Shown: one piece after another, positions 1-64,000 of the stretch | How positions within the stretch are numbered: position 1 is the first letter of the stretch | Layout: every line of letters starts with the position of its first letter | Source of the DNA: Alteromonadaceae bacterium Bs31 | Lineage (GTDB): Bacteria > Pseudomonadota > Gammaproteobacteria > Pseudomonadales > Cellvibrionaceae | Reading direction: 5' to 3' | Assembly: GCA_900177435.1 (NCBI GenBank) | Contig: FXAI01000008.1 | Location: forward strand, 50,689 to 114,688 | Length of the DNA: 64,000 bases | Notes under the pieces: model-generated | Seen by the model: the letters and a program-made list of their open reading frames with translations, nothing else | Database searches by the model: none | What the model was told of the DNA's origin: nothing | Position numbers and translations under genes: made by a program

Positions 1-615
1 AGAATAGTTTAGCGCGCACTGCAGGTTTAGCGCTAAGCAACATTTGTTGTGTTTTTTTCATGCACACTTTGCTTCTATTGAAACACCTTTCTTCCCCGGT
101 TTATGAGGGTGCCAGGGGAACCGCTATTACCTGCACCGGTATTGGGCAAGCACAACAAGCTTGAACCTTCTCTGTCCCTTCCTTCATCCCCTGACTAGTC
201 CTCGTTCACGGTTGCTGCTACGCAGAAATTAGTGATAGCGATTCATGGTGTCGAGCCTAGCGACTAAGCAGCGCGGGGCCTCGGGTGATGGGCGTCCTTT
301 CTCGCTGGCCAATTATTGTTCAGTTGGTGCGCGCCTGTAATATAAGCTTCATAAATCTGTCTTCGAGCTGTCACAGAAAAACGAAAGTATATGCGCGGCC
401 GGCATGAGGCGCTGCCTTTTGTCGTTTACGGGCAAGAACGGCTGTTTATTCACAGAGCCAGTAGTACTGGCAAGGGCTGTACTTGCTAAGTAAGAGCAAG
501 CGATTTTGTACCGATTTAACACTCTCTTTGGTGCTTTGACCGAAGAGCTATTTTTACGAAATAAAATTTAAGTACATACCTATTAGCAACCTTAATCTTA
601 AAGAGAGTTGAGCTT

Positions 616-2292
616 ATGAAAATTAAAAGTTTAGTTGCCTTGTTTGCAGTTTCTGCTGCCCTGGTTGCTTGCGGCGGCGGTGATATTAATATCGACGCGC
701 AAACCAATGACAACAGTAACGATAACTCGACCAACAATAGCAACAACGTGAATGTTGGTGGCGGTAGCCAAGAAGAATCTACCTGTGCCAGCTACACCAT
801 CGACGACAGCGTCACAGAAGGTTTTTACAACGGTACAGACTGTGTTTACTCCTCCTCTTTCGTAGATATTGATGCGCCTCTGCTTGCAGACGCTACTTTC
901 AAGGCTTTGCCTGGTAGCGGTGTTCACTTGTTTGATGGCAGCTTGGTAGTTGGTCAATCTTACTCCAGTACTGCTGACATGAATTCTGCTGGCATTACCG
1001 AAGGTGGCGATGGCCCTTCTATCACAATTGAAGCCGGCGCTGTACTTGCGTTTGGCGCGGGCGACTTTATTAACATTAACCGTGGCTCTCAGATCAATGC
1101 TATTGGCAGCAAGACTCGTCCAATCATTCTCACTGGTAAGGATGATGTGAATGGTACCTTGTCTAGCCCGGAAGACGACCAAGCCTGGGGTGGTGTAATC
1201 ATTAACGGTTTCGCCGTTAATAACAATTGTGCATATACCGGCAATCGTGGTGAAAGCGGTTTTGCTATGTCGGCTGAATGTTCAAACCTCTTCGAAGGAA
1301 CCGAAGGTATCACGCCAGTTCACAGTGGTGGTGATAACGATGCAGACAACTCTGGTCGCATGGAATATGTGGTGGTTAAGCACGCTGGCTCCGAAGTGGC
1401 GGACGGTAAAGAAATTAATGGTGTAACGTTTAACTCGGTTGGAAACGCGACTGTTGTAAATAACCTGGAAGTTTATTCTTCTTATGACGACGGTATTGAG
1501 TTCTTCGGTGGTGCTGTAGATATCACTAATTATGTTGCCGTTTATGTTCGCGACGACTCCATCGATGTTGACGAAGGGTATATTGGTACGGTTGATACTG
1601 CTTTAGTTATTCAGTCGGAAACCAACGGCAACCACTGTGTAGAGTCTGACGGCCTGGGTGGCTACGGTACTCCAGGTGATGCAGATCGTATCGCACAAGG
1701 TCTTAACTCTGCGGCAACTATTATCAACCTGACCTGTATCGTCTCTCCACAAGCTGAAGGCACTCATGGTGAAGGCGCTGGCTTGCGCATTCGTGAAGCT
1801 CACTTTGCCACGATTCAAAATGCCATTGTTACCACTGCTTATCTGGCTGATGGAAAAACAGAAGATGACGCAAGCGATGATACCGATGGCAACTACTGCC
1901 TGCGTTTAGAAAGTGCAGAAGGTCTTCAGGCTGCTGTTGATGGAGAGCTGATGATTGAAGAATCCATTTTCGCTTGTCATGACCTTAGCAAAGGTGACGA
2001 CCTGCCAGACGGCAACACTCAGGTGCAGTTCCTGCAGGCTTCAAACGATGTGATGCAAACTGCTGTGACAGGCCAGGATCCAACTGCAGGCAGCGAGCCT
2101 AACATTGTAATTCTTGACGGTTTTTACTCTGTACCCCTCGTCGACATGGTTGTGGATGGCAACGTTTCAACCGTCACTCCCGTTGATGGCCGCGCGTATA
2201 TCGGTGCCGTTCTCGCTGCAGAAGACTGGACCACCGATTGGACCTACGGTCTGCACATCGGTAGTCGCGGCCAGGCTCTTTGGTTCGAATAA
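616..2292 (+). CDS. Secreted lipoprotein of unknown function. It is Asp/Gly/Asn-rich and may be a beta-helix or polysaccharide-interacting protein.
   Basis: N-terminus MKIKSLVALFAVSAALVACGGG is a lipoprotein signal with a lipobox-like LVAC. The 558-aa product is very rich in D/G/N/T. It lies directly upstream of and co-oriented with a TonB-dependent receptor. Confidence 0.55.
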   Translation: MKIKSLVALFAVSAALVACGGGDINIDAQTNDNSNDNSTNNSNNVNVGGGSQEESTCASYTIDDSVTEGFYNGTDCVYSSSFVDIDAPLLADATFKALPGSGVHLFDGSLVVGQSYSSTADMNSAGITEGGDGPSITIEAGAVLAFGAGDFININRGSQINAIGSKTRPIILTGKDDVNGTLSSPEDDQAWGGVIINGFAVNNNCAYTGNRGESGFAMSAECSNLFEGTEGITPVHSGGDNDADNSGRMEYVVVKHAGSEVADGKEINGVTFNSVGNATVVNNLEVYSSYDDGIEFFGGAVDITNYVAVYVRDDSIDVDEGYIGTVDTALVIQSETNGNHCVESDGLGGYGTPGDADRIAQGLNSAATIINLTCIVSPQAEGTHGEGAGLRIREAHFATIQNAIVTTAYLADGKTEDDASDDTDGNYCLRLESAEGLQAAVDGELMIEESIFACHDLSKGDDLPDGNTQVQFLQASNDVMQTAVTGQDPTAGSEPNIVILDGFYSVPLVDMVVDGNVSTVTPVDGRAYIGAVLAAEDWTTDWTYGLHIGSRGQALWFE

Positions 2293-2332
2293 TTCTGACC
2301 ACTAAATTTGTACTTAAACATTTGCCGTAATT

Positions 2333-2362
2333 CAGAGGGCGCCTTACGGCGCCCTTTCTATT
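2333..2362 (+). terminator. Weak hairpin (AGGGCGCC-ttac-GGCGCCCT) followed by a T-rich run, between the lipoprotein and receptor genes. It may be an attenuator or partial terminator.
   Basis: Inverted repeat read directly in the sequence; the T-tract is short (tttctatt). Confidence 0.3.
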
Positions 2363-2398
2363 CAAAGGCATCAACTTTAGACACTAGGGTCGGTTTAG

Positions 2399-5107
2399 AT
2401 GAAAAGTAACAGATTAAATCTTGGCGTTTTGCTGGCGGCGTTTCCGTTGAGCGCATTGAGCCTGGCAATTAGCTCCGTAGTTTATGCTCAGGGTGACGGC
2501 AGTACTTACAACGGCCCGGTAAACCCTATGGAAGAGATGGTAGTTCTCGGCCGGGTGAGAAGTGCTGCAACAGATACAATTGTGCAGCGTATGGAAATGG
2601 ACGTAGCGGTTGATATCATTAACGAAGAACAAATAAGCCGTATTGGCGACACCAACGTTGCCGACGCGCTGCAGCGCCTTCCGGGTGTTACTACCGTTGA
2701 TGATAAATTTGTGTATGTGCGAGGTTTGGGTGAGCGTTATTTATCAAGTACTTTGAACGGTGCTATGGTTCCTTCGCCGGACCTTACCCGCAACGTAATT
2801 CCTCTGGATATTTTTCCCACCTCAATTGTAGAGTCACTCTCCGTCCAGAAGGCCTACTCGGCAGATATGTCCGCCAACTTTGGTGGTGGTAGTGTTGATA
2901 TTACTACCAAGGGTATTCCAAACGCTCCTACCTTCGAAATTGAAGTTGGTGTTGGTTCTACTTCTAACGCAGGGGACTTTCTCTCCTACAATGGCGGTGA
3001 TGATGACGTGTGGGGCAAGGATGATGGCACACGAAGTATGTCTCCGGTCATCGATAATGCGCTCGATTTATATCTTGGCGACTTCTCTGAGGATAGCATT
3101 CTTAAAAATGACCCTGGGGTAAGCACTCGCGAAGAGGCTGCGCAAGTTCAAAGAGAGCTTACAACTGAGTTGTACCGGGATTTAACTATTCAGGAAGAAA
3201 GCGGTAGCCCCGATTACGGTGTGAAGGTTAACGGCGGAACCTTACATACCTTTGTTAACGGCATGGAAATAGGGTTTCTTGCTGGTGCCTCCTATATCAA
3301 CAAGTGGCGCAATGAATCGCAAGAGATCAGAAATGTTGCCGATCCAGAAAACCAGGCAAGGTTTAAGTCCTCCAGTACCAATAGTGTTGATATTACGGGT
3401 AACTTGAGTTTTGGCTTTTTGTTTAACGAAGACAACAGTATTGAAACAACCAGCCTCTATATACGTAATACTGATGATGAAACCGCTATTGAAAATATTT
3501 TCAACGAAAACCGTTTAATTTCCGATGGTATTGGCTTTAGGGATTACACCTACGAGTATGAGCAGCGGGAATTAATCGTGAACCAGATTCACGGCAAGCA
3601 TGTACTCACGGAAGAAACACGCGACTCCCTCAATTTGGGTTTCCTCTCCTTCCTGGATGGGCTCTCCGCTGACTGGTACTACTCAGACGCTGAAGTATCC
3701 ACCAAAAAACCGAGCGAAGTGACTTTTGAGGCTGATACCGTGGCGGATAAAGTAAGCGGTGAAGTGCTTAGCTCGACTATTCAGGTAAAACCCAATGTCG
3801 GTAACTATCGTTATACAGACCTGGTGGATTATGTGGATAGCACCGGTGTTGAGTTCGGCTTACCCTTCGAAACAGACTCCCTCGTTATGAGTGTAAAAGG
3901 CGGCTGGGAATACTGGAAGAAAGCGCGTGTTTACGAGCAAATCGAATTTTCAATGGGTATGGATAATGTAGATAGGGATGCTCTGCCGTTGGAGCAGGGG
4001 CCTACAGAAGTATTTTCGGATGATAATGTTCTAAATCCGGATTTCGATTTTTCGATTATTTCCCGTAATACCAATAGCAACAGCTATATTGCTGCGAATA
4101 AACTGAATGCGTATTTTGGTGAGTTTGATGTTACCTGGAATGATTTTGTGCGCGTGACGCTGGGTGGTCGTTGGGAAGATTTTAAACTGGCAACCTTAGA
4201 CTGGAACCCACTGGCTTACGGCAGCTCTTCGCAAATTTCCTATCCGGATGATATTGGAACTCGCTCGGAAGAAGATACCTTTTATACCGCTGCGACTACC
4301 TTGATGTTCAGCGATTTTTGGGCAGAAGATTTCCAGCTGCGATTTAACCTGGCAGAAACAGCAGTGCGGCCGGATTTACGGGAAGTGTCGCCATCGTCTT
4401 TTGAAGACCCGCTTACCGATCTGTTGGTATTTGGGAACCCGGATGTTTTGTCTTCCAGCATTAAGCATTACGATATTCGTGCAGAATGGTTTTTTGGTAA
4501 TGGTAATAACTTCACGTGGTCTGCATTCCATAAAGATGTAACTGACCCCATTGAACTGTTCAGCTTGCCCATCAGTGATGGTGGATTGGCCGCAGAAGTG
4601 GAGAACGGTGAACGTGGTAGCATTACCGGAAGTGAGATAGAAGGCCTGATCAGCTTGGGCAATGTCTTGGATGTGCTTGATCCCTTCTTCTTGCAAGGAA
4701 ACATTACGGTGCTTGAGTCGGAGCTGGAGGTTGGGGACAAGGCAAATGCACCCACCAATCTGAAGCGAGAAATGAATGGAGCTTCGCCCTATTCGGTTAA
4801 CTTTATTGTGGGCTTTGATTCTGCCGACTCAATGCACGCTGCAACGCTTTCCTATAATGTGTTCGGTGAGCGTTTGTTTATTGCTGGTCGAAACGGAGCA
4901 ACGGATATCTATGAAAGCCCGTTCCACTCGCTTAACTTCACCTATTCTTTTTATCCAATTGAGGCATTAACGATTAAGTTAAAGATGAAGAATTTATTGG
5001 ATCAGAGTACTACATACACGCGTGAAGACTATACGGGGGCTGATATGGATATTATCGATATTGATAAAGGCCAGGAATATAGCTTAAGCTTCCAGTATAA
5101 GTACTAA
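2399..5107 (+). CDS. TonB-dependent outer membrane receptor.
   Basis: Signal peptide, then an N-terminal plug region (DTIVQRMEM..., NVADALQRLPGVTT...VRGLGERY...). The 902-aa product has a C-terminal aromatic residue (FQYKY), typical of beta-barrel outer membrane proteins. Confidence 0.9.
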   Translation: MKSNRLNLGVLLAAFPLSALSLAISSVVYAQGDGSTYNGPVNPMEEMVVLGRVRSAATDTIVQRMEMDVAVDIINEEQISRIGDTNVADALQRLPGVTTVDDKFVYVRGLGERYLSSTLNGAMVPSPDLTRNVIPLDIFPTSIVESLSVQKAYSADMSANFGGGSVDITTKGIPNAPTFEIEVGVGSTSNAGDFLSYNGGDDDVWGKDDGTRSMSPVIDNALDLYLGDFSEDSILKNDPGVSTREEAAQVQRELTTELYRDLTIQEESGSPDYGVKVNGGTLHTFVNGMEIGFLAGASYINKWRNESQEIRNVADPENQARFKSSSTNSVDITGNLSFGFLFNEDNSIETTSLYIRNTDDETAIENIFNENRLISDGIGFRDYTYEYEQRELIVNQIHGKHVLTEETRDSLNLGFLSFLDGLSADWYYSDAEVSTKKPSEVTFEADTVADKVSGEVLSSTIQVKPNVGNYRYTDLVDYVDSTGVEFGLPFETDSLVMSVKGGWEYWKKARVYEQIEFSMGMDNVDRDALPLEQGPTEVFSDDNVLNPDFDFSIISRNTNSNSYIAANKLNAYFGEFDVTWNDFVRVTLGGRWEDFKLATLDWNPLAYGSSSQISYPDDIGTRSEEDTFYTAATTLMFSDFWAEDFQLRFNLAETAVRPDLREVSPSSFEDPLTDLLVFGNPDVLSSSIKHYDIRAEWFFGNGNNFTWSAFHKDVTDPIELFSLPISDGGLAAEVENGERGSITGSEIEGLISLGNVLDVLDPFFLQGNITVLESELEVGDKANAPTNLKREMNGASPYSVNFIVGFDSADSMHAATLSYNVFGERLFIAGRNGATDIYESPFHSLNFTYSFYPIEALTIKLKMKNLLDQSTTYTREDYTGADMDIIDIDKGQEYSLSFQYKY

Positions 5108-5118
5108 GCTAAGGTGAA

Positions 5119-5153
5119 CAAAAAAAACCGCGCAAATGCGCGGTTTTTTTTTA
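5119..5153. terminator. Bidirectional rho-independent terminator between two convergent genes.
   Basis: aaaaaaaaCCGCGCAaatGCGCGGttttttttt is a perfect GC-rich stem flanked by an A-tract and a T-tract. Confidence 0.75.
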
Positions 5154-5188
5154 TTTAATCAGAGGTTCCCTAGGCTAAAACAATCGGA

Positions 5189-5989
5189 TTAAGCTGCATT
5201 CGCCGCCGCCAGTGGCTCCTGCGTAGGCTTCATCCACTCAACTTTATCGACAAAGTGCAGCAAGTTCAATTTGCCGGAATAATCTTCAATGAGGGCGGTA
5301 CAGCTCTCAACCCAATCGCCGGTGTTGGCATAGGTAAATCCATCGTGTATATCGAGATCGGCGGAGTGAATATGGCCACATACAACCCCGTCATATCCTT
5401 GTCGGCGAGCTTCTTCTATACACTGTTTTTTGTAGCGCTCTATGGCAGACCTGGCGCCGTGAACATTGCTTTTAATCTGGCCGGCAAGTGAGAAGTAAGG
5501 CCGGCCTGCCAGTTTGCGCAAGCGGTTGCCCCAGCGGTTAAGCCAGAGTAAAAAACAGTAGGCGATATCGCCGGTCATTTTGGTGAGCCAGTCAAACTGC
5601 ATATAAGCGTCCATGGCGTCGCCATGAAGTATCCAGAGCCGTTTACCATTGGCAGACTCGAAAACGTGCTCGTGCATAATTTCGATCGGGCCAAAGGTCT
5701 GGCCATCGAAACGGCGCATAGGGTCATCGTGGTTGCCGGGTATGTAAATAACGCGCGTACCTTTTTCCGCAAGTTCGTACAGCTTCAACAGGAGGTGGTA
5801 GTGTTCCTGGGGCCAGTAGACACGTTTTTTAAGAGACCATAAATCAACAATGTCGCCAACCAGGTACAGTGTTTCGCAACTGATGGAATCCAGGAATGTA
5901 TAGAGGTAGTCTGCCTTACAATCCTTAAAACCAAGGTGTACATCTGAAATCCATACGGTACGAGCATTCACATGCTTTGATACTGACAT
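5189..5989 (-). CDS. Calcineurin-like metallophosphoesterase of the LpxH-like UDP-2,3-diacylglucosamine hydrolase family.
   Basis: Motifs WISDVHLG, LYLVGDIVDLW and IYIPGNHDD. An ATG at 5987-5989 is preceded by a GGAGAAAGG RBS; the longer ORF-track start uses a non-ATG codon. Confidence 0.7.
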   Translation of the reverse strand: MSVSKHVNARTVWISDVHLGFKDCKADYLYTFLDSISCETLYLVGDIVDLWSLKKRVYWPQEHYHLLLKLYELAEKGTRVIYIPGNHDDPMRRFDGQTFGPIEIMHEHVFESANGKRLWILHGDAMDAYMQFDWLTKMTGDIAYCFLLWLNRWGNRLRKLAGRPYFSLAGQIKSNVHGARSAIERYKKQCIEEARRQGYDGVVCGHIHSADLDIHDGFTYANTGDWVESCTALIEDYSGKLNLLHFVDKVEWMKPTQEPLAAANAA

Positions 5990-6200
5990 GCCTTTCTCCG
6001 GATACAAATTAGGTATTCTCAAGGCCTTAGTGTCGTTAATGCAGATGACGGTTTGTTAACAGCAATATTAAGGTTTGGTTAAAGATGAGCGGGGCAGCAG
6101 GCAGGCTTAAACTTAAGCTGCGTAGATCATAAGCGTATGATTGCGCATAGCGATGCATGTGGGCGGCGCTATACCCGCGCCTCCCTTTCTGCCGCTCTTG

Positions 6201-7760
6201 CTATTTCAGCTCAACGACTACGATGGATTTTGCTGGCAAAGTGAGTACCAGCTCTCCTTTATCTGCCTTCGCAGAGAAAGCCTCAGGCTGGATATTTTCA
6301 GGCTTATCAAAGGTATTGTGAGTGTCCATATGCTTTGCCGTAAGAATACTGCCTTGAGCGGTTTTTATAGGCTCATTCGCTTTTACCTTAAGTTTTAGAG
6401 GCTTGCTCGGAAATGGATTTACCAGGGATAACCAGATCTTGCCATCCTTGCTTTCGGCTGCCGAAGCACTTAAGCCGGGAATGCGTTTGTCGTTGCTAGT
6501 GTAGTCGGGGCTGCCGGTAATATTGTATGCCAGAGTTTTCGCATCCTGAAAAGGAATGTACATTTTAAAGGTGTGGTAAGTGGGAGTGAGCAACATTTTT
6601 TCTTTGTCGGTGAGGATCATTGCCTGCAATACATTTACCATCTGTGCGATGTTGCTCATATGAATGCGTTCTGCATATTTGTGAAACACATTTAAATTAA
6701 CGGCTGCTACTACCGCATCACGTAAGGTGTTTTGCTGAAACAAGAAACCTGGGTTATCACCTTCCATGGTGTCGTACCAGGTGCCCCACTCATCAATATA
6801 CAAACCTATTGTTTTGTCCGGGTCATGTTCATCCAATACTGCGATATTGTCTTCGATAAATTTCTCGATTCTTAAGCTCTGCCATAAAGTGCTGAACCAC
6901 TCGTGTTCAGAAAAGTTTAAGGCAGCACCGTGTTTTTCCCAGTTGCCTGTTGGCAATGTGTAGTAGTGGTGGCTTATGGCGTCCATACGCAGGCTCCAGC
7001 TGGGTTTTATATTTTTTACCAGAGTTTCCGTCCAGATGGTCTCAGCTTCCGTGCCGCCACTGGCGATAAGTATGGGACGATTATCCGAAGGGGTTTTGAG
7101 GAAGGTAGCGTAGTGTTTGTATAAATCGCTATAGTACTGGGGAGTCATGTTGCCACCGCAGCCCCAGGACTCGTTGCCAATCGCGAAGTAATGTATTTTC
7201 CAAGGCTTGTCGCGGCCGTTGGCTCGGCGAAGCATCGCCAGGCTAGAGTCGCTGTCTGAAGTCATATATTCAAGCCAGGCAGCCATTTCACGCGGAGTGC
7301 CTGTGCCCAGATTGCCATTGATATAAACCTCTGCCTCCAGCATTTCTGCAAGTTCAAGAAATTCGTGAGTACCAAAAGCGTTGTCGTCGATGACACCGCC
7401 CCACGTGGTATTCACCGTTTTTTTGCGTTGATTGCGGGGACCGATACCATCTTGCCAGTGGTATTCATCGGCAAAACAGCCGCCGGGCCAGCGCAGTAAA
7501 GGCACTTGTAGCTCTTTAAGGGCTTTAAGAACGTCCTTTCGATAACCGTTTTTGTTCGGGATCCTGGACTTTTCTCCTACCCAGATACCTTCGTAAATAC
7601 CTCGGCCGAGGTGCTCCATAAACTGGCCGTATATATTGCGGTGAATAATTGGGCCTGGTTTTTTGGTGTCGATGGTGACAGTGATATGGGGCTCATCCGC
7701 GTGGCAGAGCAAGGCTAGAGTGCAGCACAGTGCAACACCCAGGGTTAATACGTGTTTCAT
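6201..7760 (-). CDS. abfA: Secreted alpha-L-arabinofuranosidase of glycoside hydrolase family 51.
   Basis: Signal peptide MKHVLTLGVALCCTLALLCHA. The catalytic-region sequence reads GQFMEHLGRGIYEGIW...LRWPGGCFADEYHWQDGIGP...YFAIGNESWGCGG. A GAAGG RBS precedes the ATG at 7758-7760. Confidence 0.85.
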   Translation of the reverse strand: MKHVLTLGVALCCTLALLCHADEPHITVTIDTKKPGPIIHRNIYGQFMEHLGRGIYEGIWVGEKSRIPNKNGYRKDVLKALKELQVPLLRWPGGCFADEYHWQDGIGPRNQRKKTVNTTWGGVIDDNAFGTHEFLELAEMLEAEVYINGNLGTGTPREMAAWLEYMTSDSDSSLAMLRRANGRDKPWKIHYFAIGNESWGCGGNMTPQYYSDLYKHYATFLKTPSDNRPILIASGGTEAETIWTETLVKNIKPSWSLRMDAISHHYYTLPTGNWEKHGAALNFSEHEWFSTLWQSLRIEKFIEDNIAVLDEHDPDKTIGLYIDEWGTWYDTMEGDNPGFLFQQNTLRDAVVAAVNLNVFHKYAERIHMSNIAQMVNVLQAMILTDKEKMLLTPTYHTFKMYIPFQDAKTLAYNITGSPDYTSNDKRIPGLSASAAESKDGKIWLSLVNPFPSKPLKLKVKANEPIKTAQGSILTAKHMDTHNTFDKPENIQPEAFSAKADKGELVLTLPAKSIVVVELK

Positions 7761-7785
7761 AGGGGCCTTCTGTATTTTTATGATT

Positions 7786-8331
7786 CTATTCGCACCAGTA
7801 CTCTGCTCGATACAGGCTTTTTGCGCAAATAACTTTGCTATCAAAGTTACCGCTTATACCTCTGCGCAATGATTTAAGCATCCAGGCATCCCTGTGCTTG
7901 TCTGCTATATGATAGGGGGCGCTGAGCCCGAAACGGTACGCAGGCTCAAAGCCGAAACGGGTGTAGTAGCGGGGATCTCCAAGAACGAAGACAATATCTA
8001 TCCCCTGTTCCTCCAGAAGGTGCAAGCCTCTGTGGACCAACGCAGAGCCGCAGCCCTGCTTTTGGTAAGCGGGAACAACAGCCAGAGGGGCGAGTAGAGA
8101 AATTTGCAGCCCGTGTTCACCTTCCAGCTCTGCGTGCGTGAACAGCACGTGGCCCACAGGGGTATCCTGTTTATAGGCCAGCAAGGAGAGTATTGGTGTT
8201 GCACTTGGGTCTGCCAGCAGGTTTTTTGTCAACTCGGCTTCTTCATTGGTTTCGAAGGCGGCTTGCTCAACGCTAACAATGTGCCCGAGCTGCTGCTCAC
8301 CGCCATGAATGATTTGAATGTCGTTATTCAT
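7786..8331 (-). CDS. GNAT family N-acetyltransferase.
   Basis: Acetyl-CoA binding motif QKQGCGSALV...GIDIVFVLGDPRYYTRFGF. In-frame ATG at 8329-8331. Confidence 0.75.
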   Translation of the reverse strand: MNNDIQIIHGGEQQLGHIVSVEQAAFETNEEAELTKNLLADPSATPILSLLAYKQDTPVGHVLFTHAELEGEHGLQISLLAPLAVVPAYQKQGCGSALVHRGLHLLEEQGIDIVFVLGDPRYYTRFGFEPAYRFGLSAPYHIADKHRDAWMLKSLRRGISGNFDSKVICAKSLYRAEYWCE

Positions 8332-8401
8332 TGTGGTTTGCAATCCAAGTTGATGGAAGGAACGTAAACCTATCATACATAAATTTAATGAGTGTTGACC
8401 T

Positions 8402-8956
8402 ATGCTAGGTTTTATTACGCGCCCCCGCTCGCTAAGGATTTTGGCGTTCGTTGCAGGCTTAAGCTTATTGGGTGCTTGCTCATCCCCTGATATTTCCCAA
8501 TACGAAGGTACGCTGCCGCTATTAGATGTAAAGGACTATTTTGACGGTCATTTGAGTGCGCACGGGATAGTAAAAAATCGAGCAGGCAAGGTGATTCGCA
8601 CCTTTAATGCTGATATTACCGCAAGCTGGAGCGAGGAAGGGATAGGCCGCCTACATGAAACCTTTTTATTTAGTGACGGTGAAGAGCAAATCAGGGTGTG
8701 GCAGTTAGTGCCCCTCGGTGATGGCAAGTATCGAGCAAGCGCCAACGATGTCGTTGGTGAGTCTGTGTTGGTTAGTGCAGGCAATGCGCTGTTTTTGAAT
8801 TACATCCTGGAAGTACCCTACAAGGACGGCACTATGCCGCTGCGGGTTGATGATCGCATGTACCTGGTGAATGATCAGATGCTGATAAACGAATCTATTC
8901 TCAAAAAATTTGGTATACGCGTAGCCTCGGTGACCTTAGTTATTGTTAAGCATTAG
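8402..8956 (+). CDS. DUF3833-family lipoprotein.
   Basis: Lipoprotein signal ...LLGACSSP. The conserved stretch LDVKDYFDGHLSAHGIVKNRAGKVIRTFNADI is typical of this family. Confidence 0.55.
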   Translation: MLGFITRPRSLRILAFVAGLSLLGACSSPDISQYEGTLPLLDVKDYFDGHLSAHGIVKNRAGKVIRTFNADITASWSEEGIGRLHETFLFSDGEEQIRVWQLVPLGDGKYRASANDVVGESVLVSAGNALFLNYILEVPYKDGTMPLRVDDRMYLVNDQMLINESILKKFGIRVASVTLVIVKH

Positions 8957-9006
8957 CACACTGCTGCTCACACGGCTTGTGAGCGGAAAAATGCTATTCT
9001 TGTGCA

Positions 9007-9795
9007 ATGCTTATAGACACCCACTGCCACATGGATTTTGCCGCGTTCGACAGCGACCGCAACGCTGTCATCAGCCAGTGCCGGCAGCTTGGGGTGGAGC
9101 AGCTGATCTGCCCAGGCGTGTCGCCACAGCAGTGGCCCAAGCTGGACGCTCTGGCGAAGCGTTATGAGGGGGTGGCTTACGCGGTGGGTATTCATCCCTG
9201 GTTCATATCCTCCTTAGCGGATACTCCTCAGGCTTTCTCCTTAGCGCAATACGATGATCAATTGAAAAACATTGTCGCTGGCCAGCTGCGCTGTGTTGCC
9301 ATTGGTGAATGCGGTCTGGATGCAAAGATCGATGTGCCCTTAGCCCTGCAGCAAGAGGTGCTGGAATGGCATTGTCATCAAGCGCAAGCGCTGCAGCTTC
9401 CTCTGATTGTTCACTGTGTGAAGGCCCATAATGAAATGCTGCAGTGTCTAAATAATTTTCCAGAAGTGAAAGGGGTGATTCATGCCTTCAGCGGCAGTAT
9501 TGAATTGGCGGAAAATTATTGGCAGCGGGGTTTTTTACTGGGTGTTGGTGGCACTATTACCTACGAGCGAGCCTCTAAAACCCGATCTAGCTTGAGCGCT
9601 ATGCCTCTGGAAAGCCTTTTGCTTGAAACGGACGCTCCGGATATGCCTTTGCAAGGTCAGCAGGGGCATCGCAACAGCCCGGTAAACCTGGTGGCGATCG
9701 CACAGCAGCTCGCTCAATTACGAGGCATAAGTGTCGAGGCGGTAGCTGAGGCCACTAGCCGAAACGCCAAGGGCTTATTTGGCAGACTAAGCTAG
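9007..9795 (+). CDS. tatD: TatD family metal-dependent hydrolase (DNase).
   Basis: MLIDTHCHMDF..., GIHPWF, GECGLD and LLETDAPDM motifs. Confidence 0.85.
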   Translation: MLIDTHCHMDFAAFDSDRNAVISQCRQLGVEQLICPGVSPQQWPKLDALAKRYEGVAYAVGIHPWFISSLADTPQAFSLAQYDDQLKNIVAGQLRCVAIGECGLDAKIDVPLALQQEVLEWHCHQAQALQLPLIVHCVKAHNEMLQCLNNFPEVKGVIHAFSGSIELAENYWQRGFLLGVGGTITYERASKTRSSLSAMPLESLLLETDAPDMPLQGQQGHRNSPVNLVAIAQQLAQLRGISVEAVAEATSRNAKGLFGRLS

Positions 9796-9796
9796 T

Positions 9797-10594
9797 TTAT
9801 CCGCTGGCCTTTAAGTAGCGTTCCAGGGCTTTAGCTGCAGCCGCAAAGCCAAAGCTGCCGGTTACCATCACCGAAGAGCCAAAGCCTCCAGCGCAGTCCA
9901 GTTTTACGCCGTCCTGTAAAAATTGCTTGCTGTTGCAAACATTGCCATCCGGTTTTGGGTAAACCATTTGTTCTGTTGAATAGACTGCGTCGATGCGGAA
10001 GCGGCGATTTTTACTGCGCGCAAAATTATGCTTGTGATAGAGAAGGTTGCGCAGTTTGGCTAGCAGCGGGTCACTTTTGGTACAGCCTAAGTCGTCTACG
10101 CTTATTGCAGAGGGGTTTGTTTTTCCCCCCGAAGAGCCACAGGTAACAAGACGCATTTTATTTGCGCTGCAAAAGGCTGCGAGGGCGGCTTTAACATGCA
10201 CAGAGTCGGTAGCGTCCACTACAATATGCTGCTGCTTTGAAATGTAATCTGGAATATTACTGACGGTTAAAAAGTCGTGAATAGTATTTAGCGTTAACTC
10301 AGGGTTGATAGCCTGTAAGCGCTCGCTGATAACCGTGTTTTTTGACTGGCCGATATGCTGTGAGGTGGCGTGAAGCTGACGGTTGGTATTAGTAATACAG
10401 ATATCATCCAGCTCGATAAGAGTTAATTCGCCGATGCCGCTGCGCGCCAGCGCCTCTGCAGCCCAGGTGCCCACTCCCCCTAAGCCAATCACCACAAAGT
10501 GAGCGCGAGCCAGCAAGGGCAGGGCAGAGGCACCGTACAAACGGGCGACACCGCCGAAACGCGCCAAATAATTTTCTGATAATTCTTGAGTCAT
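9797..10594 (-). CDS. tcdA: tRNA threonylcarbamoyladenosine dehydratase (ThiF/MoeB-like E1 fold).
   Basis: Rossmann motif VIGLGGVGTWAAEALARSGIG..., TLIELDDICITNTNRQ. Confidence 0.85.
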   Translation of the reverse strand: MTQELSENYLARFGGVARLYGASALPLLARAHFVVIGLGGVGTWAAEALARSGIGELTLIELDDICITNTNRQLHATSQHIGQSKNTVISERLQAINPELTLNTIHDFLTVSNIPDYISKQQHIVVDATDSVHVKAALAAFCSANKMRLVTCGSSGGKTNPSAISVDDLGCTKSDPLLAKLRNLLYHKHNFARSKNRRFRIDAVYSTEQMVYPKPDGNVCNSKQFLQDGVKLDCAGGFGSSVMVTGSFGFAAAAKALERYLKASG

Positions 10595-10657
10595 TAATGC
10601 TTTCTCGTTAATACTTCGCGCATTATAACCTCCCGCAACGAAATAAGGATGCTGTCA

Positions 10658-12130
10658 ATGGAAGCAAGTGTTCACTCCCTTTTATCTCTGCTTACTTTTC
10701 TGTTCGTGTTTGTCATTGGCTTGCTCATCGCTGTAGCAGTAATACTGTTTCTTATCGATATCAACCAGTCCAAGTCTGCCATCCGCCGCAATTACCCGGT
10801 TATCGGTCGTTTTCGCTATTTATTTGAGCACATGGGGGAATTTTTTCGGCAGTATTTCTTTGCAATGGACAGGGAGGAAATGCCTTTTAACCGGGCTCAG
10901 CGGAGTTGGGTCTATCGCGCGGCAAAGGGGGTAGCAACAGAAATAGCTTTCGGTTCCACCAGGGCGGGTAACACCGTGGGTGACCACCATTTTATGAATT
11001 CTGTTTTCGCCGTGTTAGAGCAGGAAAAAAATACTGAAACGACGATAGCTTTCGGCCCCTACTGTGACAGGCCTTATGTGGCAAAAAGCTTTTTTAATAT
11101 TTCCGGGATGAGTTACGGTGCGCTGTCCAAACCGGCAGTGCAGGCACTCTCTCGGGGAGCGGCGAAGGCCGGGTGCTGGATTAATACCGGTGAGGGCGGA
11201 GTATCTCCCTTTCATCTAGAGGGCGGTGGCGATGTGGTTGCGCAAATTGGAACCGCTAAATATGGCGTAAGAGATGAAAAGGGTGAGTTGAGTGAGGAAA
11301 AACTGATTGGCCTGGCACAAAAACCGCAAATAAAAATGTTCGAAATAAAATTGAGCCAGGGCGCAAAGCCGGGCAAAGGGGGTATTTTACCTGCCGAAAA
11401 AGTAAGTGAAGAAATTGCTGCGATTCGAGGAATTAATAAAGGTGAAGCGTCCATTAGCCCCAACCGCCACCCGGAAATACAAAGCACCCTGGATCTGCTG
11501 AAACTAATAAATCGTGTGCGCCAGGTAACCGGCATTCCAGTAGGGATAAAATTGGTAGTGGGTGACCCGGCCTGGCTTAATGAACTGTGTGAGGAAATAC
11601 TCAAACTGGGAATTGAATCCGCACCGGACTTTATTACCGTAGACAGTGCCGATGGTGGAACGGGGGCCGCACCTCAGCCCTTAATGGATTTTGTGGGTAT
11701 GCGCCTGAAAGAAAGTTTACCTCTACTCGTTGATACACTGAAAAAATATCAGCTAAAAGACCGGGTGAAAGTTGTCGCCTCCGGCAAGCTGGTAAATCCC
11801 GGGCTAGTAGCTCGAGCGCTGGCAACCGGGGCAGATGCGGTGGTAAGTGCACGGGGTTTTATGTTTTCTTTGGGTTGTATTCAGGCAATGCAATGCAATA
11901 AAAACACCTGCCCCACCGGAATAACCACCCACGATAAGCGTTTACAGAAAGGTTTGAATGTGGCGGATAAAGCAGCGAGGGTGGCAAACTACCACAAAAA
12001 AATCGTGCACGATGTGGAAATGATTGCCCATTCCTGTGGCGTGCCACAGGCCACAGAGTTACAGCGACATCATGTGCGGCTGGTGACGGAGGATGGAAAG
12101 TCTAAAAGTTTAGCGGAGCTGTATCCTTGA
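10658..12130 (+). CDS. FMN-binding glutamate synthase family protein (GltB central-domain-like), with an N-terminal transmembrane segment.
   Basis: GEGG..SP, MFEIKLSQGAKPGKGG and VVGDPAW motifs. The ATG at 10658 has a better-spaced RBS (TAAGGA) than the ATG at 10649. Confidence 0.8.
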   Translation: MEASVHSLLSLLTFLFVFVIGLLIAVAVILFLIDINQSKSAIRRNYPVIGRFRYLFEHMGEFFRQYFFAMDREEMPFNRAQRSWVYRAAKGVATEIAFGSTRAGNTVGDHHFMNSVFAVLEQEKNTETTIAFGPYCDRPYVAKSFFNISGMSYGALSKPAVQALSRGAAKAGCWINTGEGGVSPFHLEGGGDVVAQIGTAKYGVRDEKGELSEEKLIGLAQKPQIKMFEIKLSQGAKPGKGGILPAEKVSEEIAAIRGINKGEASISPNRHPEIQSTLDLLKLINRVRQVTGIPVGIKLVVGDPAWLNELCEEILKLGIESAPDFITVDSADGGTGAAPQPLMDFVGMRLKESLPLLVDTLKKYQLKDRVKVVASGKLVNPGLVARALATGADAVVSARGFMFSLGCIQAMQCNKNTCPTGITTHDKRLQKGLNVADKAARVANYHKKIVHDVEMIAHSCGVPQATELQRHHVRLVTEDGKSKSLAELYP

Positions 12131-12135
12131 GGATG

Positions 12136-12164
12136 AAGAAACGCTCCGTATTGGAGCGTTTCTC
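12136..12164. terminator. Bidirectional hairpin terminator between convergent genes.
   Basis: GAAACGCTCC-gtatt-GGAGCGTTTC, a perfect 10-bp stem. Confidence 0.55.
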
Positions 12165-12181
12165 CGATAGAAGTGCTGTCG

Positions 12182-12760
12182 TTAGAACGTAAAGGCTGCA
12201 CCTACCGAAAGCATATCAAAGTCTATATCACCAGTATCAAATATTTCGTATTCTGCTCGAACTGCAAAGGATGAAAACTGGAATTTTGCACCAATACCGT
12301 AAACTGGATCACTGCCAGTTCTTTCTGTAGGTAAGTCGTTCTCTTCGAAAGATAAGTCATTTGCTAAATCTATCCAGCCAAGTTCTGTTTGCCAGGAAGC
12401 CATTCCCGCTTTGGCAAATAGGCCGACCGGACCGAAATTAACGCCGATAAGGCCAAACAGATTCCAGGCATTAGAATTGGTGGACACAATAGCGTTGTCA
12501 GTGATATTTACAGAGGTTTCTCCGAGGTCAACATAAGAGCTCTCCACTGCTAGATCTATGGTAGGAAGCAAGCCAAAGTTATAGCCAGCAAATGCTTTGT
12601 AAGCGAAAGCGTTTTCATCCAGGTCGACGGCAACATCGGAAAAATTTGTACCGGCGTTACCTATTGAAGCACCCAGATAAAATCCGCTGTCATTACCTGC
12701 CTGAGCGGCTAACGAGACGGTGCTGAGTACAATTAGATAGATAATCCTGAAATTGGACAT
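12182..12760 (-). CDS. Outer-membrane beta-barrel protein (OmpA-N/OmpW-like small barrel).
   Basis: Signal peptide MSNFRIIYLIVLSTVSLAAQA, alternating amphipathic beta-strand pattern and a C-terminal ...AAFTF. In-frame ATG at 12758-12760. Confidence 0.6.
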   Translation of the reverse strand: MSNFRIIYLIVLSTVSLAAQAGNDSGFYLGASIGNAGTNFSDVAVDLDENAFAYKAFAGYNFGLLPTIDLAVESSYVDLGETSVNITDNAIVSTNSNAWNLFGLIGVNFGPVGLFAKAGMASWQTELGWIDLANDLSFEENDLPTERTGSDPVYGIGAKFQFSSFAVRAEYEIFDTGDIDFDMLSVGAAFTF

Positions 12761-13001
12761 GATTGTTTCCCTTTTTTTAGAGTTTTTGAAAGTGCTATTC
12801 GTTTTATATTTTTCGTCAATGTGTATAGGGCAGTATACGACTTTGTACCTATGAGAATGTAACAGCCTGTTACCAATACTATTTTTGTAGATATTTCGTC
12901 GAATAGAGAGCGCAGGAGCCGCTGTTGAATGAAGAGAAGCCTGAAATCTCAAGTTAGCAGCTCATAGTTTCTTGCTGGGGTTAATCTATTGACAGCAGGG
13001 G

Positions 13002-15329
13002 CTACTGATAGCGAATATTCACTTTATCCACATTACCGCTTTCATCACTAACCACAATCTGATATTCACCCTTTTGCTTTAACTGCAGGCTTGCCGCATT
13101 CATAGCATAGGCGCTGTGGTGGTAGAGACCGTTTACATACCAGTCTTGCTTTCCTTCGCCGCCACTGGCTTGCAGGGGAATATTCGGCGCGGTACTCATA
13201 TTGACGGGTGACTGGAAAATACTGCCTTCTTCGAGCGCTGTTATTTGCAAGCCGGAAAAGTTAGCCACCAACTGCGAGCAGTTTTCAGATAATGCTGGAA
13301 TTTGTTTGTGGCGGCGATGCTTCTCTGCCAGCCAGGGCTCCAGGGAGGCGGGCCATAGGGCAACTGTGTTTTTTACTCGTTGCTCAGTTTTACAATAGCT
13401 GTGAACCCGCTTGCCTGTATGTGTATCAAGCCAGTAGGTGTAGGGGTTGCCTAGTAGAGAGCCTTGCTGGGTTACCCCAGTGGGGGGCACGGTGTCATCA
13501 ATTATCCAGGCCTTAAGTCGTTTGTGGCAATGTTCTTTTTTCTGCTCACTTTCCAGCGTGCCTAAGGGCCAGCAAATACTTTGTTGTTGGATATTGTCTG
13601 GCTGTTGAATCGCTAAACGTGCATCGGGTAAGTGGTCTGCAATGGCATGCAGCAGCGGGCCAGCGTTGCTCCGCCCGCTGGCCCCGGGGTTGGGTGTTCC
13701 GTCAGGTCTGCCTACCCACACGCCAATGGTGTAGTTTCGGTCTACACCAATTGCCCAGGAGTCTCGAAAGCCATAGCTGGTGCCTGTTTTCCAGGCCATT
13801 TTCTTTGCCATTGCCAGCGAAGAAAATGCGCGCACACTGCCGGGCCTGTCAACGCCTCGCAGAATAGTATGGGTCAACCAGGCGGCCTTCTGGCTAACGA
13901 AAAAACGGGTGGGGGTTTCCCTTGGCTGGCGGGAATATTTTAGTTTATGCACTTGGCCACCGTGTGCAAATAGGCTGTAAGCCTGCACCAGCTGCTCCAG
14001 GCTTGTTCCTGCGCCGCCTAAAATAATTGAGAGGTTGGCTTCATTGTCTGGAATCTGTAATTTCAAACCGGCATTGTGCAACTGAGCATTAAAATTCTTG
14101 GCGCCCACTTTTTCCAGTAAGCTTACTGCAGGAATGTTCAGGGAGCGTTGCAGCGCTTCTGTTGCGCTGACTGGCCCGGCGAAACCGCCGCTGAAATTTC
14201 CCGGTCGATACTCCTGCCAGTTTTGTGGCGTATCGCTTAGCAGAGAGTGTGAGTGGATAAGGCCCTGGTCGAAAGCCAATGCATATAAAAAGGGTTTTAA
14301 GGTGCTGCCCGGTGAGCGAATGGCTTGTACCATGTCCACATGGCCAAAGCGCTCTGGGTTACCAAAATCTGCAGTGCCAATGTAGGAAATAACCTCTTGT
14401 GTACGATTATCGACTACCAGTGCGGCAGCGGAGGTTTTTTCTGCCTGCCCTTCAATATAATATTTTAAATAGTCTTCCAGTGAGCGTTGCAGCTCGCCAT
14501 CGAGCGTACTGCTAATCACACTTTTTAATTGTTTATTTTTTTGCGCTTCACTTATTAATTTTCTAGCCAGCAATGGCGCATGCCTCTCGGGGCTGCGACG
14601 ATGGGCATAAACCGCTTCCAGTTTGGCTTCCTGCACGAGTGCTTCAGGCCAGACATTGAGTTTAACCATTCGTTCGAGCACTTTATCTCTTGCTTGCTGA
14701 GCTTTTTGTGGATGAAGGTCGGGGCGATAACGGGTAGGTGATTGGGGTAAAACCGCCAGCAAGGCGGCTTCCGCGTGGCTTAGTTCACTGGCAGGTTTAT
14801 TTAAATAGGTATAGCTGGCCGCTTGCACCCCTTCTATGGTTCCACCAAAGGGCGCAATATTACAGTAGAGGCTCAGAATTTCTTTCTTGCTTAAATGGAA
14901 TTCCAGCTGAAATGTTCGGAAAATCTGGTACAGCTTGCCGCCAATGGTTTTTGAGTGGGGGTGCAGCAAGCGAGCCACCTGCATAGAAATGGTGGAGCCG
15001 CCGGATACCACTTTGCCATTTTTTAGATTACTGAATGCCGCACGAAAAATGGCCAGAGGGTCAAGGCCAAGGTGGTACCAAAAGCGTCGGTCTTCGTAGG
15101 TAAGCAAGCTGTCCAGGTACAGAGGCGAAATTTCTTCCAGCTCAACGGCGTAGCGCCAGACACCCTTGCTGTCTGGGAAAGCTCGCAGTGGCCGCCCGTC
15201 TCTGTCCACCACTACCCGTGCGAATAAATCGCTTTGGCTCGGCAAGCTTAGTGGTAAAACCCTATCGATAATTAATAGTGCGCTAAGTACAAGGCCAGCA
15301 AAAATGAACGCTGTTTTTATCTTTTTCAT
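13002..15329 (-). CDS. pbpC: Penicillin-binding protein 1C (transglycosylase/transpeptidase).
   Basis: GT51 transglycosylase motifs (EDRRFWYHLG, GGSTISMQ) and transpeptidase motifs (SPGSTLKP). It lies immediately downstream of the alpha-2-macroglobulin gene, matching the conserved yfhM-pbpC pair. Confidence 0.85.
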   Translation of the reverse strand: MKKIKTAFIFAGLVLSALLIIDRVLPLSLPSQSDLFARVVVDRDGRPLRAFPDSKGVWRYAVELEEISPLYLDSLLTYEDRRFWYHLGLDPLAIFRAAFSNLKNGKVVSGGSTISMQVARLLHPHSKTIGGKLYQIFRTFQLEFHLSKKEILSLYCNIAPFGGTIEGVQAASYTYLNKPASELSHAEAALLAVLPQSPTRYRPDLHPQKAQQARDKVLERMVKLNVWPEALVQEAKLEAVYAHRRSPERHAPLLARKLISEAQKNKQLKSVISSTLDGELQRSLEDYLKYYIEGQAEKTSAAALVVDNRTQEVISYIGTADFGNPERFGHVDMVQAIRSPGSTLKPFLYALAFDQGLIHSHSLLSDTPQNWQEYRPGNFSGGFAGPVSATEALQRSLNIPAVSLLEKVGAKNFNAQLHNAGLKLQIPDNEANLSIILGGAGTSLEQLVQAYSLFAHGGQVHKLKYSRQPRETPTRFFVSQKAAWLTHTILRGVDRPGSVRAFSSLAMAKKMAWKTGTSYGFRDSWAIGVDRNYTIGVWVGRPDGTPNPGASGRSNAGPLLHAIADHLPDARLAIQQPDNIQQQSICWPLGTLESEQKKEHCHKRLKAWIIDDTVPPTGVTQQGSLLGNPYTYWLDTHTGKRVHSYCKTEQRVKNTVALWPASLEPWLAEKHRRHKQIPALSENCSQLVANFSGLQITALEEGSIFQSPVNMSTAPNIPLQASGGEGKQDWYVNGLYHHSAYAMNAASLQLKQKGEYQIVVSDESGNVDKVNIRYQ

Positions 15330-15352
15330 TCTTGCTGTTCTATATGCAGCCA

Positions 15353-18300
15353 TTATTCGCTAACCGTAATTTCCGAAACAGTTTCACTGATACCGCGAAT
15401 TTCCGGGCGATACATATCTTCAGCAATAACGGGAGGCACTTTGTAAACACCGGGTGTTACAGCGCGTACAAGAAAGAACAAATGGCTCTCGCTGTAACCA
15501 TTGTGATCTATCGCGGCGACATAGCGATCGTCTCTAAACTCACGGTGTTTAAGCTGAGTACGTTCCAGTAGCGTTGTTACGGTTTCACCTTCGATACGCA
15601 TGCTGTCAAATTTTATGGCATGTTCGAGGTTTTGATTTTCCAGCTCTAGGCCAGCGGGTAGTAAATTAATAACTAGCGCATCGGGCACGCGCTGATCGCT
15701 GCTGATGGAGATATGCACCAGTGCCAAATCCCCGGTTTTAAACCCCTCCGGCTTTATCGCCTTGCCATGTATATCGTACCAGTTGCGCTGTACTTCAATG
15801 CCGTGATTGACTGCTTCTGGCGCTTGCGTGCTGTAGCCATTCACCATTGCGCCCAAATACAGTGTTTGATCGTGTTTGGACTCCAGGCTAAAACCTTGTT
15901 GTAACAGTTTTCCGCCGAGGAATTTTTTCCACGCGCCTTTTGTATCTACCCTTTGCTTAGCCATATCGCCAATTTTCCAATCGGCTTGCCAGCTGCTACC
16001 AAAGCCTGACTCCAAGGCTATACCGGCCATAAACAAAGCGATACGTTCCTGGGTGCTCAACCAGCGACGGTTTTGAATGGCGGTGCGCAGTTGCAGGCCC
16101 AGTTGTAAGGCGGCATCTTCTTCTTTGTTGTGATGAAGTAAGAGGTACATGCTCATGGCAAGGTCGCGCGGTTCGCTGCCGTAGTCGCCCCAATAGCGAT
16201 ATTTTTCTGGGAAGTTAGCAAGTGCTTTACGCAGCGCTTCGTTGCCGTTTTTCTTGTCTCCCATTTTTAGCAGTGCCAGACCCAGGTGAATTTGTGAAAA
16301 GCCGGTGTTGGCATCGTCAAAACGGGTATTGTATAAATTACGCAAGGTGCCCAGCGGTGCGCGATTAATTTGTGCCAGCACATAGGCCGCGTACGCTCGT
16401 GTCGAGAAAGCATAGTGTTTTGGATCGTTCGACCAGCGTTGACGGATAAATGTATTGGAGCTGTTCAAGTAGTACAGCAAGCGCTTTACGGCTTTTTCCA
16501 AGGCTTTGTCGGAGACGTCCATACCCATATTTTTCGCATTTAACAAAAAGTCTGTTGCGTAAACGCTAAGCCAGTGTTCTTCTGGTGAGTCTTTGCCCCA
16601 CAGGCCGAAAGAGCCATTGTTGCGTTGAAAACTTAAAATGCGATCAATGCCCGCCTGAATCATTTCCAAACGTTTACTTTCGTCAAGGGGCTTTAAGCCA
16701 AAGCGAGCCTGGTTTTCCGGCGTGGCGAAAGTGAGTGGCCAGGCTCTGCTGGAGGTTTGTTCCAGGCAGCCATAAGGGTATTGCAGAAGGTTTTTTAACT
16801 GGTTGTTCACTTGTAAGTCGATCATCGGCGACAGGCTGATACTGGCCTGCAAACTTGAAGGAATTGCGCCGGGTAAGCTCTTTTCACTGAGGCTGAAATG
16901 CTCACCGGGTTTTAATAACAGCTGTAGGTTTTCGGTAATTGCCGGGTAGGCCGGGCGTACGCCGAGGGCCCAGCTACGGGTAAAGTTATCGATGTCCTGG
17001 CCGGAAATTTCCGTTTCAATGCGTGCACTGCCATCGAGCCCTATGGCTTCCACTGGGTAAAGCAGCGTTTTCTTTTCTTTCGGCGCGAGGGTAATCGCCT
17101 GTTTTTTCGAATCGAGTTTTAAGGGGGGCTCGCTGGTGGTGTTTATGCTCAGGTTTTGTGTTTGTTCCGTTAGATTCTGCACATCCAAAGCGATGGTACT
17201 TTTGTCGCCCTGGGCGAGGAAGCGAGGCATGGCAATTTCCGCGATGATGGGTGCCGCAACCGTCACTTCGGCCTCTTCGCTGCCAAAACTATGCTCACCA
17301 AATGCCACTGCCATCAAGCGTATTCGACCATTAAAATCTGGCAGGTCGAGCTTTACCGTGGCTTCTCCTTGAGAGTCAAATTCTACCGGGCCATTAAAGA
17401 GTGACACTATTTGCACTTCACTCTGAGGTTTTTTTCCGCCGCGAACAAGGTCTGCATCACCGCCAAAGCGTTGTTGCGCTATTTCCGCCTGGTGAGCTTC
17501 AATAACATCGGCATAAATGTCCTTGGCGTCGACGCTGTAGCGACGTTGGCCGAAAAAATAGTCGAATGGGTCCGGTGTTTCAAAATTGCTGATACTCAGT
17601 ACGCCAACATCCACTGCGGCCAAACTCACTCTGCTTTTTAGACCGGGCTTATCGATAGTTAATTTCGCACTCAGGCTTGTTTGCGGTTGAACTTTCTCGG
17701 GTGCATCAATGCTGATACCGAGTTTGCGCTGCTCTCTATCCAGCGGTAAGTGAATTAAACCCATGGCGCGTTTAGGGGTGGTTTTCTTGCTGTCACCCGA
17801 AGGCTGAACGAGCAGGGCAGAAATGTAAATGTTGTGGCTGCTCCAGCTTTCGTCAATGGGAATGTGTACAGTGCTACCGGCTGCACTCACCGCTAGCTTT
17901 TTACTCCACAAGGGGCGGTCGCTTTCCACTAAAATCAAGGCTTCCCCGTCTGCGGGAGGCAGGATGCGCAGTTGTGCGGTATCAGAACCTTTGTAAGCTG
18001 TTTTATCGAGGGCCAGGTTGACCTTGTCCGGTCTGGCGGCGACTTCGCCACTGGCATTTTTCCAGTCGTAATACCAGTTGTAGCCAACGAAGAAACGGTA
18101 GCTGCTCATAATGTTGTTATCGTTGTTGGTGACTTCCAGGCGATAACGACCCCACTCAACGGGAAAAGAAATAACCGAGGCTTTATCGCCTATGCTGCTT
18201 GTTTCCGTGGCCAGGGGAAATTCTTTTTCACTGTAGTTCCAGTGCCAGCCTCGCTGCTGGTTATACTCCCAAAAATATTGTCTGTCTTCGCGAATAAGGG

Positions 18301-20257
18301 TGGCTTCAACATTACTGGCAGGCTTTAGTATTCCCTTTACTGTGGCGTTCACCAGGTCGAACTTGACCACGGTATTGGGCTCGGGGTTGGTATCCCCAAA
18401 GTGGGGGCGAATACCAATAACGGTTTCTGCAGGCCAGATTAATACCGGGTGGGCACGTGTAACCGGTCGGCCACCGGATTCATAGAGGCTGCCCACAATG
18501 TTCACTTTAAGGGGGGTTTTTACCGCTTGCCATGAAGAGGGTATGTGTAAACTGGCTTTTCCTTCTGCATCTAAAATGATGTCAGGCAGTTCCTGTTGGC
18601 GCTGAAAACGCTCATCCATTAAATTACCGAATTCGAAGCCTTTGAGGCTCGCTATAGCATCGCGCCATTGGCTGACCGCTAGCATAGCGCCAAATTTATT
18701 ATTGCCCGCAGGGGCGCCATAGAGGTATTCACCCAGTACTGAAATATTAAGCGCTTCGTGAGTGCTCAGTACTTCACTGCGCTCCTTTCCTTCTGCCAGG
18801 GTAAGTTTTAAGCGCTCAGGTAAAAATTCTTCAACATTAAATTCATAGCTAACCGGTTTTTCCAGCATGCCGCTCACCACCAGTGTCCATTTTCCGGTTG
18901 GTGCCGCTTGTGGAATATTCCAGCTGTATTGGTAATAGGCAAGCTCATCGCCTTGCCATTTAAAGCTTTTTACCGTGCTGCCTGAAGGGTTGCGGATGTC
19001 GCCGGTAAGCACTGCGTTTTGACCGAGCTTGCCGTCGTGGTTGCGCAGTAGAGCGCTGAATATGGCGGTCTCTCCTGGGCGGTATAAATCTCGCGGTGAG
19101 TATATAAAAAGCTCTGCGGGCAGCTGTGGCCGGCTGCCAAGATCAAATTCGCTTAAATCCAAGGCCGCCTGGGTAAGGTTGAGCACGGTGTATTGGGTTT
19201 TCGTTTTTGCGACCAGTACTTTTGCTGCGTTCAGGTCGCCGTTAAAACTCGCCAGGCCATCGGCGGTGCTGGTATTACTGTGGATAATGTTGTTATCGTT
19301 ATCGTAGATTTCCAGTTCGACATTGCTGAGGGGTTTGCCGCTAGTCAGTGAGCTGGTGTGTATATCCAGTTGGTTTTTATACTGGCGAATATGCAAGCCA
19401 ATATCGGTAATGGAAAACCAGGTGATTTCTCGCTGGTCGTATTCTCCTGCGGCGCGCATCACTGCCAGGTACAAGCCCGGCTCTTTCAGTTCATCAATGT
19501 TGTGTATGTCGATATCGCGTTTTGTGCGAGTGTTCTTTGGGGGGTTGATGTCAAAGCGGGCGCTGTAGGTGAGACTTGCAAAGCTTGTCATGCGGTTTGT
19601 GTACCAGCTTTTGCGGCCATAGCGATTGGCGAACTGAACAAAATCAGTAATTTTTTTGTCGTCGACTCGAAAAAAATCGACATCCACCTGTTTGATATTC
19701 ACGCTAACAATGGGCAGACCGGAGGCATAACCCAGGGGTAATATCATTCCGTCGGAATCGAAGTTAATTGAAGGCCGCAGTGCGCGAGTGGAAAGACGAT
19801 TGTTGCTGCCAGAAAGCAAGGTACTGCCGTTTGCCGCTTTTAAACCGGGGTTAACGGATACCAGGTATTCGCTTTGCGGTTCGGTATTCATAAACCAAAC
19901 CAGTTTTGCATCATCAGCCACCACCCAGGCGCCTTCAACCTTGCTCTGGTCTGCTTGCGTGATAACAAAATAGGACTGAATGTCCTCGCTGGTGTCTACC
20001 TCCGTGGAAAAAGTAACGGCTATGCCGTTTTTGCCACCTTTACTGCGCTCCGATATATCCAATATTTGAATATTTTGCGTATTCGCAGGTTTATTGCCTG
20101 CTGCCTTCGTTTGAGCCGTCTCTTTGCTCTGCGGCTGTGATTGCGTTGCGGTCGGGCTTTGCTGCTCGGTGCGCTGTGCGCCTTCCTGTTTGCTGCAGGC
20201 GATAATGCTAAAACACAATAAGGCGAAAAATAAAAAGGCGAGATAAGGTTTTTGCAT
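15353..20257 (-). CDS. yfhM: Bacterial alpha-2-macroglobulin family lipoprotein (YfhM-like).
   Basis: Lipoprotein signal MQKPYLAFLFFALLCFSIIAC. The thioester motif YPYGCLEQTSS is present. About 1630 aa, paired with pbpC. Confidence 0.9.
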   Translation of the reverse strand: MQKPYLAFLFFALLCFSIIACSKQEGAQRTEQQSPTATQSQPQSKETAQTKAAGNKPANTQNIQILDISERSKGGKNGIAVTFSTEVDTSEDIQSYFVITQADQSKVEGAWVVADDAKLVWFMNTEPQSEYLVSVNPGLKAANGSTLLSGSNNRLSTRALRPSINFDSDGMILPLGYASGLPIVSVNIKQVDVDFFRVDDKKITDFVQFANRYGRKSWYTNRMTSFASLTYSARFDINPPKNTRTKRDIDIHNIDELKEPGLYLAVMRAAGEYDQREITWFSITDIGLHIRQYKNQLDIHTSSLTSGKPLSNVELEIYDNDNNIIHSNTSTADGLASFNGDLNAAKVLVAKTKTQYTVLNLTQAALDLSEFDLGSRPQLPAELFIYSPRDLYRPGETAIFSALLRNHDGKLGQNAVLTGDIRNPSGSTVKSFKWQGDELAYYQYSWNIPQAAPTGKWTLVVSGMLEKPVSYEFNVEEFLPERLKLTLAEGKERSEVLSTHEALNISVLGEYLYGAPAGNNKFGAMLAVSQWRDAIASLKGFEFGNLMDERFQRQQELPDIILDAEGKASLHIPSSWQAVKTPLKVNIVGSLYESGGRPVTRAHPVLIWPAETVIGIRPHFGDTNPEPNTVVKFDLVNATVKGILKPASNVEATLIREDRQYFWEYNQQRGWHWNYSEKEFPLATETSSIGDKASVISFPVEWGRYRLEVTNNDNNIMSSYRFFVGYNWYYDWKNASGEVAARPDKVNLALDKTAYKGSDTAQLRILPPADGEALILVESDRPLWSKKLAVSAAGSTVHIPIDESWSSHNIYISALLVQPSGDSKKTTPKRAMGLIHLPLDREQRKLGISIDAPEKVQPQTSLSAKLTIDKPGLKSRVSLAAVDVGVLSISNFETPDPFDYFFGQRRYSVDAKDIYADVIEAHQAEIAQQRFGGDADLVRGGKKPQSEVQIVSLFNGPVEFDSQGEATVKLDLPDFNGRIRLMAVAFGEHSFGSEEAEVTVAAPIIAEIAMPRFLAQGDKSTIALDVQNLTEQTQNLSINTTSEPPLKLDSKKQAITLAPKEKKTLLYPVEAIGLDGSARIETEISGQDIDNFTRSWALGVRPAYPAITENLQLLLKPGEHFSLSEKSLPGAIPSSLQASISLSPMIDLQVNNQLKNLLQYPYGCLEQTSSRAWPLTFATPENQARFGLKPLDESKRLEMIQAGIDRILSFQRNNGSFGLWGKDSPEEHWLSVYATDFLLNAKNMGMDVSDKALEKAVKRLLYYLNSSNTFIRQRWSNDPKHYAFSTRAYAAYVLAQINRAPLGTLRNLYNTRFDDANTGFSQIHLGLALLKMGDKKNGNEALRKALANFPEKYRYWGDYGSEPRDLAMSMYLLLHHNKEEDAALQLGLQLRTAIQNRRWLSTQERIALFMAGIALESGFGSSWQADWKIGDMAKQRVDTKGAWKKFLGGKLLQQGFSLESKHDQTLYLGAMVNGYSTQAPEAVNHGIEVQRNWYDIHGKAIKPEGFKTGDLALVHISISSDQRVPDALVINLLPAGLELENQNLEHAIKFDSMRIEGETVTTLLERTQLKHREFRDDRYVAAIDHNGYSESHLFFLVRAVTPGVYKVPPVIAEDMYRPEIRGISETVSEITVSE

Positions 20258-20414
20258 GGCTGCACTCCGCTTGCTGGATAAAATCACCGGGACGCGCAGT
20301 CTCCAGCGAAGATGGTTCAATTAGTGTGATCAGGCGCTAGATTACAGCTCGAATGTGGCGTATTCCAGTATGGAAGATGACAGATTATGGCAGCACCAAG
20401 TGAGAGGGGCGGAT

Positions 20415-21599
20415 TTAATCGATGCAGGTTGTACACGCCACCATCACATAGCGGCCTGTGTGCTCGTTGCGGATGGGGCGCGGTTTGGCGTCCAGCGCAC
20501 TCATGGAGCGGTAAAGTTGGTTTTCTTCCTCAATGGTTCTGCGTTCGTGTTCGAAGGGGTAGAGCAAGCCACCCATGCCGCCGCTGGCAATATAGGCTTC
20601 CGGGTTTCTTAAAATAGAGCGTACATGCAGCAATTCATGCAGCAGCGCATCGGCGGGAGAGGCTACACAGTGAGCGAGCTTGTCTTCGCAGCCGCGCTGG
20701 AATTTTAGCCTGGCTCCAAACTGGGGATCGAAAAAAACCTTTGCCGATTCAACATGGAGTTTGCTGCCACTTACCTCGGTGCGGAAGCTGCGTTTTTCAA
20801 AGTGTAGTTGCCAGGCAAGGTTGTCGAGGTTTTCAAACAGCTCAATTACATGGGGAAACTGACTGTAGTAATCAGCCAGGGATTCGAGTTCATAGTTGAT
20901 ATCCTTCGGGTCTTTCATGGAAGGCTGAAAATGGTGTTGCAGCAGCCTCAGTATTGAAAGGCTACTTGCAGAATCTGAAAGCGGCGCGAAGGTTTCCTTG
21001 TGGTTTATCAAGTCCAGCAGGTTTTCATTCATTTCGCCCTCTTCGCTGGTCTGGTGGGCCTGAGGGGATGATAGGTGTAAGCTCTCGGAATAGTCTTCAG
21101 GCTCGCCACTCTCGGCTGCAAGGTTGGCGCTTACCGTCAACAAAAGCACCGGTAGCCATGGCTTGCGTTTTTCGCCCATAACCGCAGCATTTTTTGAGCG
21201 CCGTTCTTCTAGTAGCCTTAGGCGGTTATTGTGAGCAAAACTTTGTAGTTTTGCGAAAGTCTGCTGAGCGGTCTCCTCCAGCCCTACAGGATACACAATA
21301 TGCGGTTGACCATTGATGGTACAGGAGTGCAGGTAAACAGTGCCCGCTTCACTGTGGGCAAGAGCGTTGCCATACAGTTTTTGTGTGGAGATGGTAAAGC
21401 TGGTGTTTTCCATATTATTAAACTTATCCACCACTAATGAGAGCCCATAAGAGATACCCCAAGCATAGCTCAAAATAGCAGTGTTCGATTGTACGATAGC
21501 GAATAGCAGCTTCTGGTTTATATAATTAATAGTTTTGTGAATTGGTACCTGAGTTACACACCCGGGAAGTGGCTCACGGGCGCTGTGCGTTTTATGCAC
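20415..21599 (-). CDS. Hypothetical protein with a C-terminal HExxH (HELLHV) zinc-metallopeptidase-like motif. The start is uncertain; an alternative is the ATG at 21177-21179, giving a 254-aa product that begins with a signal-peptide-like segment.
   Basis: ALLHELLHVRSIL...EHERRTIEEEN. Internal MGEKRKPWLPVLLLTVSANLAA-ESGE resembles a Sec signal peptide. Confidence 0.4.
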   Translation of the reverse strand: MHKTHSAREPLPGCVTQVPIHKTINYINQKLLFAIVQSNTAILSYAWGISYGLSLVVDKFNNMENTSFTISTQKLYGNALAHSEAGTVYLHSCTINGQPHIVYPVGLEETAQQTFAKLQSFAHNNRLRLLEERRSKNAAVMGEKRKPWLPVLLLTVSANLAAESGEPEDYSESLHLSSPQAHQTSEEGEMNENLLDLINHKETFAPLSDSASSLSILRLLQHHFQPSMKDPKDINYELESLADYYSQFPHVIELFENLDNLAWQLHFEKRSFRTEVSGSKLHVESAKVFFDPQFGARLKFQRGCEDKLAHCVASPADALLHELLHVRSILRNPEAYIASGGMGGLLYPFEHERRTIEEENQLYRSMSALDAKPRPIRNEHTGRYVMVACTTCID

Positions 21600-21724
21600 A
21601 AAAGTTGCGAGTGAGGTATGGTTAAGGCTGTGCTGCTAGCTTTGATGTATTCAATGCCTGCATGGCTATTTATTCTACAGAGCAGAAAGTACACTGAGTG
21701 GAAAGAATAAGAGAGGAAGAGTAG

Positions 21725-22108
21725 ATGCTATATAACGCTAAATGTCACTGTGGTGCGGTTCAAGCCGAGGTAGAAGCTCCCGAGCATATAGATTGCTATC
21801 GTTGTAACTGTTCAATGTGCTCCCTTACCGCTTACCTTCACCTCATTGTACCCAAGTCTAAGTTTAAATTACTGCACGGCCAGGACAGCATTGAAAGCTA
21901 TTCTTTTAATACCGGCGTAGCAAAGCATACCTTTTGCAAGCGTTGCGGTATAAAAGTTTTTTACACACCCCGCTCTAATCCGGATGGTTACAGCGTAAAT
22001 GTGCGCTGTTTACATCCCCAGCCACGTTCTATTGGTATTGAAAATTTTGATGGGAACAACTGGGAGGAGAGTGCACATAAGCTGGCCGGCTTAAGTAAAG
22101 AAAATTAA
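21725..22108 (+). CDS. GFA family protein (glutathione-dependent formaldehyde-activating / CENP-V-like zinc domain).
   Basis: Cysteine pattern CHCGAV...CYRCNCSMC...CKRCG. Confidence 0.7.
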   Translation: MLYNAKCHCGAVQAEVEAPEHIDCYRCNCSMCSLTAYLHLIVPKSKFKLLHGQDSIESYSFNTGVAKHTFCKRCGIKVFYTPRSNPDGYSVNVRCLHPQPRSIGIENFDGNNWEESAHKLAGLSKEN

Positions 22109-22125
22109 TCGTTTGAGTTGGCAGT

Positions 22126-22737
22126 ATGTACGAATTTTTTGTTCCAGCAATTTTATTCAGTTTAACCGGAGCGGTAACACCCGGGCCTAACACCATAATG
22201 CTGATGAGTAATTCGCTAAATTACGGCGTGCGTTTAACACTCCCGGCCTATCTGGGAGTGTGCCTGGGCTTCACCATAATGTTTGCGGCCATTGCGCTTG
22301 GTTTAGGTGCCTTGTTTGTTCAGTTTATATGGTTGCACACCCTGGTTAAAATTGTGGGTGGTGTATATCTGCTGTTTCTGGCCTGGAAAATTGCAAACTC
22401 AGGGAGAGTAAAGCTGGGGGCCAGAGAACAAAAACCCATTACTTTTTTTCAGGCAGCGGCTTTTCAGTGGGTAAACCCAAAGGCAGTTTTACTTGTGGTG
22501 GGTTCAGTGGCCACATTCACCAGCCCAGGCGAAAATATTCTTCTACAGTCACTTGTGCTGTGCTTGATTTTCCTGTTCGCAGGTCTAATTGGTATGGCTG
22601 TGTGGGTGGTTTTTGGTTCCTCTATGAGAAGGTTCATTAACACCGATAAAAAAGCCGCTTATTTTAACGGTACTATGGCCGCTTTATTGGTGATTGCCAT
22701 CGTGCCGCTGTTGCTCGTTGGTGTGCCCAGGCCTTAA
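22126..22737 (+). CDS. LysE/RhtB family amino-acid exporter.
   Basis: N-terminal AVTPGPNTIMLMSNS motif and six predicted TM helices over 203 aa. Confidence 0.8.
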   Translation: MYEFFVPAILFSLTGAVTPGPNTIMLMSNSLNYGVRLTLPAYLGVCLGFTIMFAAIALGLGALFVQFIWLHTLVKIVGGVYLLFLAWKIANSGRVKLGAREQKPITFFQAAAFQWVNPKAVLLVVGSVATFTSPGENILLQSLVLCLIFLFAGLIGMAVWVVFGSSMRRFINTDKKAAYFNGTMAALLVIAIVPLLLVGVPRP

Positions 22738-23012
22738 AAGTCGATATCCGGCCCATCGCTATCCCTCTGTTGAGATCTTAGGCTACTTACTAGTGTGCGT
22801 ATGATTTTGAACGGGAGATCGATAATAATTTCTATCAAATCCAAAAGCGGGCTGTCCTTTGAGTTTGGCGGCCACAAGTAGTGTGCAAGAATAAAGGACA
22901 GCGGGCAGATTATAAATACAAAGATATCAAATCCGCTGGCGAGCAGGTCATACAGAGTATAGCAGCCGGTAAAAAAACAAACTATTGAAAGGAATATTCT
23001 TAGCTCGTCCAC
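22734..23012 (-). CDS. Small hypothetical membrane protein.
   Basis: Hydrophobic 92-aa ORF with a 4-bp overlap on the lysE stop. No recognisable family. Confidence 0.25.
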   Translation of the reverse strand: MDELRIFLSIVCFFTGCYTLYDLLASGFDIFVFIICPLSFILAHYLWPPNSKDSPLLDLIEIIIDLPFKIIRTLVSSLRSQQRDSDGPDIDF

Positions 23013-23041
23013 GCCTATGTTTCCTATGATCTTTTTCGCTA

Positions 23042-23221
23042 TTATTTAATGGCCTCTTTTATTTCCTGCATTGCTTTCATCATGTCTTCGTCCAGCTCTG
23101 CGGTATTGATTTTTTTTATAATATTGGAAAGCACGCGTTTCTCGTTGTCGTCCACTACGCCATCGCGTTTTGCAAGTGAAAATAGCTCCCTTAGTTCGCT
23201 TGCATCCAGTTTACCGTCATT
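23042..23221 (-). pseudogene. Possible remnant of a TerB-like (DGxxDxxEL repeat) small protein. The N-terminal part of the called ORF runs into an inverted-repeat element.
   Basis: C-terminal portion reads NDGKLDASELRELFSLAKRDGVVDDNEKRVL..., reminiscent of TerB tandem acidic motifs. There is no plausible ATG or RBS in that region, and the ORF's first 30 codons lie inside the inverted repeat at 23249-23272. Confidence 0.2.
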
Positions 23222-23248
23222 GGCGAAGCAATTGATAGAACGAAAACA

Positions 23249-23523
23249 AAGGAACCTCTGAGTAAGTCCAAAATGTCTCTGCGTGACCTGGAGCGTACAG
23301 GTGCAAGGCAAATTTTGCCGTTAATGGCCTAAAGTCCTTAACAAAAAATTTAACGCCGCAGATGTGCGCTCCAGGCCACGCCCTTCGGGGCTCCACAGGT
23401 TTTCTCTGCTCTGCGTTGAACTTTTTTGACTTAACCCGTTAGGCCTGCAAAAGTTCGTCTTGATCAGAAAAAACCTGTGAAGCCAGAGGCATCTTGGACT
23501 TAATCAGAGGTTCCTTAAGCTCC
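23249..23523. repeat. MITE-like element or long imperfect palindrome of about 270 bp, bounded by 23-bp inverted repeats that extend imperfectly to about 40 bp.
   Basis: aaggaacctctgagtaagtccaa at 23249-23272 and ttggacttaatcagaggttcctt at 23495-23517 are reverse complements with one mismatch. The motif TTAATCAGAGGTTCCyTArGCT also occurs at 5156-5177. Confidence 0.4.
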
Positions 23524-23557
23524 AAGTAGTCTCTGCTTTCTGTCATGTGGCGTTCTC

Positions 23558-24085
23558 CTAGTCAAATTTAGTGTTTATAAAATGTTTAATGTCTGAGCGT
23601 TTGGGGTGCGCATCTACCCATTCTTTAAACGCTTCTACTTTTGAAAAATCGCTCTCTCCAATGATTTTAGAAAAGTGCGCATGCATACTGGACTTTTCTT
23701 TTTGTCGGCGGATATTGCGTTGCCAGGCCTCGGTAAACACCGAAGAGAGTTTCTTATGAAGGTCGAGGGTTTTTACCAGGTCCCACTCACCGGCGTCGAG
23801 CCATACTTCATCGCAGTGAGAGCACAGCTCCAGCCGGTTTTGCGTGTTTACGCCAATACGGTATTTGGTCATCATACCGCTGCATTTAGGGCATTGTTTG
23901 GCACCTGCGGCTTCTTCCGCGAGTTCGGTGTGTATGTCGCTAATTTCGTGGCTGTGCTCAGACCAGAAACGATAGTTCATGAGTGGCAGCAAGGCACCTT
24001 TGCATTTGGGGCAACTTGCAGCTAAAAGCCCATGTTCAAGTTCGCTGGGTTCCAGCTCGGTATTTTTACAGCTACAACATTTCAT
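23558..24085 (-). CDS. Tandem zinc-ribbon protein (two zf-TFIIB-like CxxC...CxxC ribbons plus a C-terminal domain of unknown function).
   Basis: CSCKNT...CPKCKG and CPKCSGMM...CSHCDEVWLDAGEWD, matching the C..C.GvWlD.gEl pattern. Its ATG at 24083-24085 abuts the stop of the upstream PLD-like gene. Confidence 0.6.
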   Translation of the reverse strand: MKCCSCKNTELEPSELEHGLLAASCPKCKGALLPLMNYRFWSEHSHEISDIHTELAEEAAGAKQCPKCSGMMTKYRIGVNTQNRLELCSHCDEVWLDAGEWDLVKTLDLHKKLSSVFTEAWQRNIRRQKEKSSMHAHFSKIIGESDFSKVEAFKEWVDAHPKRSDIKHFINTKFD

Positions 24086-24777
24086 TGTTTGCCTCCGTAT
24101 TTTTCCCAAAGCCCCTCAAAGCAGTTGATAAATTCCCGAACTGCCTTTGGGTGATGAGTGATGAGAATATTTTCCTGGTTTCGTTCACTGGCGCTCCGTG
24201 TCCAGTTAAAGCTCCCGTTAAGTAATATAGCTTTATCGAAAACAGCAAACTTGTGATGCATATGGTTAGTGCTGTTGTCCATTCTTACATCCAAGCCTTG
24301 GCGTATTAATAAGTCGATATCCGAGCCATCATCGTTTGATTTATCGTCATCTGTAATGATGCGTACGTTTATGCCGCGCTTGTGAGCACTGATGAGGGCT
24401 TCGCTGATGCGGTTGTCAGAAATCGTAAACACGCATATATCGATACTGGACTTTGCTTTATGGCAGCTATCCAATATCGCCCTGCGACATTCCTCTCCGG
24501 GGCTGAAGTAGCTTTTAGGTGGCTGTATAGCGGCACTGCCATCCAGTGCCTTAATGCTCCGTTCCAGCCACTGCAGGGCTCGATTCGCTTGTGGGCAGCC
24601 TGTTTCGAATAGGTGATGCCTGAATAAATCGAAGGCACGATTTTTTAAAAATCGTACGTCTTCTTCGTCCAGTGTGGCGGCTAAGTTGCGAAGACTTTGT
24701 TTTTCTTCACCACTCAGGCGGTAGTCTTCAAAGGTTTGTTTTAACGAGTTTTCTAGAGACTGTTTTGATGTGCTCAT
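24082..24777 (-). CDS. Phospholipase-D superfamily protein with a single HKD motif (Nuc-like endonuclease / PLD-like).
   Basis: HKD motif HHKFAVFD...GSFNWT. The N-terminal 90 aa are helical with no signal peptide. A 4-bp ATGA overlap joins it to the upstream rhomboid gene. Confidence 0.75.
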   Translation of the reverse strand: MSTSKQSLENSLKQTFEDYRLSGEEKQSLRNLAATLDEEDVRFLKNRAFDLFRHHLFETGCPQANRALQWLERSIKALDGSAAIQPPKSYFSPGEECRRAILDSCHKAKSSIDICVFTISDNRISEALISAHKRGINVRIITDDDKSNDDGSDIDLLIRQGLDVRMDNSTNHMHHKFAVFDKAILLNGSFNWTRSASERNQENILITHHPKAVREFINCFEGLWEKYGGKQ

Positions 24778-25328
24778 GTTCGCAACTTCTTTCTGGCCAT
24801 TAAGTAGGCACAGAGTACTCCGCTTAGCGCCCCGAATAAATGGGATTCAAAGGATATGCTGGCATCTCCGGGCAGGACGCCGTACACCATACCGCCGTAA
24901 AAAAAAGCCACGAAAACAGCGACGGCAATATTGCCAAAACTTCGCTGAAACCAGGCCATTGCGATAGAAAGGCTCCAAAGGCCGAATATCCAGCCACTGG
25001 CACCTATATGAATAGAAGGGCGCCCGAAAAACCAAACCAGCAGGCCTGTGAGCGTGATGATAAAAAGGCTGCTTTTGACATAGAAGCGAATACCCCGGAG
25101 TAAACACAGGGCGCTGAAGATGCACATGCCAAACAGGTTATTTAGCAAGTGGCCCCAGCTGCCGTGCAGAAACGGAGCGGTAAAAATATATGGCAGGCTG
25201 CGGGCGTCGTGAGGCGTAATGCCATAGTGTAGAAGGCGACCGCTTAATAGTATATTCAGCAGGTGGACGCCCACCATGGCAAGCACCACCCAGCTCAACA
25301 GTTTTACCTTCTCGTCAAAACCTTTCAT
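24774..25328 (-). CDS. Rhomboid family intramembrane serine protease.
   Basis: Six TM helices, GASGWIFG (the GxSG catalytic Ser) and a downstream His in the last helix (HLFGALSG). Confidence 0.75.
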   Translation of the reverse strand: MKGFDEKVKLLSWVVLAMVGVHLLNILLSGRLLHYGITPHDARSLPYIFTAPFLHGSWGHLLNNLFGMCIFSALCLLRGIRFYVKSSLFIITLTGLLVWFFGRPSIHIGASGWIFGLWSLSIAMAWFQRSFGNIAVAVFVAFFYGGMVYGVLPGDASISFESHLFGALSGVLCAYLMARKKLRT

Positions 25329-25339
25329 ATCTGCCTTAA

Positions 25340-28300
25340 CTAAAGCTGTTTGCTTCCTGCCAATTTTTCCAGCGATCGAAGCTGCTCAGATACTTCTGAC
25401 ATTTTATCGTGGGTGCGTAAATCAATTTCCAGCTTTTTGTCCATGCTCCTAACAAGGGGAAATATGCTGTTCTCGATGGTGTCTGCCAGTACTTTGAGTA
25501 ATTGATCTATTCCTGGAACCGGCTGGTTTACCACTTCTACTTTGGGCGCTTCTTTATTGGTATTCGCCAGTGCGAGTGCTTGCAGGCCGTCTGCAAACTT
25601 ACTCAAGGCTGCGCGCAGTAGCTTACGTTCTTTGTCTATGGCTTTAGCTTGTTGCTCGCTGGCCCCGTCTTTTGAGCTATTTTCCGCGCTAGCCGCTAAA
25701 TTGCGAACGCCGCTAACTAGGTCCGCCAGTTGGGCAACTACCTTGCTGCCTGTATCAGTATCATCACCACCCATGGCTTTATTGCGTAGAAAGTCGGCCT
25801 TAATTTGTTGCCAGCGTTGGCTTTGTAGCTCGGTCATATTGCCGCGCAATTCAGCAAGTTTTAGAAGGTTTTCTTCCGCACCTGCTGTGAGCAACTGAGC
25901 TTCGCCCAGGTAGTGGTCTTCAATCAGCTGCATGAGTTCACTCTGGTTCATTACGGCTGATATTTTTTCGCCCATTTTATTCATGTTGCGGTAGCTGCCT
26001 TGTAACTTAAAAGGCGGCTCGTTGCGGTATTTATCTGCCTGTGCGGCAGAAACAATGTATTGCTGATTAATTTTTAGCACCACGTCACGAATTACGTAGA
26101 GCTTTTTAAGCACGTCGACTATTTCGTTAATTTCTGCACCGCTGTATTGGTGGCTTAAATCAGTTGTGGCTACCTCTTTATCGTTAGCCAGATCCATAAG
26201 AAGGTAAACATCTTTAATGTCGCGGGTGGCTAGTGGCGCGAGTACCGGGTTGGAGGTAAGGCTGTTTTCGATATAGCTCATGGCGAACTGCTCGTCCATT
26301 CCGCCGAGGATATCACCCAGGTTATAAATGTCCGCCCTGTTGGCCAACATGTCCGGGATTTTAAATACCTCGCCAGATTCGGTATAGGGGTTACCCGCCA
26401 TGACTACGCAGAACTTTTTGCCTCGCATGTCGTAGGTTTTTGTTTTTCCTTTCCACACGCCTTCAATGCGTCGTGTGCCATCACACAGGGAAATAAACTT
26501 TTGCAGAAACTCGGGGTTGGTATGCTGTATATCATCCAGGTAGAGCATGACGTTATTGCCCATTTCCAGAGATAAATTGAGTTTATGCAGTTCCTGTCGT
26601 GCGGTGGCATTGGGTGCTTGTTCCGGGTCGAGAGATAATACCTCGTGGCCGAGAGAAGGGCAGTTGATCTTCATGAAGATCAAGCCCAAGCGGCTGGCGA
26701 CGTATTCCATCAAGGTGGTTTTACCGTAGCCGGGAGGTGAGATCATCATCAACAGGCCCATGAGGTCCGTTCGCTTATTTTCACCAACGGTTCCCATCTG
26801 CTTGGCGAGGTTGTCCCCAATAATGGGAAGATAGGCTTCGTTGATAAGCCTGTTGCGAACAAAGGAGCTTAAGGGGCGTGCTTTAAATTCTTCAAGCCGT
26901 AAGCTATCTCTTTCGCGATTGACGATGTTTTGTCGAGTTTCCAGATACTCGCGATAGCCGGTAACAAATTCGCTGCGGTGGTGGTTGAGCCTGAGGAAGA
27001 AATCGTCCACGGCGATAGAGAGAACGCGGTTCTCCACCCGCTTATGCTCGCCCATGAGGCCTTCGACACTTAACTCCAGATCGGCCTCTGTCAGCCTTCT
27101 ATCGATGCGCTCATCGGCGTTAATAAGTGCAGCCGCTTCGGGAATGTAGCGTTCGAGATGTTGCAGTTCTTTATCTTTCACCAGCGCGGAAAGCCAGGCG
27201 CAGCTGAGCTTCCAGCGTTCCGCTGGCCAGCCCAGCATTTTTTCCAGGGCCACTTGAAAGCGCCGCCAGCTATCGTCGTCCAGGCTGCGTTTTAGTTCAT
27301 CTGCCAGTTGCCTTGCGTATTTGCTGCCGATAAATTCGGTGCGCTCACGGCCCAACTCCGTAACCAGGTATTCCGCTGCTCGCCGTATTACCAGTGGGCT
27401 TACATTTATGGGGTGAATGCTTATAAACTCTCGCATAGCAGTGTGGACTTCTTCTGCCAGTAGCTCGTGTGCTTCGCCGCTGGTGAAGTGATCGCGCATT
27501 TTTGCTGCAGAAAGGGCACGCTCGGTCCAGGTTTCATAGGTGAGGCGTTTGCTTTTTAGCTGCTCGGATATACGTTGAATATTTGCCCAGAACACCTGCG
27601 CCAGCCCCCGGCTTTTGGGGTCGAAAATCAACAAGTCCGCGGCATCCATTGCGGGTAACAAGCGCTGCAGTATTTTTGCCGCGTCGTGGTCGTGAATGCC
27701 TTTTTCGTAACCCTCTTTGTAGCGAGGGGTGGCGAACTCTCTTACCAGTTTAAGCAGGCTGTTTTCATCCAATAGAGCTTGCGCGAGTACTTGCTGGTTT
27801 AAATTGTCTTCCTGTCGTTCGGCAGCATGAATAATACTGGCGGCGAGATATTCTGCCCGGTAAACGGAATCGCTTTCGGACTCCAGAGTTACCTGCCAAT
27901 AGGGTTGCAGTTCTTTTAGCGCGGGGTCTTCAATGGGTTCAAAGAAATCCGTTCCGGTAAGATGAATGTTCAGGTCGTCACCGCGAGGTAAGATGGTGAG
28001 ATCAAGCTCTTGGGTATTAACGCTGAATTTATGGCGTGGGCCCAGTTTAATAACCGAGCCGCCCCCTTCGTAAATATCTGTTTTATCACGCAGTACACGC
28101 AGCGCCTGTTCTTTTGCTGCTTTAAATTTTGATTCAATATCGTCCGCTTTTACGGCGGAACTGAGTTCACGCAGTTGCTGGATAAATTCACGTATTTTTA
28201 ATACCAGCGCATCGGACGCGAAATAGGTGTTGAGCTTGTCCGCTTCGGTAAACTTGGTGGAGCGTTTTTCTATACTGCTGAGTACTCGATTGGCGGCATC

Positions 28301-30658
28301 GGCAATTGACTGCGCGCGACGTTCCCGATCATCAAGTAAACGTTGCTTATGGGATTCAAAAGTTTCGTAGATCTCCTCCCGCTTGGACATAATATCCGTA
28401 AGAAATTGATCGTACTCACTAAACTGGCTTTCGAGTTCTTCCAGTTGAACTAATAGTCTCGACATCTGCTCGTCGCAGCTCTCTGGCGAATTTGCCATAC
28501 CCAGGGCATTGGTGATGCTTTGGGTAAAGAGCTTAAACTGCGCTGCGAATTCAGCGATAGCTTCCGATGAACCAAGGTTTTTTTGTTTGTGCCGTGCGTC
28601 GGCTTTGCATTGGTTGAGTTTTGCGTACACTTCGGAGATAGCATCTATAATCCGAGTGCGCATTGTGGTGTCTTCAACTTTTAGGGTTGATAGCAGTTCC
28701 GACAGTAAATCCAAACCAGCAGCGGTTTTTTCCACCGTTTCAATAAGCGGGTTAAGCTCTGCAATGGTTGCTACGGTTTCGACGTCTGCATTTATGGTTT
28801 CAATTTTTAGATAGTAAGGCTGTAGCGCGTTCTCATCGGCCAAAAATTCTACCGTTCGTTCACTAAGCTGTTGCTGAGCCTGAGCCAGTTGCTCTTCCAT
28901 TTTACTGATGGCAGCGGTATTAATGTAACGGTAGGATTTTATGGTGGCGAGCTGGCCAGCGTGCTGGCGCAACTCGTCCAATGCCTGCACATAGGCTTCG
29001 GCACTGTCCCAGGATGACGAGCGAATGGTTTCTATCAGTTTTTTGTGTTTTGCTTTTGCGTCGTTTAAGGCTTGGCTGCTTTGTTTGCGTATACTTTCTA
29101 CTTTGGCAAACTCATCGATTGCCAGCTCCGCAGTGGCAGAAACCTCCCGCAGCGTTATTGCGATGGTTTCCAGTCCATCGACCCCTGATTTAGATTCCGC
29201 CACCCAATAGTGATTATCGAAAACTTTTAATGCGGCGTTGGATAGCTCTTCGTAAAGCCGAACGGATACCGATTGATTATCGATAGTGCGGCAAACACTG
29301 AGTAAGTCTGAAATACCGCGTACCAGTGGTGCATTACCAATGCGGCCAAGAAAAGATTGGCTTGCTGGTGCTTTGCTGGCGAATTCGTCACTGATGTAAG
29401 GCGTGTGCCAGATTTGCATGGGGTGAACGCGTGTGGGTTCTTCCTCGGCGGAAAAAATTACCAGCTGGCCTGCGTCTGATAGCGCATAGCCGTGTGCAAA
29501 AATGGGGTTGGCCAGCTTTTTATCAATCATGTTGTAGGCCATCAGGCCCACGATGCCCTCGGCAGGCTCGTAGAAAACATAAAGCACATCTTCACCGTTG
29601 GGTGAGCGAATCATGCGTTTAAAGCGCAAGCCTTCGTGCTCTTCATCGAAAGTTTTGTTTTCTCCGCTTTGCAGGTAATAACCGCCGGGGAAAACAATGC
29701 CATGGTCTTCAGGCAGTTGAACGCAGGAAGCGCCTATGGCGTCTATCCTGTTCACTTCTGCGGTGAGAGTATTAAAAACGAAATAGCGCCATACATCTTC
29801 CCTGTAGGGCAGTATTTTAATAAGAATTAAATCGCCAAGGGCGGCGTAGCAGTATTCAGCATCGTCGATGGATTGCGTTTTATCTTCAACATCTTCGCGA
29901 TAGACTCCCAGGCCATCTTCAGTATTGTTTTCGATTTTAATGGTAAGGTCGCCACCCACGGCTTCTACAAATACCTTGTCTAAAATATTTACATGGGGGT
30001 GCCTGCCGTGAACGGCATCTTCTCGGGTACACTCTGTCCATTCAAAATCATAGGCGGGTGGCAGCTGAATATCTCGTTCACCACGGTTGTCTATATAGTC
30101 TACTTTCTTTCCGTCGGGGGAGACTGCCCAGCGAAAGACTCGGATATCTTCTAGCCGCTCACCAATCTGGAAGCCCATTAACAATTTGCCATTTTTAATG
30201 GTTAGCTCAACCAGCTTGGTATGCTTGTAGTAGCGATAGAGTTCAGTGAAATCCTGAACGAAGCTTCGATTGGCGAGAAAAGAGCTTTCGGTGGCTTGTT
30301 CTTCCAGCTGAAGGTTTTCGTCTTCGCCTTTCAATTTAAACAGGGCGAAAACATCATCCACCAGAGTCTCTTTTTTCAGGCCGATAAAAACGTTGTAGCC
30401 AAAGAGCAGGGTATCACCGACTTGAACGATATCCCGAGCAATACAGTTGTTTTCCGTACGCACGCGAACTCGTGCTGCCACAGCCATTTCTGAGCTGCCG
30501 AATTCACTGAGACGCGCGGCATTTAAATTTCGGGCATGCTGTTCGAGAGTTTCGCCCTGCTCCAGCAAGCGCTTTTTCAATACCTCGTAGGCACCGCCTT
30601 CTGAAACGGCCTTGTCTACCAGGTTTTCTTCATTTTCCTGTTGACGATCTGTCGCCAT
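25340..30658 (-). CDS. Giant 1772-aa protein with an N-terminal globular region, a central region of about 600 aa of coiled-coil, and a C-terminal AAA+ ATPase (MoxR/AAA_5-like) domain followed by a further coiled-coil tail.
   Basis: Walker A SPPGYGKTTL, Walker B VMLYLDDIQ, sensor-1-like VVMAGNPY, and an Arg-finger-like MLANRADIYNLGDI. Long heptad-like stretches (e.g. EEQLAQAQQQLSERTVEFL...). RBS AAGGAAG 4 nt upstream of the ATG at 30658. Confidence 0.7.
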   Translation of the reverse strand: MATDRQQENEENLVDKAVSEGGAYEVLKKRLLEQGETLEQHARNLNAARLSEFGSSEMAVAARVRVRTENNCIARDIVQVGDTLLFGYNVFIGLKKETLVDDVFALFKLKGEDENLQLEEQATESSFLANRSFVQDFTELYRYYKHTKLVELTIKNGKLLMGFQIGERLEDIRVFRWAVSPDGKKVDYIDNRGERDIQLPPAYDFEWTECTREDAVHGRHPHVNILDKVFVEAVGGDLTIKIENNTEDGLGVYREDVEDKTQSIDDAEYCYAALGDLILIKILPYREDVWRYFVFNTLTAEVNRIDAIGASCVQLPEDHGIVFPGGYYLQSGENKTFDEEHEGLRFKRMIRSPNGEDVLYVFYEPAEGIVGLMAYNMIDKKLANPIFAHGYALSDAGQLVIFSAEEEPTRVHPMQIWHTPYISDEFASKAPASQSFLGRIGNAPLVRGISDLLSVCRTIDNQSVSVRLYEELSNAALKVFDNHYWVAESKSGVDGLETIAITLREVSATAELAIDEFAKVESIRKQSSQALNDAKAKHKKLIETIRSSSWDSAEAYVQALDELRQHAGQLATIKSYRYINTAAISKMEEQLAQAQQQLSERTVEFLADENALQPYYLKIETINADVETVATIAELNPLIETVEKTAAGLDLLSELLSTLKVEDTTMRTRIIDAISEVYAKLNQCKADARHKQKNLGSSEAIAEFAAQFKLFTQSITNALGMANSPESCDEQMSRLLVQLEELESQFSEYDQFLTDIMSKREEIYETFESHKQRLLDDRERRAQSIADAANRVLSSIEKRSTKFTEADKLNTYFASDALVLKIREFIQQLRELSSAVKADDIESKFKAAKEQALRVLRDKTDIYEGGGSVIKLGPRHKFSVNTQELDLTILPRGDDLNIHLTGTDFFEPIEDPALKELQPYWQVTLESESDSVYRAEYLAASIIHAAERQEDNLNQQVLAQALLDENSLLKLVREFATPRYKEGYEKGIHDHDAAKILQRLLPAMDAADLLIFDPKSRGLAQVFWANIQRISEQLKSKRLTYETWTERALSAAKMRDHFTSGEAHELLAEEVHTAMREFISIHPINVSPLVIRRAAEYLVTELGRERTEFIGSKYARQLADELKRSLDDDSWRRFQVALEKMLGWPAERWKLSCAWLSALVKDKELQHLERYIPEAAALINADERIDRRLTEADLELSVEGLMGEHKRVENRVLSIAVDDFFLRLNHHRSEFVTGYREYLETRQNIVNRERDSLRLEEFKARPLSSFVRNRLINEAYLPIIGDNLAKQMGTVGENKRTDLMGLLMMISPPGYGKTTLMEYVASRLGLIFMKINCPSLGHEVLSLDPEQAPNATARQELHKLNLSLEMGNNVMLYLDDIQHTNPEFLQKFISLCDGTRRIEGVWKGKTKTYDMRGKKFCVVMAGNPYTESGEVFKIPDMLANRADIYNLGDILGGMDEQFAMSYIENSLTSNPVLAPLATRDIKDVYLLMDLANDKEVATTDLSHQYSGAEINEIVDVLKKLYVIRDVVLKINQQYIVSAAQADKYRNEPPFKLQGSYRNMNKMGEKISAVMNQSELMQLIEDHYLGEAQLLTAGAEENLLKLAELRGNMTELQSQRWQQIKADFLRNKAMGGDDTDTGSKVVAQLADLVSGVRNLAASAENSSKDGASEQQAKAIDKERKLLRAALSKFADGLQALALANTNKEAPKVEVVNQPVPGIDQLLKVLADTIENSIFPLVRSMDKKLEIDLRTHDKMSEVSEQLRSLEKLAGSKQL

Positions 30659-30667
30659 GATTCTTCC

Positions 30668-30889
30668 TTAGCAGTCTGAATGCTCTGCCAGCTCTACATC
30701 AGTTTGTTCGTTGCTTTCCACGGTAAAAAGAGCGCTTGCCAAAAGGCCAGCCAGTAAGCCCGCTCCGGCACCCATTGCGGTACTGCTCAGCACGGAATTA
30801 TTCTTAGTACCGTGTATTGCGCCAAGCCCGGCTCCTATTGCGCTGGCCAGTGGTGTTATCTTTTTTAAAGAAATATCGTTGTCGTCCAT
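30668..30889 (-). CDS. Small glycine-zipper membrane protein (GxxxG/AxxxG repeats), 73 aa.
   Basis: AIGAGLGAIHG and AMGAGAGLLAGLLASA segments. RBS AAGGAAG before the ATG. It ends 10 nt before the giant ATPase gene. Confidence 0.5.
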   Translation of the reverse strand: MDDNDISLKKITPLASAIGAGLGAIHGTKNNSVLSSTAMGAGAGLLAGLLASALFTVESNEQTDVELAEHSDC

Positions 30890-30962
30890 CGTGCTTCCTT
30901 CTGGCTACTCGCCCTCGGTGTTTGTGGCGAGTTAAGAGGTTTTGGATAGCTGTGTCGGTAAC

Positions 30963-30997
30963 AATCAAAAAGCGGTGAAACCAAGGGCTTCACCGCA
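30963..30997 (-). terminator. Rho-independent terminator after the flotillin gene (read on the minus strand).
   Basis: Minus-strand sense GCGGTGAA-gcccttggt-TTCACCGC followed by TTTTTG. It separates the yqiJK-like transcript from the downstream five-gene unit. Confidence 0.55.
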
Positions 30998-31004
30998 AAG
31001 GACA

Positions 31005-32996
31005 TTACTCGGGTTTTACATCTGTTGTGGTGCTGGCCGCCTGGGCGCCTGCAGAGTAGGCCATCACTTTCTCCAAGAGGGTAGAGATGGTTGCGCTCTT
31101 GCCTGCTAGACCGTCTACCGCTTTGCCAATGGACAGAGATTTGGCAAAGTTATCAAAGAAGTGCGCTTCGCCGCCCACGATATCAATATGTGCTTTCTGC
31201 AGCGCGGTTGCCAGAACCTCGGCATTTTCTTTGGCGATTTCTTTGCCGGCTTCAATGGCTGCGATGGCTTCGTTAAAGGCGGTTTCCAGAGTCATGCGGA
31301 ATTCTTCGTGGTCACGAGCCTTATCGCTCATATTGCCCATGGCTTCGAATTTGTCTACAAGACCGTCTGCTTCGGCTTTGAATTGCTCGCGAGTAACCTC
31401 AGCTTTTGCTACGCCGGTTTCGCGTACGGCTTTGGCTTCGGCCTCACCTTTAAAGCCAATAACATTAGCCTCTGCAGTACCTTCTTTCTCCAGGGCCACA
31501 GCTTTTGCTTCTTGCGCTTTCGCTTCTGCTTCACCTTTGGAGGCAATTACACGAGCTTCTGCAACACCTTCCTTCTCCAGTGCGTCGGCTTTGGCTTCCT
31601 GAACCTTGGCCTCAGCAAGGCCGGAGGCGGCTTCTTCTGCCTGAACGCCTTCAGCCATTTTCTTCTTGGCGTCGGCCTCTTTAGCGGCGGCTTCAAGCTC
31701 TGCTTGTGCGAGAACTGTTATTTCCACCGATTTGTGTTTGGCAGCGAGCTCTTTTGCTTCCGCCTCTTTTACAGTTTGAACTTTTTCTTCTTCGGCTTTG
31801 GCTTCTGCTTCCAGAATTTTTACTTGCTTAATACGGTCTGCCTCGGAAACTTCACGAACTTCTTTGATTTTCTCTTCTTCAATGGCAACGGTTTTATCCA
31901 CCACTACACGTTCGCGGATAACGTTGGCAATTTCCTTTTTCTCCACTTCGATGGCTTTTTCTGCTTCAATACGCTGTAGCTCCACCTCTCTTTCGCGGGA
32001 GACGATTTCCAGGTCTTTCGCCCGGGTAACCTTTTCCACCTCAATGACTACTGCACGTTGACGGTTTTGCTCCGCAACCTCAATTTCACGCTGCTGATTT
32101 TCCTCTTGAACTTTTAGGTCCTGATCCACAAGTAAGGTCGCCATATCGGCTTTCTTGCGTTCTTCTTCCTGAATGCGTTTTGTTTCAGCTTCTTCTCGCG
32201 CTTGAATACTCAGGATCTCCCGCTGCTGACGAGCCTCGGCATCGGACTGCTGGCGCTCCAGCTCCAACATGGCTTCAACGGTTTCCACATTTTTCTTTTT
32301 AATGGCCAGCTCTTCGTCGCGCTCGAACACGTTGGTTTGAACGTTTTGTGTGGCAGTAAGCTCGGTGATTTTGCGAATACCTTCGGCGTCGAGGATGTTG
32401 GCTGGGTCGAGAGAGGATTTAGGTGTTTGTTCCAGGTAGTCGATGGCCACGTCTTCCAACGCGTAGCCATTAAGATCATTTCCGATGACCTCAACAATTT
32501 TATCGCGGAACTCTTGCCTGTCTTCAAAAAGCTTAACGAAGTCCAATTGCTTGCCAACTGTTTTTAAGGCTTCTGAAAATTTTGCGTTAAACAATTCATT
32601 GACTGCGTGTTTATCGGACGCTCGATCGGCGCCAAGTGACTTGGCAACCTTTAAGACGTCTTCCGGTGTTTCATTAACGCGCAGATAAAAGGCGACGGTA
32701 ATATCTGCTCGCATATTATCGGCACATATCAGCCCCTCTTTCCCTCGTCGGTCCACTTCAAGGGTGATTAATGATATGCGCATTAATTCCTTTTTGTGTA
32801 TAACCGGCAATATCCATGAGCCAGTAAAAAATACTTTGGGTTTAGTGCTTAGGTCATTTTTAATTAAAGCAACGCCTTGTTCTACCTTTACATAGAAAGC
32901 TTTAAATAGCGCCATTATGCCGAGGATGAATAGGAATAGTACGCCAACGACAATAACTATCATCGTAAATAAAGGCAGATGATCTGGCATAGGCAT
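31005..32996 (-). CDS. yqiK: Flotillin-family protein (SPFH/band-7 domain plus a long Glu/Ala/Lys-rich coiled coil), YqiK-like.
   Basis: N-terminal TM segment, SPFH core (GVALIKND...ITLEVDRRGKEGLICADNMRADITVAFYLRV) and a flotillin-type EA-repeat region with internal ~25-aa tandem repeats. Confidence 0.85.
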   Translation of the reverse strand: MPMPDHLPLFTMIVIVVGVLFLFILGIMALFKAFYVKVEQGVALIKNDLSTKPKVFFTGSWILPVIHKKELMRISLITLEVDRRGKEGLICADNMRADITVAFYLRVNETPEDVLKVAKSLGADRASDKHAVNELFNAKFSEALKTVGKQLDFVKLFEDRQEFRDKIVEVIGNDLNGYALEDVAIDYLEQTPKSSLDPANILDAEGIRKITELTATQNVQTNVFERDEELAIKKKNVETVEAMLELERQQSDAEARQQREILSIQAREEAETKRIQEEERKKADMATLLVDQDLKVQEENQQREIEVAEQNRQRAVVIEVEKVTRAKDLEIVSREREVELQRIEAEKAIEVEKKEIANVIRERVVVDKTVAIEEEKIKEVREVSEADRIKQVKILEAEAKAEEEKVQTVKEAEAKELAAKHKSVEITVLAQAELEAAAKEADAKKKMAEGVQAEEAASGLAEAKVQEAKADALEKEGVAEARVIASKGEAEAKAQEAKAVALEKEGTAEANVIGFKGEAEAKAVRETGVAKAEVTREQFKAEADGLVDKFEAMGNMSDKARDHEEFRMTLETAFNEAIAAIEAGKEIAKENAEVLATALQKAHIDIVGGEAHFFDNFAKSLSIGKAVDGLAGKSATISTLLEKVMAYSAGAQAASTTTDVKPE

Positions 32997-33029
32997 GGTG
33001 AATCTCCTTGTTGATTAATTTAGATTGTG

Positions 33030-33713
33030 TTATTCGCCTTTAAAGTCGCTTTCAGAAACAACTTTATAAAGATTTTCTTCGGCGATGTATTCGAGCAGTA
33101 CAACTCTATCGCCTCGTTTAAATTGTTCTTCTTTGTAAGGCCTGACTTTTACAAGAAGGCCTGCTCCGCCGTCTTCGACGGTGGCTTCGCCAAACTTTTT
33201 GTCAACTCGTCCGGTTCGAACTATGGCTACCTGGCCAACTATGGTTTTCTCCACTTCTTGATTGGCGGCTTGGAAAATGGGGCGTAGTGGTCTGATTACT
33301 GTGGCAGTTATCATCGCTGATACGTAGGCTGTGCCGATAAATACAGGAATAGCTACTAAGAATTTGAGCAGTGCACCAGGTACAAAGGGAAACAGGAAAT
33401 AGACGATTAGAAAGCTGATTACCCAGCCAAGCAGTGCGATTAGAGTAAGTACTATGGTGAGCGGCACCGCGTTGAGACCAAGCTTGAGTAGAAGCCCGGA
33501 CATCACGTTAAGATTACTCATATCATCAAAATTATTGATATCAATATCTTCCGGAATGTCGAAGTCAAGAATGTCGATTTCAACCATACCTAGTACCGCC
33601 AGTGCCCAGTACAGTATGCAGAAAATTAGAAGAACCGTGAAAACAACAGTAGGAAAAGAGGAGCAAATCTCATAGAACGGGTCCATCTTTTCACTGAAAA
33701 ATATTGCAAACAT
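33030..33713 (-). CDS. yqiJ: NfeD-like inner membrane protein (YqiJ-like partner of flotillin) with a C-terminal OB-fold region.
   Basis: Multiple TM helices, then VGQVAIVRTGRVDKKFGEATVEDGGAGLLVKVR. It sits immediately upstream of the flotillin gene, as in yqiJK. Confidence 0.7.
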   Translation of the reverse strand: MFAIFFSEKMDPFYEICSSFPTVVFTVLLIFCILYWALAVLGMVEIDILDFDIPEDIDINNFDDMSNLNVMSGLLLKLGLNAVPLTIVLTLIALLGWVISFLIVYFLFPFVPGALLKFLVAIPVFIGTAYVSAMITATVIRPLRPIFQAANQEVEKTIVGQVAIVRTGRVDKKFGEATVEDGGAGLLVKVRPYKEEQFKRGDRVVLLEYIAEENLYKVVSESDFKGE

Positions 33714-33730
33714 TGGTTCCTCCTATACGG

Positions 33731-34084
33731 TTATTGTTCTTTTATATCGTTCACAGGCGGCGTAGACAGGGCATCCACTATGAGCGCAGTGGCTATCACC
33801 GCGAATATAATACTGCCGGGATAAATGCGTTCAAAGGCGATAGCTGCGGAAGTAAACCAGAGTAAACAGCTAATTGGAATGATGGCGCTCAATATAATGA
33901 TGTCTTCACCCCAAATTTCTGCCAAGCTGCCGCTTATATAGAACACCAAGCCGAGTAAAATTAGCCAGGGTTCGGCGAATAGTGCGCCGAGTACCAGTGC
34001 CGCGATAAGTCCAAGAGAGCGATGCTCAATATATTTCGCTCCATAACCGTCCAATGGGGGGAGTTTAAATCCATAGTGTTTCAT
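33731..34084 (-). CDS. Small integral membrane protein, possibly YjfL/DUF350-like.
   Basis: 117 aa with four hydrophobic helices, positioned after a YjfJ-like PspA gene. The family assignment is by context only. Confidence 0.4.
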   Translation of the reverse strand: MKHYGFKLPPLDGYGAKYIEHRSLGLIAALVLGALFAEPWLILLGLVFYISGSLAEIWGEDIIILSAIIPISCLLWFTSAAIAFERIYPGSIIFAVIATALIVDALSTPPVNDIKEQ

Positions 34085-34197
34085 TCTGCTTCTCCTTTTG
34101 CTTTCTCCTGGAAATTTTTAAATGTGCCATCCGTGGCGTGTTACAGGCCTCCTGCCGTAAATCCCTTTGTTACTTCTCCTTTTCGCCTCCGTGCGAC

Positions 34198-34890
34198 CTA
34201 ATTGCTACTTTTTTTCTTTAATCGTTCCAGTACGTCTGCTGCGCCAGTAGCGGAGGGCGATATACCCGCTTTTTCAAGCTTTTCTTGCAGAGAGTCTTGC
34301 TGGCTTTCCTCTGCAAGTTCGTTGGCTGCTTTCATTTGCGCTGCTTTCAGTGCCTGTTTTTCCTTTATGCGCTCCAGTGAATCCATGGCGGTGCGCAGTT
34401 TGGAATTGGAGCCGCTGTGCCGTTCTGCTACAGCAGATTGAGCGCGCTGTACGCTTTCTGTGGCTTTAACGGTATCTATTTGCTGCTTTAATCGTTTGAT
34501 GTTTTGCTCTGCTGCTTTTATCGCGCGCCTTAAATCGTCGGCACTGCTGGCAAAACCCGTTGCAGCTTCTCCCTCTGTGCGATACTGGTTTTCGAGCGTC
34601 GCTATTTTTTCCGCCACTTCCAGAGCGAGCGCTTGATCATCCTTCTCCAGGGCCTGTACGGCATAGCCTTCATATTCTGTGATGTTCGTTTTTAATTGCG
34701 CGCATTTTTCTTCGGCGAGCTTTTGTCTGGCAATGATGGCCGTTAACCCGTCTCTGGATTGTCTCAGCTCTTCCGTAGCGTCTCGCACTTCCTGATCCAG
34801 TATGCGCAAGGCTTGGCTGTCTAGCACGGCTTCACCCGCTTCGTGGACACCGCCTCGTAAAGCGGTAATCATTTTCGCCCAGATATTCAT
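34198..34890 (-). CDS. PspA/IM30 (Vipp1/ESCRT-III-like) family protein, YjfJ-like.
   Basis: 230-aa all-helical protein. MNIWAKMITALRGG...LRILDQEVRDATEELRQ... matches the YjfJ/PspA N-terminal pattern and length. Confidence 0.8.
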   Translation of the reverse strand: MNIWAKMITALRGGVHEAGEAVLDSQALRILDQEVRDATEELRQSRDGLTAIIARQKLAEEKCAQLKTNITEYEGYAVQALEKDDQALALEVAEKIATLENQYRTEGEAATGFASSADDLRRAIKAAEQNIKRLKQQIDTVKATESVQRAQSAVAERHSGSNSKLRTAMDSLERIKEKQALKAAQMKAANELAEESQQDSLQEKLEKAGISPSATGAADVLERLKKKSSN

Positions 34891-34901
34891 TACATTCTCC
34901 T

Positions 34902-35540
34902 CTATGCCCTGGCATCCAGGGGGGTGGTTAATAAGTTGCTGTACGCTTCCGTTGCGTGGATAACGTTTGCAGCCAAGGTTTCGATTTCGAACAAGATGTT
35001 GGGTATTACAGAGGTGGCGCTCAGTGCACCGAACATCATGTAATAGCTCTTGCCGTCGCTTAGGGTGTCGAGGCTGATGGTGGAGAGCGGGAAGTACTTG
35101 TGAGTACGTAATACCGCGTCATTAAATTTGTTGGGGTCTTCCACATCCCCTGTTGGCCAGAGCACTGCTTCTACTACGATTTGCTCCCCGGCAGCTGTGA
35201 GGAAGAGTGGCAAATCGCCATACTCGCGCATGATGATGTGCAGTGTTGGCTCAACGCCATCAATCAGCTCAATATCGGCGTTGCCACTGGTGAACAGCTC
35301 TTCTTTTTTTAGCTCTTCACAAAGGCTTTCGCTTGACCAGCGCGGCAGGTTGATAGTTGTCATAGGCTTGTCTCCTGTATCCATGATCGGTTTTGGATTG
35401 ATATACCTTAGCTGCTTTTCTATGTTCGCAAGCAACTTGGCGTTCTCCGGGAGTATCCAGACTTCCTTTTTTACCAGGCCCATATCCCGCAGGCGCTGGC
35501 GATACTCTCGTTGGTAATGTGCAGATGACTTTGCTTTCAT
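34902..35540 (-). CDS. Conserved hypothetical protein that is first in the cluster (YjfI-like by position). Its N-terminus is basic and looks like a DNA-binding segment.
   Basis: MKAKSSAHYQREYRQRLRDMGLVKK resembles short basic DNA-binding leaders of small regulators. It is followed by an acidic domain of about 170 aa. The family is uncertain. Confidence 0.4.
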   Translation of the reverse strand: MKAKSSAHYQREYRQRLRDMGLVKKEVWILPENAKLLANIEKQLRYINPKPIMDTGDKPMTTINLPRWSSESLCEELKKEELFTSGNADIELIDGVEPTLHIIMREYGDLPLFLTAAGEQIVVEAVLWPTGDVEDPNKFNDAVLRTHKYFPLSTISLDTLSDGKSYYMMFGALSATSVIPNILFEIETLAANVIHATEAYSNLLTTPLDARA

Positions 35541-35558
35541 GGGTCCTACTCTATTTCA

Positions 35559-35613
35559 TTACATGTGAGATGTAAATAGCTTACATGTAATATATTTTGT
35601 TATTACATGTAAT
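35559..35613. promoter_or_regulatory. Three TTACATGTAA-type palindromic operator-like sites in the divergent promoter region.
   Basis: TTACATgtgagATGTAA at 35559-35575; TTACATGTAA at 35581-35590 and again at 35604-35613, spaced about 22 bp apart, in an AT-rich 145-bp intergenic region between divergent genes. Confidence 0.45.
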
Positions 35614-35826
35614 TTTTTTATAGCGATATTTCGCCTACTTTAAATTTCACACTATTCCACAGCGCTTGTTTGTGAATGGCCGGGGTTGCGCAATGTGCGA
35701 GGGTCACAAAGCCTGCGCTTGCTCGCGGGGGCGTTTTGTTCTGGGATGTCTGTCACTTCATTGCTTCCTTCAATGGCGCATTGTTTGGCTAAAGAAAAGG
35801 GCGTGCTCAGTGGGGTAGCACAGTAT

Positions 35827-38010
35827 ATGACCTTAAAAATAAAAGTATTAAGTCAGCTCGTTATTGTCATTTCTCTCGCCGCTTGTGGCGGTGGTTCCGG
35901 GTCCGCGCTGCCTGTAAATGATAACGGTAGTTCCACTTCGTCATCCAGCAGTTCTTCTTCCAGCTCTTCGGGGGTGAGTTTGCCTGGGCCCGAAGCCGTT
36001 AGTTCCAGTTCATCCGGCAGCTCTGCGGGCAGTGCTAGTTCATCCGGTTCCGGTTCTTCAAGTTCAGGCTCGACCAACAGTACCAGCTCATCATCTTCAA
36101 GCTCAGGCTCGTCCAACAGTACCAGCTCATCATCTTCAAGCTCAGGCTCGTCCAACAGTACCAGCTCATCATCTTCAAGCTCAAGCTCGTCCAGCAGTGC
36201 CAGTTCGTCATCTTCAAGCTCAAGTACTTCGTCTTCCGGTGGCGTAAGGGCATGCAGCGTCGGTTCTGGTGTAACCCGGTGGGCGGATAGTTGCGCTGCT
36301 CAAGCCACGAGCTGTGTGGCGGGAGAGTGGAGGGCGCCTAAGGATGGAGGCGACACAAATGCGCCGCTGCGGATGGAATCTGAACATTTTGCTATTTACT
36401 GGCCGGAGGGTACCTCAATTACCGAGGCGGATGCTGAACTTGCCGCGAATACTTTGGAGGGGATATGGGACAAGTACTTTGGGGCTCCCCTGTTTTTCCC
36501 GGAGCCATACTGCAGTTCAAGTGAAAAATGGAAGGCAGCGGTGCATTTTGATGATGATTTCCCGCTTTGGGGTGGGGGTTGGGCCCGTAACGGCATTGAT
36601 TATATGGGCATGTGGATAGGCCCGGGTGCCGCCAAGGATGCCTGGGGTTTGGCCCATGAATTTATGCATGGGGTGCAGTCTACCACGCAGGGTTTTTCGG
36701 GTTGTGGTGAGGCGGGCTGCTGGATTTATGAGAGCCACGCCAACTGGATGCCACACCAGATTTACCGAGATGATGTGCATTGCTCGGAAATGTTGGTGAA
36801 TGCACCGCACCTTTACTATGGCTCTAGCCGAAATCGCTATTGTAATTGGCAGTTTTTTGAATTTTTAAAAGACAAGCATTGCCCCTCTGCGGTTAATGAG
36901 ATGTGGTCTTACGATGCGCCTCCGAATGAGCGGGACCCCTGGCAGAAGCTAATGCTGAGCCGGGGTTGGGATATTGAAACCCTCAATGATCTTTTTGGTG
37001 AGTGGGCTATGCACAATGTTACCTGGGATTATCGAAACCCGGATGGCACTGATCAGGGAGAGGTTTATCGCCAAAAATATGGCCGCATAAATGAACCGCC
37101 CGGGCCCAGAACCGAGCGTCGCCTGAGGTTGGCGCAGGTGGAAAACCTTGATGAGCATTGGGCTGAGAACCGCCGCTTTGTTTCTCCATTTTACTGGGCT
37201 CCTCAGCGCTGGGGCTATAACCTTGTTCGGCTCTATCCAGAGCGGGGTGCCAGTAGCGTGACCGTTCGCTTTAGAGGCGTTGTTCAGCCCAGTGCGAATT
37301 CCGGGTGGCGCTGGGGCTTGGTGGCTACGAATGGCAGTCTTACGGCTCCTCAGTACAGTGAGTTGCAGGCTGGCGCCGAGGGTGAGCTCTCTTTTTGTAT
37401 TGATGGCGATGAAGAGCTGTATTTGGTTGTTCTTGCCGCCCCCACGCTGTACCAGCCGATTTCCTGGGATAGGGAGGCGGACGGTCAGGCTTATCCGTCT
37501 ATTTATCGCTACCCTTACATGATCGAGCTGCAGGGTGCCTGGCCCCAGGGTTTTGAGGGCGGGCAGCGCAGTGCCTGCCCTGCGGGCACGGTGCGGCACA
37601 GTAACGGTGGTGGTTGTGCTCCAGCAGCAACAGCAGCAACTGTATATGTGGGGCCGTACGCAAAGATTCTTGGTGGCGAGGTATCGGGTGATGCACGCAT
37701 TGAAGATCATGCCACTGTTGTTAGTGGTACGGTGAGTGGCGGTACCGTTGGTGCTCTGAGTTTAATTGGTGTGGAGAATCGGGCCAGCTTTAATGTCATC
37801 GATAAGGCCGTGGTTCAGTCTGTTTTTTATCCTCTCGGTTGGTTTGCGAATGATCTCACCGCCAGTGGCGATGCCCGACTTCTTGGGGACTTGGAGGTGC
37901 ATTCCTCCAAGTCTGCCAATACTCATTACGGGCTGGTCAGTGATGAGGGGCTTGGTGTGCCATACGCGGATGAGCTAACTGTCGAGCCACCCTATCAATG
38001 GCGCGACTAG
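35827..38010 (+). CDS. Secreted lipoprotein with a long poly-serine linker and a C-terminal HExxH zinc-metallopeptidase-like domain.
   Basis: Lipoprotein signal MTLKIKVLSQLVIVISLAACGGG, about 100 aa of Ser-rich linker, then GLAHEFMHGVQSTTQ. The ORF-track start at 35686 adds 47 non-signal residues and is less likely. Confidence 0.65.
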   Translation: MTLKIKVLSQLVIVISLAACGGGSGSALPVNDNGSSTSSSSSSSSSSSGVSLPGPEAVSSSSSGSSAGSASSSGSGSSSSGSTNSTSSSSSSSGSSNSTSSSSSSSGSSNSTSSSSSSSSSSSSASSSSSSSSTSSSGGVRACSVGSGVTRWADSCAAQATSCVAGEWRAPKDGGDTNAPLRMESEHFAIYWPEGTSITEADAELAANTLEGIWDKYFGAPLFFPEPYCSSSEKWKAAVHFDDDFPLWGGGWARNGIDYMGMWIGPGAAKDAWGLAHEFMHGVQSTTQGFSGCGEAGCWIYESHANWMPHQIYRDDVHCSEMLVNAPHLYYGSSRNRYCNWQFFEFLKDKHCPSAVNEMWSYDAPPNERDPWQKLMLSRGWDIETLNDLFGEWAMHNVTWDYRNPDGTDQGEVYRQKYGRINEPPGPRTERRLRLAQVENLDEHWAENRRFVSPFYWAPQRWGYNLVRLYPERGASSVTVRFRGVVQPSANSGWRWGLVATNGSLTAPQYSELQAGAEGELSFCIDGDEELYLVVLAAPTLYQPISWDREADGQAYPSIYRYPYMIELQGAWPQGFEGGQRSACPAGTVRHSNGGGCAPAATAATVYVGPYAKILGGEVSGDARIEDHATVVSGTVSGGTVGALSLIGVENRASFNVIDKAVVQSVFYPLGWFANDLTASGDARLLGDLEVHSSKSANTHYGLVSDEGLGVPYADELTVEPPYQWRD
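36061..36216 (+). repeat. Perfect 39-bp tandem repeat with three identical units and one degenerate unit, encoding SSGSSNSTSSSSS within the poly-Ser linker.
   Basis: agctcaggctcgtccaacagtaccagctcatcatcttca is repeated identically at 36100-36138 and 36139-36177. The first unit (36061-36099) differs at two positions and the fourth is degenerate. Confidence 0.85.
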
Positions 38011-38079
38011 CAATGGCGGGGGCAGTGCGGACGACTATAAACGTTGGCGCTCTGCCTCTTGGGCCTTGGCAGGTAAGCG

Positions 38080-39465
38080 CTACTCGCCGAACTCCACGGC
38101 AACGCGATTGTTTCTGCTTGCAGCGGCATTCCACTCGGCTGCGCTGAGATAGCGGGTCATTGTGGGGTATTCGTAGCGGGGTTCTTCGAGCCCGCTGGTG
38201 AGCACGTCCACCTCGATAGTGCCTTCCTTGAGAGGAGCTGCATTTTGCTCGAAATTCATATACGGCAGGCTTAAGTAGTCGCCCACCGAAAAATCCTGAT
38301 CAAGGTCTGACAGCAGTGTGCAATCCTGGGCCGGGCTTGCCGGGTCTGCAAGTTGCCAATTGCCAGCGCTGTCTGTTTCCAGGCAGAAGTTGCCAAAATG
38401 AATGTTAAGCGCCAGGTTTCCGCTGAAGCCGGCGCTCGCAAGGCGGTAAACAAGATTGCTCACTTTCAGCATCTGTTGCTCGTCTAAAGGCAGCGCGTTG
38501 AAAGCAAATTGCATGTCGGCTTCCAGTGCCCAGCTGATTGTGCTCATCAGGCCCCAGTTGTTTTGGGGTGTCAGGCCTGGAGATTTGATGGAGCCGAGGC
38601 TCTCGGTAAGCGATGAGATAAGTTGCTGGTTGTTGGTGTTAAGATTCACCAGCTCATCGTAATCGTCATTAATTTGTTTTAGTTCATTCTTGGTACTAAA
38701 CAGTTCGTAGGCCAGCAGGGCCAAGCCGAGGAAGATTAAAAATAATAGTGAGCTGGAGACGAAAGCGCTGCGGCGCTGTTCGGCATTCATTTCTGCGTTT
38801 ACCACGGATAGCGGTACATCACCAACGGTTGCTTCTTTCTCGCTGGTTTTTTCCATTTCTGCGCTAAGGCGCCTGACGATAAAGCGTGAGTTGTCTGTGA
38901 TTTGCTGGCGCACGTCTGAAACATGCATTTCAAACAGCCTTGCAACCTGAGAGCGAACTTGTTCCAGAGACGCATCTTCAGGCTCCTGGGGGGCGGCAGG
39001 AGCAGCTACTTCGGGTGGCTTGGGCGTATCGTGTTCTGGTGGCTGAGGGTCTATTTCTGTACTGTCTTGTTGTTGCGGTGTTTCTGATTTTTTTCTGGGT
39101 ACAATCTTCAGGCTGGAAAGTGCACGTTCCAGGCTGGAGGGCTTTATGACTTCTTTGGAGAGAATATCAAGAGCCCCCAGCGCGCGCGCCTGGCCCACAT
39201 AAACATCGCCTTTTTGTGCGGTGTACATAATCACCGGAATCATGGCGGTATTGGCGTTGGCTTTGATTATTTTCAGCGCTTCGAAGCCATCCATACCCTC
39301 CATGTGGTGATCCATGAAGATCACTGCTGGTGTTCGGTAGGTGAGGTAGCCTAAAGCTTCTTCAGCACTGAAGGCAGCGTCGACAATAAGATCGTAGCGA
39401 GATAGCATCTTTTTGAGACGAAGCTGCGCTGTTTTGGAGTCGTCGACCACCAGTACTCGTTGCAT
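38080..39465 (-). CDS. Hybrid protein with an N-terminal receiver (REC) domain, a Pro-rich linker, a single TM helix and an extracytoplasmic domain of about 220 aa of unknown function.
   Basis: REC motifs VLVVDDS, IFMDHHMEGMDG and the T/K of VIMYTAQKGD. Linker PQPPEHDTPKPPEVAAPAAPQEP, TM helix FVSSSLLFLIFLGLALLAY, and a C-terminal ...NNRVAVEFGE. Confidence 0.65.
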   Translation of the reverse strand: MQRVLVVDDSKTAQLRLKKMLSRYDLIVDAAFSAEEALGYLTYRTPAVIFMDHHMEGMDGFEALKIIKANANTAMIPVIMYTAQKGDVYVGQARALGALDILSKEVIKPSSLERALSSLKIVPRKKSETPQQQDSTEIDPQPPEHDTPKPPEVAAPAAPQEPEDASLEQVRSQVARLFEMHVSDVRQQITDNSRFIVRRLSAEMEKTSEKEATVGDVPLSVVNAEMNAEQRRSAFVSSSLLFLIFLGLALLAYELFSTKNELKQINDDYDELVNLNTNNQQLISSLTESLGSIKSPGLTPQNNWGLMSTISWALEADMQFAFNALPLDEQQMLKVSNLVYRLASAGFSGNLALNIHFGNFCLETDSAGNWQLADPASPAQDCTLLSDLDQDFSVGDYLSLPYMNFEQNAAPLKEGTIEVDVLTSGLEEPRYEYPTMTRYLSAAEWNAAASRNNRVAVEFGE

Positions 39466-39775
39466 GTGTGTTGGGCCTTGTTATTTTATAGTTTATCTGG
39501 AGCTAAATGCGGCGATTATGCAGCTAATTTAATCAATCTTGCCCCCTTGATGCTAGTGGTAAAGGGGATTAATGTGAGCTTGTTGTAGCTTTTTAGCTTC
39601 AAGCGTCGGCAATATTTACAGTCGCTGTAATCTTGTGCTGGACCTCCTGCTTGTATCGCAGCTGCAAATAAGCCCATGCTGTTTAGAGTGTAGAATATAC
39701 CGCAGCGAAAAAACCAAGTGTTACTGCGGTCTTTCTACAATTCATTCTTACTTATGCTACTACCTCGTACCTCGC

Positions 39776-41032
39776 ATGCTAGAGCTTACAGAACATACCA
39801 GTAACAACCGTCAGCGCATTCTCAGTCGAATTCTGGTTTTGCGGGTAATTGCTCTGCTTGTAGCCTTGGCTGTGCTGTTGGGCTTCCAGTTCTATTTGCA
39901 GCGTGAGCTTAATTATAGCTTGCTCTACAGCATCGCAGTCATGGTGTTAATTTACACGGTATTTACCTTGCTGCGGTTGAGGAGAAGCAAGCCCGTTACG
40001 GATATCGAGCTGTTTGTCCATTTGCTAATGGATGGCATTATTTTATTGGTGCTGGTTTTTTATTCTGGCAGGGCCAGTAATCCATTCATTTATTACTTAC
40101 TGGTATTGGTTGCAATAAGTGCGGCCATATTCAATGGCAGGCTCGCATGGAGTTTTGCCGCTCTGTCGGTATTCGCTTACACCGCTCTTTTGTATGTTGA
40201 TATCGGTGCTCACCTTCATCATATGTTTACTGATTTCCAGTTGCATCTGGTAGGCATGTGGGTCAATTTTGTGGGTAGCACTATGCTAATCAGTTATTTC
40301 GTTTCTACATTGGCAACGGCCCTGCGGGATAGGGAAGTACGTCTGGCTAAAGCCAGGGAGGCAACGCTTAAAAACGAACAGTTAATTGGCATCGGTGCTT
40401 TGGCTGCGTCTACAATGCATGCGCTTGGTACACCATTATCTACCATGGCGGTTACCCTCAGTGAGCTTAAACACGATCAGGTACTTGATAGTGAAAATGC
40501 AGATCTACTGCTTTCTCAAATTGAGCGATGCAAACAGACAATGGGTAAGCTCGCTCTTATTGCAGAGAGTAAAAAGCCGGACGCCCAGATAGCTTTTGTG
40601 GGTGATCTAATAGAAGAGTTGGAAGAGCACTATCATCTGCTTTGCCCCAGAATTATGCCGTGCTATGACATAGAAGGCAGCGCTCGAGATAAAGCGGTGA
40701 ATGAAAGTGTGCTCCTGCTTTATGCCTTAATCAACCTGGTTGATAATTCTATTCGAGCAGCCAAAGCGGAAGTGCTGGTAAAGGTTGCGGTGCAGGAAGA
40801 TGTGCTGATAATCACCATCGTCGATGACGGCCCTGGTGTTCCCGCTGAAATGTTGGAAGATTTTGGCAAGCCAAATTTTTCCAGGCAAAACGGTGGTTTG
40901 GGTATTGGCGTTTTTTTGGCGAATACCACTTTGGAGAAGCTGGACGGTAGTATTGTTTTGTTTAACCCCCAAGAGAGCAGGAGCGGGAAAACAACGGTTG
41001 TTGTGGAGCTGCCCTTAGTCAAAAATGAGTGA
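39776..41032 (+). CDS. regB: Membrane sensor histidine kinase, RegB/PrrB/ActS-like.
   Basis: Five to six N-terminal TM helices, H-box ASTMHALGTPLS and an HATPase_c region (LINLVDNSIRA...DDGPGV...GGLGIG). Start taken at the ATG at 39776; the 8-bp overlap with the downstream regulator suggests coupling. Confidence 0.7.
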   Translation: MLELTEHTSNNRQRILSRILVLRVIALLVALAVLLGFQFYLQRELNYSLLYSIAVMVLIYTVFTLLRLRRSKPVTDIELFVHLLMDGIILLVLVFYSGRASNPFIYYLLVLVAISAAIFNGRLAWSFAALSVFAYTALLYVDIGAHLHHMFTDFQLHLVGMWVNFVGSTMLISYFVSTLATALRDREVRLAKAREATLKNEQLIGIGALAASTMHALGTPLSTMAVTLSELKHDQVLDSENADLLLSQIERCKQTMGKLALIAESKKPDAQIAFVGDLIEELEEHYHLLCPRIMPCYDIEGSARDKAVNESVLLLYALINLVDNSIRAAKAEVLVKVAVQEDVLIITIVDDGPGVPAEMLEDFGKPNFSRQNGGLGIGVFLANTTLEKLDGSIVLFNPQESRSGKTTVVVELPLVKNE

Positions 41033-41561
41033 TAAAAAATTATTTTATTTAGAAGACGATGAAGTGCTGGCACAGGTGAGTTGCAGAGCTTTGCAAAAGC
41101 GTGGTTACGCTGTATCGCACTTTCTAAGCCTCGCCGACGCTGAGGTTTGCGGTAATTTGGCGGGTTTTCAGTTCGCCTTGCTGGACTTAAAGCTGGGAGA
41201 TGGCAATTCGTTACCCTTGATCGACCGCTTGCATCAGGCAAATAGCAATATGAATATTGTCGTGCTCACCGCTTATGCCAGTATTGCCACAGCCGTGCAG
41301 GCAGTTAAAAGTGGGGCCGCCAATTATCTCGCCAAGCCCGCCACAATAGACGAAGTAGTACGTGCCTTTGAGGGGCAAGTGAGTGAGGCGGAAAATGTAG
41401 AAGAGCTGAACGATGAGATGTCGCTGCGTCGCAGGGAGTGGGAAACCATTCAGGCTGCACTTGCTGCTAACAATGGCAATGTGTCGGCCACCGCCCGACA
41501 GCTCAAAATGCATCGTCGAACATTGCAGCGAAAGTTACAGAAAAAGCCCGTTAGTGAATAA
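41025..41561 (+). CDS. regA: Response regulator of the RegA/PrrA/ActR family (REC domain plus Fis-type HTH).
   Basis: REC motifs (YLEDDE, ALLDLKLGDG) and the highly characteristic C-terminal ...ATARQLKMHRRTLQRKLQKKP. Confidence 0.8.
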   Translation: MSDKKLFYLEDDEVLAQVSCRALQKRGYAVSHFLSLADAEVCGNLAGFQFALLDLKLGDGNSLPLIDRLHQANSNMNIVVLTAYASIATAVQAVKSGAANYLAKPATIDEVVRAFEGQVSEAENVEELNDEMSLRRREWETIQAALAANNGNVSATARQLKMHRRTLQRKLQKKPVSE

Positions 41562-41679
41562 CGCCAGTCTTTGCGCCGAACCAGGCCTCATCTTTTTTTA
41601 CCAAGTTTGTCATAGATATACCTTATAGCCATGTAAGATGCAGCCTTCCCGCTATGCGAAGGCCAGGAAGCGCTGAGTA

Positions 41680-43023
41680 ATGAAATCCAAATTTACCGAA
41701 GGCTCTATATTTCGTCATGTTTGCGTGATGACATTTGCCTCTACTGCGGGTTTGCTTTCCCTGTTTTTTGTGGATCTGGTGGATATGTACTGGCTTAGCC
41801 TGCTGGGAGTAGTAGAGCTGGCCGCTGCGATCGGCTATGCAGGTTCCATTCTGTTTTTTACCCTGTCTCTTTCTATTGGCCTTTCCATTGGGTGCGGGGC
41901 CTTGGTCTCACAGTCCGTTGGGCGAGGGCAGGTCGATGAGACCAGCGCTTTAGTGGGCAACCTTTTTACCATCATTTTTTCTATTACTTTACCGGTATCC
42001 CTTGCGGTACTTTTTGCAAAAAAATGGTTGCTTACTGTGCTGGGGGCAAGTGGGCCTGCTCATGAATATGCCAGCGCCTATCTGCAAATAATTTTACCCA
42101 GTTTACCCTTATTAGGTTTAGCGATGGCCGGTGGAGGGGTTTTGCGTGCGCTTGGTAACGCCAAGGAGGCAATGTATTTAACCTTGCTGGGCGGGTTTGT
42201 AAATGCGGTGCTGGACCCGGTTTTTATCTTTGGTTTGGGCTGGGGGATAGAAGGCGCAGCAGTGGCTTCAGTGTTTGCGCGTATTGCGATGCTTCTGTAT
42301 GGGATTTATCGTATAGCCCTGGTGTATCAACTGATTCAATGGCCAGTGTGGCGCCGCATGGCGGCTGATGCCCAAGAGTATTTTTCTACCGCGCTTCCTG
42401 CCGTACTTACCAATCTGGCAACGCCAATTGGTGTTGCCTACGTTACCGCGATGATGGCGCAGTTTGGCGATAGCGCCGTAGCGGGTAACGCAATTATTTC
42501 AAAAGTACAGCCTTTGGCTTTCGCGGGGCTGTTTGCACTTTCTGCTTCCATTGGGCCGATTGCGGGACAGAATTTTGGCGCTAGAAATTTTGATCGCGTA
42601 TTGGAGACCTTGTACAGCAGTATTAAATTTATCGCCCTCTATTCCGCAGTGGCTTGCCTTGTGATGTTTTTACTGGTTGATCTTCTGGTGGTGGCATTTA
42701 AGGCAAAAGATGAAGCAGAGCAATTGATTCGATGGTTCTGTTATGGTTTAAGCAGTATGTTCTTTTTTGGCGGTATTACCTTTTGCACCAATGCCTTGTT
42801 TAACAATCTTCGCATGGCTCACTGGGCAACCATATTCAACTTCTCAAAAGCAACAATTTTTACCATGCCATTCGTTTTAGTGGGTGCAAAATGGGGCGGT
42901 CCGGTTGGTATAATGGTGGGATTGTATATTGGTGCTGCGTTGGTGGCGGTAGCAGGCTTGGTTATGGCGTATTACAAAATTTCCCGCTTAGGGGCGATGG
43001 AGCAATCCGCAAACGTTTCTTAA
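41680..43023 (+). CDS. MATE family multidrug/sodium efflux transporter.
   Basis: 447 aa with 12 predicted TM helices and a MATE-like duplicated topology. Confidence 0.8.
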   Translation: MKSKFTEGSIFRHVCVMTFASTAGLLSLFFVDLVDMYWLSLLGVVELAAAIGYAGSILFFTLSLSIGLSIGCGALVSQSVGRGQVDETSALVGNLFTIIFSITLPVSLAVLFAKKWLLTVLGASGPAHEYASAYLQIILPSLPLLGLAMAGGGVLRALGNAKEAMYLTLLGGFVNAVLDPVFIFGLGWGIEGAAVASVFARIAMLLYGIYRIALVYQLIQWPVWRRMAADAQEYFSTALPAVLTNLATPIGVAYVTAMMAQFGDSAVAGNAIISKVQPLAFAGLFALSASIGPIAGQNFGARNFDRVLETLYSSIKFIALYSAVACLVMFLLVDLLVVAFKAKDEAEQLIRWFCYGLSSMFFFGGITFCTNALFNNLRMAHWATIFNFSKATIFTMPFVLVGAKWGGPVGIMVGLYIGAALVAVAGLVMAYYKISRLGAMEQSANVS

Positions 43024-43137
43024 GCTTGTGAATAAATAGATCATCCTGAGCAGTTAATGCGCCGCCCTTATCCTCTGAGTTTGTGCGGATGCAGGCCAGT
43101 ACTCAATTATTACGATGAAACTTTAACGGAGAATACC

Positions 43138-43872
43138 ATGAACAAAAACGTCTTGAATTTCACGGCAATAGCGCTGTTTGGCCTATGTGCTCCACTGGCA
43201 GTTAATGCCGGCTCCTATCAGGGCGAACTGAATGCCACGCTCGCCAATGTAGACGTGGATGGTGGAAGCAGCGAAAACCTTTGGGGCATAGGTGGTGAGT
43301 TTTATTTTGCTCCGGTAAACACAGAGGGGCATCCTCTGGCTGAAGCGGCATATCTTGAGTGGGCTTCGGGCGTTCATGCAAGTTATGTCAGTCAGGATGG
43401 CGGCGATGTATCCTCCACCAATATAGGTGCGAAGGGTTATATTCCCAACTCCATTATATATCTCGGCGCAGATTACACCCGCGTTGATTATGATAATGGG
43501 GATAGCAATACTTGGTCTTTTACCGGTGGCGTTCGGCTGATTGAAAACCTGCTATTAACGACCACCTACAACGACGATACCGGTTACGACCTAAACGTAA
43601 GCGCTAAATATGTCGCAAAAATTTCAGGTAATCAGGCAGTTAATATCTACGGTAGTTTTGTCAACGACGACAACAATAGCTTTACGCTAGGTGGCGATTA
43701 TTACTTTACGCCGAAAACAGGTGTGGGCGTTAAAATTGATGATTATGGTTCCACCAGCGATTATACCTTTAATGTCAGCCACTTTTTTACCGAGGAGCTC
43801 TACTTGCGTGGGTTTTACACCAGTGGTGAATACAGTGATACCTTTGGCCTTAAGGGCGGCTGGCGCTTCTGA
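43138..43872 (+). CDS. Small outer-membrane beta-barrel protein (porin-like).
   Basis: Signal peptide MNKNVLNFTAIALFGLCAPLAVNA, alternating beta-strand pattern and a C-terminal GGWRF. RBS GGAGA before the ATG at 43138. Confidence 0.55.
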   Translation: MNKNVLNFTAIALFGLCAPLAVNAGSYQGELNATLANVDVDGGSSENLWGIGGEFYFAPVNTEGHPLAEAAYLEWASGVHASYVSQDGGDVSSTNIGAKGYIPNSIIYLGADYTRVDYDNGDSNTWSFTGGVRLIENLLLTTTYNDDTGYDLNVSAKYVAKISGNQAVNIYGSFVNDDNNSFTLGGDYYFTPKTGVGVKIDDYGSTSDYTFNVSHFFTEELYLRGFYTSGEYSDTFGLKGGWRF

Positions 43873-43906
43873 TTTTGAGGCAGTTTTTAATCCTTTTGGG
43901 GATTAC

Positions 43907-43937
43907 AAGGGGCTGCTTATGCAGCCCTTATTTTTTG
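43907..43937 (+). terminator. Rho-independent terminator after the outer-membrane protein gene.
   Basis: AGGGGCTGC-ttat-GCAGCCCTT followed by ATTTTTTGTT. Confidence 0.6.
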
Positions 43938-44632
43938 TTGACCCGAGCCATTAATTCTTCTGCGCTTTCTTTTCGCTCTGAATAGCGATCAACTAAGTAA
44001 TCTTTTTTATCTCGCAGCAGCAAGGTGAATTTTACCAGCTCTTCCATAACGTCCACGATACGGTCGTAGTAAGCTGAGGGCTTCATCCGGTCGTTATCAT
44101 CAAATTCCAGCCAGGCTTTGGCGACAGAGGATTGGTTGGGGATAGTGAACATCCTCATCCAGCGGCCCAATATGCGCAGTTGATTGACCGCGTTAAAACT
44201 TTGCGAGCCACCACATACTTGCATTACTGCCAGTGTTTTTCCCTGGCTAGGGCGAACTGCACCCAGAGAAAGTGGTATCCAGTCAATTTGGGATTTCATT
44301 ACTCCAGTCATCGCGCCATGGCGCTCGGGTGAGCACCACACCATTCCATCGCTCCACTGAACAAGCTCACGCAGCTCTTGAACTTTTGCGTGCTCTGCAT
44401 CGCTGTCGTCAGGTAAAGGCAATCCAGAAGGGTTAAATGTGCGGGTTTGCGCTCCGAATTGCTGGAGGATTCTTGCGGCTTCCTCGGTGGCCAGTCGGCT
44501 AAAAGATCGGCTTCTTAAAGAACCGTAAAGCAACAGTATTTTCACCGGAGCCTGGTTCTCATTGTCTAAGCTCAGTTTTTCTTTTGCTATGGGCGTAAGT
44601 GCGTCTTTTACAATATTGGGCAGTTCTTTCAT
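43928..44632 (-). CDS. arsH: ArsH, an NADPH-dependent FMN reductase associated with arsenic resistance.
   Basis: [17 protein letters not shown]... flavodoxin-like NADPH:FMN reductase motif. Last gene of the arsR-arsC-acr3 operon. Confidence 0.8.
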
Positions 44633-45649
44633 TTATTCAAACCAGTGTCTGGTGCGGTTGGCAAAGGCGACTAGGGAGAGCATTACAGGTACCTCTACCA
44701 GTACACCAACAACGGTTGCCAGTGCTGCGCCAGATTGTAAGCCGAACAAGGAAATTGCAACGGCCACCGCGAGCTCAAAAAAGTTGGATGTGCCGATCAT
44801 GCAGGCGGGGGCGGCAATATTGTGAGGTAGCCGCATTTTTTTTGCCAGAAAATAGGCAATAGCAAATATACCGTAGGTTTGGATGAGTAGCGGGATGGCG
44901 ATTAATACGATGGTTGAAGGTTGAGCCAGAATGGTTTTGGCTTGAAAGCCGAAAAGCAATACCACGGTTGCCAGCAAACCAATAATGGACCAAGGTTTTA
45001 AGAGCTGCAGGAAATGATTTAAGCGCTCATGATTGTCTCTGCGGTCGAGTACTTTACGGGTAAGAGCGCCGGCGATTAGTGGCAGCAGCACATAGAGCAC
45101 AACAGATAAAAGTAAGGTTTCCCAGGGCACTTGGATGTCACTGATCCCCAGCAAAAATGCAGCGATAGGGGCAAAGGCAAAAATCATGATGACATCGTTT
45201 ACGGAAACCTGGACCAGAGTGTAGTTGGGGTCGCCTTTGGTGAGTTGGCTCCACACGAACACCATTGCCGTACACGGAGCTACCCCAAGCAGGATCATGC
45301 CTGCGATATATTCGGAAGCGCTAGCGGGGTCGACAAAATCAGCAAATAAAACCTTGAAGAACAGCCAGCCCAGAGCTGCCATGGTGAAGGGTTTAATCAG
45401 CCAGTTAATTACCAGAGTAAGTACAAGTCCCTTAGGCTTTTTACCGATATCTTTGATGGATGAGAAATCCACCTGAATCATCATCGGGTAAATCATTACC
45501 CAGATAAAAATCGCTACCGGTAAATTCACATGAGCGTATTCCAGTTTTGCGAAGAATTCAAAAACGCCAGGAAAGAAATAGCCAAGAAATACGCCTGCGA
45601 GAATACACAGGCCAACCCATACAGAGAGTAAGCGCTCGAATATTCCCAT
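44633..45649 (-). CDS. acr3: ACR3-family arsenite efflux permease.
   Basis: N-terminus [20 protein letters not shown]..., 10 TM helices over 338 aa. Confidence 0.85.
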
Positions 45650-46122
45650 TAGTTCTGCTCCCCTATGCGCTCTAGAGCCTGTTTAAGTTCTACCTCACTC
45701 ATGTTCTCAAGGTCCAACGCCAACATCGCCTTTACTCTCTGTTCGATAGTCGCCATTACAGCATAAAAAGCAGATTTTATTTCCTGTTCTGTTCCTTCGA
45801 GCTTTGATGGGTCGGGCAGGCCCCAGTGAACTTGTATGCTCTTGCCAAACCATACCGGGCAGGTTTCTTTTGCGGCACTGTCGCATACGGTAAACACCAC
45901 GTCTGGTTCGAAAGCTTCGTGTTCATCCCAGGACTGGCTTATCAAGCCTTCTGTGGAAATACCCTTTTCCTGTAAGTACTGAATGGAACGTGGATGAACC
46001 TCGCCGACGGGCGAACTTCCGGCGCTGCGCGCTTCCAGTTTGCCCTTGCCTAAGTGATTACTAATTGCCTCGCCGAGAATACTTCGACAGCGGTTATGGG
46101 TGCAGATATATAAAATTTTCAT
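45649..46122 (-). CDS. arsC: Arsenate reductase of the LMW protein-tyrosine-phosphatase (thioredoxin-coupled) family.
   Basis: [17 protein letters not shown] is a CX5R P-loop. Confidence 0.85.
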
Positions 46123-46149
46123 TGGCGACTCCTGATCAAATTCTGGGGC

Positions 46150-46485
46150 TTACTGGCAGCGTTGCGGGCGGTGCTTCATGGTTTGTAGTTTTTGCCGCAA
46201 GGTTTTGAGGCGTAAAGCGTCGGCTTGCGCGGCGGATTCAATATGTTCAGCAGCCCATTGGGGGAGCTCAGTGCTCAGCTGGTAGAAAACCCAGCGCTCC
46301 TGTCTTCTGTCACGCAGCACACCGCATTCACGCAGTTGGGCAAGGTGGCGGGATATCTTGGGCTGACTTAGCGACATGGCCTCCATCAATTCGCACACAC
46401 AAAGTTCGTTTTCCAGGAAAATGAGCTGAGTACAAACGAGCCTTGTCTCGTCGGACAGGCATTTGTAGAGCGTTAGAGGTGTCAT
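46150..46485 (-). CDS. arsR: ArsR/SmtB family metalloregulatory repressor.
   Basis: HTH ...ELCVCELMEAMSLSQPKISRHLAQLRECGVL with the ELCVCDL-type metal-binding site. Confidence 0.85.
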   Translation of the reverse strand: MTPLTLYKCLSDETRLVCTQLIFLENELCVCELMEAMSLSQPKISRHLAQLRECGVLRDRRQERWVFYQLSTELPQWAAEHIESAAQADALRLKTLRQKLQTMKHRPQRCQ

Positions 46486-46529
46486 GTAATGTGCTGTTTG
46501 CTGGCTTGGCGCATATAGTATGGGTCAAA

Positions 46530-46541
46530 GCATATATATGC
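46530..46541. promoter_or_regulatory. Perfect palindrome GCATATATATGC in the arsR promoter region; a candidate ArsR operator or -10 region.
   Basis: Read directly in the sequence. It lies 45 nt upstream of the arsR start, and a second dyad CATAtagTATG is at 46512-46522. Confidence 0.3.
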
Positions 46542-46662
46542 AAATTCATATGTGTTAAATTTTAAAGCCACTCGGTTCTGGATAAATCACTGAAGTAGTT
46601 GATAATTAGTAGAGCTTTTCGAGCATAGAAATAATAAAGTCCCAGATCACGGAGGCCGCGCC

Positions 46663-47589
46663 ATGTCCCAATGTGCATTCATTACCCATTCAATTTGCGC
46701 CAAGCACGACATGGGCGATGGCCACCCGGAATGCCCCGAGCGCCTGGCGGCGATTAATGATGCACTTATCAGCGCGCGGCTGATGGACTTTCTACAGGTA
46801 CACGATGCTCAGCTTGCTGAAGATCGACATCTTGCACGGGCACATACCGCCGAGCACATTGCTTTAGTTCGCCAGCTTGCACCCGAGCAGGGAGACGTAG
46901 CCTTAGACGCAGACACCAGTATGAACCGCTATTCTCTCGAGGCCGCATTGCGGGCTGCCGGTGCAGTGGTGCAGGCTTGTGATATGGTGATGGCCGGGCA
47001 GGTTAAGTCTGCTTTTTGCGCAGTTCGACCACCGGGGCATCATGCAGAGTACGATCGTGCGATGGGCTTTTGCATCTTCAATAATATTGCCGTGGGGGCT
47101 TATCATGCTCTGGAGGAGCATGGCTTGGAACGTGTGGTCATCGTTGATTTCGATGTGCATCACGGTAATGGTACCGAGCATATCTTTGCCGACGAAAAGC
47201 GTGTTTTGCTATGTTCTTCCTATCAGCATCCCTTTTTCCCATACAGCTATGGCCCTTCAATAGCAGGCCAAAGAATTAATGTGCCCTTAAATGCTGGTAG
47301 TGGCAGTGAGGAATTTCGAGCCGCTGTTGTTGAGCAGTGGTTGCCTGCTATTGAGCAATTCGAGCCGCAAATGATATTTTTTTCCGCTGGTTTCGATGCC
47401 CACCGCATGGACCCGCTGGCTAATCTTCACTGGAGTGAAGAAGATTTTGGCTGGGTAACTGCAGAAGTGAAAAAACTGGCCAACAGGCATAGTGCGGGAC
47501 GCATTGTTTCTTCTCTGGAGGGTGGCTACGACTTGCACGCTCTGGGGGTGTCGACGGTCGCGCATATTTCCGCCTTGCTTGGCCTATAG
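46663..47589 (+). CDS. Histone-deacetylase-family (arginase/deacetylase fold) protein, acetoin-utilisation AcuC / acetylpolyamine-amidohydrolase-like.
   Basis: FCAVRPPGHHAE, IVDFDVHHGNGT, SLEGGYD motifs. Confidence 0.8.
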   Translation: MSQCAFITHSICAKHDMGDGHPECPERLAAINDALISARLMDFLQVHDAQLAEDRHLARAHTAEHIALVRQLAPEQGDVALDADTSMNRYSLEAALRAAGAVVQACDMVMAGQVKSAFCAVRPPGHHAEYDRAMGFCIFNNIAVGAYHALEEHGLERVVIVDFDVHHGNGTEHIFADEKRVLLCSSYQHPFFPYSYGPSIAGQRINVPLNAGSGSEEFRAAVVEQWLPAIEQFEPQMIFFSAGFDAHRMDPLANLHWSEEDFGWVTAEVKKLANRHSAGRIVSSLEGGYDLHALGVSTVAHISALLGL

Positions 47590-47679
47590 GATTTCTCCCT
47601 TCATAAAACCAGATTGCTTTTATCTGCGTATAACTAAGTTGAGCTTACATTGCGCCGTAAGCGGTTTTGGAGGCAATTG

Positions 47680-48096
47680 ATGTTATCTATTTATTACGAC
47701 AGCCAATGTCCGCTGTGTGTTTCTGAAATGAAATCTCTTAAAAAAAGAGATGAGCACGGAGTGATATTGCTGGAAGATCTTCATGAGCCTGAATTTGCAC
47801 TGCGCCACCCAGGGATAGAAATAACTAAAGCACTGCAAGTGCTGCACGGAGCCACCAGCGATGGCAAGATGCTTTTGGGGCTCGATGTCAGTGCCTATGC
47901 TTGGAAAGCTGTTGCACCGAAAAGCTTCAATAGCCGATTATTCGGCCTGCTTAGGTCACGATATTTTAGGGGGATTTCGGATTTGGCTTACCGGTTTTTC
48001 GCTCGGCATCGCTACACTATTTCCTTTGTTTTTACAGGGAAAAAGCGTTGCGAGCGGTGCATAATTGCAAGGGCTGCTCAAAAAGATTGCCAGTAG
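47680..48096 (+). CDS. DCC-family thiol-disulfide oxidoreductase (DUF393).
   Basis: MLSIYYDSQCPLCVSEM is the CPLC motif. A GGAGG RBS precedes the ATG at 47680. Confidence 0.7.
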   Translation: MLSIYYDSQCPLCVSEMKSLKKRDEHGVILLEDLHEPEFALRHPGIEITKALQVLHGATSDGKMLLGLDVSAYAWKAVAPKSFNSRLFGLLRSRYFRGISDLAYRFFARHRYTISFVFTGKKRCERCIIARAAQKDCQ

Positions 48097-48221
48097 TGCA
48101 CCGCTTCTTTGAGACCCTATACTCCTTTCACGCAAATACAGGCGCGTATTACACATAATTTTATTAGGCTATTCGTTATACTCGAACAATAATATAGCGG
48201 CCATGGGCGCGGGGGAGCAAG

Positions 48222-49457
48222 GTGCACAACGCAACGCAAGAGGCATATTCCAGGGTTCGTAATCAAACTCGGTTGTTGGTAGAAGGGCTGAGCCCGGAAG
48301 ATATGGCTGCCCAGTCCATGGCGGATGCCAGCCCCGCAAAATGGCATTTGGCTCATACCACGTGGTTCTTCGAAACATTTATTCTTATTCCCCACTTTCC
48401 TTCCTATAAACCATTTAGCGAGCAGTTCCAGATACTATTTAATTCCTATTATGAATCTGTAGGGGAGCGACACCCCAGGCCCCAACGAGGCTTGCTCACC
48501 CGTCCGGGCTTGGACACTGTGTTGGAGTATCGTAACTACGTCGATCGCTTTATGGATAAAATTACTGACGATGAGCGTAAAGAGATAGCCGATTTGGTCT
48601 GTGTTGGTTTGCATCACGAGATGCAGCACCAGGAGCTGTTGCTAACGGACATCCTGCACCTTTTTTCAAATAACCCATTGTTCCCTGCGGCCATGGAGAA
48701 AAATGAAACAAGGCCTGCGGCGAATAGTGCTGCACTGCAGATGCACAGCTTTGATGGCGGCTTAATTGAAATTGGTGCGCTACAGCAAGGCTTTAGCTAC
48801 GATAACGAAAGACCCAGGCACAGCACTTTCCTCAACCCCTTTAGATTGGCGAATCGCTTGGTAAGTAATGAAGAGTGGTTGGAATTTATCGCTGATGGTG
48901 GCTATACAAATAGCCTTCTTTGGTTGTCTGATGGCTGGGCTACCTGTTTGCGTGAACGATGGTATGCGCCCTTGTACTGGCGAGAGCAAGAACGAGGCTG
49001 GATGCACTTTGGTTTGGATGGCTTGAAGCCGCTGGATCTGCATGCGCCGGTTTGTCACATAAGTTACTACGAAGCAGACGCCTTTGCGCGCTGGAGTGGC
49101 AAGCGTCTGCCTCGAGAGCAAGAGTGGGAAATGTGCGCAGCGGAGCAACAAATACAGGGTAACTTTTTAGAGGCGGCTAATTGGAGGCCGCTGGCAGCAA
49201 GCAGCATGAGCAATACTCAACAGCTTTACGGCGACGTGTGGGAATGGACCCAAAGCCCCTATTCCGCCTATCCCGGATTTAAAGCTGAAATGGGTGCTTT
49301 GGGTGAATATAACGGCAAATTTATGGCCAACCAGTTCGTATTGCGTGGTGGTTCTTGTGCCACGCCCATCAAGCAAATGCGCAACTCCTACCGAAACTTT
49401 TTTTACCCTCACCAGCGATGGCAGTTTAGCGGCTTACGCCTTGCTGAAGACTGCTAA
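48222..49457 (+). CDS. egtB: Ergothioneine biosynthesis sulfoxide synthase EgtB (DinB-like domain plus FGE-sulfatase domain).
   Basis: HLAHTTWFFETF (DinB_2 His), then an FGE-like C-terminal region (GDVWEWT, RGGS). GTG start. Confidence 0.8.
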   Translation: MHNATQEAYSRVRNQTRLLVEGLSPEDMAAQSMADASPAKWHLAHTTWFFETFILIPHFPSYKPFSEQFQILFNSYYESVGERHPRPQRGLLTRPGLDTVLEYRNYVDRFMDKITDDERKEIADLVCVGLHHEMQHQELLLTDILHLFSNNPLFPAAMEKNETRPAANSAALQMHSFDGGLIEIGALQQGFSYDNERPRHSTFLNPFRLANRLVSNEEWLEFIADGGYTNSLLWLSDGWATCLRERWYAPLYWREQERGWMHFGLDGLKPLDLHAPVCHISYYEADAFARWSGKRLPREQEWEMCAAEQQIQGNFLEAANWRPLAASSMSNTQQLYGDVWEWTQSPYSAYPGFKAEMGALGEYNGKFMANQFVLRGGSCATPIKQMRNSYRNFFYPHQRWQFSGLRLAEDC

Positions 49458-49503
49458 ATACTCCGGAAAACATTTCTCCCCAAGCCCACATTAAGGAGCA
49501 AAC

Positions 49504-50463
49504 ATGCCTACCAGTGCAGCTAGAAAACAATATGATGCGGATGCCTTCGAAAGTGAATTCGAAACGGACGTTGTTGACGGTTTAACTCGGGCAGATAAAC
49601 AATTGTCGCCAAAATATTTTTACGACGAGCAGGGCTCTCGTTTTTTTGATCAAATTTGTGAGTTGGACGAGTACTACCCTTACAAAACGGAGCTTCGCTT
49701 ATTGCCGCTGGTGGCCAGAGACCTGAGTCGTATCTTGAAAGATGATTACTCCGTTATAGAGTTCGGTGCTGGCTCTTTGTTAAAAATAAGGCCAATTCTA
49801 GATTGGCTGCGAGGTGTGAGGCAATTTCTACCCATCGATATTTCAGGTGAGCATCTGCGCGATGCCTGTGCAAGTCTCGCTGTGGATTACGCTCATATAG
49901 ATATTCGTCCAGTGGAAGGGGATTTTACCCAAGAGGTGGAGTTGGGTAAAACTGTTGGTAAGCGTCTGGGGTTTTTCCCCGGTTCTACTATCGGCAATTT
50001 TACGCCGCAGCAGGCCAGGGATTTTCTTGCTACGGCTAAACAAACTTTGGGGCGGGACAGTTATATTATTATTGGTGTGGACACTAAAAAATCTACTCAG
50101 ATACTTCATCGAGCGTATAACGATGCCGCTGGCATTACCGCCAAGTTTAATTTAAATATTCTTCATCGAATAAACCGGGAACTGAGCGGTAATATCCCGG
50201 TGGAACGTTTTGAGCACTATGCCCATTACGATACGCAGGCAGGCTGTATAAAAATGCATTTAGTCAGTTTGGATAAGCAGCAATGTCGCGTGGCAGGGGA
50301 GGATATTCACTTCGCTAAAGGGGAGAGTATCCACACAGAAAGCTCTTACAAATATCGCCCGGATGAGTTCATAGCACTGGCTGCGTCAGCGGGATGGGAT
50401 TGCGAAAAAGAATGGCTGGCGGAGGGCGAGTTGTTCAGTATGTTTTTGTTTAAGAGTGAGTAG
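49504..50463 (+). CDS. egtD: L-histidine N-alpha-methyltransferase EgtD.
   Basis: YFYDEQGSRFFDQICELDEYYPYKTE..., IEFGAGS SAM motif. Confidence 0.85.
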   Translation: MPTSAARKQYDADAFESEFETDVVDGLTRADKQLSPKYFYDEQGSRFFDQICELDEYYPYKTELRLLPLVARDLSRILKDDYSVIEFGAGSLLKIRPILDWLRGVRQFLPIDISGEHLRDACASLAVDYAHIDIRPVEGDFTQEVELGKTVGKRLGFFPGSTIGNFTPQQARDFLATAKQTLGRDSYIIIGVDTKKSTQILHRAYNDAAGITAKFNLNILHRINRELSGNIPVERFEHYAHYDTQAGCIKMHLVSLDKQQCRVAGEDIHFAKGESIHTESSYKYRPDEFIALAASAGWDCEKEWLAEGELFSMFLFKSE

Positions 50464-51262
50464 GGCCATTAAGCCACAGTGCTGGATACGAACCTTTTTT
50501 GATAGGCTCAGCCTTGGTAATGTTCATGCGCTTTTCTGTGGCCATAGCGCACAAGCTATTTTGCAATGGTCGAAAAAACATCCGCTGTATATTGCCATTG
50601 AGATGGGAGAGAATACAGCTCCGCCGCAAGTACGCTTCTATCAAAATGGTTATGAAGTTCGCCGTTGCGGGTCTGGGAATATTGCTGTGGCCGCTTATCT
50701 TGAAAACACCTTCGGTCCGTCTTCATCTGTCCTCATTAAAGCCTCCTCAGAATCTATAACGCTGAACATGCATGGTTCGGGGCTGTATGGTTATAGCGCT
50801 CAGACACTACCCCAATACCCTTTACGGCAAGCGTCCTTTTGGCGCAATGTTTTATCGTGTAAATGTGTACATGGAGCATACGCTGGCGGGCCTAGAGACT
50901 ATGTTGTTTTGGAAGTAGAGGATGAGCAAAGCCTGTGTGCATTAAAGCCTTCCTTAAAGTTGCTAAAACAATATTCAGGCCGAGCACTGATAGCAAGCGC
51001 CAAAGCTGGCGGCGACTGTAACTATGTGCTGAGGTACTTTGCACCCCAGTATGGAAACAACGAAGACCGTGCGACGGGCTCTGCTAACATACAACTGCTG
51101 CGCTATTGGTTTAACCGAGGCTTGCATGGAAAGCTAAAGGCCCGACAGCTGTCTGAGGGTGGCGGGGCGTTTTATGGACAGTTCTTGAAAAATGGCGCTC
51201 AGTTATGGGGGCGAGCCAGGATTGAATCCGCGCCTGATGTACGCAAATACCGGGCGGTCTAA
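50456..51262 (+). CDS. PhzF-family isomerase-like protein.
   Basis: GTG start overlapping the egtD stop. The N-terminal FFDRLSLGNVHALF is comparable to the PhzF AFTDRPFGGNPAAV; the rest has a PhzF-like size and Gly pattern. Confidence 0.5.
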   Translation: MSRAIKPQCWIRTFFDRLSLGNVHALFCGHSAQAILQWSKKHPLYIAIEMGENTAPPQVRFYQNGYEVRRCGSGNIAVAAYLENTFGPSSSVLIKASSESITLNMHGSGLYGYSAQTLPQYPLRQASFWRNVLSCKCVHGAYAGGPRDYVVLEVEDEQSLCALKPSLKLLKQYSGRALIASAKAGGDCNYVLRYFAPQYGNNEDRATGSANIQLLRYWFNRGLHGKLKARQLSEGGGAFYGQFLKNGAQLWGRARIESAPDVRKYRAV

Positions 51263-51470
51263 AGCCTAACTAACTGGTCATACAAGGCAGCTTTGACACC
51301 GACAACATGCGCTATAGTAAACCCGAGGCGTTCATGCACCAGACCATGTGCCAGCCTCGGAGCGGGTCCTCATACTGTGACCGGGCCATGGCCCTGATGG
51401 CAGACCGGCAGCCCATGGTTCCCTCCGCCTGGGGCTGAGGGTATACTTAAGCCTCGGAAGGAGACTGTAA

Positions 51471-51851
51471 ATGGCGCAAACAACTTTTGCTAATTCAAGG
51501 GGCATTGCTCACAAGGGCAGTGGTGGTATGAGTATTGTTTTCCCGGATGTGTGTAAAACACCTACTCCCGGTGGGCCTGTGCCTATTCCTTATCCAAATA
51601 TTGGCAAGGCCTCGGATACATCTAAAGGCCCCAAATCAGTGAAAGTGGACAAGAAAATGCCTATGGTGAAAGGCGCTCAGTATTCTCGCAGTGCCGGAGA
51701 CGAGGCGGGCACCCTTAAAGGGGTTGTCAGTAGCGATCAGATGGGCGTTTGTGAATTTATGATGTATTCCTTTGACATAAAGTTTGAAGGTAAGAACGTT
51801 TGCCGCATGGGTGACCCACTGTTTCATAATAAAAAGAATATCATGGGCTGA
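51471..51851 (+). CDS. Standalone PAAR-like DUF4150 domain protein.
   Basis: Highly characteristic FPDVCKTPTPGGPVPIPYPN motif. 126 aa with no extension or toxin domain. Confidence 0.6.
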   Translation: MAQTTFANSRGIAHKGSGGMSIVFPDVCKTPTPGGPVPIPYPNIGKASDTSKGPKSVKVDKKMPMVKGAQYSRSAGDEAGTLKGVVSSDQMGVCEFMMYSFDIKFEGKNVCRMGDPLFHNKKNIMG

Positions 51852-52018
51852 CGAAAAGCCTTCGTACACCCTTTGACAATAGATGCCTGTGGGCTAAACA
51901 CCTTTTTTGATACTTATTGATCATTCAAGAGGGTAAGCCAAATAATATGGACAGGGCCAGGGCTAATTCCGCTACAATATTGCCCCTCCAAAGAACCTTC
52001 TCTAAGTAAGCGATAGCT

Positions 52019-53425
52019 ATGAAAAGCATATGTATAGGCTTGTGGGCCTTTTTTCTTTGCAATACCGCCAACGCCTCCTTGATATCAGCCTATTTTAAAG
52101 ACGAAGACGGGCATACCAAGTGGCAGCATGTGGCTAACTTTTCTGGATCGGTGTTAATCACGCTGCTGTCCATCACCCTTATTTCGCTTTTTTTCAGCTA
52201 CAGAAATACACGTCGTGCGAATCGTGCCTTGAATGAAATCCGCATGGGGCTGGAAGACCGGGTACAAGAAAGAACGGCAACCCTGGCAGAGGCCAATAAG
52301 GCTTTGGAAGGTGAGATAAACGAGCATCGCGAAACCATGTCCCGCCTGCAAACGTCGCAAGGTTATATAAAAAGCATTGTAGACTCCATGCCGCTGATGT
52401 TGATCGGCTTAAATGAAAATATGGAAATCACCCAGTGGAATAGCTCGTCTGAAAATACCACCGGGGCTAAGCGCGAGCAGGTACTGGGAAAAAATTTGTG
52501 GGAGGCCTATCCCACCATCACGCTATCACCTGAACAAATTCAAGACGTACTGAAAAACAAGTCCACCACAACTATCAAGCACAGCCAGCGCGGTCAGTAT
52601 TATTTTGATATGACCCTCTATTCCCTGCAGGGTAACAGCGATGTGGGTATTGTGATTTTGCTTGAAGATGTTACCAAACGCGTTAAAGCAGAAAATCGTT
52701 TAATTGAACTGGATAAAATGGCATCCATGGGGGAGCTTGCCGCGACAATGGCTATTGATGTTGGCGCCCCCCTGCAAAATATAATGCAAAGCCTAAAGTG
52801 TTTGCAGACCCCAGTGGAGAAAATTGAAAAAGAGAATTTTCAGCAATGCATAAGCAGTGCCCTGGAGAATGGTCAGCAAGCGGATGCCATCATGCAGAAC
52901 CTTGTGGCCTTTTCGCAGAGCCAGGGTGGCGACTTACAGCTTGCATCTATTCCAGAGATTTTAGATCACACTATAGAGCTTGCAGACCGGGTTTTATCCA
53001 ATGCGGCGGGCTTAAAATTTCGAGACGTGACCTTGGAAAAAGATTATCAGGGAAGTGTCAGTAGAGTTCCTTGCCAAAAAGCTGAACTCCAGCAGGTATT
53101 TTTAGGTATTTTTCGCCATGCTATCCACGCGCTTGGCGAGTGCGGGCGCGAAGATTTTGTGCCAACGATTTCCGTGAGCGTAAACGAATTTTATGATGCC
53201 ATTTGGATTAAGGTTAACCACAATGGCAAGGGCTTGACTGCGGAAGAGCAGCAAACCATTTTTGAGCCTTTCTTTCTTAATGATACTTCGCCTAAAGTTA
53301 ATACCGCCATGCAGCGTTTGTCATTCGCTCATTTTGTAGTGACTGAGCATCATCACGGCCACATGGCGGTTACTTCAGATGTTGATGTGGGAACTACATT
53401 TCACGTTCAGATGCAGCTACGTTAG
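52019..53425 (+). CDS. Membrane-anchored PAS-domain sensor kinase-like protein with a degenerate H-box (no phospho-acceptor His) and a degenerate G2 box; a probable pseudo-kinase.
   Basis: Signal/TM segments, PAS (IVDSMPLMLIGLNENMEITQWN...), dimerisation region ASMGELAATMAIDVGAPLQ with the His replaced, and a C-terminal IFEPFF...GTTFHVQMQL that lacks the GxGLGL box. Confidence 0.6.
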   Translation: MKSICIGLWAFFLCNTANASLISAYFKDEDGHTKWQHVANFSGSVLITLLSITLISLFFSYRNTRRANRALNEIRMGLEDRVQERTATLAEANKALEGEINEHRETMSRLQTSQGYIKSIVDSMPLMLIGLNENMEITQWNSSSENTTGAKREQVLGKNLWEAYPTITLSPEQIQDVLKNKSTTTIKHSQRGQYYFDMTLYSLQGNSDVGIVILLEDVTKRVKAENRLIELDKMASMGELAATMAIDVGAPLQNIMQSLKCLQTPVEKIEKENFQQCISSALENGQQADAIMQNLVAFSQSQGGDLQLASIPEILDHTIELADRVLSNAAGLKFRDVTLEKDYQGSVSRVPCQKAELQQVFLGIFRHAIHALGECGREDFVPTISVSVNEFYDAIWIKVNHNGKGLTAEEQQTIFEPFFLNDTSPKVNTAMQRLSFAHFVVTEHHHGHMAVTSDVDVGTTFHVQMQLR

Positions 53426-54104
53426 CCGCCTCTTTATTCTCAACGATTTTACTAGGGTGATACGGGCCGGCTGGAAAGCGTGTGTTGTCCAGTATAAAAA
53501 CCTCTTGCACAGCTTGCTCGGCCAGCGGGCGGTAATCGGGAAATGCCCGTTCCATTGCCGCTGAAATAGCACTGCCAAGCAGTTGTGCCAGAACACTGTT
53601 GGTTTCCATATTATTATTTTCGTTAGAAGACTTATCTACACGCTTTGTGGCGTTCCAAATTTCCTCCCCACTGCTGGTAACCAGTTTGAATTTGAGCTCA
53701 ATGCCCGTGGTAGAGTCGATAACCACATACTGGGTATCCCACTGTTCCACCGTTACGTATAGAACCGCGTTAGCACCAAACATTGAGGCCAGCTTTGACG
53801 TTTGCATGGAGTGAACATCGGCTGCTTCATAGAGCCCCTCGTGTTCCAATACAAACTTAACCGTATTTACCGGGAATACGTAGTAGCCTTCGTCAGCCAA
53901 AACCGTTGGAAGTACGCTCAGCATTGTTCCCGGTGCATAAATATTCACACTGCGATTCACGCCGGGTACAACAAGGATCGAGCGAATGCCTGCTGCGTCG
54001 AAGCTGTCTTGATAAGGGTTTTTATGCTGAGTGCTGGTTTCGCAAGCTGAAAGTACAACGATCAGGGTTAGCGAAACAGCATAGCGAAATATTTTAAGGT
54101 CCAC
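53394..54104 (-). CDS. DUF799-family lipoprotein (partner in CsgG-like/DUF4810/DUF799 clusters).
   Basis: Lipoprotein signal LIVVLSAC. The call rests on size and position, as last gene after the CsgG-like and DUF4810 genes. Confidence 0.5.
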   Translation of the reverse strand: MDLKIFRYAVSLTLIVVLSACETSTQHKNPYQDSFDAAGIRSILVVPGVNRSVNIYAPGTMLSVLPTVLADEGYYVFPVNTVKFVLEHEGLYEAADVHSMQTSKLASMFGANAVLYVTVEQWDTQYVVIDSTTGIELKFKLVTSSGEEIWNATKRVDKSSNENNNMETNSVLAQLLGSAISAAMERAFPDYRPLAEQAVQEVFILDNTRFPAGPYHPSKIVENKEAANVAASEREM

Positions 54105-54450
54105 TGTTAGTTCGTCCCTGTAAATTAGTGATCAATGCTGACATAAAGTCGCGGCTTTCGGGCCAGGCCTCGTACTCTTTTTGGTAATAAATGACGGCGC
54201 TTGTTGAATCCCCTGCCTCCAAAAAATAGGTGCCCACCTCCGCGTATAAGCCGGGGGGCACGACCGCTTCCTGTTTCTCAAGGTTTTCGATATGTGTTAC
54301 CAGGCGCGCACGAATTTTGGAATGCTCAGCCGGCTCCTGATAGTAGTGGTAGAGGCCGTCCGAGTAGTTGCCCCACTTATACCGGGTGCTTTGCGTGGTA
54401 CAGCCCACCACGCAAAGCAATATTAAAGAAAGGGAGAGTAGTTTTATCAT
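54094..54450 (-). CDS. DUF4810-family lipoprotein.
   Basis: MIKLLSLSLILLCVVGCTTQ lipobox. 118 aa with a TPR-like helical C-terminus (YYQKEYEAWPESRDFM). Confidence 0.5.
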   Translation of the reverse strand: MIKLLSLSLILLCVVGCTTQSTRYKWGNYSDGLYHYYQEPAEHSKIRARLVTHIENLEKQEAVVPPGLYAEVGTYFLEAGDSTSAVIYYQKEYEAWPESRDFMSALITNLQGRTNSGP

Positions 54451-54785
54451 GGAATTTGCAGCGCTTTAACTGCCCCATCGCCTAAGTAAATTTTAGTTTG
54501 AAGTACCGTTTCACCGTTAAGCTTTAATTCAACCACATGGCTGCCGCTGAGAACTCTTAGCGCAGCCACACCGGTAAGGTACTGGTCTGCTGTTCCCATT
54601 GCCAGCCCGTCAACATACACGGCATAAGCTGAGCCGGCTTGTGTTTCATTAAGCGGAGTGAATGAAATAGCGGGACGTAAATCTACTGTCTCTTCCATTG
54701 TGGTGGGTTGTTTTACGCAAGCACTGGTAAGCATTAGCAGAGCAGAACAACAACACAATAGGATAATTCGGATAAAAGTTTTCAT
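54447..54785 (-). CDS. Small lipoprotein of unknown function.
   Basis: MKTFIRIILLCCCSALLMLTSAC lipobox. 4-bp overlaps with both neighbours. Confidence 0.45.
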   Translation of the reverse strand: MKTFIRIILLCCCSALLMLTSACVKQPTTMEETVDLRPAISFTPLNETQAGSAYAVYVDGLAMGTADQYLTGVAALRVLSGSHVVELKLNGETVLQTKIYLGDGAVKALQIP

Positions 54786-55768
54786 TATTTGCTCTCCTGT
54801 ATCACTAACTGGCTTGGCTTGTACTGGGAAATATTTCCGCTGAGGATTTCAACAACGCTGCCTTCGTCGGCTTCGGTGCTGCCGAACATGGATACCACTT
54901 TTACTCGAGCTATTTTTTTGCCGGGTAGCTGAATGTTAAAGCCGGTTTGTGCGGATTTAACCGTCTTTCCTCGTAGTAGTACATCGAACTCCATGCCGGG
55001 TTTCACGCCCTGACTTTTACCGCCTCCCATAAATATAACACCGTCTTCAATGGCGAGAATATTCGACTGCCAGGGTGTACTTGCCAGTAGTTGTGTAAAT
55101 TCATTTACGGCTTCTGCAATGGCTATGGAGATGGCCCGATCGTTAATGGCCGCATCGTAATCGGCTTTTGAGCCAAAACCGGCGACGTTAACATTTTCGA
55201 TAGAGGCTTCCCCTGCACCACTGAATGCAGCAGAAACTTGTGCGGTGGTAGCATCCACCAGGCGTAAATCTACTTTCGCATAGGCTGTTTGCTTTTTACT
55301 GGAAGAAAGAAAGCCAGACTCGCCAGTAGTTCTTCGTCCAAATTCGGTCAGGGAGCCAAGCAGTAGGGCGTCCACGCCAACCAGGTTCAGTTCCTGGCCT
55401 GTAAGTGCGGCTTCATCCTGTAAGCGGGCAATGTCGGGCCTTTCAAAGACTAAAAAATTACCTGATTCGGTCAGTGCTTTGGAAAGCATATCGGTAACTT
55501 GCTTACCAAGAACATCATCATGGTTGTCGCGCAGCAGGCTTTTACCATGCAGTGTCTCATTAGAGACTCTGCCCAGCGCCACCTTGCGCTTGAGATTTAA
55601 TTGTTGTGTCTGTGTTTGCTCCAAAGCCTGTTGCTGAGCTTGCCGTTGTTCTTCCAGGGAGTAACTGCTTTCCTTTTTCTCAACGGGGGGTGACTGGCTG
55701 GCGCAGCCGGCGAATACCAGAGCACAACAAGCGAGTGCTACAGGTGTTGCGAGTGACTGTATTTTCAT
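54785..55768 (-). CDS. CsgG-family (curli-secretion-channel-like) outer-membrane lipoprotein.
   Basis: Lipobox VFAGCAS, then VALGRVSNETLHGK...GKQVTDMLSKALTESGNFLVFERPD, a typical CsgG N-terminal core. Confidence 0.75.
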   Translation of the reverse strand: MKIQSLATPVALACCALVFAGCASQSPPVEKKESSYSLEEQRQAQQQALEQTQTQQLNLKRKVALGRVSNETLHGKSLLRDNHDDVLGKQVTDMLSKALTESGNFLVFERPDIARLQDEAALTGQELNLVGVDALLLGSLTEFGRRTTGESGFLSSSKKQTAYAKVDLRLVDATTAQVSAAFSGAGEASIENVNVAGFGSKADYDAAINDRAISIAIAEAVNEFTQLLASTPWQSNILAIEDGVIFMGGGKSQGVKPGMEFDVLLRGKTVKSAQTGFNIQLPGKKIARVKVVSMFGSTEADEGSVVEILSGNISQYKPSQLVIQESK

Positions 55769-55955
55769 AGCTGGTTCCTTTAGTAGTTAAGCTAATTATC
55801 GTCCGCATTGTTTGAATGCTACGTGAATACCTTAGTGCAATGAATGGTTATTGTGTGTTTTGAAGTGTTAATTGCCAGTTACAAACTGAAACGAAACAGT
55901 GCCTGAAGGCTCAGGCACTGTAGCAGCAAGGGGAAGGAACAAGTAGTATGCGCAG

Positions 55956-57989
55956 CTAGGTGGCTAGCTCGGCAACCTGATAGTCCTTGCTCATGGTTTG
56001 TTGTATGTTAATTGGCACTGGCTCATAGTGGCTAAATTCGATGGTAAAGGAGCCTTTACCGCCTGTCATGGATTTTATCCTAGACTGGTAATCGAACAAT
56101 TCAGCCAGGGGTAGTATTGCTGAAATGTGCACGCGCTGCTTGGTACTGGGTATCGCATTGGTAACAATACCTCGGTGTGAGGAAATATCGCCGGTAATGT
56201 CACCCATAGCCTCCTCGGGAGCCATCACCTCAGCGTTTACCATTGGTTCCAATATCACTGGCACCGCTTTACTCACCGCTTCTATAAAGGCTTTTCGGCC
56301 TGCTGCAACGAAAGCAATCTCTTTGGAGTCCACCGCATGATGTTTGCCATCGTACACACTAACCCGGAGATCTTGCATGGCAAACCCCGCTATGGCGCCT
56401 TCGAGCAGTAGTTGACGAACGCCTTTCTCCACAGCCGGTATAAATTGCCCCGGAATTACGCCGCCGACGATTTTGTTAACAAATTCAAAACCCTCCCCTC
56501 GCGGCAGCGGCTCGACTTCAAGAAATACCTCTCCGAACTGGCCCGCTCCACCACTTTGCTTTTTATGTCGGGCGTGGCCCTTGGCCGGCTGGGTAATCGT
56601 TTCGCGGTAGTCGATGCTCGGTGGCGAGGTTTTTACCGCAACATTGAAAATGCTCTCCATTTTCTCCAGGGCAATTCGCATATGGAATTCACCAACACCG
56701 TGTAACACGGTTTCATTTAAGTTGATGCGGTGTTCAACACGCAGGCTGGGGTCTTCTGCGGCAAGCTTTTTTAGCGCCTCAGATAACTTTTGCTCATCGC
56801 CACGTCGAGTCGTCTGCACAGCAAGGCCATACATTGGTGCAGGAAAGTCCAGTGATTTCAGGTGGATATGATCGTCTTCATGTGAATCGTGTAGCACCGA
56901 GTCGAATTCAATTTCGTCAATTTTGGCGATAGCACAAATATCACCGGGTAACGCGCTGTCTATTTCCTCTCTCTGTGCACCTTGAACCTTGTAGAGGTGG
57001 CTTACCTTGAAAGCTTTGCGTCCATCGCCTATGAACAGCTGGCTGTCGGGTTTGATCTCTCCCTGGTGTACCCGCATAAGCGCGAGGCGCCCCATAAAGG
57101 GATCTACAGATACTTTAAAAACATGGGCAAGAATATGGTCTTCTGCTTTTTCTGAAAGCTCAACAGGCGCATCGCCTTTTAAAAATAACGGGGTATTGCC
57201 TTCGAGGGGGTTGGGCATGAGCTCAGTAAGTATTCTAACCAGTTCCGGGATACCGGTGCCTTCGCGAGCAGAGACAAAACAGATGGGAATGAGGTGTTGG
57301 CTGCGAAGGGCTTTTTCAAAAGGGTCGTGCAGCTGCTTGGGCTGTAACTCTTCTCCCTGCTCTAGGTATAAGGCCATGAGATCCTCGTCCACCTCCACAA
57401 CCTGATCGACCAGTGCGTCGTGGGCCTGGCTTACACTGCAGAACTCGGTATCGGTTTTTTGCGGCGCAAAGTAGCAGTCTACTATCGACTCGTGGCCCGG
57501 AACCGGCAGGTTTAGCGGTAGGCATTCTCCTCCGAATTGCTGTTGCAGAGCTAATATAAGTTCGCTCAGGTCGTAATCTGCTGCATCTATTTTATTGATG
57601 ATTATCAGGCGGCACTTGTCTCGTTTTTTGGCAATGTTCATCATGCGTTCTGTAACCATTTCAATGCCAGTTTGTGCATCGATAATCACTGCTACGCTCT
57701 CTACCGCAGGAAGGACACTGATACTGCGCCCAATAAAATCCGGGTAGCCCGGTGTATCTAGCAAGTTCACATGTACATTGTTGTGAGTGAAGCTGCACAC
57801 GCTAGTTTCTACAGAATGTTGAAGTTGTTTGGATTGAGTATCGTGATCTGTGACGGTGGTGCCCCGTGCGATTTCTCCCAGTGTGTTAATGGTTCCGCAC
57901 TCAAACAGCAGTCGCTCGATAAGGCTGGTTTTACCGCAACCAGTGTGCCCTGTAAAAGCGATATTTCTGATAGATTCAGTCGTAGTCAT
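55956..57989 (-). CDS. Elongation factor G-like translational GTPase (EF-G paralog).
   Basis: G1 AFTGHTGCGKTS, G3 DTPGYPDF, G4 NKID; EF-G domain II-V layout over 677 aa. Confidence 0.85.
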   Translation of the reverse strand: MTTTESIRNIAFTGHTGCGKTSLIERLLFECGTINTLGEIARGTTVTDHDTQSKQLQHSVETSVCSFTHNNVHVNLLDTPGYPDFIGRSISVLPAVESVAVIIDAQTGIEMVTERMMNIAKKRDKCRLIIINKIDAADYDLSELILALQQQFGGECLPLNLPVPGHESIVDCYFAPQKTDTEFCSVSQAHDALVDQVVEVDEDLMALYLEQGEELQPKQLHDPFEKALRSQHLIPICFVSAREGTGIPELVRILTELMPNPLEGNTPLFLKGDAPVELSEKAEDHILAHVFKVSVDPFMGRLALMRVHQGEIKPDSQLFIGDGRKAFKVSHLYKVQGAQREEIDSALPGDICAIAKIDEIEFDSVLHDSHEDDHIHLKSLDFPAPMYGLAVQTTRRGDEQKLSEALKKLAAEDPSLRVEHRINLNETVLHGVGEFHMRIALEKMESIFNVAVKTSPPSIDYRETITQPAKGHARHKKQSGGAGQFGEVFLEVEPLPRGEGFEFVNKIVGGVIPGQFIPAVEKGVRQLLLEGAIAGFAMQDLRVSVYDGKHHAVDSKEIAFVAAGRKAFIEAVSKAVPVILEPMVNAEVMAPEEAMGDITGDISSHRGIVTNAIPSTKQRVHISAILPLAELFDYQSRIKSMTGGKGSFTIEFSHYEPVPINIQQTMSKDYQVAELAT

Positions 57990-58356
57990 GACTTAGCCCT
58001 GCCTCTTTTCTTATGTATTCCTTCCCAGTTTGACTGATTCATATTTGTTCAGGTTGATAAATATCAAAGGTGTTAGCGGGCTGTGGCGCGTGTCTCCGCA
58101 TGGTGGTGTACTGGAAAAAAATGGAGGTTGGTAAATTTGATGAACTGGTGGTGAGAATTACTATTTATATTTGTGAAAATTATTGAACAGCCGCCGTTAG
58201 CGGCAGGTCCTTCTAAATAATATCTATAAAAATCAATAGGATAGGATATTTTTAAAAGTTGGCACAGTTCCTGATATGTCTCCTGCGTATCAGTAAATAT
58301 TAAATGGCCGCACAGCGGTTACAACGTTCTTTAGGAAATTTTATCAGGAGATCATC

Positions 58357-58638
58357 ATGAGCAAACTATTTACACACATCGTCTTTACCCTTGCTGTTTC
58401 CACCATTGCTGCCTTGAGCACCAGTGCCATTGCGGATGAAAAAGTTCAGCAGGTTTCAGCCAACGATAGCATCGAAAATTACACTGCAGAGCTGCTTCCG
58501 ATGGTACAGCGAAAACTTAATGAATTTGATGCGGAAATTGAGACAGTGAAGGTAGAGCGAGTAATAAAAACCGAAAAACTTTCAGTTGAAAAGCCTCTTG
58601 CAGGCAGTAGCGACGAAAGCCTTTGGGCTTTTAACTAG
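58357..58638 (+). CDS. Small secreted protein, paralog 1.
   Basis: Signal peptide MSKLFTHIVFTLAVSTIAALSTSAIA. It shares ELLPxxQxKLxxFDxEIxxVxVE with the next ORF. Confidence 0.45.
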   Translation: MSKLFTHIVFTLAVSTIAALSTSAIADEKVQQVSANDSIENYTAELLPMVQRKLNEFDAEIETVKVERVIKTEKLSVEKPLAGSSDESLWAFN

Positions 58639-58661
58639 TCGCAGCTTAAAAAACAGGGAAA

Positions 58662-58904
58662 ATGGAGAAAATTATGAGTAAGTTTATTTCTAACACTATT
58701 TTTGTTGTATTTGTGTCTGCATGGCTTGTTAGCGGCGTGAGCGCAGACGAAGGGAGCACACAAGTCGAGGCCGACAATTTGAACCCCTTCTCTGTAGATT
58801 TGCTACCGGTTGCTCAAAGCAAGCTTAGTGATTTTGAGCGAGAAATTGATCGGGTAGGTGTAGAGCAAGATTCAGAAAAACAGGAGAACTCTCGCAAAGA
58901 CTAG
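58662..58904 (+). CDS. Small secreted protein, paralog 2.
   Basis: Signal peptide MSKFISNTIFVVFVSAWLVSGVSA. Conserved DLLPVAQSKLSDFEREIDRVGVEQ. Confidence 0.45.
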   Translation: MEKIMSKFISNTIFVVFVSAWLVSGVSADEGSTQVEADNLNPFSVDLLPVAQSKLSDFEREIDRVGVEQDSEKQENSRKD

Positions 58905-59004
58905 CGGAAGGTATTCGTTACCTTGTTGCGAGGGGTGTTGAGTAAACTGCTCCGTTGGCGTTGTGTTACTATAGTGAATCTATGGTAGTTCAGCGCCTTT
59001 TTTT

Positions 59005-60438
59005 ATGTGTAGGAAAACAGTTCTTTTTTTAATTTTATTTGCTCCGCTGTTTAGCTTGGCGCAAGGTTCAGGTTCGTTTGAGAGATGGCAGTCCGTAAGT
59101 CTTGCAGATAATAAAATTGGACACCGCTGGTTAAATATAGAATACAGAGAAAGACAAGTAGTAAGTCACCAAGTGCTCGAAATTGAAACCAAAGTTCCGG
59201 GTGAGCCCGTCAGGAAATCTACAATCACTCTTGAATATATCGAAACACTTAGCGGTGAACCGGTAGCTATAAATAAAAAAGTAGAGTCTGAATCGGCAAA
59301 CTATCTGATGCAGGCGCGTGTGGCTGGGGCAGTGCTGAAGGTTAAATTAAAAAGCGGTGGCAAGGTAAAGTCAGAGCGCTTTGCTATACCCGATAACTTT
59401 ATAATGCCACGGGGGCTGCAGAAAAGGCTGCTTGCACACAAGGGAAATGATAAACAACTTGAATACTCCAATTGGAGTTTCAGTAAAATGGGCTTTGAAA
59501 AAAATCATATCACTTGGCGAGAGGAGCGGCTCACCGGATATTCTTCGGTACACTGGCGTATAGATAAACGCAAAGAGAATATACTCGAGCCTACCGTATT
59601 GTATGCCGATGAACAATTTACTGTATTGCGCGAAGTATCTCGCGTTACCGGCAAGGACTTTGTTATAGAAACCTGTGATAAAGCCTGTGCGCTTTCGGCC
59701 GCAATTCCACTAAAAAATGTCTACAGCCAGTTGGTGCGCTCACCATATAGAATTCCTGACGCAGTTTTAAAAAGAAGAATTCGCTATACCCTGCGCAGTG
59801 ATTACCCGTTGAGCCTGCCACAAACCTTCGAGCAAAAAGTACGTGTTACCCCGGAAGGTGTCCAGGTAGAGGTTTGCAGTGATTGCGGCGCAGAGTCGGC
59901 GCCGGCGCCGCTCGAGCTGGAGAACGCGCTTCAAAACAGTTTCTGGCTAGATTACACAGATGCAGCGCTGCAAAAGCAGTTGGGGAAATTATTTTCAGAT
60001 CCACTGCCGCCTGCTGAAAAAGTAATGACGCGTCTGGAAACGTTTGTGTCACGGCACATGAAAAAAGGGCCGGTAAATTACTCTGGTTACGCTCCTGCCT
60101 CGGAGGCCTTCAAAAGTCGAAGTGGTGATTGTACCGAGCAGGCGCTACTGCTGGCGGCAATGGGGCGTGCTGCCGGGGTGCCCACCCGAGTCGCAGTGGG
60201 TTTGGCGTATTCTAACGAACGTTTTTATGGCCGCTCTCATGTCTTCGTGCCGCATGCCTGGGTTCAAGCCTGGGTAGGGGACAAATGGAAGAGTTTTGAT
60301 AGTGGTATGGAAGGTTTTACTTCCGGCCATATCGCTCTGGGGCTGAGCGATGGAGAGCAGGGAAAGTATATGGAGATAATGCAACAGCTGCACGCCTTGG
60401 AAATATCCTCAGCAGCGCAGCTGAAAACGAAGAAGTAG
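59005..60438 (+). CDS. Secreted transglutaminase-like cysteine-protease-superfamily protein.
   Basis: Signal peptide MCRKTVLFLILFAPLFSLAQG. Catalytic-triad context SGDCTEQALLLAAMGRAAGVPTR...HAWVQAW...FDSG. Confidence 0.7.
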   Translation: MCRKTVLFLILFAPLFSLAQGSGSFERWQSVSLADNKIGHRWLNIEYRERQVVSHQVLEIETKVPGEPVRKSTITLEYIETLSGEPVAINKKVESESANYLMQARVAGAVLKVKLKSGGKVKSERFAIPDNFIMPRGLQKRLLAHKGNDKQLEYSNWSFSKMGFEKNHITWREERLTGYSSVHWRIDKRKENILEPTVLYADEQFTVLREVSRVTGKDFVIETCDKACALSAAIPLKNVYSQLVRSPYRIPDAVLKRRIRYTLRSDYPLSLPQTFEQKVRVTPEGVQVEVCSDCGAESAPAPLELENALQNSFWLDYTDAALQKQLGKLFSDPLPPAEKVMTRLETFVSRHMKKGPVNYSGYAPASEAFKSRSGDCTEQALLLAAMGRAAGVPTRVAVGLAYSNERFYGRSHVFVPHAWVQAWVGDKWKSFDSGMEGFTSGHIALGLSDGEQGKYMEIMQQLHALEISSAAQLKTKK

Positions 60439-60442
60439 AGAT

Positions 60443-60643
60443 TTATTCTTCGATAACGGGAAGTTCTTCCAGAGCTTGCTCGTCAGCGGCTTCAATATCG
60501 GCAGCTTCGCCGGCATCGCGGCTCTTAACAGCACCCATGACAGTCATTTCTTCGATCTGTTGAGTTGCATCTTCGGCAAAAACACTTGCGGAACCTAGGG
60601 TCAAGCAAAACGCAAGAAGGCATAGTGCAGCAGATTTAAACAT
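60443..60643 (-). CDS. Small acidic secreted protein (66 aa).
   Basis: Signal peptide MFKSAALCLLAFCLTLGSASVFA, followed by a highly acidic 40-aa tail. Confidence 0.35.
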   Translation of the reverse strand: MFKSAALCLLAFCLTLGSASVFAEDATQQIEEMTVMGAVKSRDAGEAADIEAADEQALEELPVIEE

Positions 60644-60944
60644 AAATTCTCCTCGCCTGGCAGGGCGTAAATTTGGTCGTATACAGCAAGATAGTGACTA
60701 CCTCAGCAAGTAAAATTTTGGTGAGGTAAGTGTCCGCAAAAAATGGCGAAACGGGCTAATTAATGCCTTGGAGCCTTGTTTCGCAGTAAATACAATTAAC
60801 CTGTAAATCTTTTAACATCTGTTTGTTACTAAAAAATGACTCTATTGTTACCTTTGTGTTACAGCTATGTGACAAGCCCGAGGCTCGGGCTTTGTGCACA
60901 AACCTGGGCAGCATAAGCGCGGGTTTATACATAAAAGTGTCATA

Positions 60945-62132
60945 ATGGGGCGGTGTAATGCGGGGCCAACCGAAGGGATAAGCGTTTTGTTATTTGCCAT
61001 TTACCTTAGTTTTCTTCAGTGCTTTTTATTCGCAGGCCGTCTTTGCCCTTCGCTGCCGCTGGCGGGAAAGAGGAAGATACCCTTGCGTCTATTGATCTTC
61101 CTTGCTGTTTGGTTGCTCTCTGGGCTACTTGCCTTGCTGCATGCCATCGGGTTTGTATTTGATGAACTGCTTTTCTGGCGATATCGCAATATTCGGGTAA
61201 AAGCCACATTTATTGTGGGTATTCCTCGCAGTGGCACCACCTGGCTACACAGGGTAATGGCGGCGGACAAGCGCTATACCAGTCTCACCTTGTGGGAGAG
61301 TATATTGGCGCCGTCCATTTCTGAACGCTACTTCTACAGTGCTATGGCTCGTCTGCTTAGCCCTCTTGGCAGCGCGGCAGGGGCGGTTTCGGCAAAGCTG
61401 CTGGCTAACTTCGACGCCATCCACGCACTTCGTTTGAATGAGCCAGAAGAGGATTTCCTGTTGTTCGCGCCTGTTCATGGCTGCTTTCTAGGTGTATTGC
61501 TTTGCCCTGAGTCTCCGTACTACTGGCAGTTTGCCTACTTCGACCAGCAACTGTCTGTGCGGCTCAGGCGGGCTTACATGAGCTACTATCAGCGTTGCCT
61601 TCAGAAGCATTTATTCTTCCACGGCGCAAATAGACAACTTCTTAGCAAGAATCCTTCGTTTACCCCCATGATTGAATCTCTGCGTAAGCAATTCCCAGAT
61701 GCCTCCTTTATTGCATGCGTGCGCAACCCTCAGGAGGCTGTTGCAAGCCAGTTAAGTTCGCTTCAACCAGCGATGAAATTCTTGGGCTACAACCAGTTGA
61801 GTAAGAGCTTCTGCTCCCAGCTTACGCAAATGCTCAGGCACTATTATCAGGAGATTGCATTGAAGCGGCGGAGGGAACTGATAATTGTAGATTTCGTGGA
61901 GCTTTGCGATCATCTGGAAGACTTGCTCATCGCTATCTATCGCAAAATGGAGCAGCCCATTAGTGAAGAGTATGCATTGGAGCTGAAACGATTCTCTGAT
62001 AAAGGGCGACGTTACAAGAGTAAGCACACGTATAAGTTGGAGCAATTTGGACTAAAAGAAAACGAGATCAGCACAAAGTTTAAAGCTTGCTGGCCCTTTG
62101 ACACATCAATAATGAAAACAATAAAACCGTGA
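60945..62132 (+). CDS. Sulfotransferase-family protein with an N-terminal membrane anchor.
   Basis: GIPRSGTTWLHRVM is the 5'-PSB P-loop of sulfotransferases. TM helices precede it. The start is uncertain (60894 or 60945). Confidence 0.6.
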   Translation: MGRCNAGPTEGISVLLFAIYLSFLQCFLFAGRLCPSLPLAGKRKIPLRLLIFLAVWLLSGLLALLHAIGFVFDELLFWRYRNIRVKATFIVGIPRSGTTWLHRVMAADKRYTSLTLWESILAPSISERYFYSAMARLLSPLGSAAGAVSAKLLANFDAIHALRLNEPEEDFLLFAPVHGCFLGVLLCPESPYYWQFAYFDQQLSVRLRRAYMSYYQRCLQKHLFFHGANRQLLSKNPSFTPMIESLRKQFPDASFIACVRNPQEAVASQLSSLQPAMKFLGYNQLSKSFCSQLTQMLRHYYQEIALKRRRELIIVDFVELCDHLEDLLIAIYRKMEQPISEEYALELKRFSDKGRRYKSKHTYKLEQFGLKENEISTKFKACWPFDTSIMKTIKP

Positions 62133-63280
62133 AAATGAGTGATGCCAATAGTGACGATAATCCACATTCTGTAAATTCGATTAGCCGGCTTGAAAACCTG
62201 AACGTTGCGATTATTTCCGATGCAGCTCCGGGGCGAAATGGCGTAGGCACTTTTTATGCGGATCTGTTGCAGCACCTGGAGAGCCGAGTTAAACGCATCA
62301 AGCTGCTGTGCCCAACCATAGAAAAGAATGGTAAGTGGAATGCGGGCTTAGTACTGCCTTTGCCGGGTGATGCTACGCAAAAACTCTGTATGCCTAACCC
62401 CTTTTCCCTTCAGCGCCAGTTAGGTGAGATTAAACCAGATATTGTAATTTTGGCCACGCCGGGCGTTTATGGTTTGTTAGGGGCTTTTCTCGCTGGCAGG
62501 ATGAAAATTCCTGCCATTGCCGGTTTTCACACATCCTTTGAGGAATTGACACGCCTGTATTGGAACAACAGTGCAGCTGGCCAGGTGGTACACAGTTATT
62601 TTAAAGTATCCAATAATTACCTGTTTAAAAGTTGCCGCCTTGTGCTCGCTAACTCTGAAGCAATGGTACAGCAGGCAGAGCAGTTAAATGCGCCGGCAAC
62701 GGAACTCATCAGTACACTTATTTCCCCCCTGTTTACGGACACACCGTTGCGACCCTACGCTGGCGAGTTTAAGCGTGTGTTGTTTGCCGGACGTCTGGCG
62801 CCAGAAAAAAACATCGATACCATTATTCAGGCTGCAGAGAAAATGCCCCAAGTAGCGTTCTCTTTTGCCGGTGATGGCCCCCTGCGGGAGCAGCTGGATA
62901 GTGCCGCTAACTCCCATAAAAATATTAAAACACTGGGGTGGTTGAATCGAGATAAGCTAAGGGAGCAAATTGACCAGCATGATTGTCTGGTTTTGCCCTC
63001 GCATTTTGAGTCCTTTGGTACCATTGCGCTTGAAGCTATGGCTCGACAACGCTTAGTGGTGGTTTCTTCCCATTGCGGGATTGCGGATTCGCCGGCACAT
63101 TCTGACGGTCTCTATATAATGAATAATGCAAGCCTGCACGCTGTGCTCGAAAACATTGCAGCGCAATCGCCAGAGCTGCGTATATTGAAAGCGAAAATTG
63201 CGTTGAAAATTACTCAGGCCCTTAACGAAAAGAGCTTGAATCATTGGTCTGAAGTATTCTGCCGCATTATCTCTCGGTAG
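62129..63280 (+). CDS. GT4-family glycosyltransferase.
   Basis: C-terminal EX7E-like region LPSHFESFGTIALEAMA. 4-bp overlap with the sulfotransferase gene. Confidence 0.75.
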   Translation: MKMSDANSDDNPHSVNSISRLENLNVAIISDAAPGRNGVGTFYADLLQHLESRVKRIKLLCPTIEKNGKWNAGLVLPLPGDATQKLCMPNPFSLQRQLGEIKPDIVILATPGVYGLLGAFLAGRMKIPAIAGFHTSFEELTRLYWNNSAAGQVVHSYFKVSNNYLFKSCRLVLANSEAMVQQAEQLNAPATELISTLISPLFTDTPLRPYAGEFKRVLFAGRLAPEKNIDTIIQAAEKMPQVAFSFAGDGPLREQLDSAANSHKNIKTLGWLNRDKLREQIDQHDCLVLPSHFESFGTIALEAMARQRLVVVSSHCGIADSPAHSDGLYIMNNASLHAVLENIAAQSPELRILKAKIALKITQALNEKSLNHWSEVFCRIISR

Positions 63281-63291
63281 GTGGAGGTTGA

Positions 63292-63984
63292 GTGCACGCA
63301 CTGGTTTCCATTCATGATGTTGCGCCTTCAACGCTCTGTCATGTAAACAGGATTATCGAACGGCTGCCTGCAGCCTGTTTAACAAACTTGGTGTTGTTAA
63401 TAATTCCCGGTAATAAATGGAGCCCCAAAGATATTACTCACTTGAGGCGATGGCAAGAGCGAGGCTTCATTCTCGCAGGGCATGGCTGGCTGCATCACTG
63501 TGAGCAGGTGCGTGGCTGGTACCACCAACTGCATTCCGCGCTTCTGTCTCGAAAGGTGGCCGAGCATCTGATGCTTAATGAGCACCAGATTGCGGAGCTA
63601 CTTAACAAAAATTATGATTGGTTTGCCCGGAACAAGCTGGATGCGCCGAATTATTATGTGCCGCCAGCCTGGGCCATGGGCAGTGTGAGCGCAAAAACTC
63701 TAGGCGAGAGCCCGTTTCACTATTTTGAAACAAGCTTGGGGATACTCAATGCACACTCTGGACGCTTAAAGAAGCTTCCCTTAAGTGGTTTTGAGGCAGA
63801 CAACGCTTTTAGAACCGTATCGCTGAGGTGTTGGAACTACTTAAACGTTCATGCTGCCTCTGCAGGTAGACCTCTTCGTATTGGTATTCACCCCTACGAC
63901 GATAATTTGCAACTCGCCAGGCCAATGTGGCAGCTGCTGAGCAAGGTTACACACAATTGGCACTATTCTGCGGTGTTCGATTAG
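63292..63984 (+). CDS. Putative polysaccharide-deacetylase-like (DUF2334/NodB-fold-like) protein.
   Basis: SIHDVAP...IIPGNKW...GHGWLH pattern. Weak family call. Confidence 0.35.
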   Translation: MHALVSIHDVAPSTLCHVNRIIERLPAACLTNLVLLIIPGNKWSPKDITHLRRWQERGFILAGHGWLHHCEQVRGWYHQLHSALLSRKVAEHLMLNEHQIAELLNKNYDWFARNKLDAPNYYVPPAWAMGSVSAKTLGESPFHYFETSLGILNAHSGRLKKLPLSGFEADNAFRTVSLRCWNYLNVHAASAGRPLRIGIHPYDDNLQLARPMWQLLSKVTHNWHYSAVFD

Positions 63985-64000
63985 GCGCGTGTGCGTGCGT

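Follow-up and report, generated by a model that had tools for sequence, protein, structure and literature searches.

Analysis of 64,000 nucleotides of contig FXAI01000008.1 from Alteromonadaceae bacterium Bs31 (the window, to which all positions refer) indicated that the gene at 52019–53425 on the forward strand, encoding the 468-residue protein SMF47665.1 and ending in a TAG stop codon, probably specifies a catalytically dead, non-phosphorylating signalling protein, a histidine pseudokinase of a conserved orphan family. A preliminary description of this DNA had taken the protein for a pseudo-histidine kinase, and that call is now stronger than first put, as the phospho-acceptor is absent and the N, G1, G2 and lid motifs, 4/4 of the nucleotide-binding motifs, are all non-canonical. 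The gene, its parts and the adjoining elements are as follows, with the evidence in brackets.

51917–51946 (+): promoter-like site in the 167-bp intergenic region 5′ of the gene (consensus scan 9/12, a weak match only)
52019–53425 (+): complete histidine-kinase-like pseudokinase gene (ORF list; 100% match to P0001)
52019–52075 (+): aa 1–19, N-terminal signal peptide or signal-anchor MKSICIGLWAFFLCNTANA, with A-x-A at 17–19 (sequence; predicted helix 2–26)
52076–52138 (+): aa 20–40, short extracytoplasmic loop (T33, W35, Q36 and N40 invariant; motif T-K/N-W-Q-H/Y-V/I-A-N)
52139–52201 (+): aa 41–61, TM helix 2 (hydrophobic stretch FSGSVLITLLSITLISLFFSY; within predicted helix 35–106)
52202–52357 (+): aa 62–113, juxtamembrane signalling helix or coiled coil (predicted helix unbroken to 106)
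52358–52684 (+): aa 114–222, PAS domain (Pfam PAS_9, PAS and PAS_4; PAS match 118–222)
52685–52933 (+): aa 223–305, DHp-like helical hairpin (predicted helices 219–263 and 271–301)
52730–52774 (+): aa 238–252, degenerate H-box GELAATMA-I246-DVGAPL, canonical GGLAAGMA-H-EINNPL (PDB, outgroup and family alignments)
52754–52756 (+): codon ATT for Ile246 (two substitutions from a His codon)
52934–53422 (+): aa 306–468, CA-like (GHKL-fold) domain with a remodelled nucleotide pocket (HATPase_c 45 bits)
53093–53131 (+): aa 359–371, degenerate N-box QVFLGIFRHAIHA, canonical QVFLNILKNGAQA (both Asn lost)
53213–53236 (+): aa 399–406, degenerate G1 box V-N-H401-N-G-K-G-L, canonical E-D-N-G-P-G-M (alignments)
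53258–53275 (+): aa 414–419, retained F-box IFEPFF (alignments)
53276–53326 (+): aa 420–436, former ATP lid and G2 remnant A-M-Q-R433-L-S-F, canonical T-G-L-G-L-S-V (outgroup alignment)
53394–53425: 32 nt over which the pseudokinase gene and the GNA1162-like lipoprotein gene at 53394–54104 (−), which converges on it, overlap at their 3′-ends (coordinates)

The replacement of the H-box His, proposed in the preliminary description, was borne out by the PDB, outgroup and family alignments, all of which place Ile246 of the Bs31 protein in the column of the phospho-acceptor His. A-I246-D-V-G-A-P lies under A-H-E-I-R-N-P of ThkA (3a0r) and A-H-E-L-N-Q-P of FixL/YF1; the closest canonical relatives, GGLAAGMAHEINNPLA, align gap-free with the Bs31 protein, GELAATMAIDVGAPLQ; and it is exactly column 246 that carries His in 80/120 family members. 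An alternative register with a conserved His a few residues away, which had been named as the refuting case, is excluded, as residues 219–305, DHp included, hold neither His nor Tyr; H317, the first His beyond them, already lies in the CA domain, in its first helix.

At the nucleotide-binding site, the N-box NxxxN has become GxxxH (outgroup N-I-L-K-N vs G363-I-F-R-H367 in the Bs31 protein). H367 and R366 are invariant in 120 homologues and H370 occurs in 102/120, and among 80 species representatives position 367 is His in 68 and Tyr in 12. In the G1 box DNGxG is changed to HNGKG, with Asp replaced by His401 in 120/120 homologues and 80/80 species and the G1 glycines kept; the adenine-binding Asp lost here is, to our knowledge, universal in GHKL ATPases. 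The degeneracy of the G2 box noticed earlier was also confirmed, AMQRLSF aligning under TGLGLSV, with R433 present in 79/80 species and a new H462 in the last strand of 80/80. From these motifs we infer that ATP binding has been lost. Since the replacement residues hardly vary, if at all, among the 120 homologues and 80 species, with 0–1 changes on the 120-taxon tree, the catalytic domain appears to have died only once, in the common ancestor of the family; the ATP-site loss would thus be an ancient, single and family-wide event, after which the acceptor His would have become dispensable. The N-box and G1 losses (H367 and H401) were absent from the preliminary description, which understated the case.

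The new His and Arg residues occupy positions that, judging from established GHKL structures, are the Mg-ATP contact sites of canonical kinases; His is able to coordinate metals and to accept hydrogen bonds, and Arg to bind phosphates, so that a non-canonical nucleotide site is conceivable. It is possible, if on balance unlikely, that the GHKL fold has been re-tooled, such that a neofunctionalised pocket formed by H367, H370, H401 and R433, possibly with H462, binds a new ligand (a metal, or an anionic metabolite or nucleotide) and the CA-like domain serves as an additional sensor or as a catalytic centre of a new kind, rather than as a docking surface alone. Equally tentatively, the protein would then be a receptor with two inputs, the loop/PAS side and the pocket, and a phosphorylation-independent output, and the family would show the full stepwise path from the canonical relative P0130 through ATP-site loss to His loss. 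Supportively, 3–4 new His and one Arg presumably stand at the Mg-ATP contact positions, and the substituted residues are (near-)invariant in a family that is otherwise 50% identical; unlike them, the lid loop that separates the F box from G2 is free to vary (47–64 changes per site at 422–428 on the 120-taxon tree, vs one at R433 and none at L434 and S435). However, none of the known metal- or ligand-binding motifs gave a match, and the invariance would equally fit a protein–protein interface or a structural role. If a His/Arg-lined pocket did bind a new ligand, this would be a new signalling use of the GHKL fold.

An exhaustive profile search delimited a discrete family at ≥470 bits, below which canonical kinases followed at ≤350 bits. 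The family spans at least 341 GTDB species, all of them marine gammaproteobacteria of Cellvibrionales type, with Teredinibacter and the Bs31 type (shipworm symbionts), Saccharophagus, Porticoccus and SAR92 among its members. Against the canonical outgroup motifs AHEINNPL, NILKNGAQA, DNGPGM and TGLGLS, the family consensus reads A(H/x)DIxxPL, SxxxH, HNGxG and xxxRLS, and one full-length relative, P0130, carries all canonical motifs together with the same N-terminal loop. A wider group sharing the signature was considered on account of P0168 (RH / RH / RLSF, no loop motif) and rejected, as this sequence is a singleton from a thermophilic Porticoccaceae MAG.

Column 246 holds His in 80, Tyr in 14, Ile in 10 and Gln in eight of the 120 homologues, with other residues in the rest, the full range across the family being H, Y, I, Q, L, M, S, T and N; His is also present in 60/80 species representatives, and in ~67–75% of members overall. 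The ancestral state is His, from which parsimony gives 26 state changes, a count stable over bootstrap trees, and the variability of the position lies at the 63rd percentile of sites, with the neighbouring A245, D247 and P251 almost fixed. His loss at 246 is a secondary and recurrent event, which in the Bs31 clade led from His to Ile. Because a retention of 67–75% exceeds the prediction of full neutrality, the His is possibly still useful where it is kept, and it may retain a role in the His-bearing lineages.

Such a role could be that of a phosphotransferase. In ChpT and Spo0B, a DHp four-helix bundle is combined with a CA-like domain in which ATP binding has been lost, and the His-bearing members might be proteins of this kind, or dedicated phosphatases, with the function lost or changed in the Bs31 clade. 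We consider this improbable. The layout of a DHp with a non-ATP-binding CA-like domain, the ancestral and widely kept His (60/80 species and 80/120 homologues) and the almost fixed H-box residues D247 and P251 would all agree with it, but the His position has undergone 26 state changes in a protein that is otherwise constrained, the Bs31 DHp offers neither His nor Tyr, and 77/80 loci have no receiver or hybrid kinase nearby. In addition, the presumed receiver-docking positions, which literature offsets for response-regulator specificity place at His +7, +8, +11, +12 and +15, are among the more variable DHp sites. ChpT and Spo0B strictly require the DHp His and lack sensor domains, whereas the Bs31 protein has no such His and the family loses it repeatedly. 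The phosphatase variant meets a further obstacle, in that the +4 position of the HisKA phosphatase motif H-E/D-x-x-T/N is A250 in the Bs31 protein, with no Thr or Asn, and is unconserved across the family (I, T, A, S, M, P, V, L). Among the roles offered in the preliminary description (scaffold, phosphatase or regulator), that of a phosphatase is accordingly disfavoured, for want of both the His and the +4 Thr/Asn, and we infer that scaffold for, or regulator of, a different signalling protein is the best reading.

In predicted fold and domain order the protein resembles a PAS-DHp-CA sensor kinase. The AlphaFold model (mean pLDDT 84) comprises a TM hairpin followed by PAS, DHp and CA-like domains, the CA-like domain scoring mostly >90 except in the lid (59–72). 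The best Foldseek matches were the PAS-DHp-CA kinases YF1, WalK, ThkA and HK853 (E 1e-20 to 1e-12), and NifL and plant phytochrome A, relatives that are not kinases, were matched as well. The model thus suggests that the DHp and GHKL folds are retained in the Bs31 protein. In Pfam, HATPase_c (355–467) passed at 45 bits against a cutoff of 26.4, and PAS passed too; HisKA (237–303) failed at 20.2 bits against 26.9, and the best NCBIfam kinase model, AtoS, failed at 145 bits against 646. A still-active kinase with a non-canonical nucleotide site and a non-His acceptor is highly improbable: the HATPase_c match, the kept F-box and G1 glycines and the kinase or ATP-binding annotation in databases speak for it, but 4/4 Mg-ATP-contacting motif classes are changed, the adenine-binding Asp included, the DHp has no His or Tyr, and HisKA and AtoS remain below their cutoffs. 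Database labels for the family are "NtrB", "histidine kinase" and "ATP-binding protein"; "NtrB" and "ATP-binding protein" are mislabels.

The input side is intact and strongly conserved. Residues 1–19 evolve fast, A19 excepted; the invariant residues of the adjoining loop underwent zero changes on the tree, and the loop motif, which the family has in common with its catalytically intact sister P0130, was selected as the most conserved peptide of the family. The signalling helix contains the invariant residues N68, L71, L78, E79, V82, R85 and T86. By region, the PAS domain is the most conserved part of the protein, with the lowest median of all regions (nine changes per site), and it ends in a D-(D/N)-V-T transmission motif at 216–219, of which D/N217, V218 and T219 are conserved. 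The earlier statement that the periplasmic region and the PAS domain are intact therefore holds for PAS but not for a periplasmic domain, there being only a very highly conserved loop of ~20 residues (aa 20–40), flanked by the N-terminal signal peptide (or TM1) and by TM2.

The two closest His-less orthologs indicated purifying selection, with pN 0.096, pS 0.78 (saturated) and pN/pS ~0.12; only pN and pS are compared, and not dN/dS, because synonymous sites are saturated even against an 85%-identical ortholog. The loss first noticed in the Bs31 protein, for which an ortholog comparison had been proposed, is thus kept in orthologs under purifying selection, that of the ATP site being family-wide and that of the His recurrent. 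A decaying relic or incipient functionless pseudogene, which the lost catalytic residues and the varying genomic contexts of this orphan gene might suggest, is the least probable of all readings and is effectively refuted by these selection and conservation data: the frame is intact in at least 341 species, pN/pS is ~0.12, 57 columns are invariant in 71 sequences of ~50% identity, and the structure prediction is confident.

For the non-phosphorylating pseudokinase favoured here, the following course may be envisaged. The ancestor, a canonical kinase equipped with this sensor and of which P0130 is a living representative, would have lost ATP binding once; the replacements H367, H401 and R433 and the new H462 would then have been fixed; and the His, no longer needed, would have been replaced many times, by Ile in the Bs31 clade. 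The output side has kept its DHp and GHKL folds, and the acceptor His, both N-box Asn, the G1 Asp and the G2 glycines are gone. The present protein would dimerise via its DHp, and a signal at the loop and/or the PAS domain would change the conformation of the DHp/CA-like module, which might bind and modulate a signalling protein encoded elsewhere without any phosphoryl chemistry, in the manner of DivL, RocA and PsmA. The His/Arg-lined remodelled pocket may be a docking or ligand site.

By analogy, the best reading of its closest kind is that of the non-catalytic signal transducers DivL and PsmA. The CA domain of DivL keeps its nucleotide-binding motifs, whereas all ATP motifs are replaced in the present family, which is moreover membrane-anchored with a single PAS domain. 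DivL of Caulobacter crescentus is a PAS-rich, non-catalytic histidine pseudokinase that acts via protein contacts (PMC4211667, PMC5361649). It resembles the family in its PAS-DHp-CA order, its replaced acceptor His and its strongly conserved PAS, and the residue that replaces this His, Tyr, is also found in 14/120 members of the family; it differs in being cytoplasmic/polar and alphaproteobacterial, with several PAS domains and the partners DivK~P and CckA, and is related to the family only at the level of the HK superfamily. PsmA of Streptomyces is a hybrid histidine pseudokinase (PMC12963549, 2026) and likewise represents a conserved family with PAS domains, an H-box position that differs from species to species (D, Q, V or Y in PsmA), non-canonical ATP motifs and no D/ExxT/N phosphatase motif; it too carries the label 'PAS domain S-box protein'. 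Unlike the present family, PsmA resides in the cytoplasm; it has PAS domains in tandem, a long disordered linker and a C-terminal receiver, occurs in a conserved context and binds DivIVA; its ATP motifs are described as unconserved, whereas the replacements reported here are (near-)invariant, and its origin is independent (Actinomycetota vs Gammaproteobacteria). RocA of group A Streptococcus is a membrane HK-like regulator of CovS (PMC7380576), that is, a membrane-anchored inactive HK-like protein that modulates a true kinase encoded elsewhere, which is proposed for the present family as well; however, RocA is a Firmicute protein with a multi-TM N-terminus, no PAS domain and a known heteromeric partner.

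The nearest outgroup, AtoS/NtrB-like HisKA kinases (e.g., P0140–P0269), shares the PAS-DHp-CA core to ~350 bits, the F-box FEPFF and the C-terminal H-x-G ... G-T-x-F motifs. These kinases and P0130 keep AHEINNPL, NxxxN, DNGPGM and TGLGLS, which the present family does not, and P0130 further agrees with it in TM architecture and in the N-terminal loop. Signalling by an HK-derived module in which no His is phosphorylated also occurs in NifL, plant phytochrome and subfamily-2 ethylene receptors, whose partners and biology are unrelated; the GHKL domain of NifL still binds adenine nucleotides.

Studied bacterial histidine pseudokinases amount to a handful (DivL, RocA and PsmA), none of them from marine polysaccharide-degrading gammaproteobacteria, and a literature search found no papers citing accessions of the family and nothing relevant to it in work on Teredinibacter two-component systems. 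As annotation wrongly and uniformly makes these proteins kinases or ATP-binding proteins, inventories of two-component systems in the organisms concerned over-count kinases by one. As a natural experiment, the family also appears to show with unusual clarity in what order a pseudoenzyme evolves: the ATP site would have been lost once and frozen in a new invariant form, and the acceptor would then have drifted and been lost many times independently, with the P0130 lineage, which has all motifs, as a built-in positive control.

The family gene is single copy per locus, and six loci inspected by hand had differing gene contexts. Clustering of 80 species loci revealed no conserved neighbour, no neighbour family occurring at more than 19/80 loci, and gene context accordingly points to no partner. 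The family found at 19/80 loci reflects local Porticoccaceae synteny. Using a 7-sequence REC HMM that was validated on two window regulators, we found a REC gene within 6 kb at 3/80 loci, adjacent only at locus L050. The gene upstream of P0130 was considered as an ancestral regulator and ruled out, being a TonB-dependent receptor.

In the window, the pseudokinase gene is probably monocistronic. Its neighbours are genes for a PAAR-like protein and the GNA1162-like lipoprotein, in agreement with the preliminary statement that no response regulator adjoins it, and the closest REC genes lie 10.5–14 kb upstream. One of these, a REC-Fis gene (41025–41561), adjoins its own RegB/PilS-like kinase gene (the pair spans 39635–41561), and the other, a REC protein gene (38080–39465), has no evident kinase partner; these two-component genes were rejected as partners, as they are 10–14 kb off, the kinase gene forms a pair with the REC-Fis gene, and no link was seen. 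The overlap with the convergent lipoprotein gene, put at about 30 nt beforehand, measures 32 nt; it is not found in the ortholog at locus L005 and is present in the closest ortholog, at L006.

The ORF at 52019-53425 (+) is present at exactly the coordinates given in the preliminary description; it encodes 468 aa, ends in TAG, and its product is 100% identical to SMF47665.1 of Alteromonadaceae bacterium Bs31, a 'PAS domain S-box-containing protein'. Pfam assigned PAS to residues 118-222 and HATPase_c to residues 355-467 (45 bits, above its cutoff), HisKA remained sub-threshold at 237-303 (20.2 bits vs a cutoff of 26.9), and the best NCBIfam kinase model, AtoS, scored 145 bits vs a cutoff of 646. 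The AlphaFold model, built from 71 homologues, was confident (mean pLDDT 84) and contained the following elements:

aa 2-26, N-terminal helix, then a short loop
aa 35-106, long transmembrane-plus-signalling helix
aa 114-217, PAS fold
aa 219-263 and 271-301, two-helix DHp
aa 307-466, alpha/beta GHKL domain

The top structural matches were full PAS-DHp-CA kinases (YF1 4gcz, WalK, ThkA 3a0r and HK853), and NifL and plant phytochrome A, non-kinase relatives of histidine kinases, were also among the matches. As for the membrane-anchored periplasmic region described previously, model and sequence retained the anchor, as a signal-peptide-like TM1 and a TM2, but reduced the region itself to a loop of ~20 residues (aa 20-40) with no sensor domain.

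The phospho-acceptor His had been described as replaced, and Ile246 was indeed found in the His column by three comparisons. In the sequence alignment to solved kinases, A-H-E-I-R-N-P of ThkA and A-H-E-L-N-Q-P of FixL lie over A-I246-D-V-G-A-P of the query; the nearest canonical relatives from the exhaustive search align with it without gaps (GGLAAGMAHEINNPLA vs GELAATMAIDVGAPLQ); and most members of its own family carry His in the I246 column. A misaligned motif with a conserved His a few residues away had also been considered, but residues 219-305 hold neither His nor Tyr, and the next His, H317, already belongs to the CA-like domain, in its first helix. The Ile246 codon is ATT (52754-52756), 2 substitutions from a His codon. 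The register of the H-box is secure.

Of 965 relatives retrieved by a word-indexed search, the best 120 (the 120 homologues) share 48-100% identity with the query over the full length. In an unfiltered profile search of 1.84 billion cluster representatives, a sharp score gap separated the family, full-length proteins of 455-500 aa scoring 470-736 bits, from long multi-PAS kinases with fully canonical motifs, which scored at most 350 bits. When each GTDB species was scanned through one genome, at least 341 species proved to carry a relative; they belong to Cellvibrionaceae, Porticoccaceae, Halieaceae, Spongiibacteraceae, SAR92/HTCC2207, Litorivivens, Dasania, Pseudomaricurvus, Agarilytica and Teredinibacter. 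Their public names in RefSeq and UniRef, examined on SMF47665.1, ABD79273.1/WP_011466497.1 and WP_075187872.1, are 'two-component system sensor histidine kinase NtrB', 'histidine kinase' or 'ATP-binding protein'; yet the ATP-binding motifs are missing from all family members, and the His from a quarter to a third of them. Every NCBIfam model stayed below its cutoff on family members, and the literature search found no papers citing family accessions. The family is widespread and mis-annotated, a new member among the histidine pseudokinases, which are a known concept.

An ortholog search had been suggested previously as a check on whether the loss is conserved. The pocket replacements are conserved across the homologues, whereas the phospho-acceptor column varies: 80 of the 120 homologues have His there, and the others carry Y (14), I (10), Q (8) or one of L, M, S, T and N. 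The 80 species representatives carry H 60, Q 10, Y 7, N 2 and R 1 at this position. Parsimony on a neighbour-joining tree gave an ancestral His and 26 state changes at position 246, a count that was the same in 25 bootstrap trees; 7 further bootstrap trees had only 84-95 of 119 clades in common with the reference tree. By tree inspection, roughly 18-20 of the 26 changes were independent departures from His, the remainder being between non-His states, e.g. Q to I to L or M in the query's clade, and for 14 of the 40 sequences without His the nearest neighbour carries it. The Ile clade (P0001, the query, to P0011; at least 73% identical, Teredinibacter-like) appears to represent one His loss within a Gln-bearing group. 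Position 246 lies at the 63rd percentile of per-site change, and the sites around it are almost frozen (changes: M244 2, A245 3, D247 0, V248 5, P251 0). A ChpT/Spo0B-like phosphotransferase role is possible for the His-bearing members, but it is hard to reconcile with repeated loss of the His and is inapplicable to the query.

The degenerate G2 box reported previously was confirmed, the canonical T-G-L-G-L-S-V reading A-M-Q-R-L-S-F. To judge from the sequence, motif loss exceeds that account: both asparagines of the N-box are lost (N-I-L-K-N to G363-I-F-R-H367), as is the aspartate of the G1 box (D-N-G-P-G to H401-N-G-K-G). In the GHKL ATPases, as seen in structures of HK853, PhoQ, EnvZ and CheA, residues of these boxes coordinate Mg2+, hydrogen-bond adenine N6 and clamp the phosphates. 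Because the residues making these contacts are replaced, canonical Mg-ATP binding by the query would be very unlikely. Retained elements are the F-box (FEPFF) and, at the C-terminus, H-x-G ... G-T-T-F. That the protein is a still-active non-canonical kinase is very unlikely. With the His and the N, G1 and G2 motifs lost, the earlier reading as a pseudo-histidine kinase is supported.

On the tree of 120 homologues, R366, H367, H401, N402, G403, G405, L434, S435 and H462 underwent no change and R433 one; among the 80 species representatives, H401 and H462 are found in 80/80 and R433 in 79/80, and position 367 is His in 68 and Tyr in 12. Within the CA-like domain, evolution is fastest and model confidence lowest at the former ATP lid (422-428). 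Re-lining of the former nucleotide pocket by conserved His/Arg, rather than decay, seems to distinguish the family, which speaks for a newly gained, positive function, putatively as a docking surface or metal/anionic-ligand site. One full-length relative, P0130, carries the family's N-terminal loop motif (DGSTNWQYLAN) and keeps all canonical motifs (AHDINSPL, NLFRNANHA, EDNGVGM and SGLGLSVSHFI). The simplest history would be that an active kinase with the family's sensor lost ATP binding once, that the replacements were fixed, and that the useless His then drifted off.

Non-synonymous divergence between the query and its 85%-identical ortholog was 0.096, with synonymous sites saturated (pS 0.78), and the PAS domain was more constrained still (pN 0.054); 71 sequences of ~50% identity share 57 invariant columns. 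The gene does not appear to be dying, and a decaying relic is very unlikely. The slowest-evolving region is the PAS domain (median 9 changes per site), at whose C-terminus is kept the D-(D/N)-V-T motif, the element coupling PAS to the DHp coiled coil in FixL and YF1. The short extracytoplasmic loop holds four invariant residues (T33, W35, Q36 and N40), its motif being the most conserved family peptide selectable for locus finding, and D232, K233, G238, E239, D247 and P251 are invariant in the first half of DHp helix 1. These conserved parts point to a putatively working signal path. The kinase-specific output surfaces appear relaxed: positions +7, +8, +11, +12 and +15 from the His, the presumed response-regulator specificity residues (offsets as in the HK853/EnvZ literature), changed 24, 31, 67, 20 and 54 times vs a DHp median of 21. 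Among the roles offered previously (scaffold, phosphatase or regulator), phosphatase is disfavoured, as the +4 position varies across the family (I, T, A, S, M, P, V or L).

The query protein is most likely a dimeric, membrane-anchored signal transducer whose output would be conformational, not chemical: a cue sensed by the loop and/or the PAS domain would change the state of the DHp/CA-like module, and a partner encoded elsewhere would then be bound or released. Such conformational, partner-binding logic is established for DivL (PMC4211667), RocA (PMC7380576) and, from a recent description, PsmA (PMC12963549), in which, as in this family, the H-position residue varies, the ATP motifs are non-canonical and D/ExxT/N is missing. 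The family provides a clean and testable view of how a pseudoenzyme evolves step by step, and possibly a re-purposed GHKL pocket.

The lack of an adjacent response regulator was borne out, with a gene for a PAAR-like protein (51471-51851) on one side and a convergent gene for a GNA1162-like lipoprotein (53394-54104) on the other; the ~30-nt 3' overlap with the latter measures 32 nt and recurs in the closest ortholog. The context differs in each lineage examined: EgtB-EgtD-PhzF-PAAR upstream and a CsgG-like lipoprotein operon downstream in the query clade, glyQS-acyltransferase-DUF6524 in Saccharophagus, OMP genes in Agarilytica, a short-chain fatty acid transporter and an epimerase beside the ribosomal operon in Porticoccus, and a molybdopterin oxidoreductase in T. 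waterburyi. When ORFs within 6 kb were clustered over 80 species, no neighbour family occurred in more than 19 loci. With a receiver-domain HMM that detects both regulators of the window, a REC gene lay within 6 kb of a family member at only 3/80 loci and adjacent to it once only. At that locus, L050, the receiver gene (1640-2242, +) stands beside the family member (15-1343) and encodes 200 aa, with a MerR/excisionase-like HTH at the N-terminus and REC at the C-terminus; this family member is the sole one with Gly for Arg at position 433. The receiver gene may be a partner lead or a coincidence. The window's own two-component genes lie 10-14 kb from the query gene, the kinase and regulator at 39635-41561 being paired together. 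Within 38080-41561, a PilS/RegB-like 6-TM kinase (39635-41032) overlaps a short REC-Fis-HTH regulator (41025-41561) by 8 nt, and divergent from this pair is a gene for 461 aa, in which an N-terminal receiver precedes ~340 C-terminal aa without a Pfam match.

Directly upstream of the pseudokinase gene, 51471-51851 (+) encodes a small stand-alone Tox-PAAR-like protein (PF13665, 139 bits); the arrangement recurs at the two orthologous loci L005 and L006, and type VI secretion genes are not evident beside it. Within 48222-51262 (+), an ergothioneine-type biosynthesis pair consists of an EgtB-like gene (DinB_2 plus FGE-sulfatase) and a gene for an EgtD-like histidine methyltransferase; next comes a PhzF-like isomerase gene that begins before egtD ends. 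The convergent four-gene lipoprotein operon (53394-55768, -) has successive overlaps of 1-11 nt:

54785-55768 (-), CsgG-like protein
54447-54785 (-), 112-aa lipoprotein-like ORF, no Pfam match
54094-54450 (-), DUF4810, 11-nt overlap with the GNA1162-like gene
53394-54104 (-), GNA1162-like protein

It looks like a CsgG-type outer-membrane secretion/assembly module. A stand-alone 677-aa EF-G-like GTPase paralog (55956-57989, -) has five of five EF-G domains, lies outside ribosomal protein operons and is conserved in position in L005 and L006.

Elsewhere in the window, four sizeable ORFs, 616-2292 (+), 20415-21599 (-), 31005-32996 (-) and 33030-33713 (-), of 558, 394, 663 and 227 aa, gave no Pfam match at E ≤ 0.001. 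The cluster at 23558-30658 (-) starts with a 1772-aa protein that combines DUF3686 ('ATPase involved in DNA repair'), DUF7902 and AAA; genes for a rhomboid-domain protein, a PLD-like nuclease-fold protein and a zinc-ribbon protein come after it, and the cluster could be a defence or repair module. At 13002-20320 (-), a 1655-aa bacterial alpha-2-macroglobulin (MG1-MG10, bait region and TED domains) is directly followed by a PBP1c-type transglycosylase/transpeptidase, the classical A2M-PbpC periplasmic defence pair. An arsenic-resistance-like operon at 43928-46122 (-) comprises an LMW phosphatase (ArsC type), an Acr3/SBF permease and an ArsH-like FMN reductase, and in L006, the closest ortholog's locus, an ArsR-type HTH_5 gene lies between this operon and a deacetylase gene.
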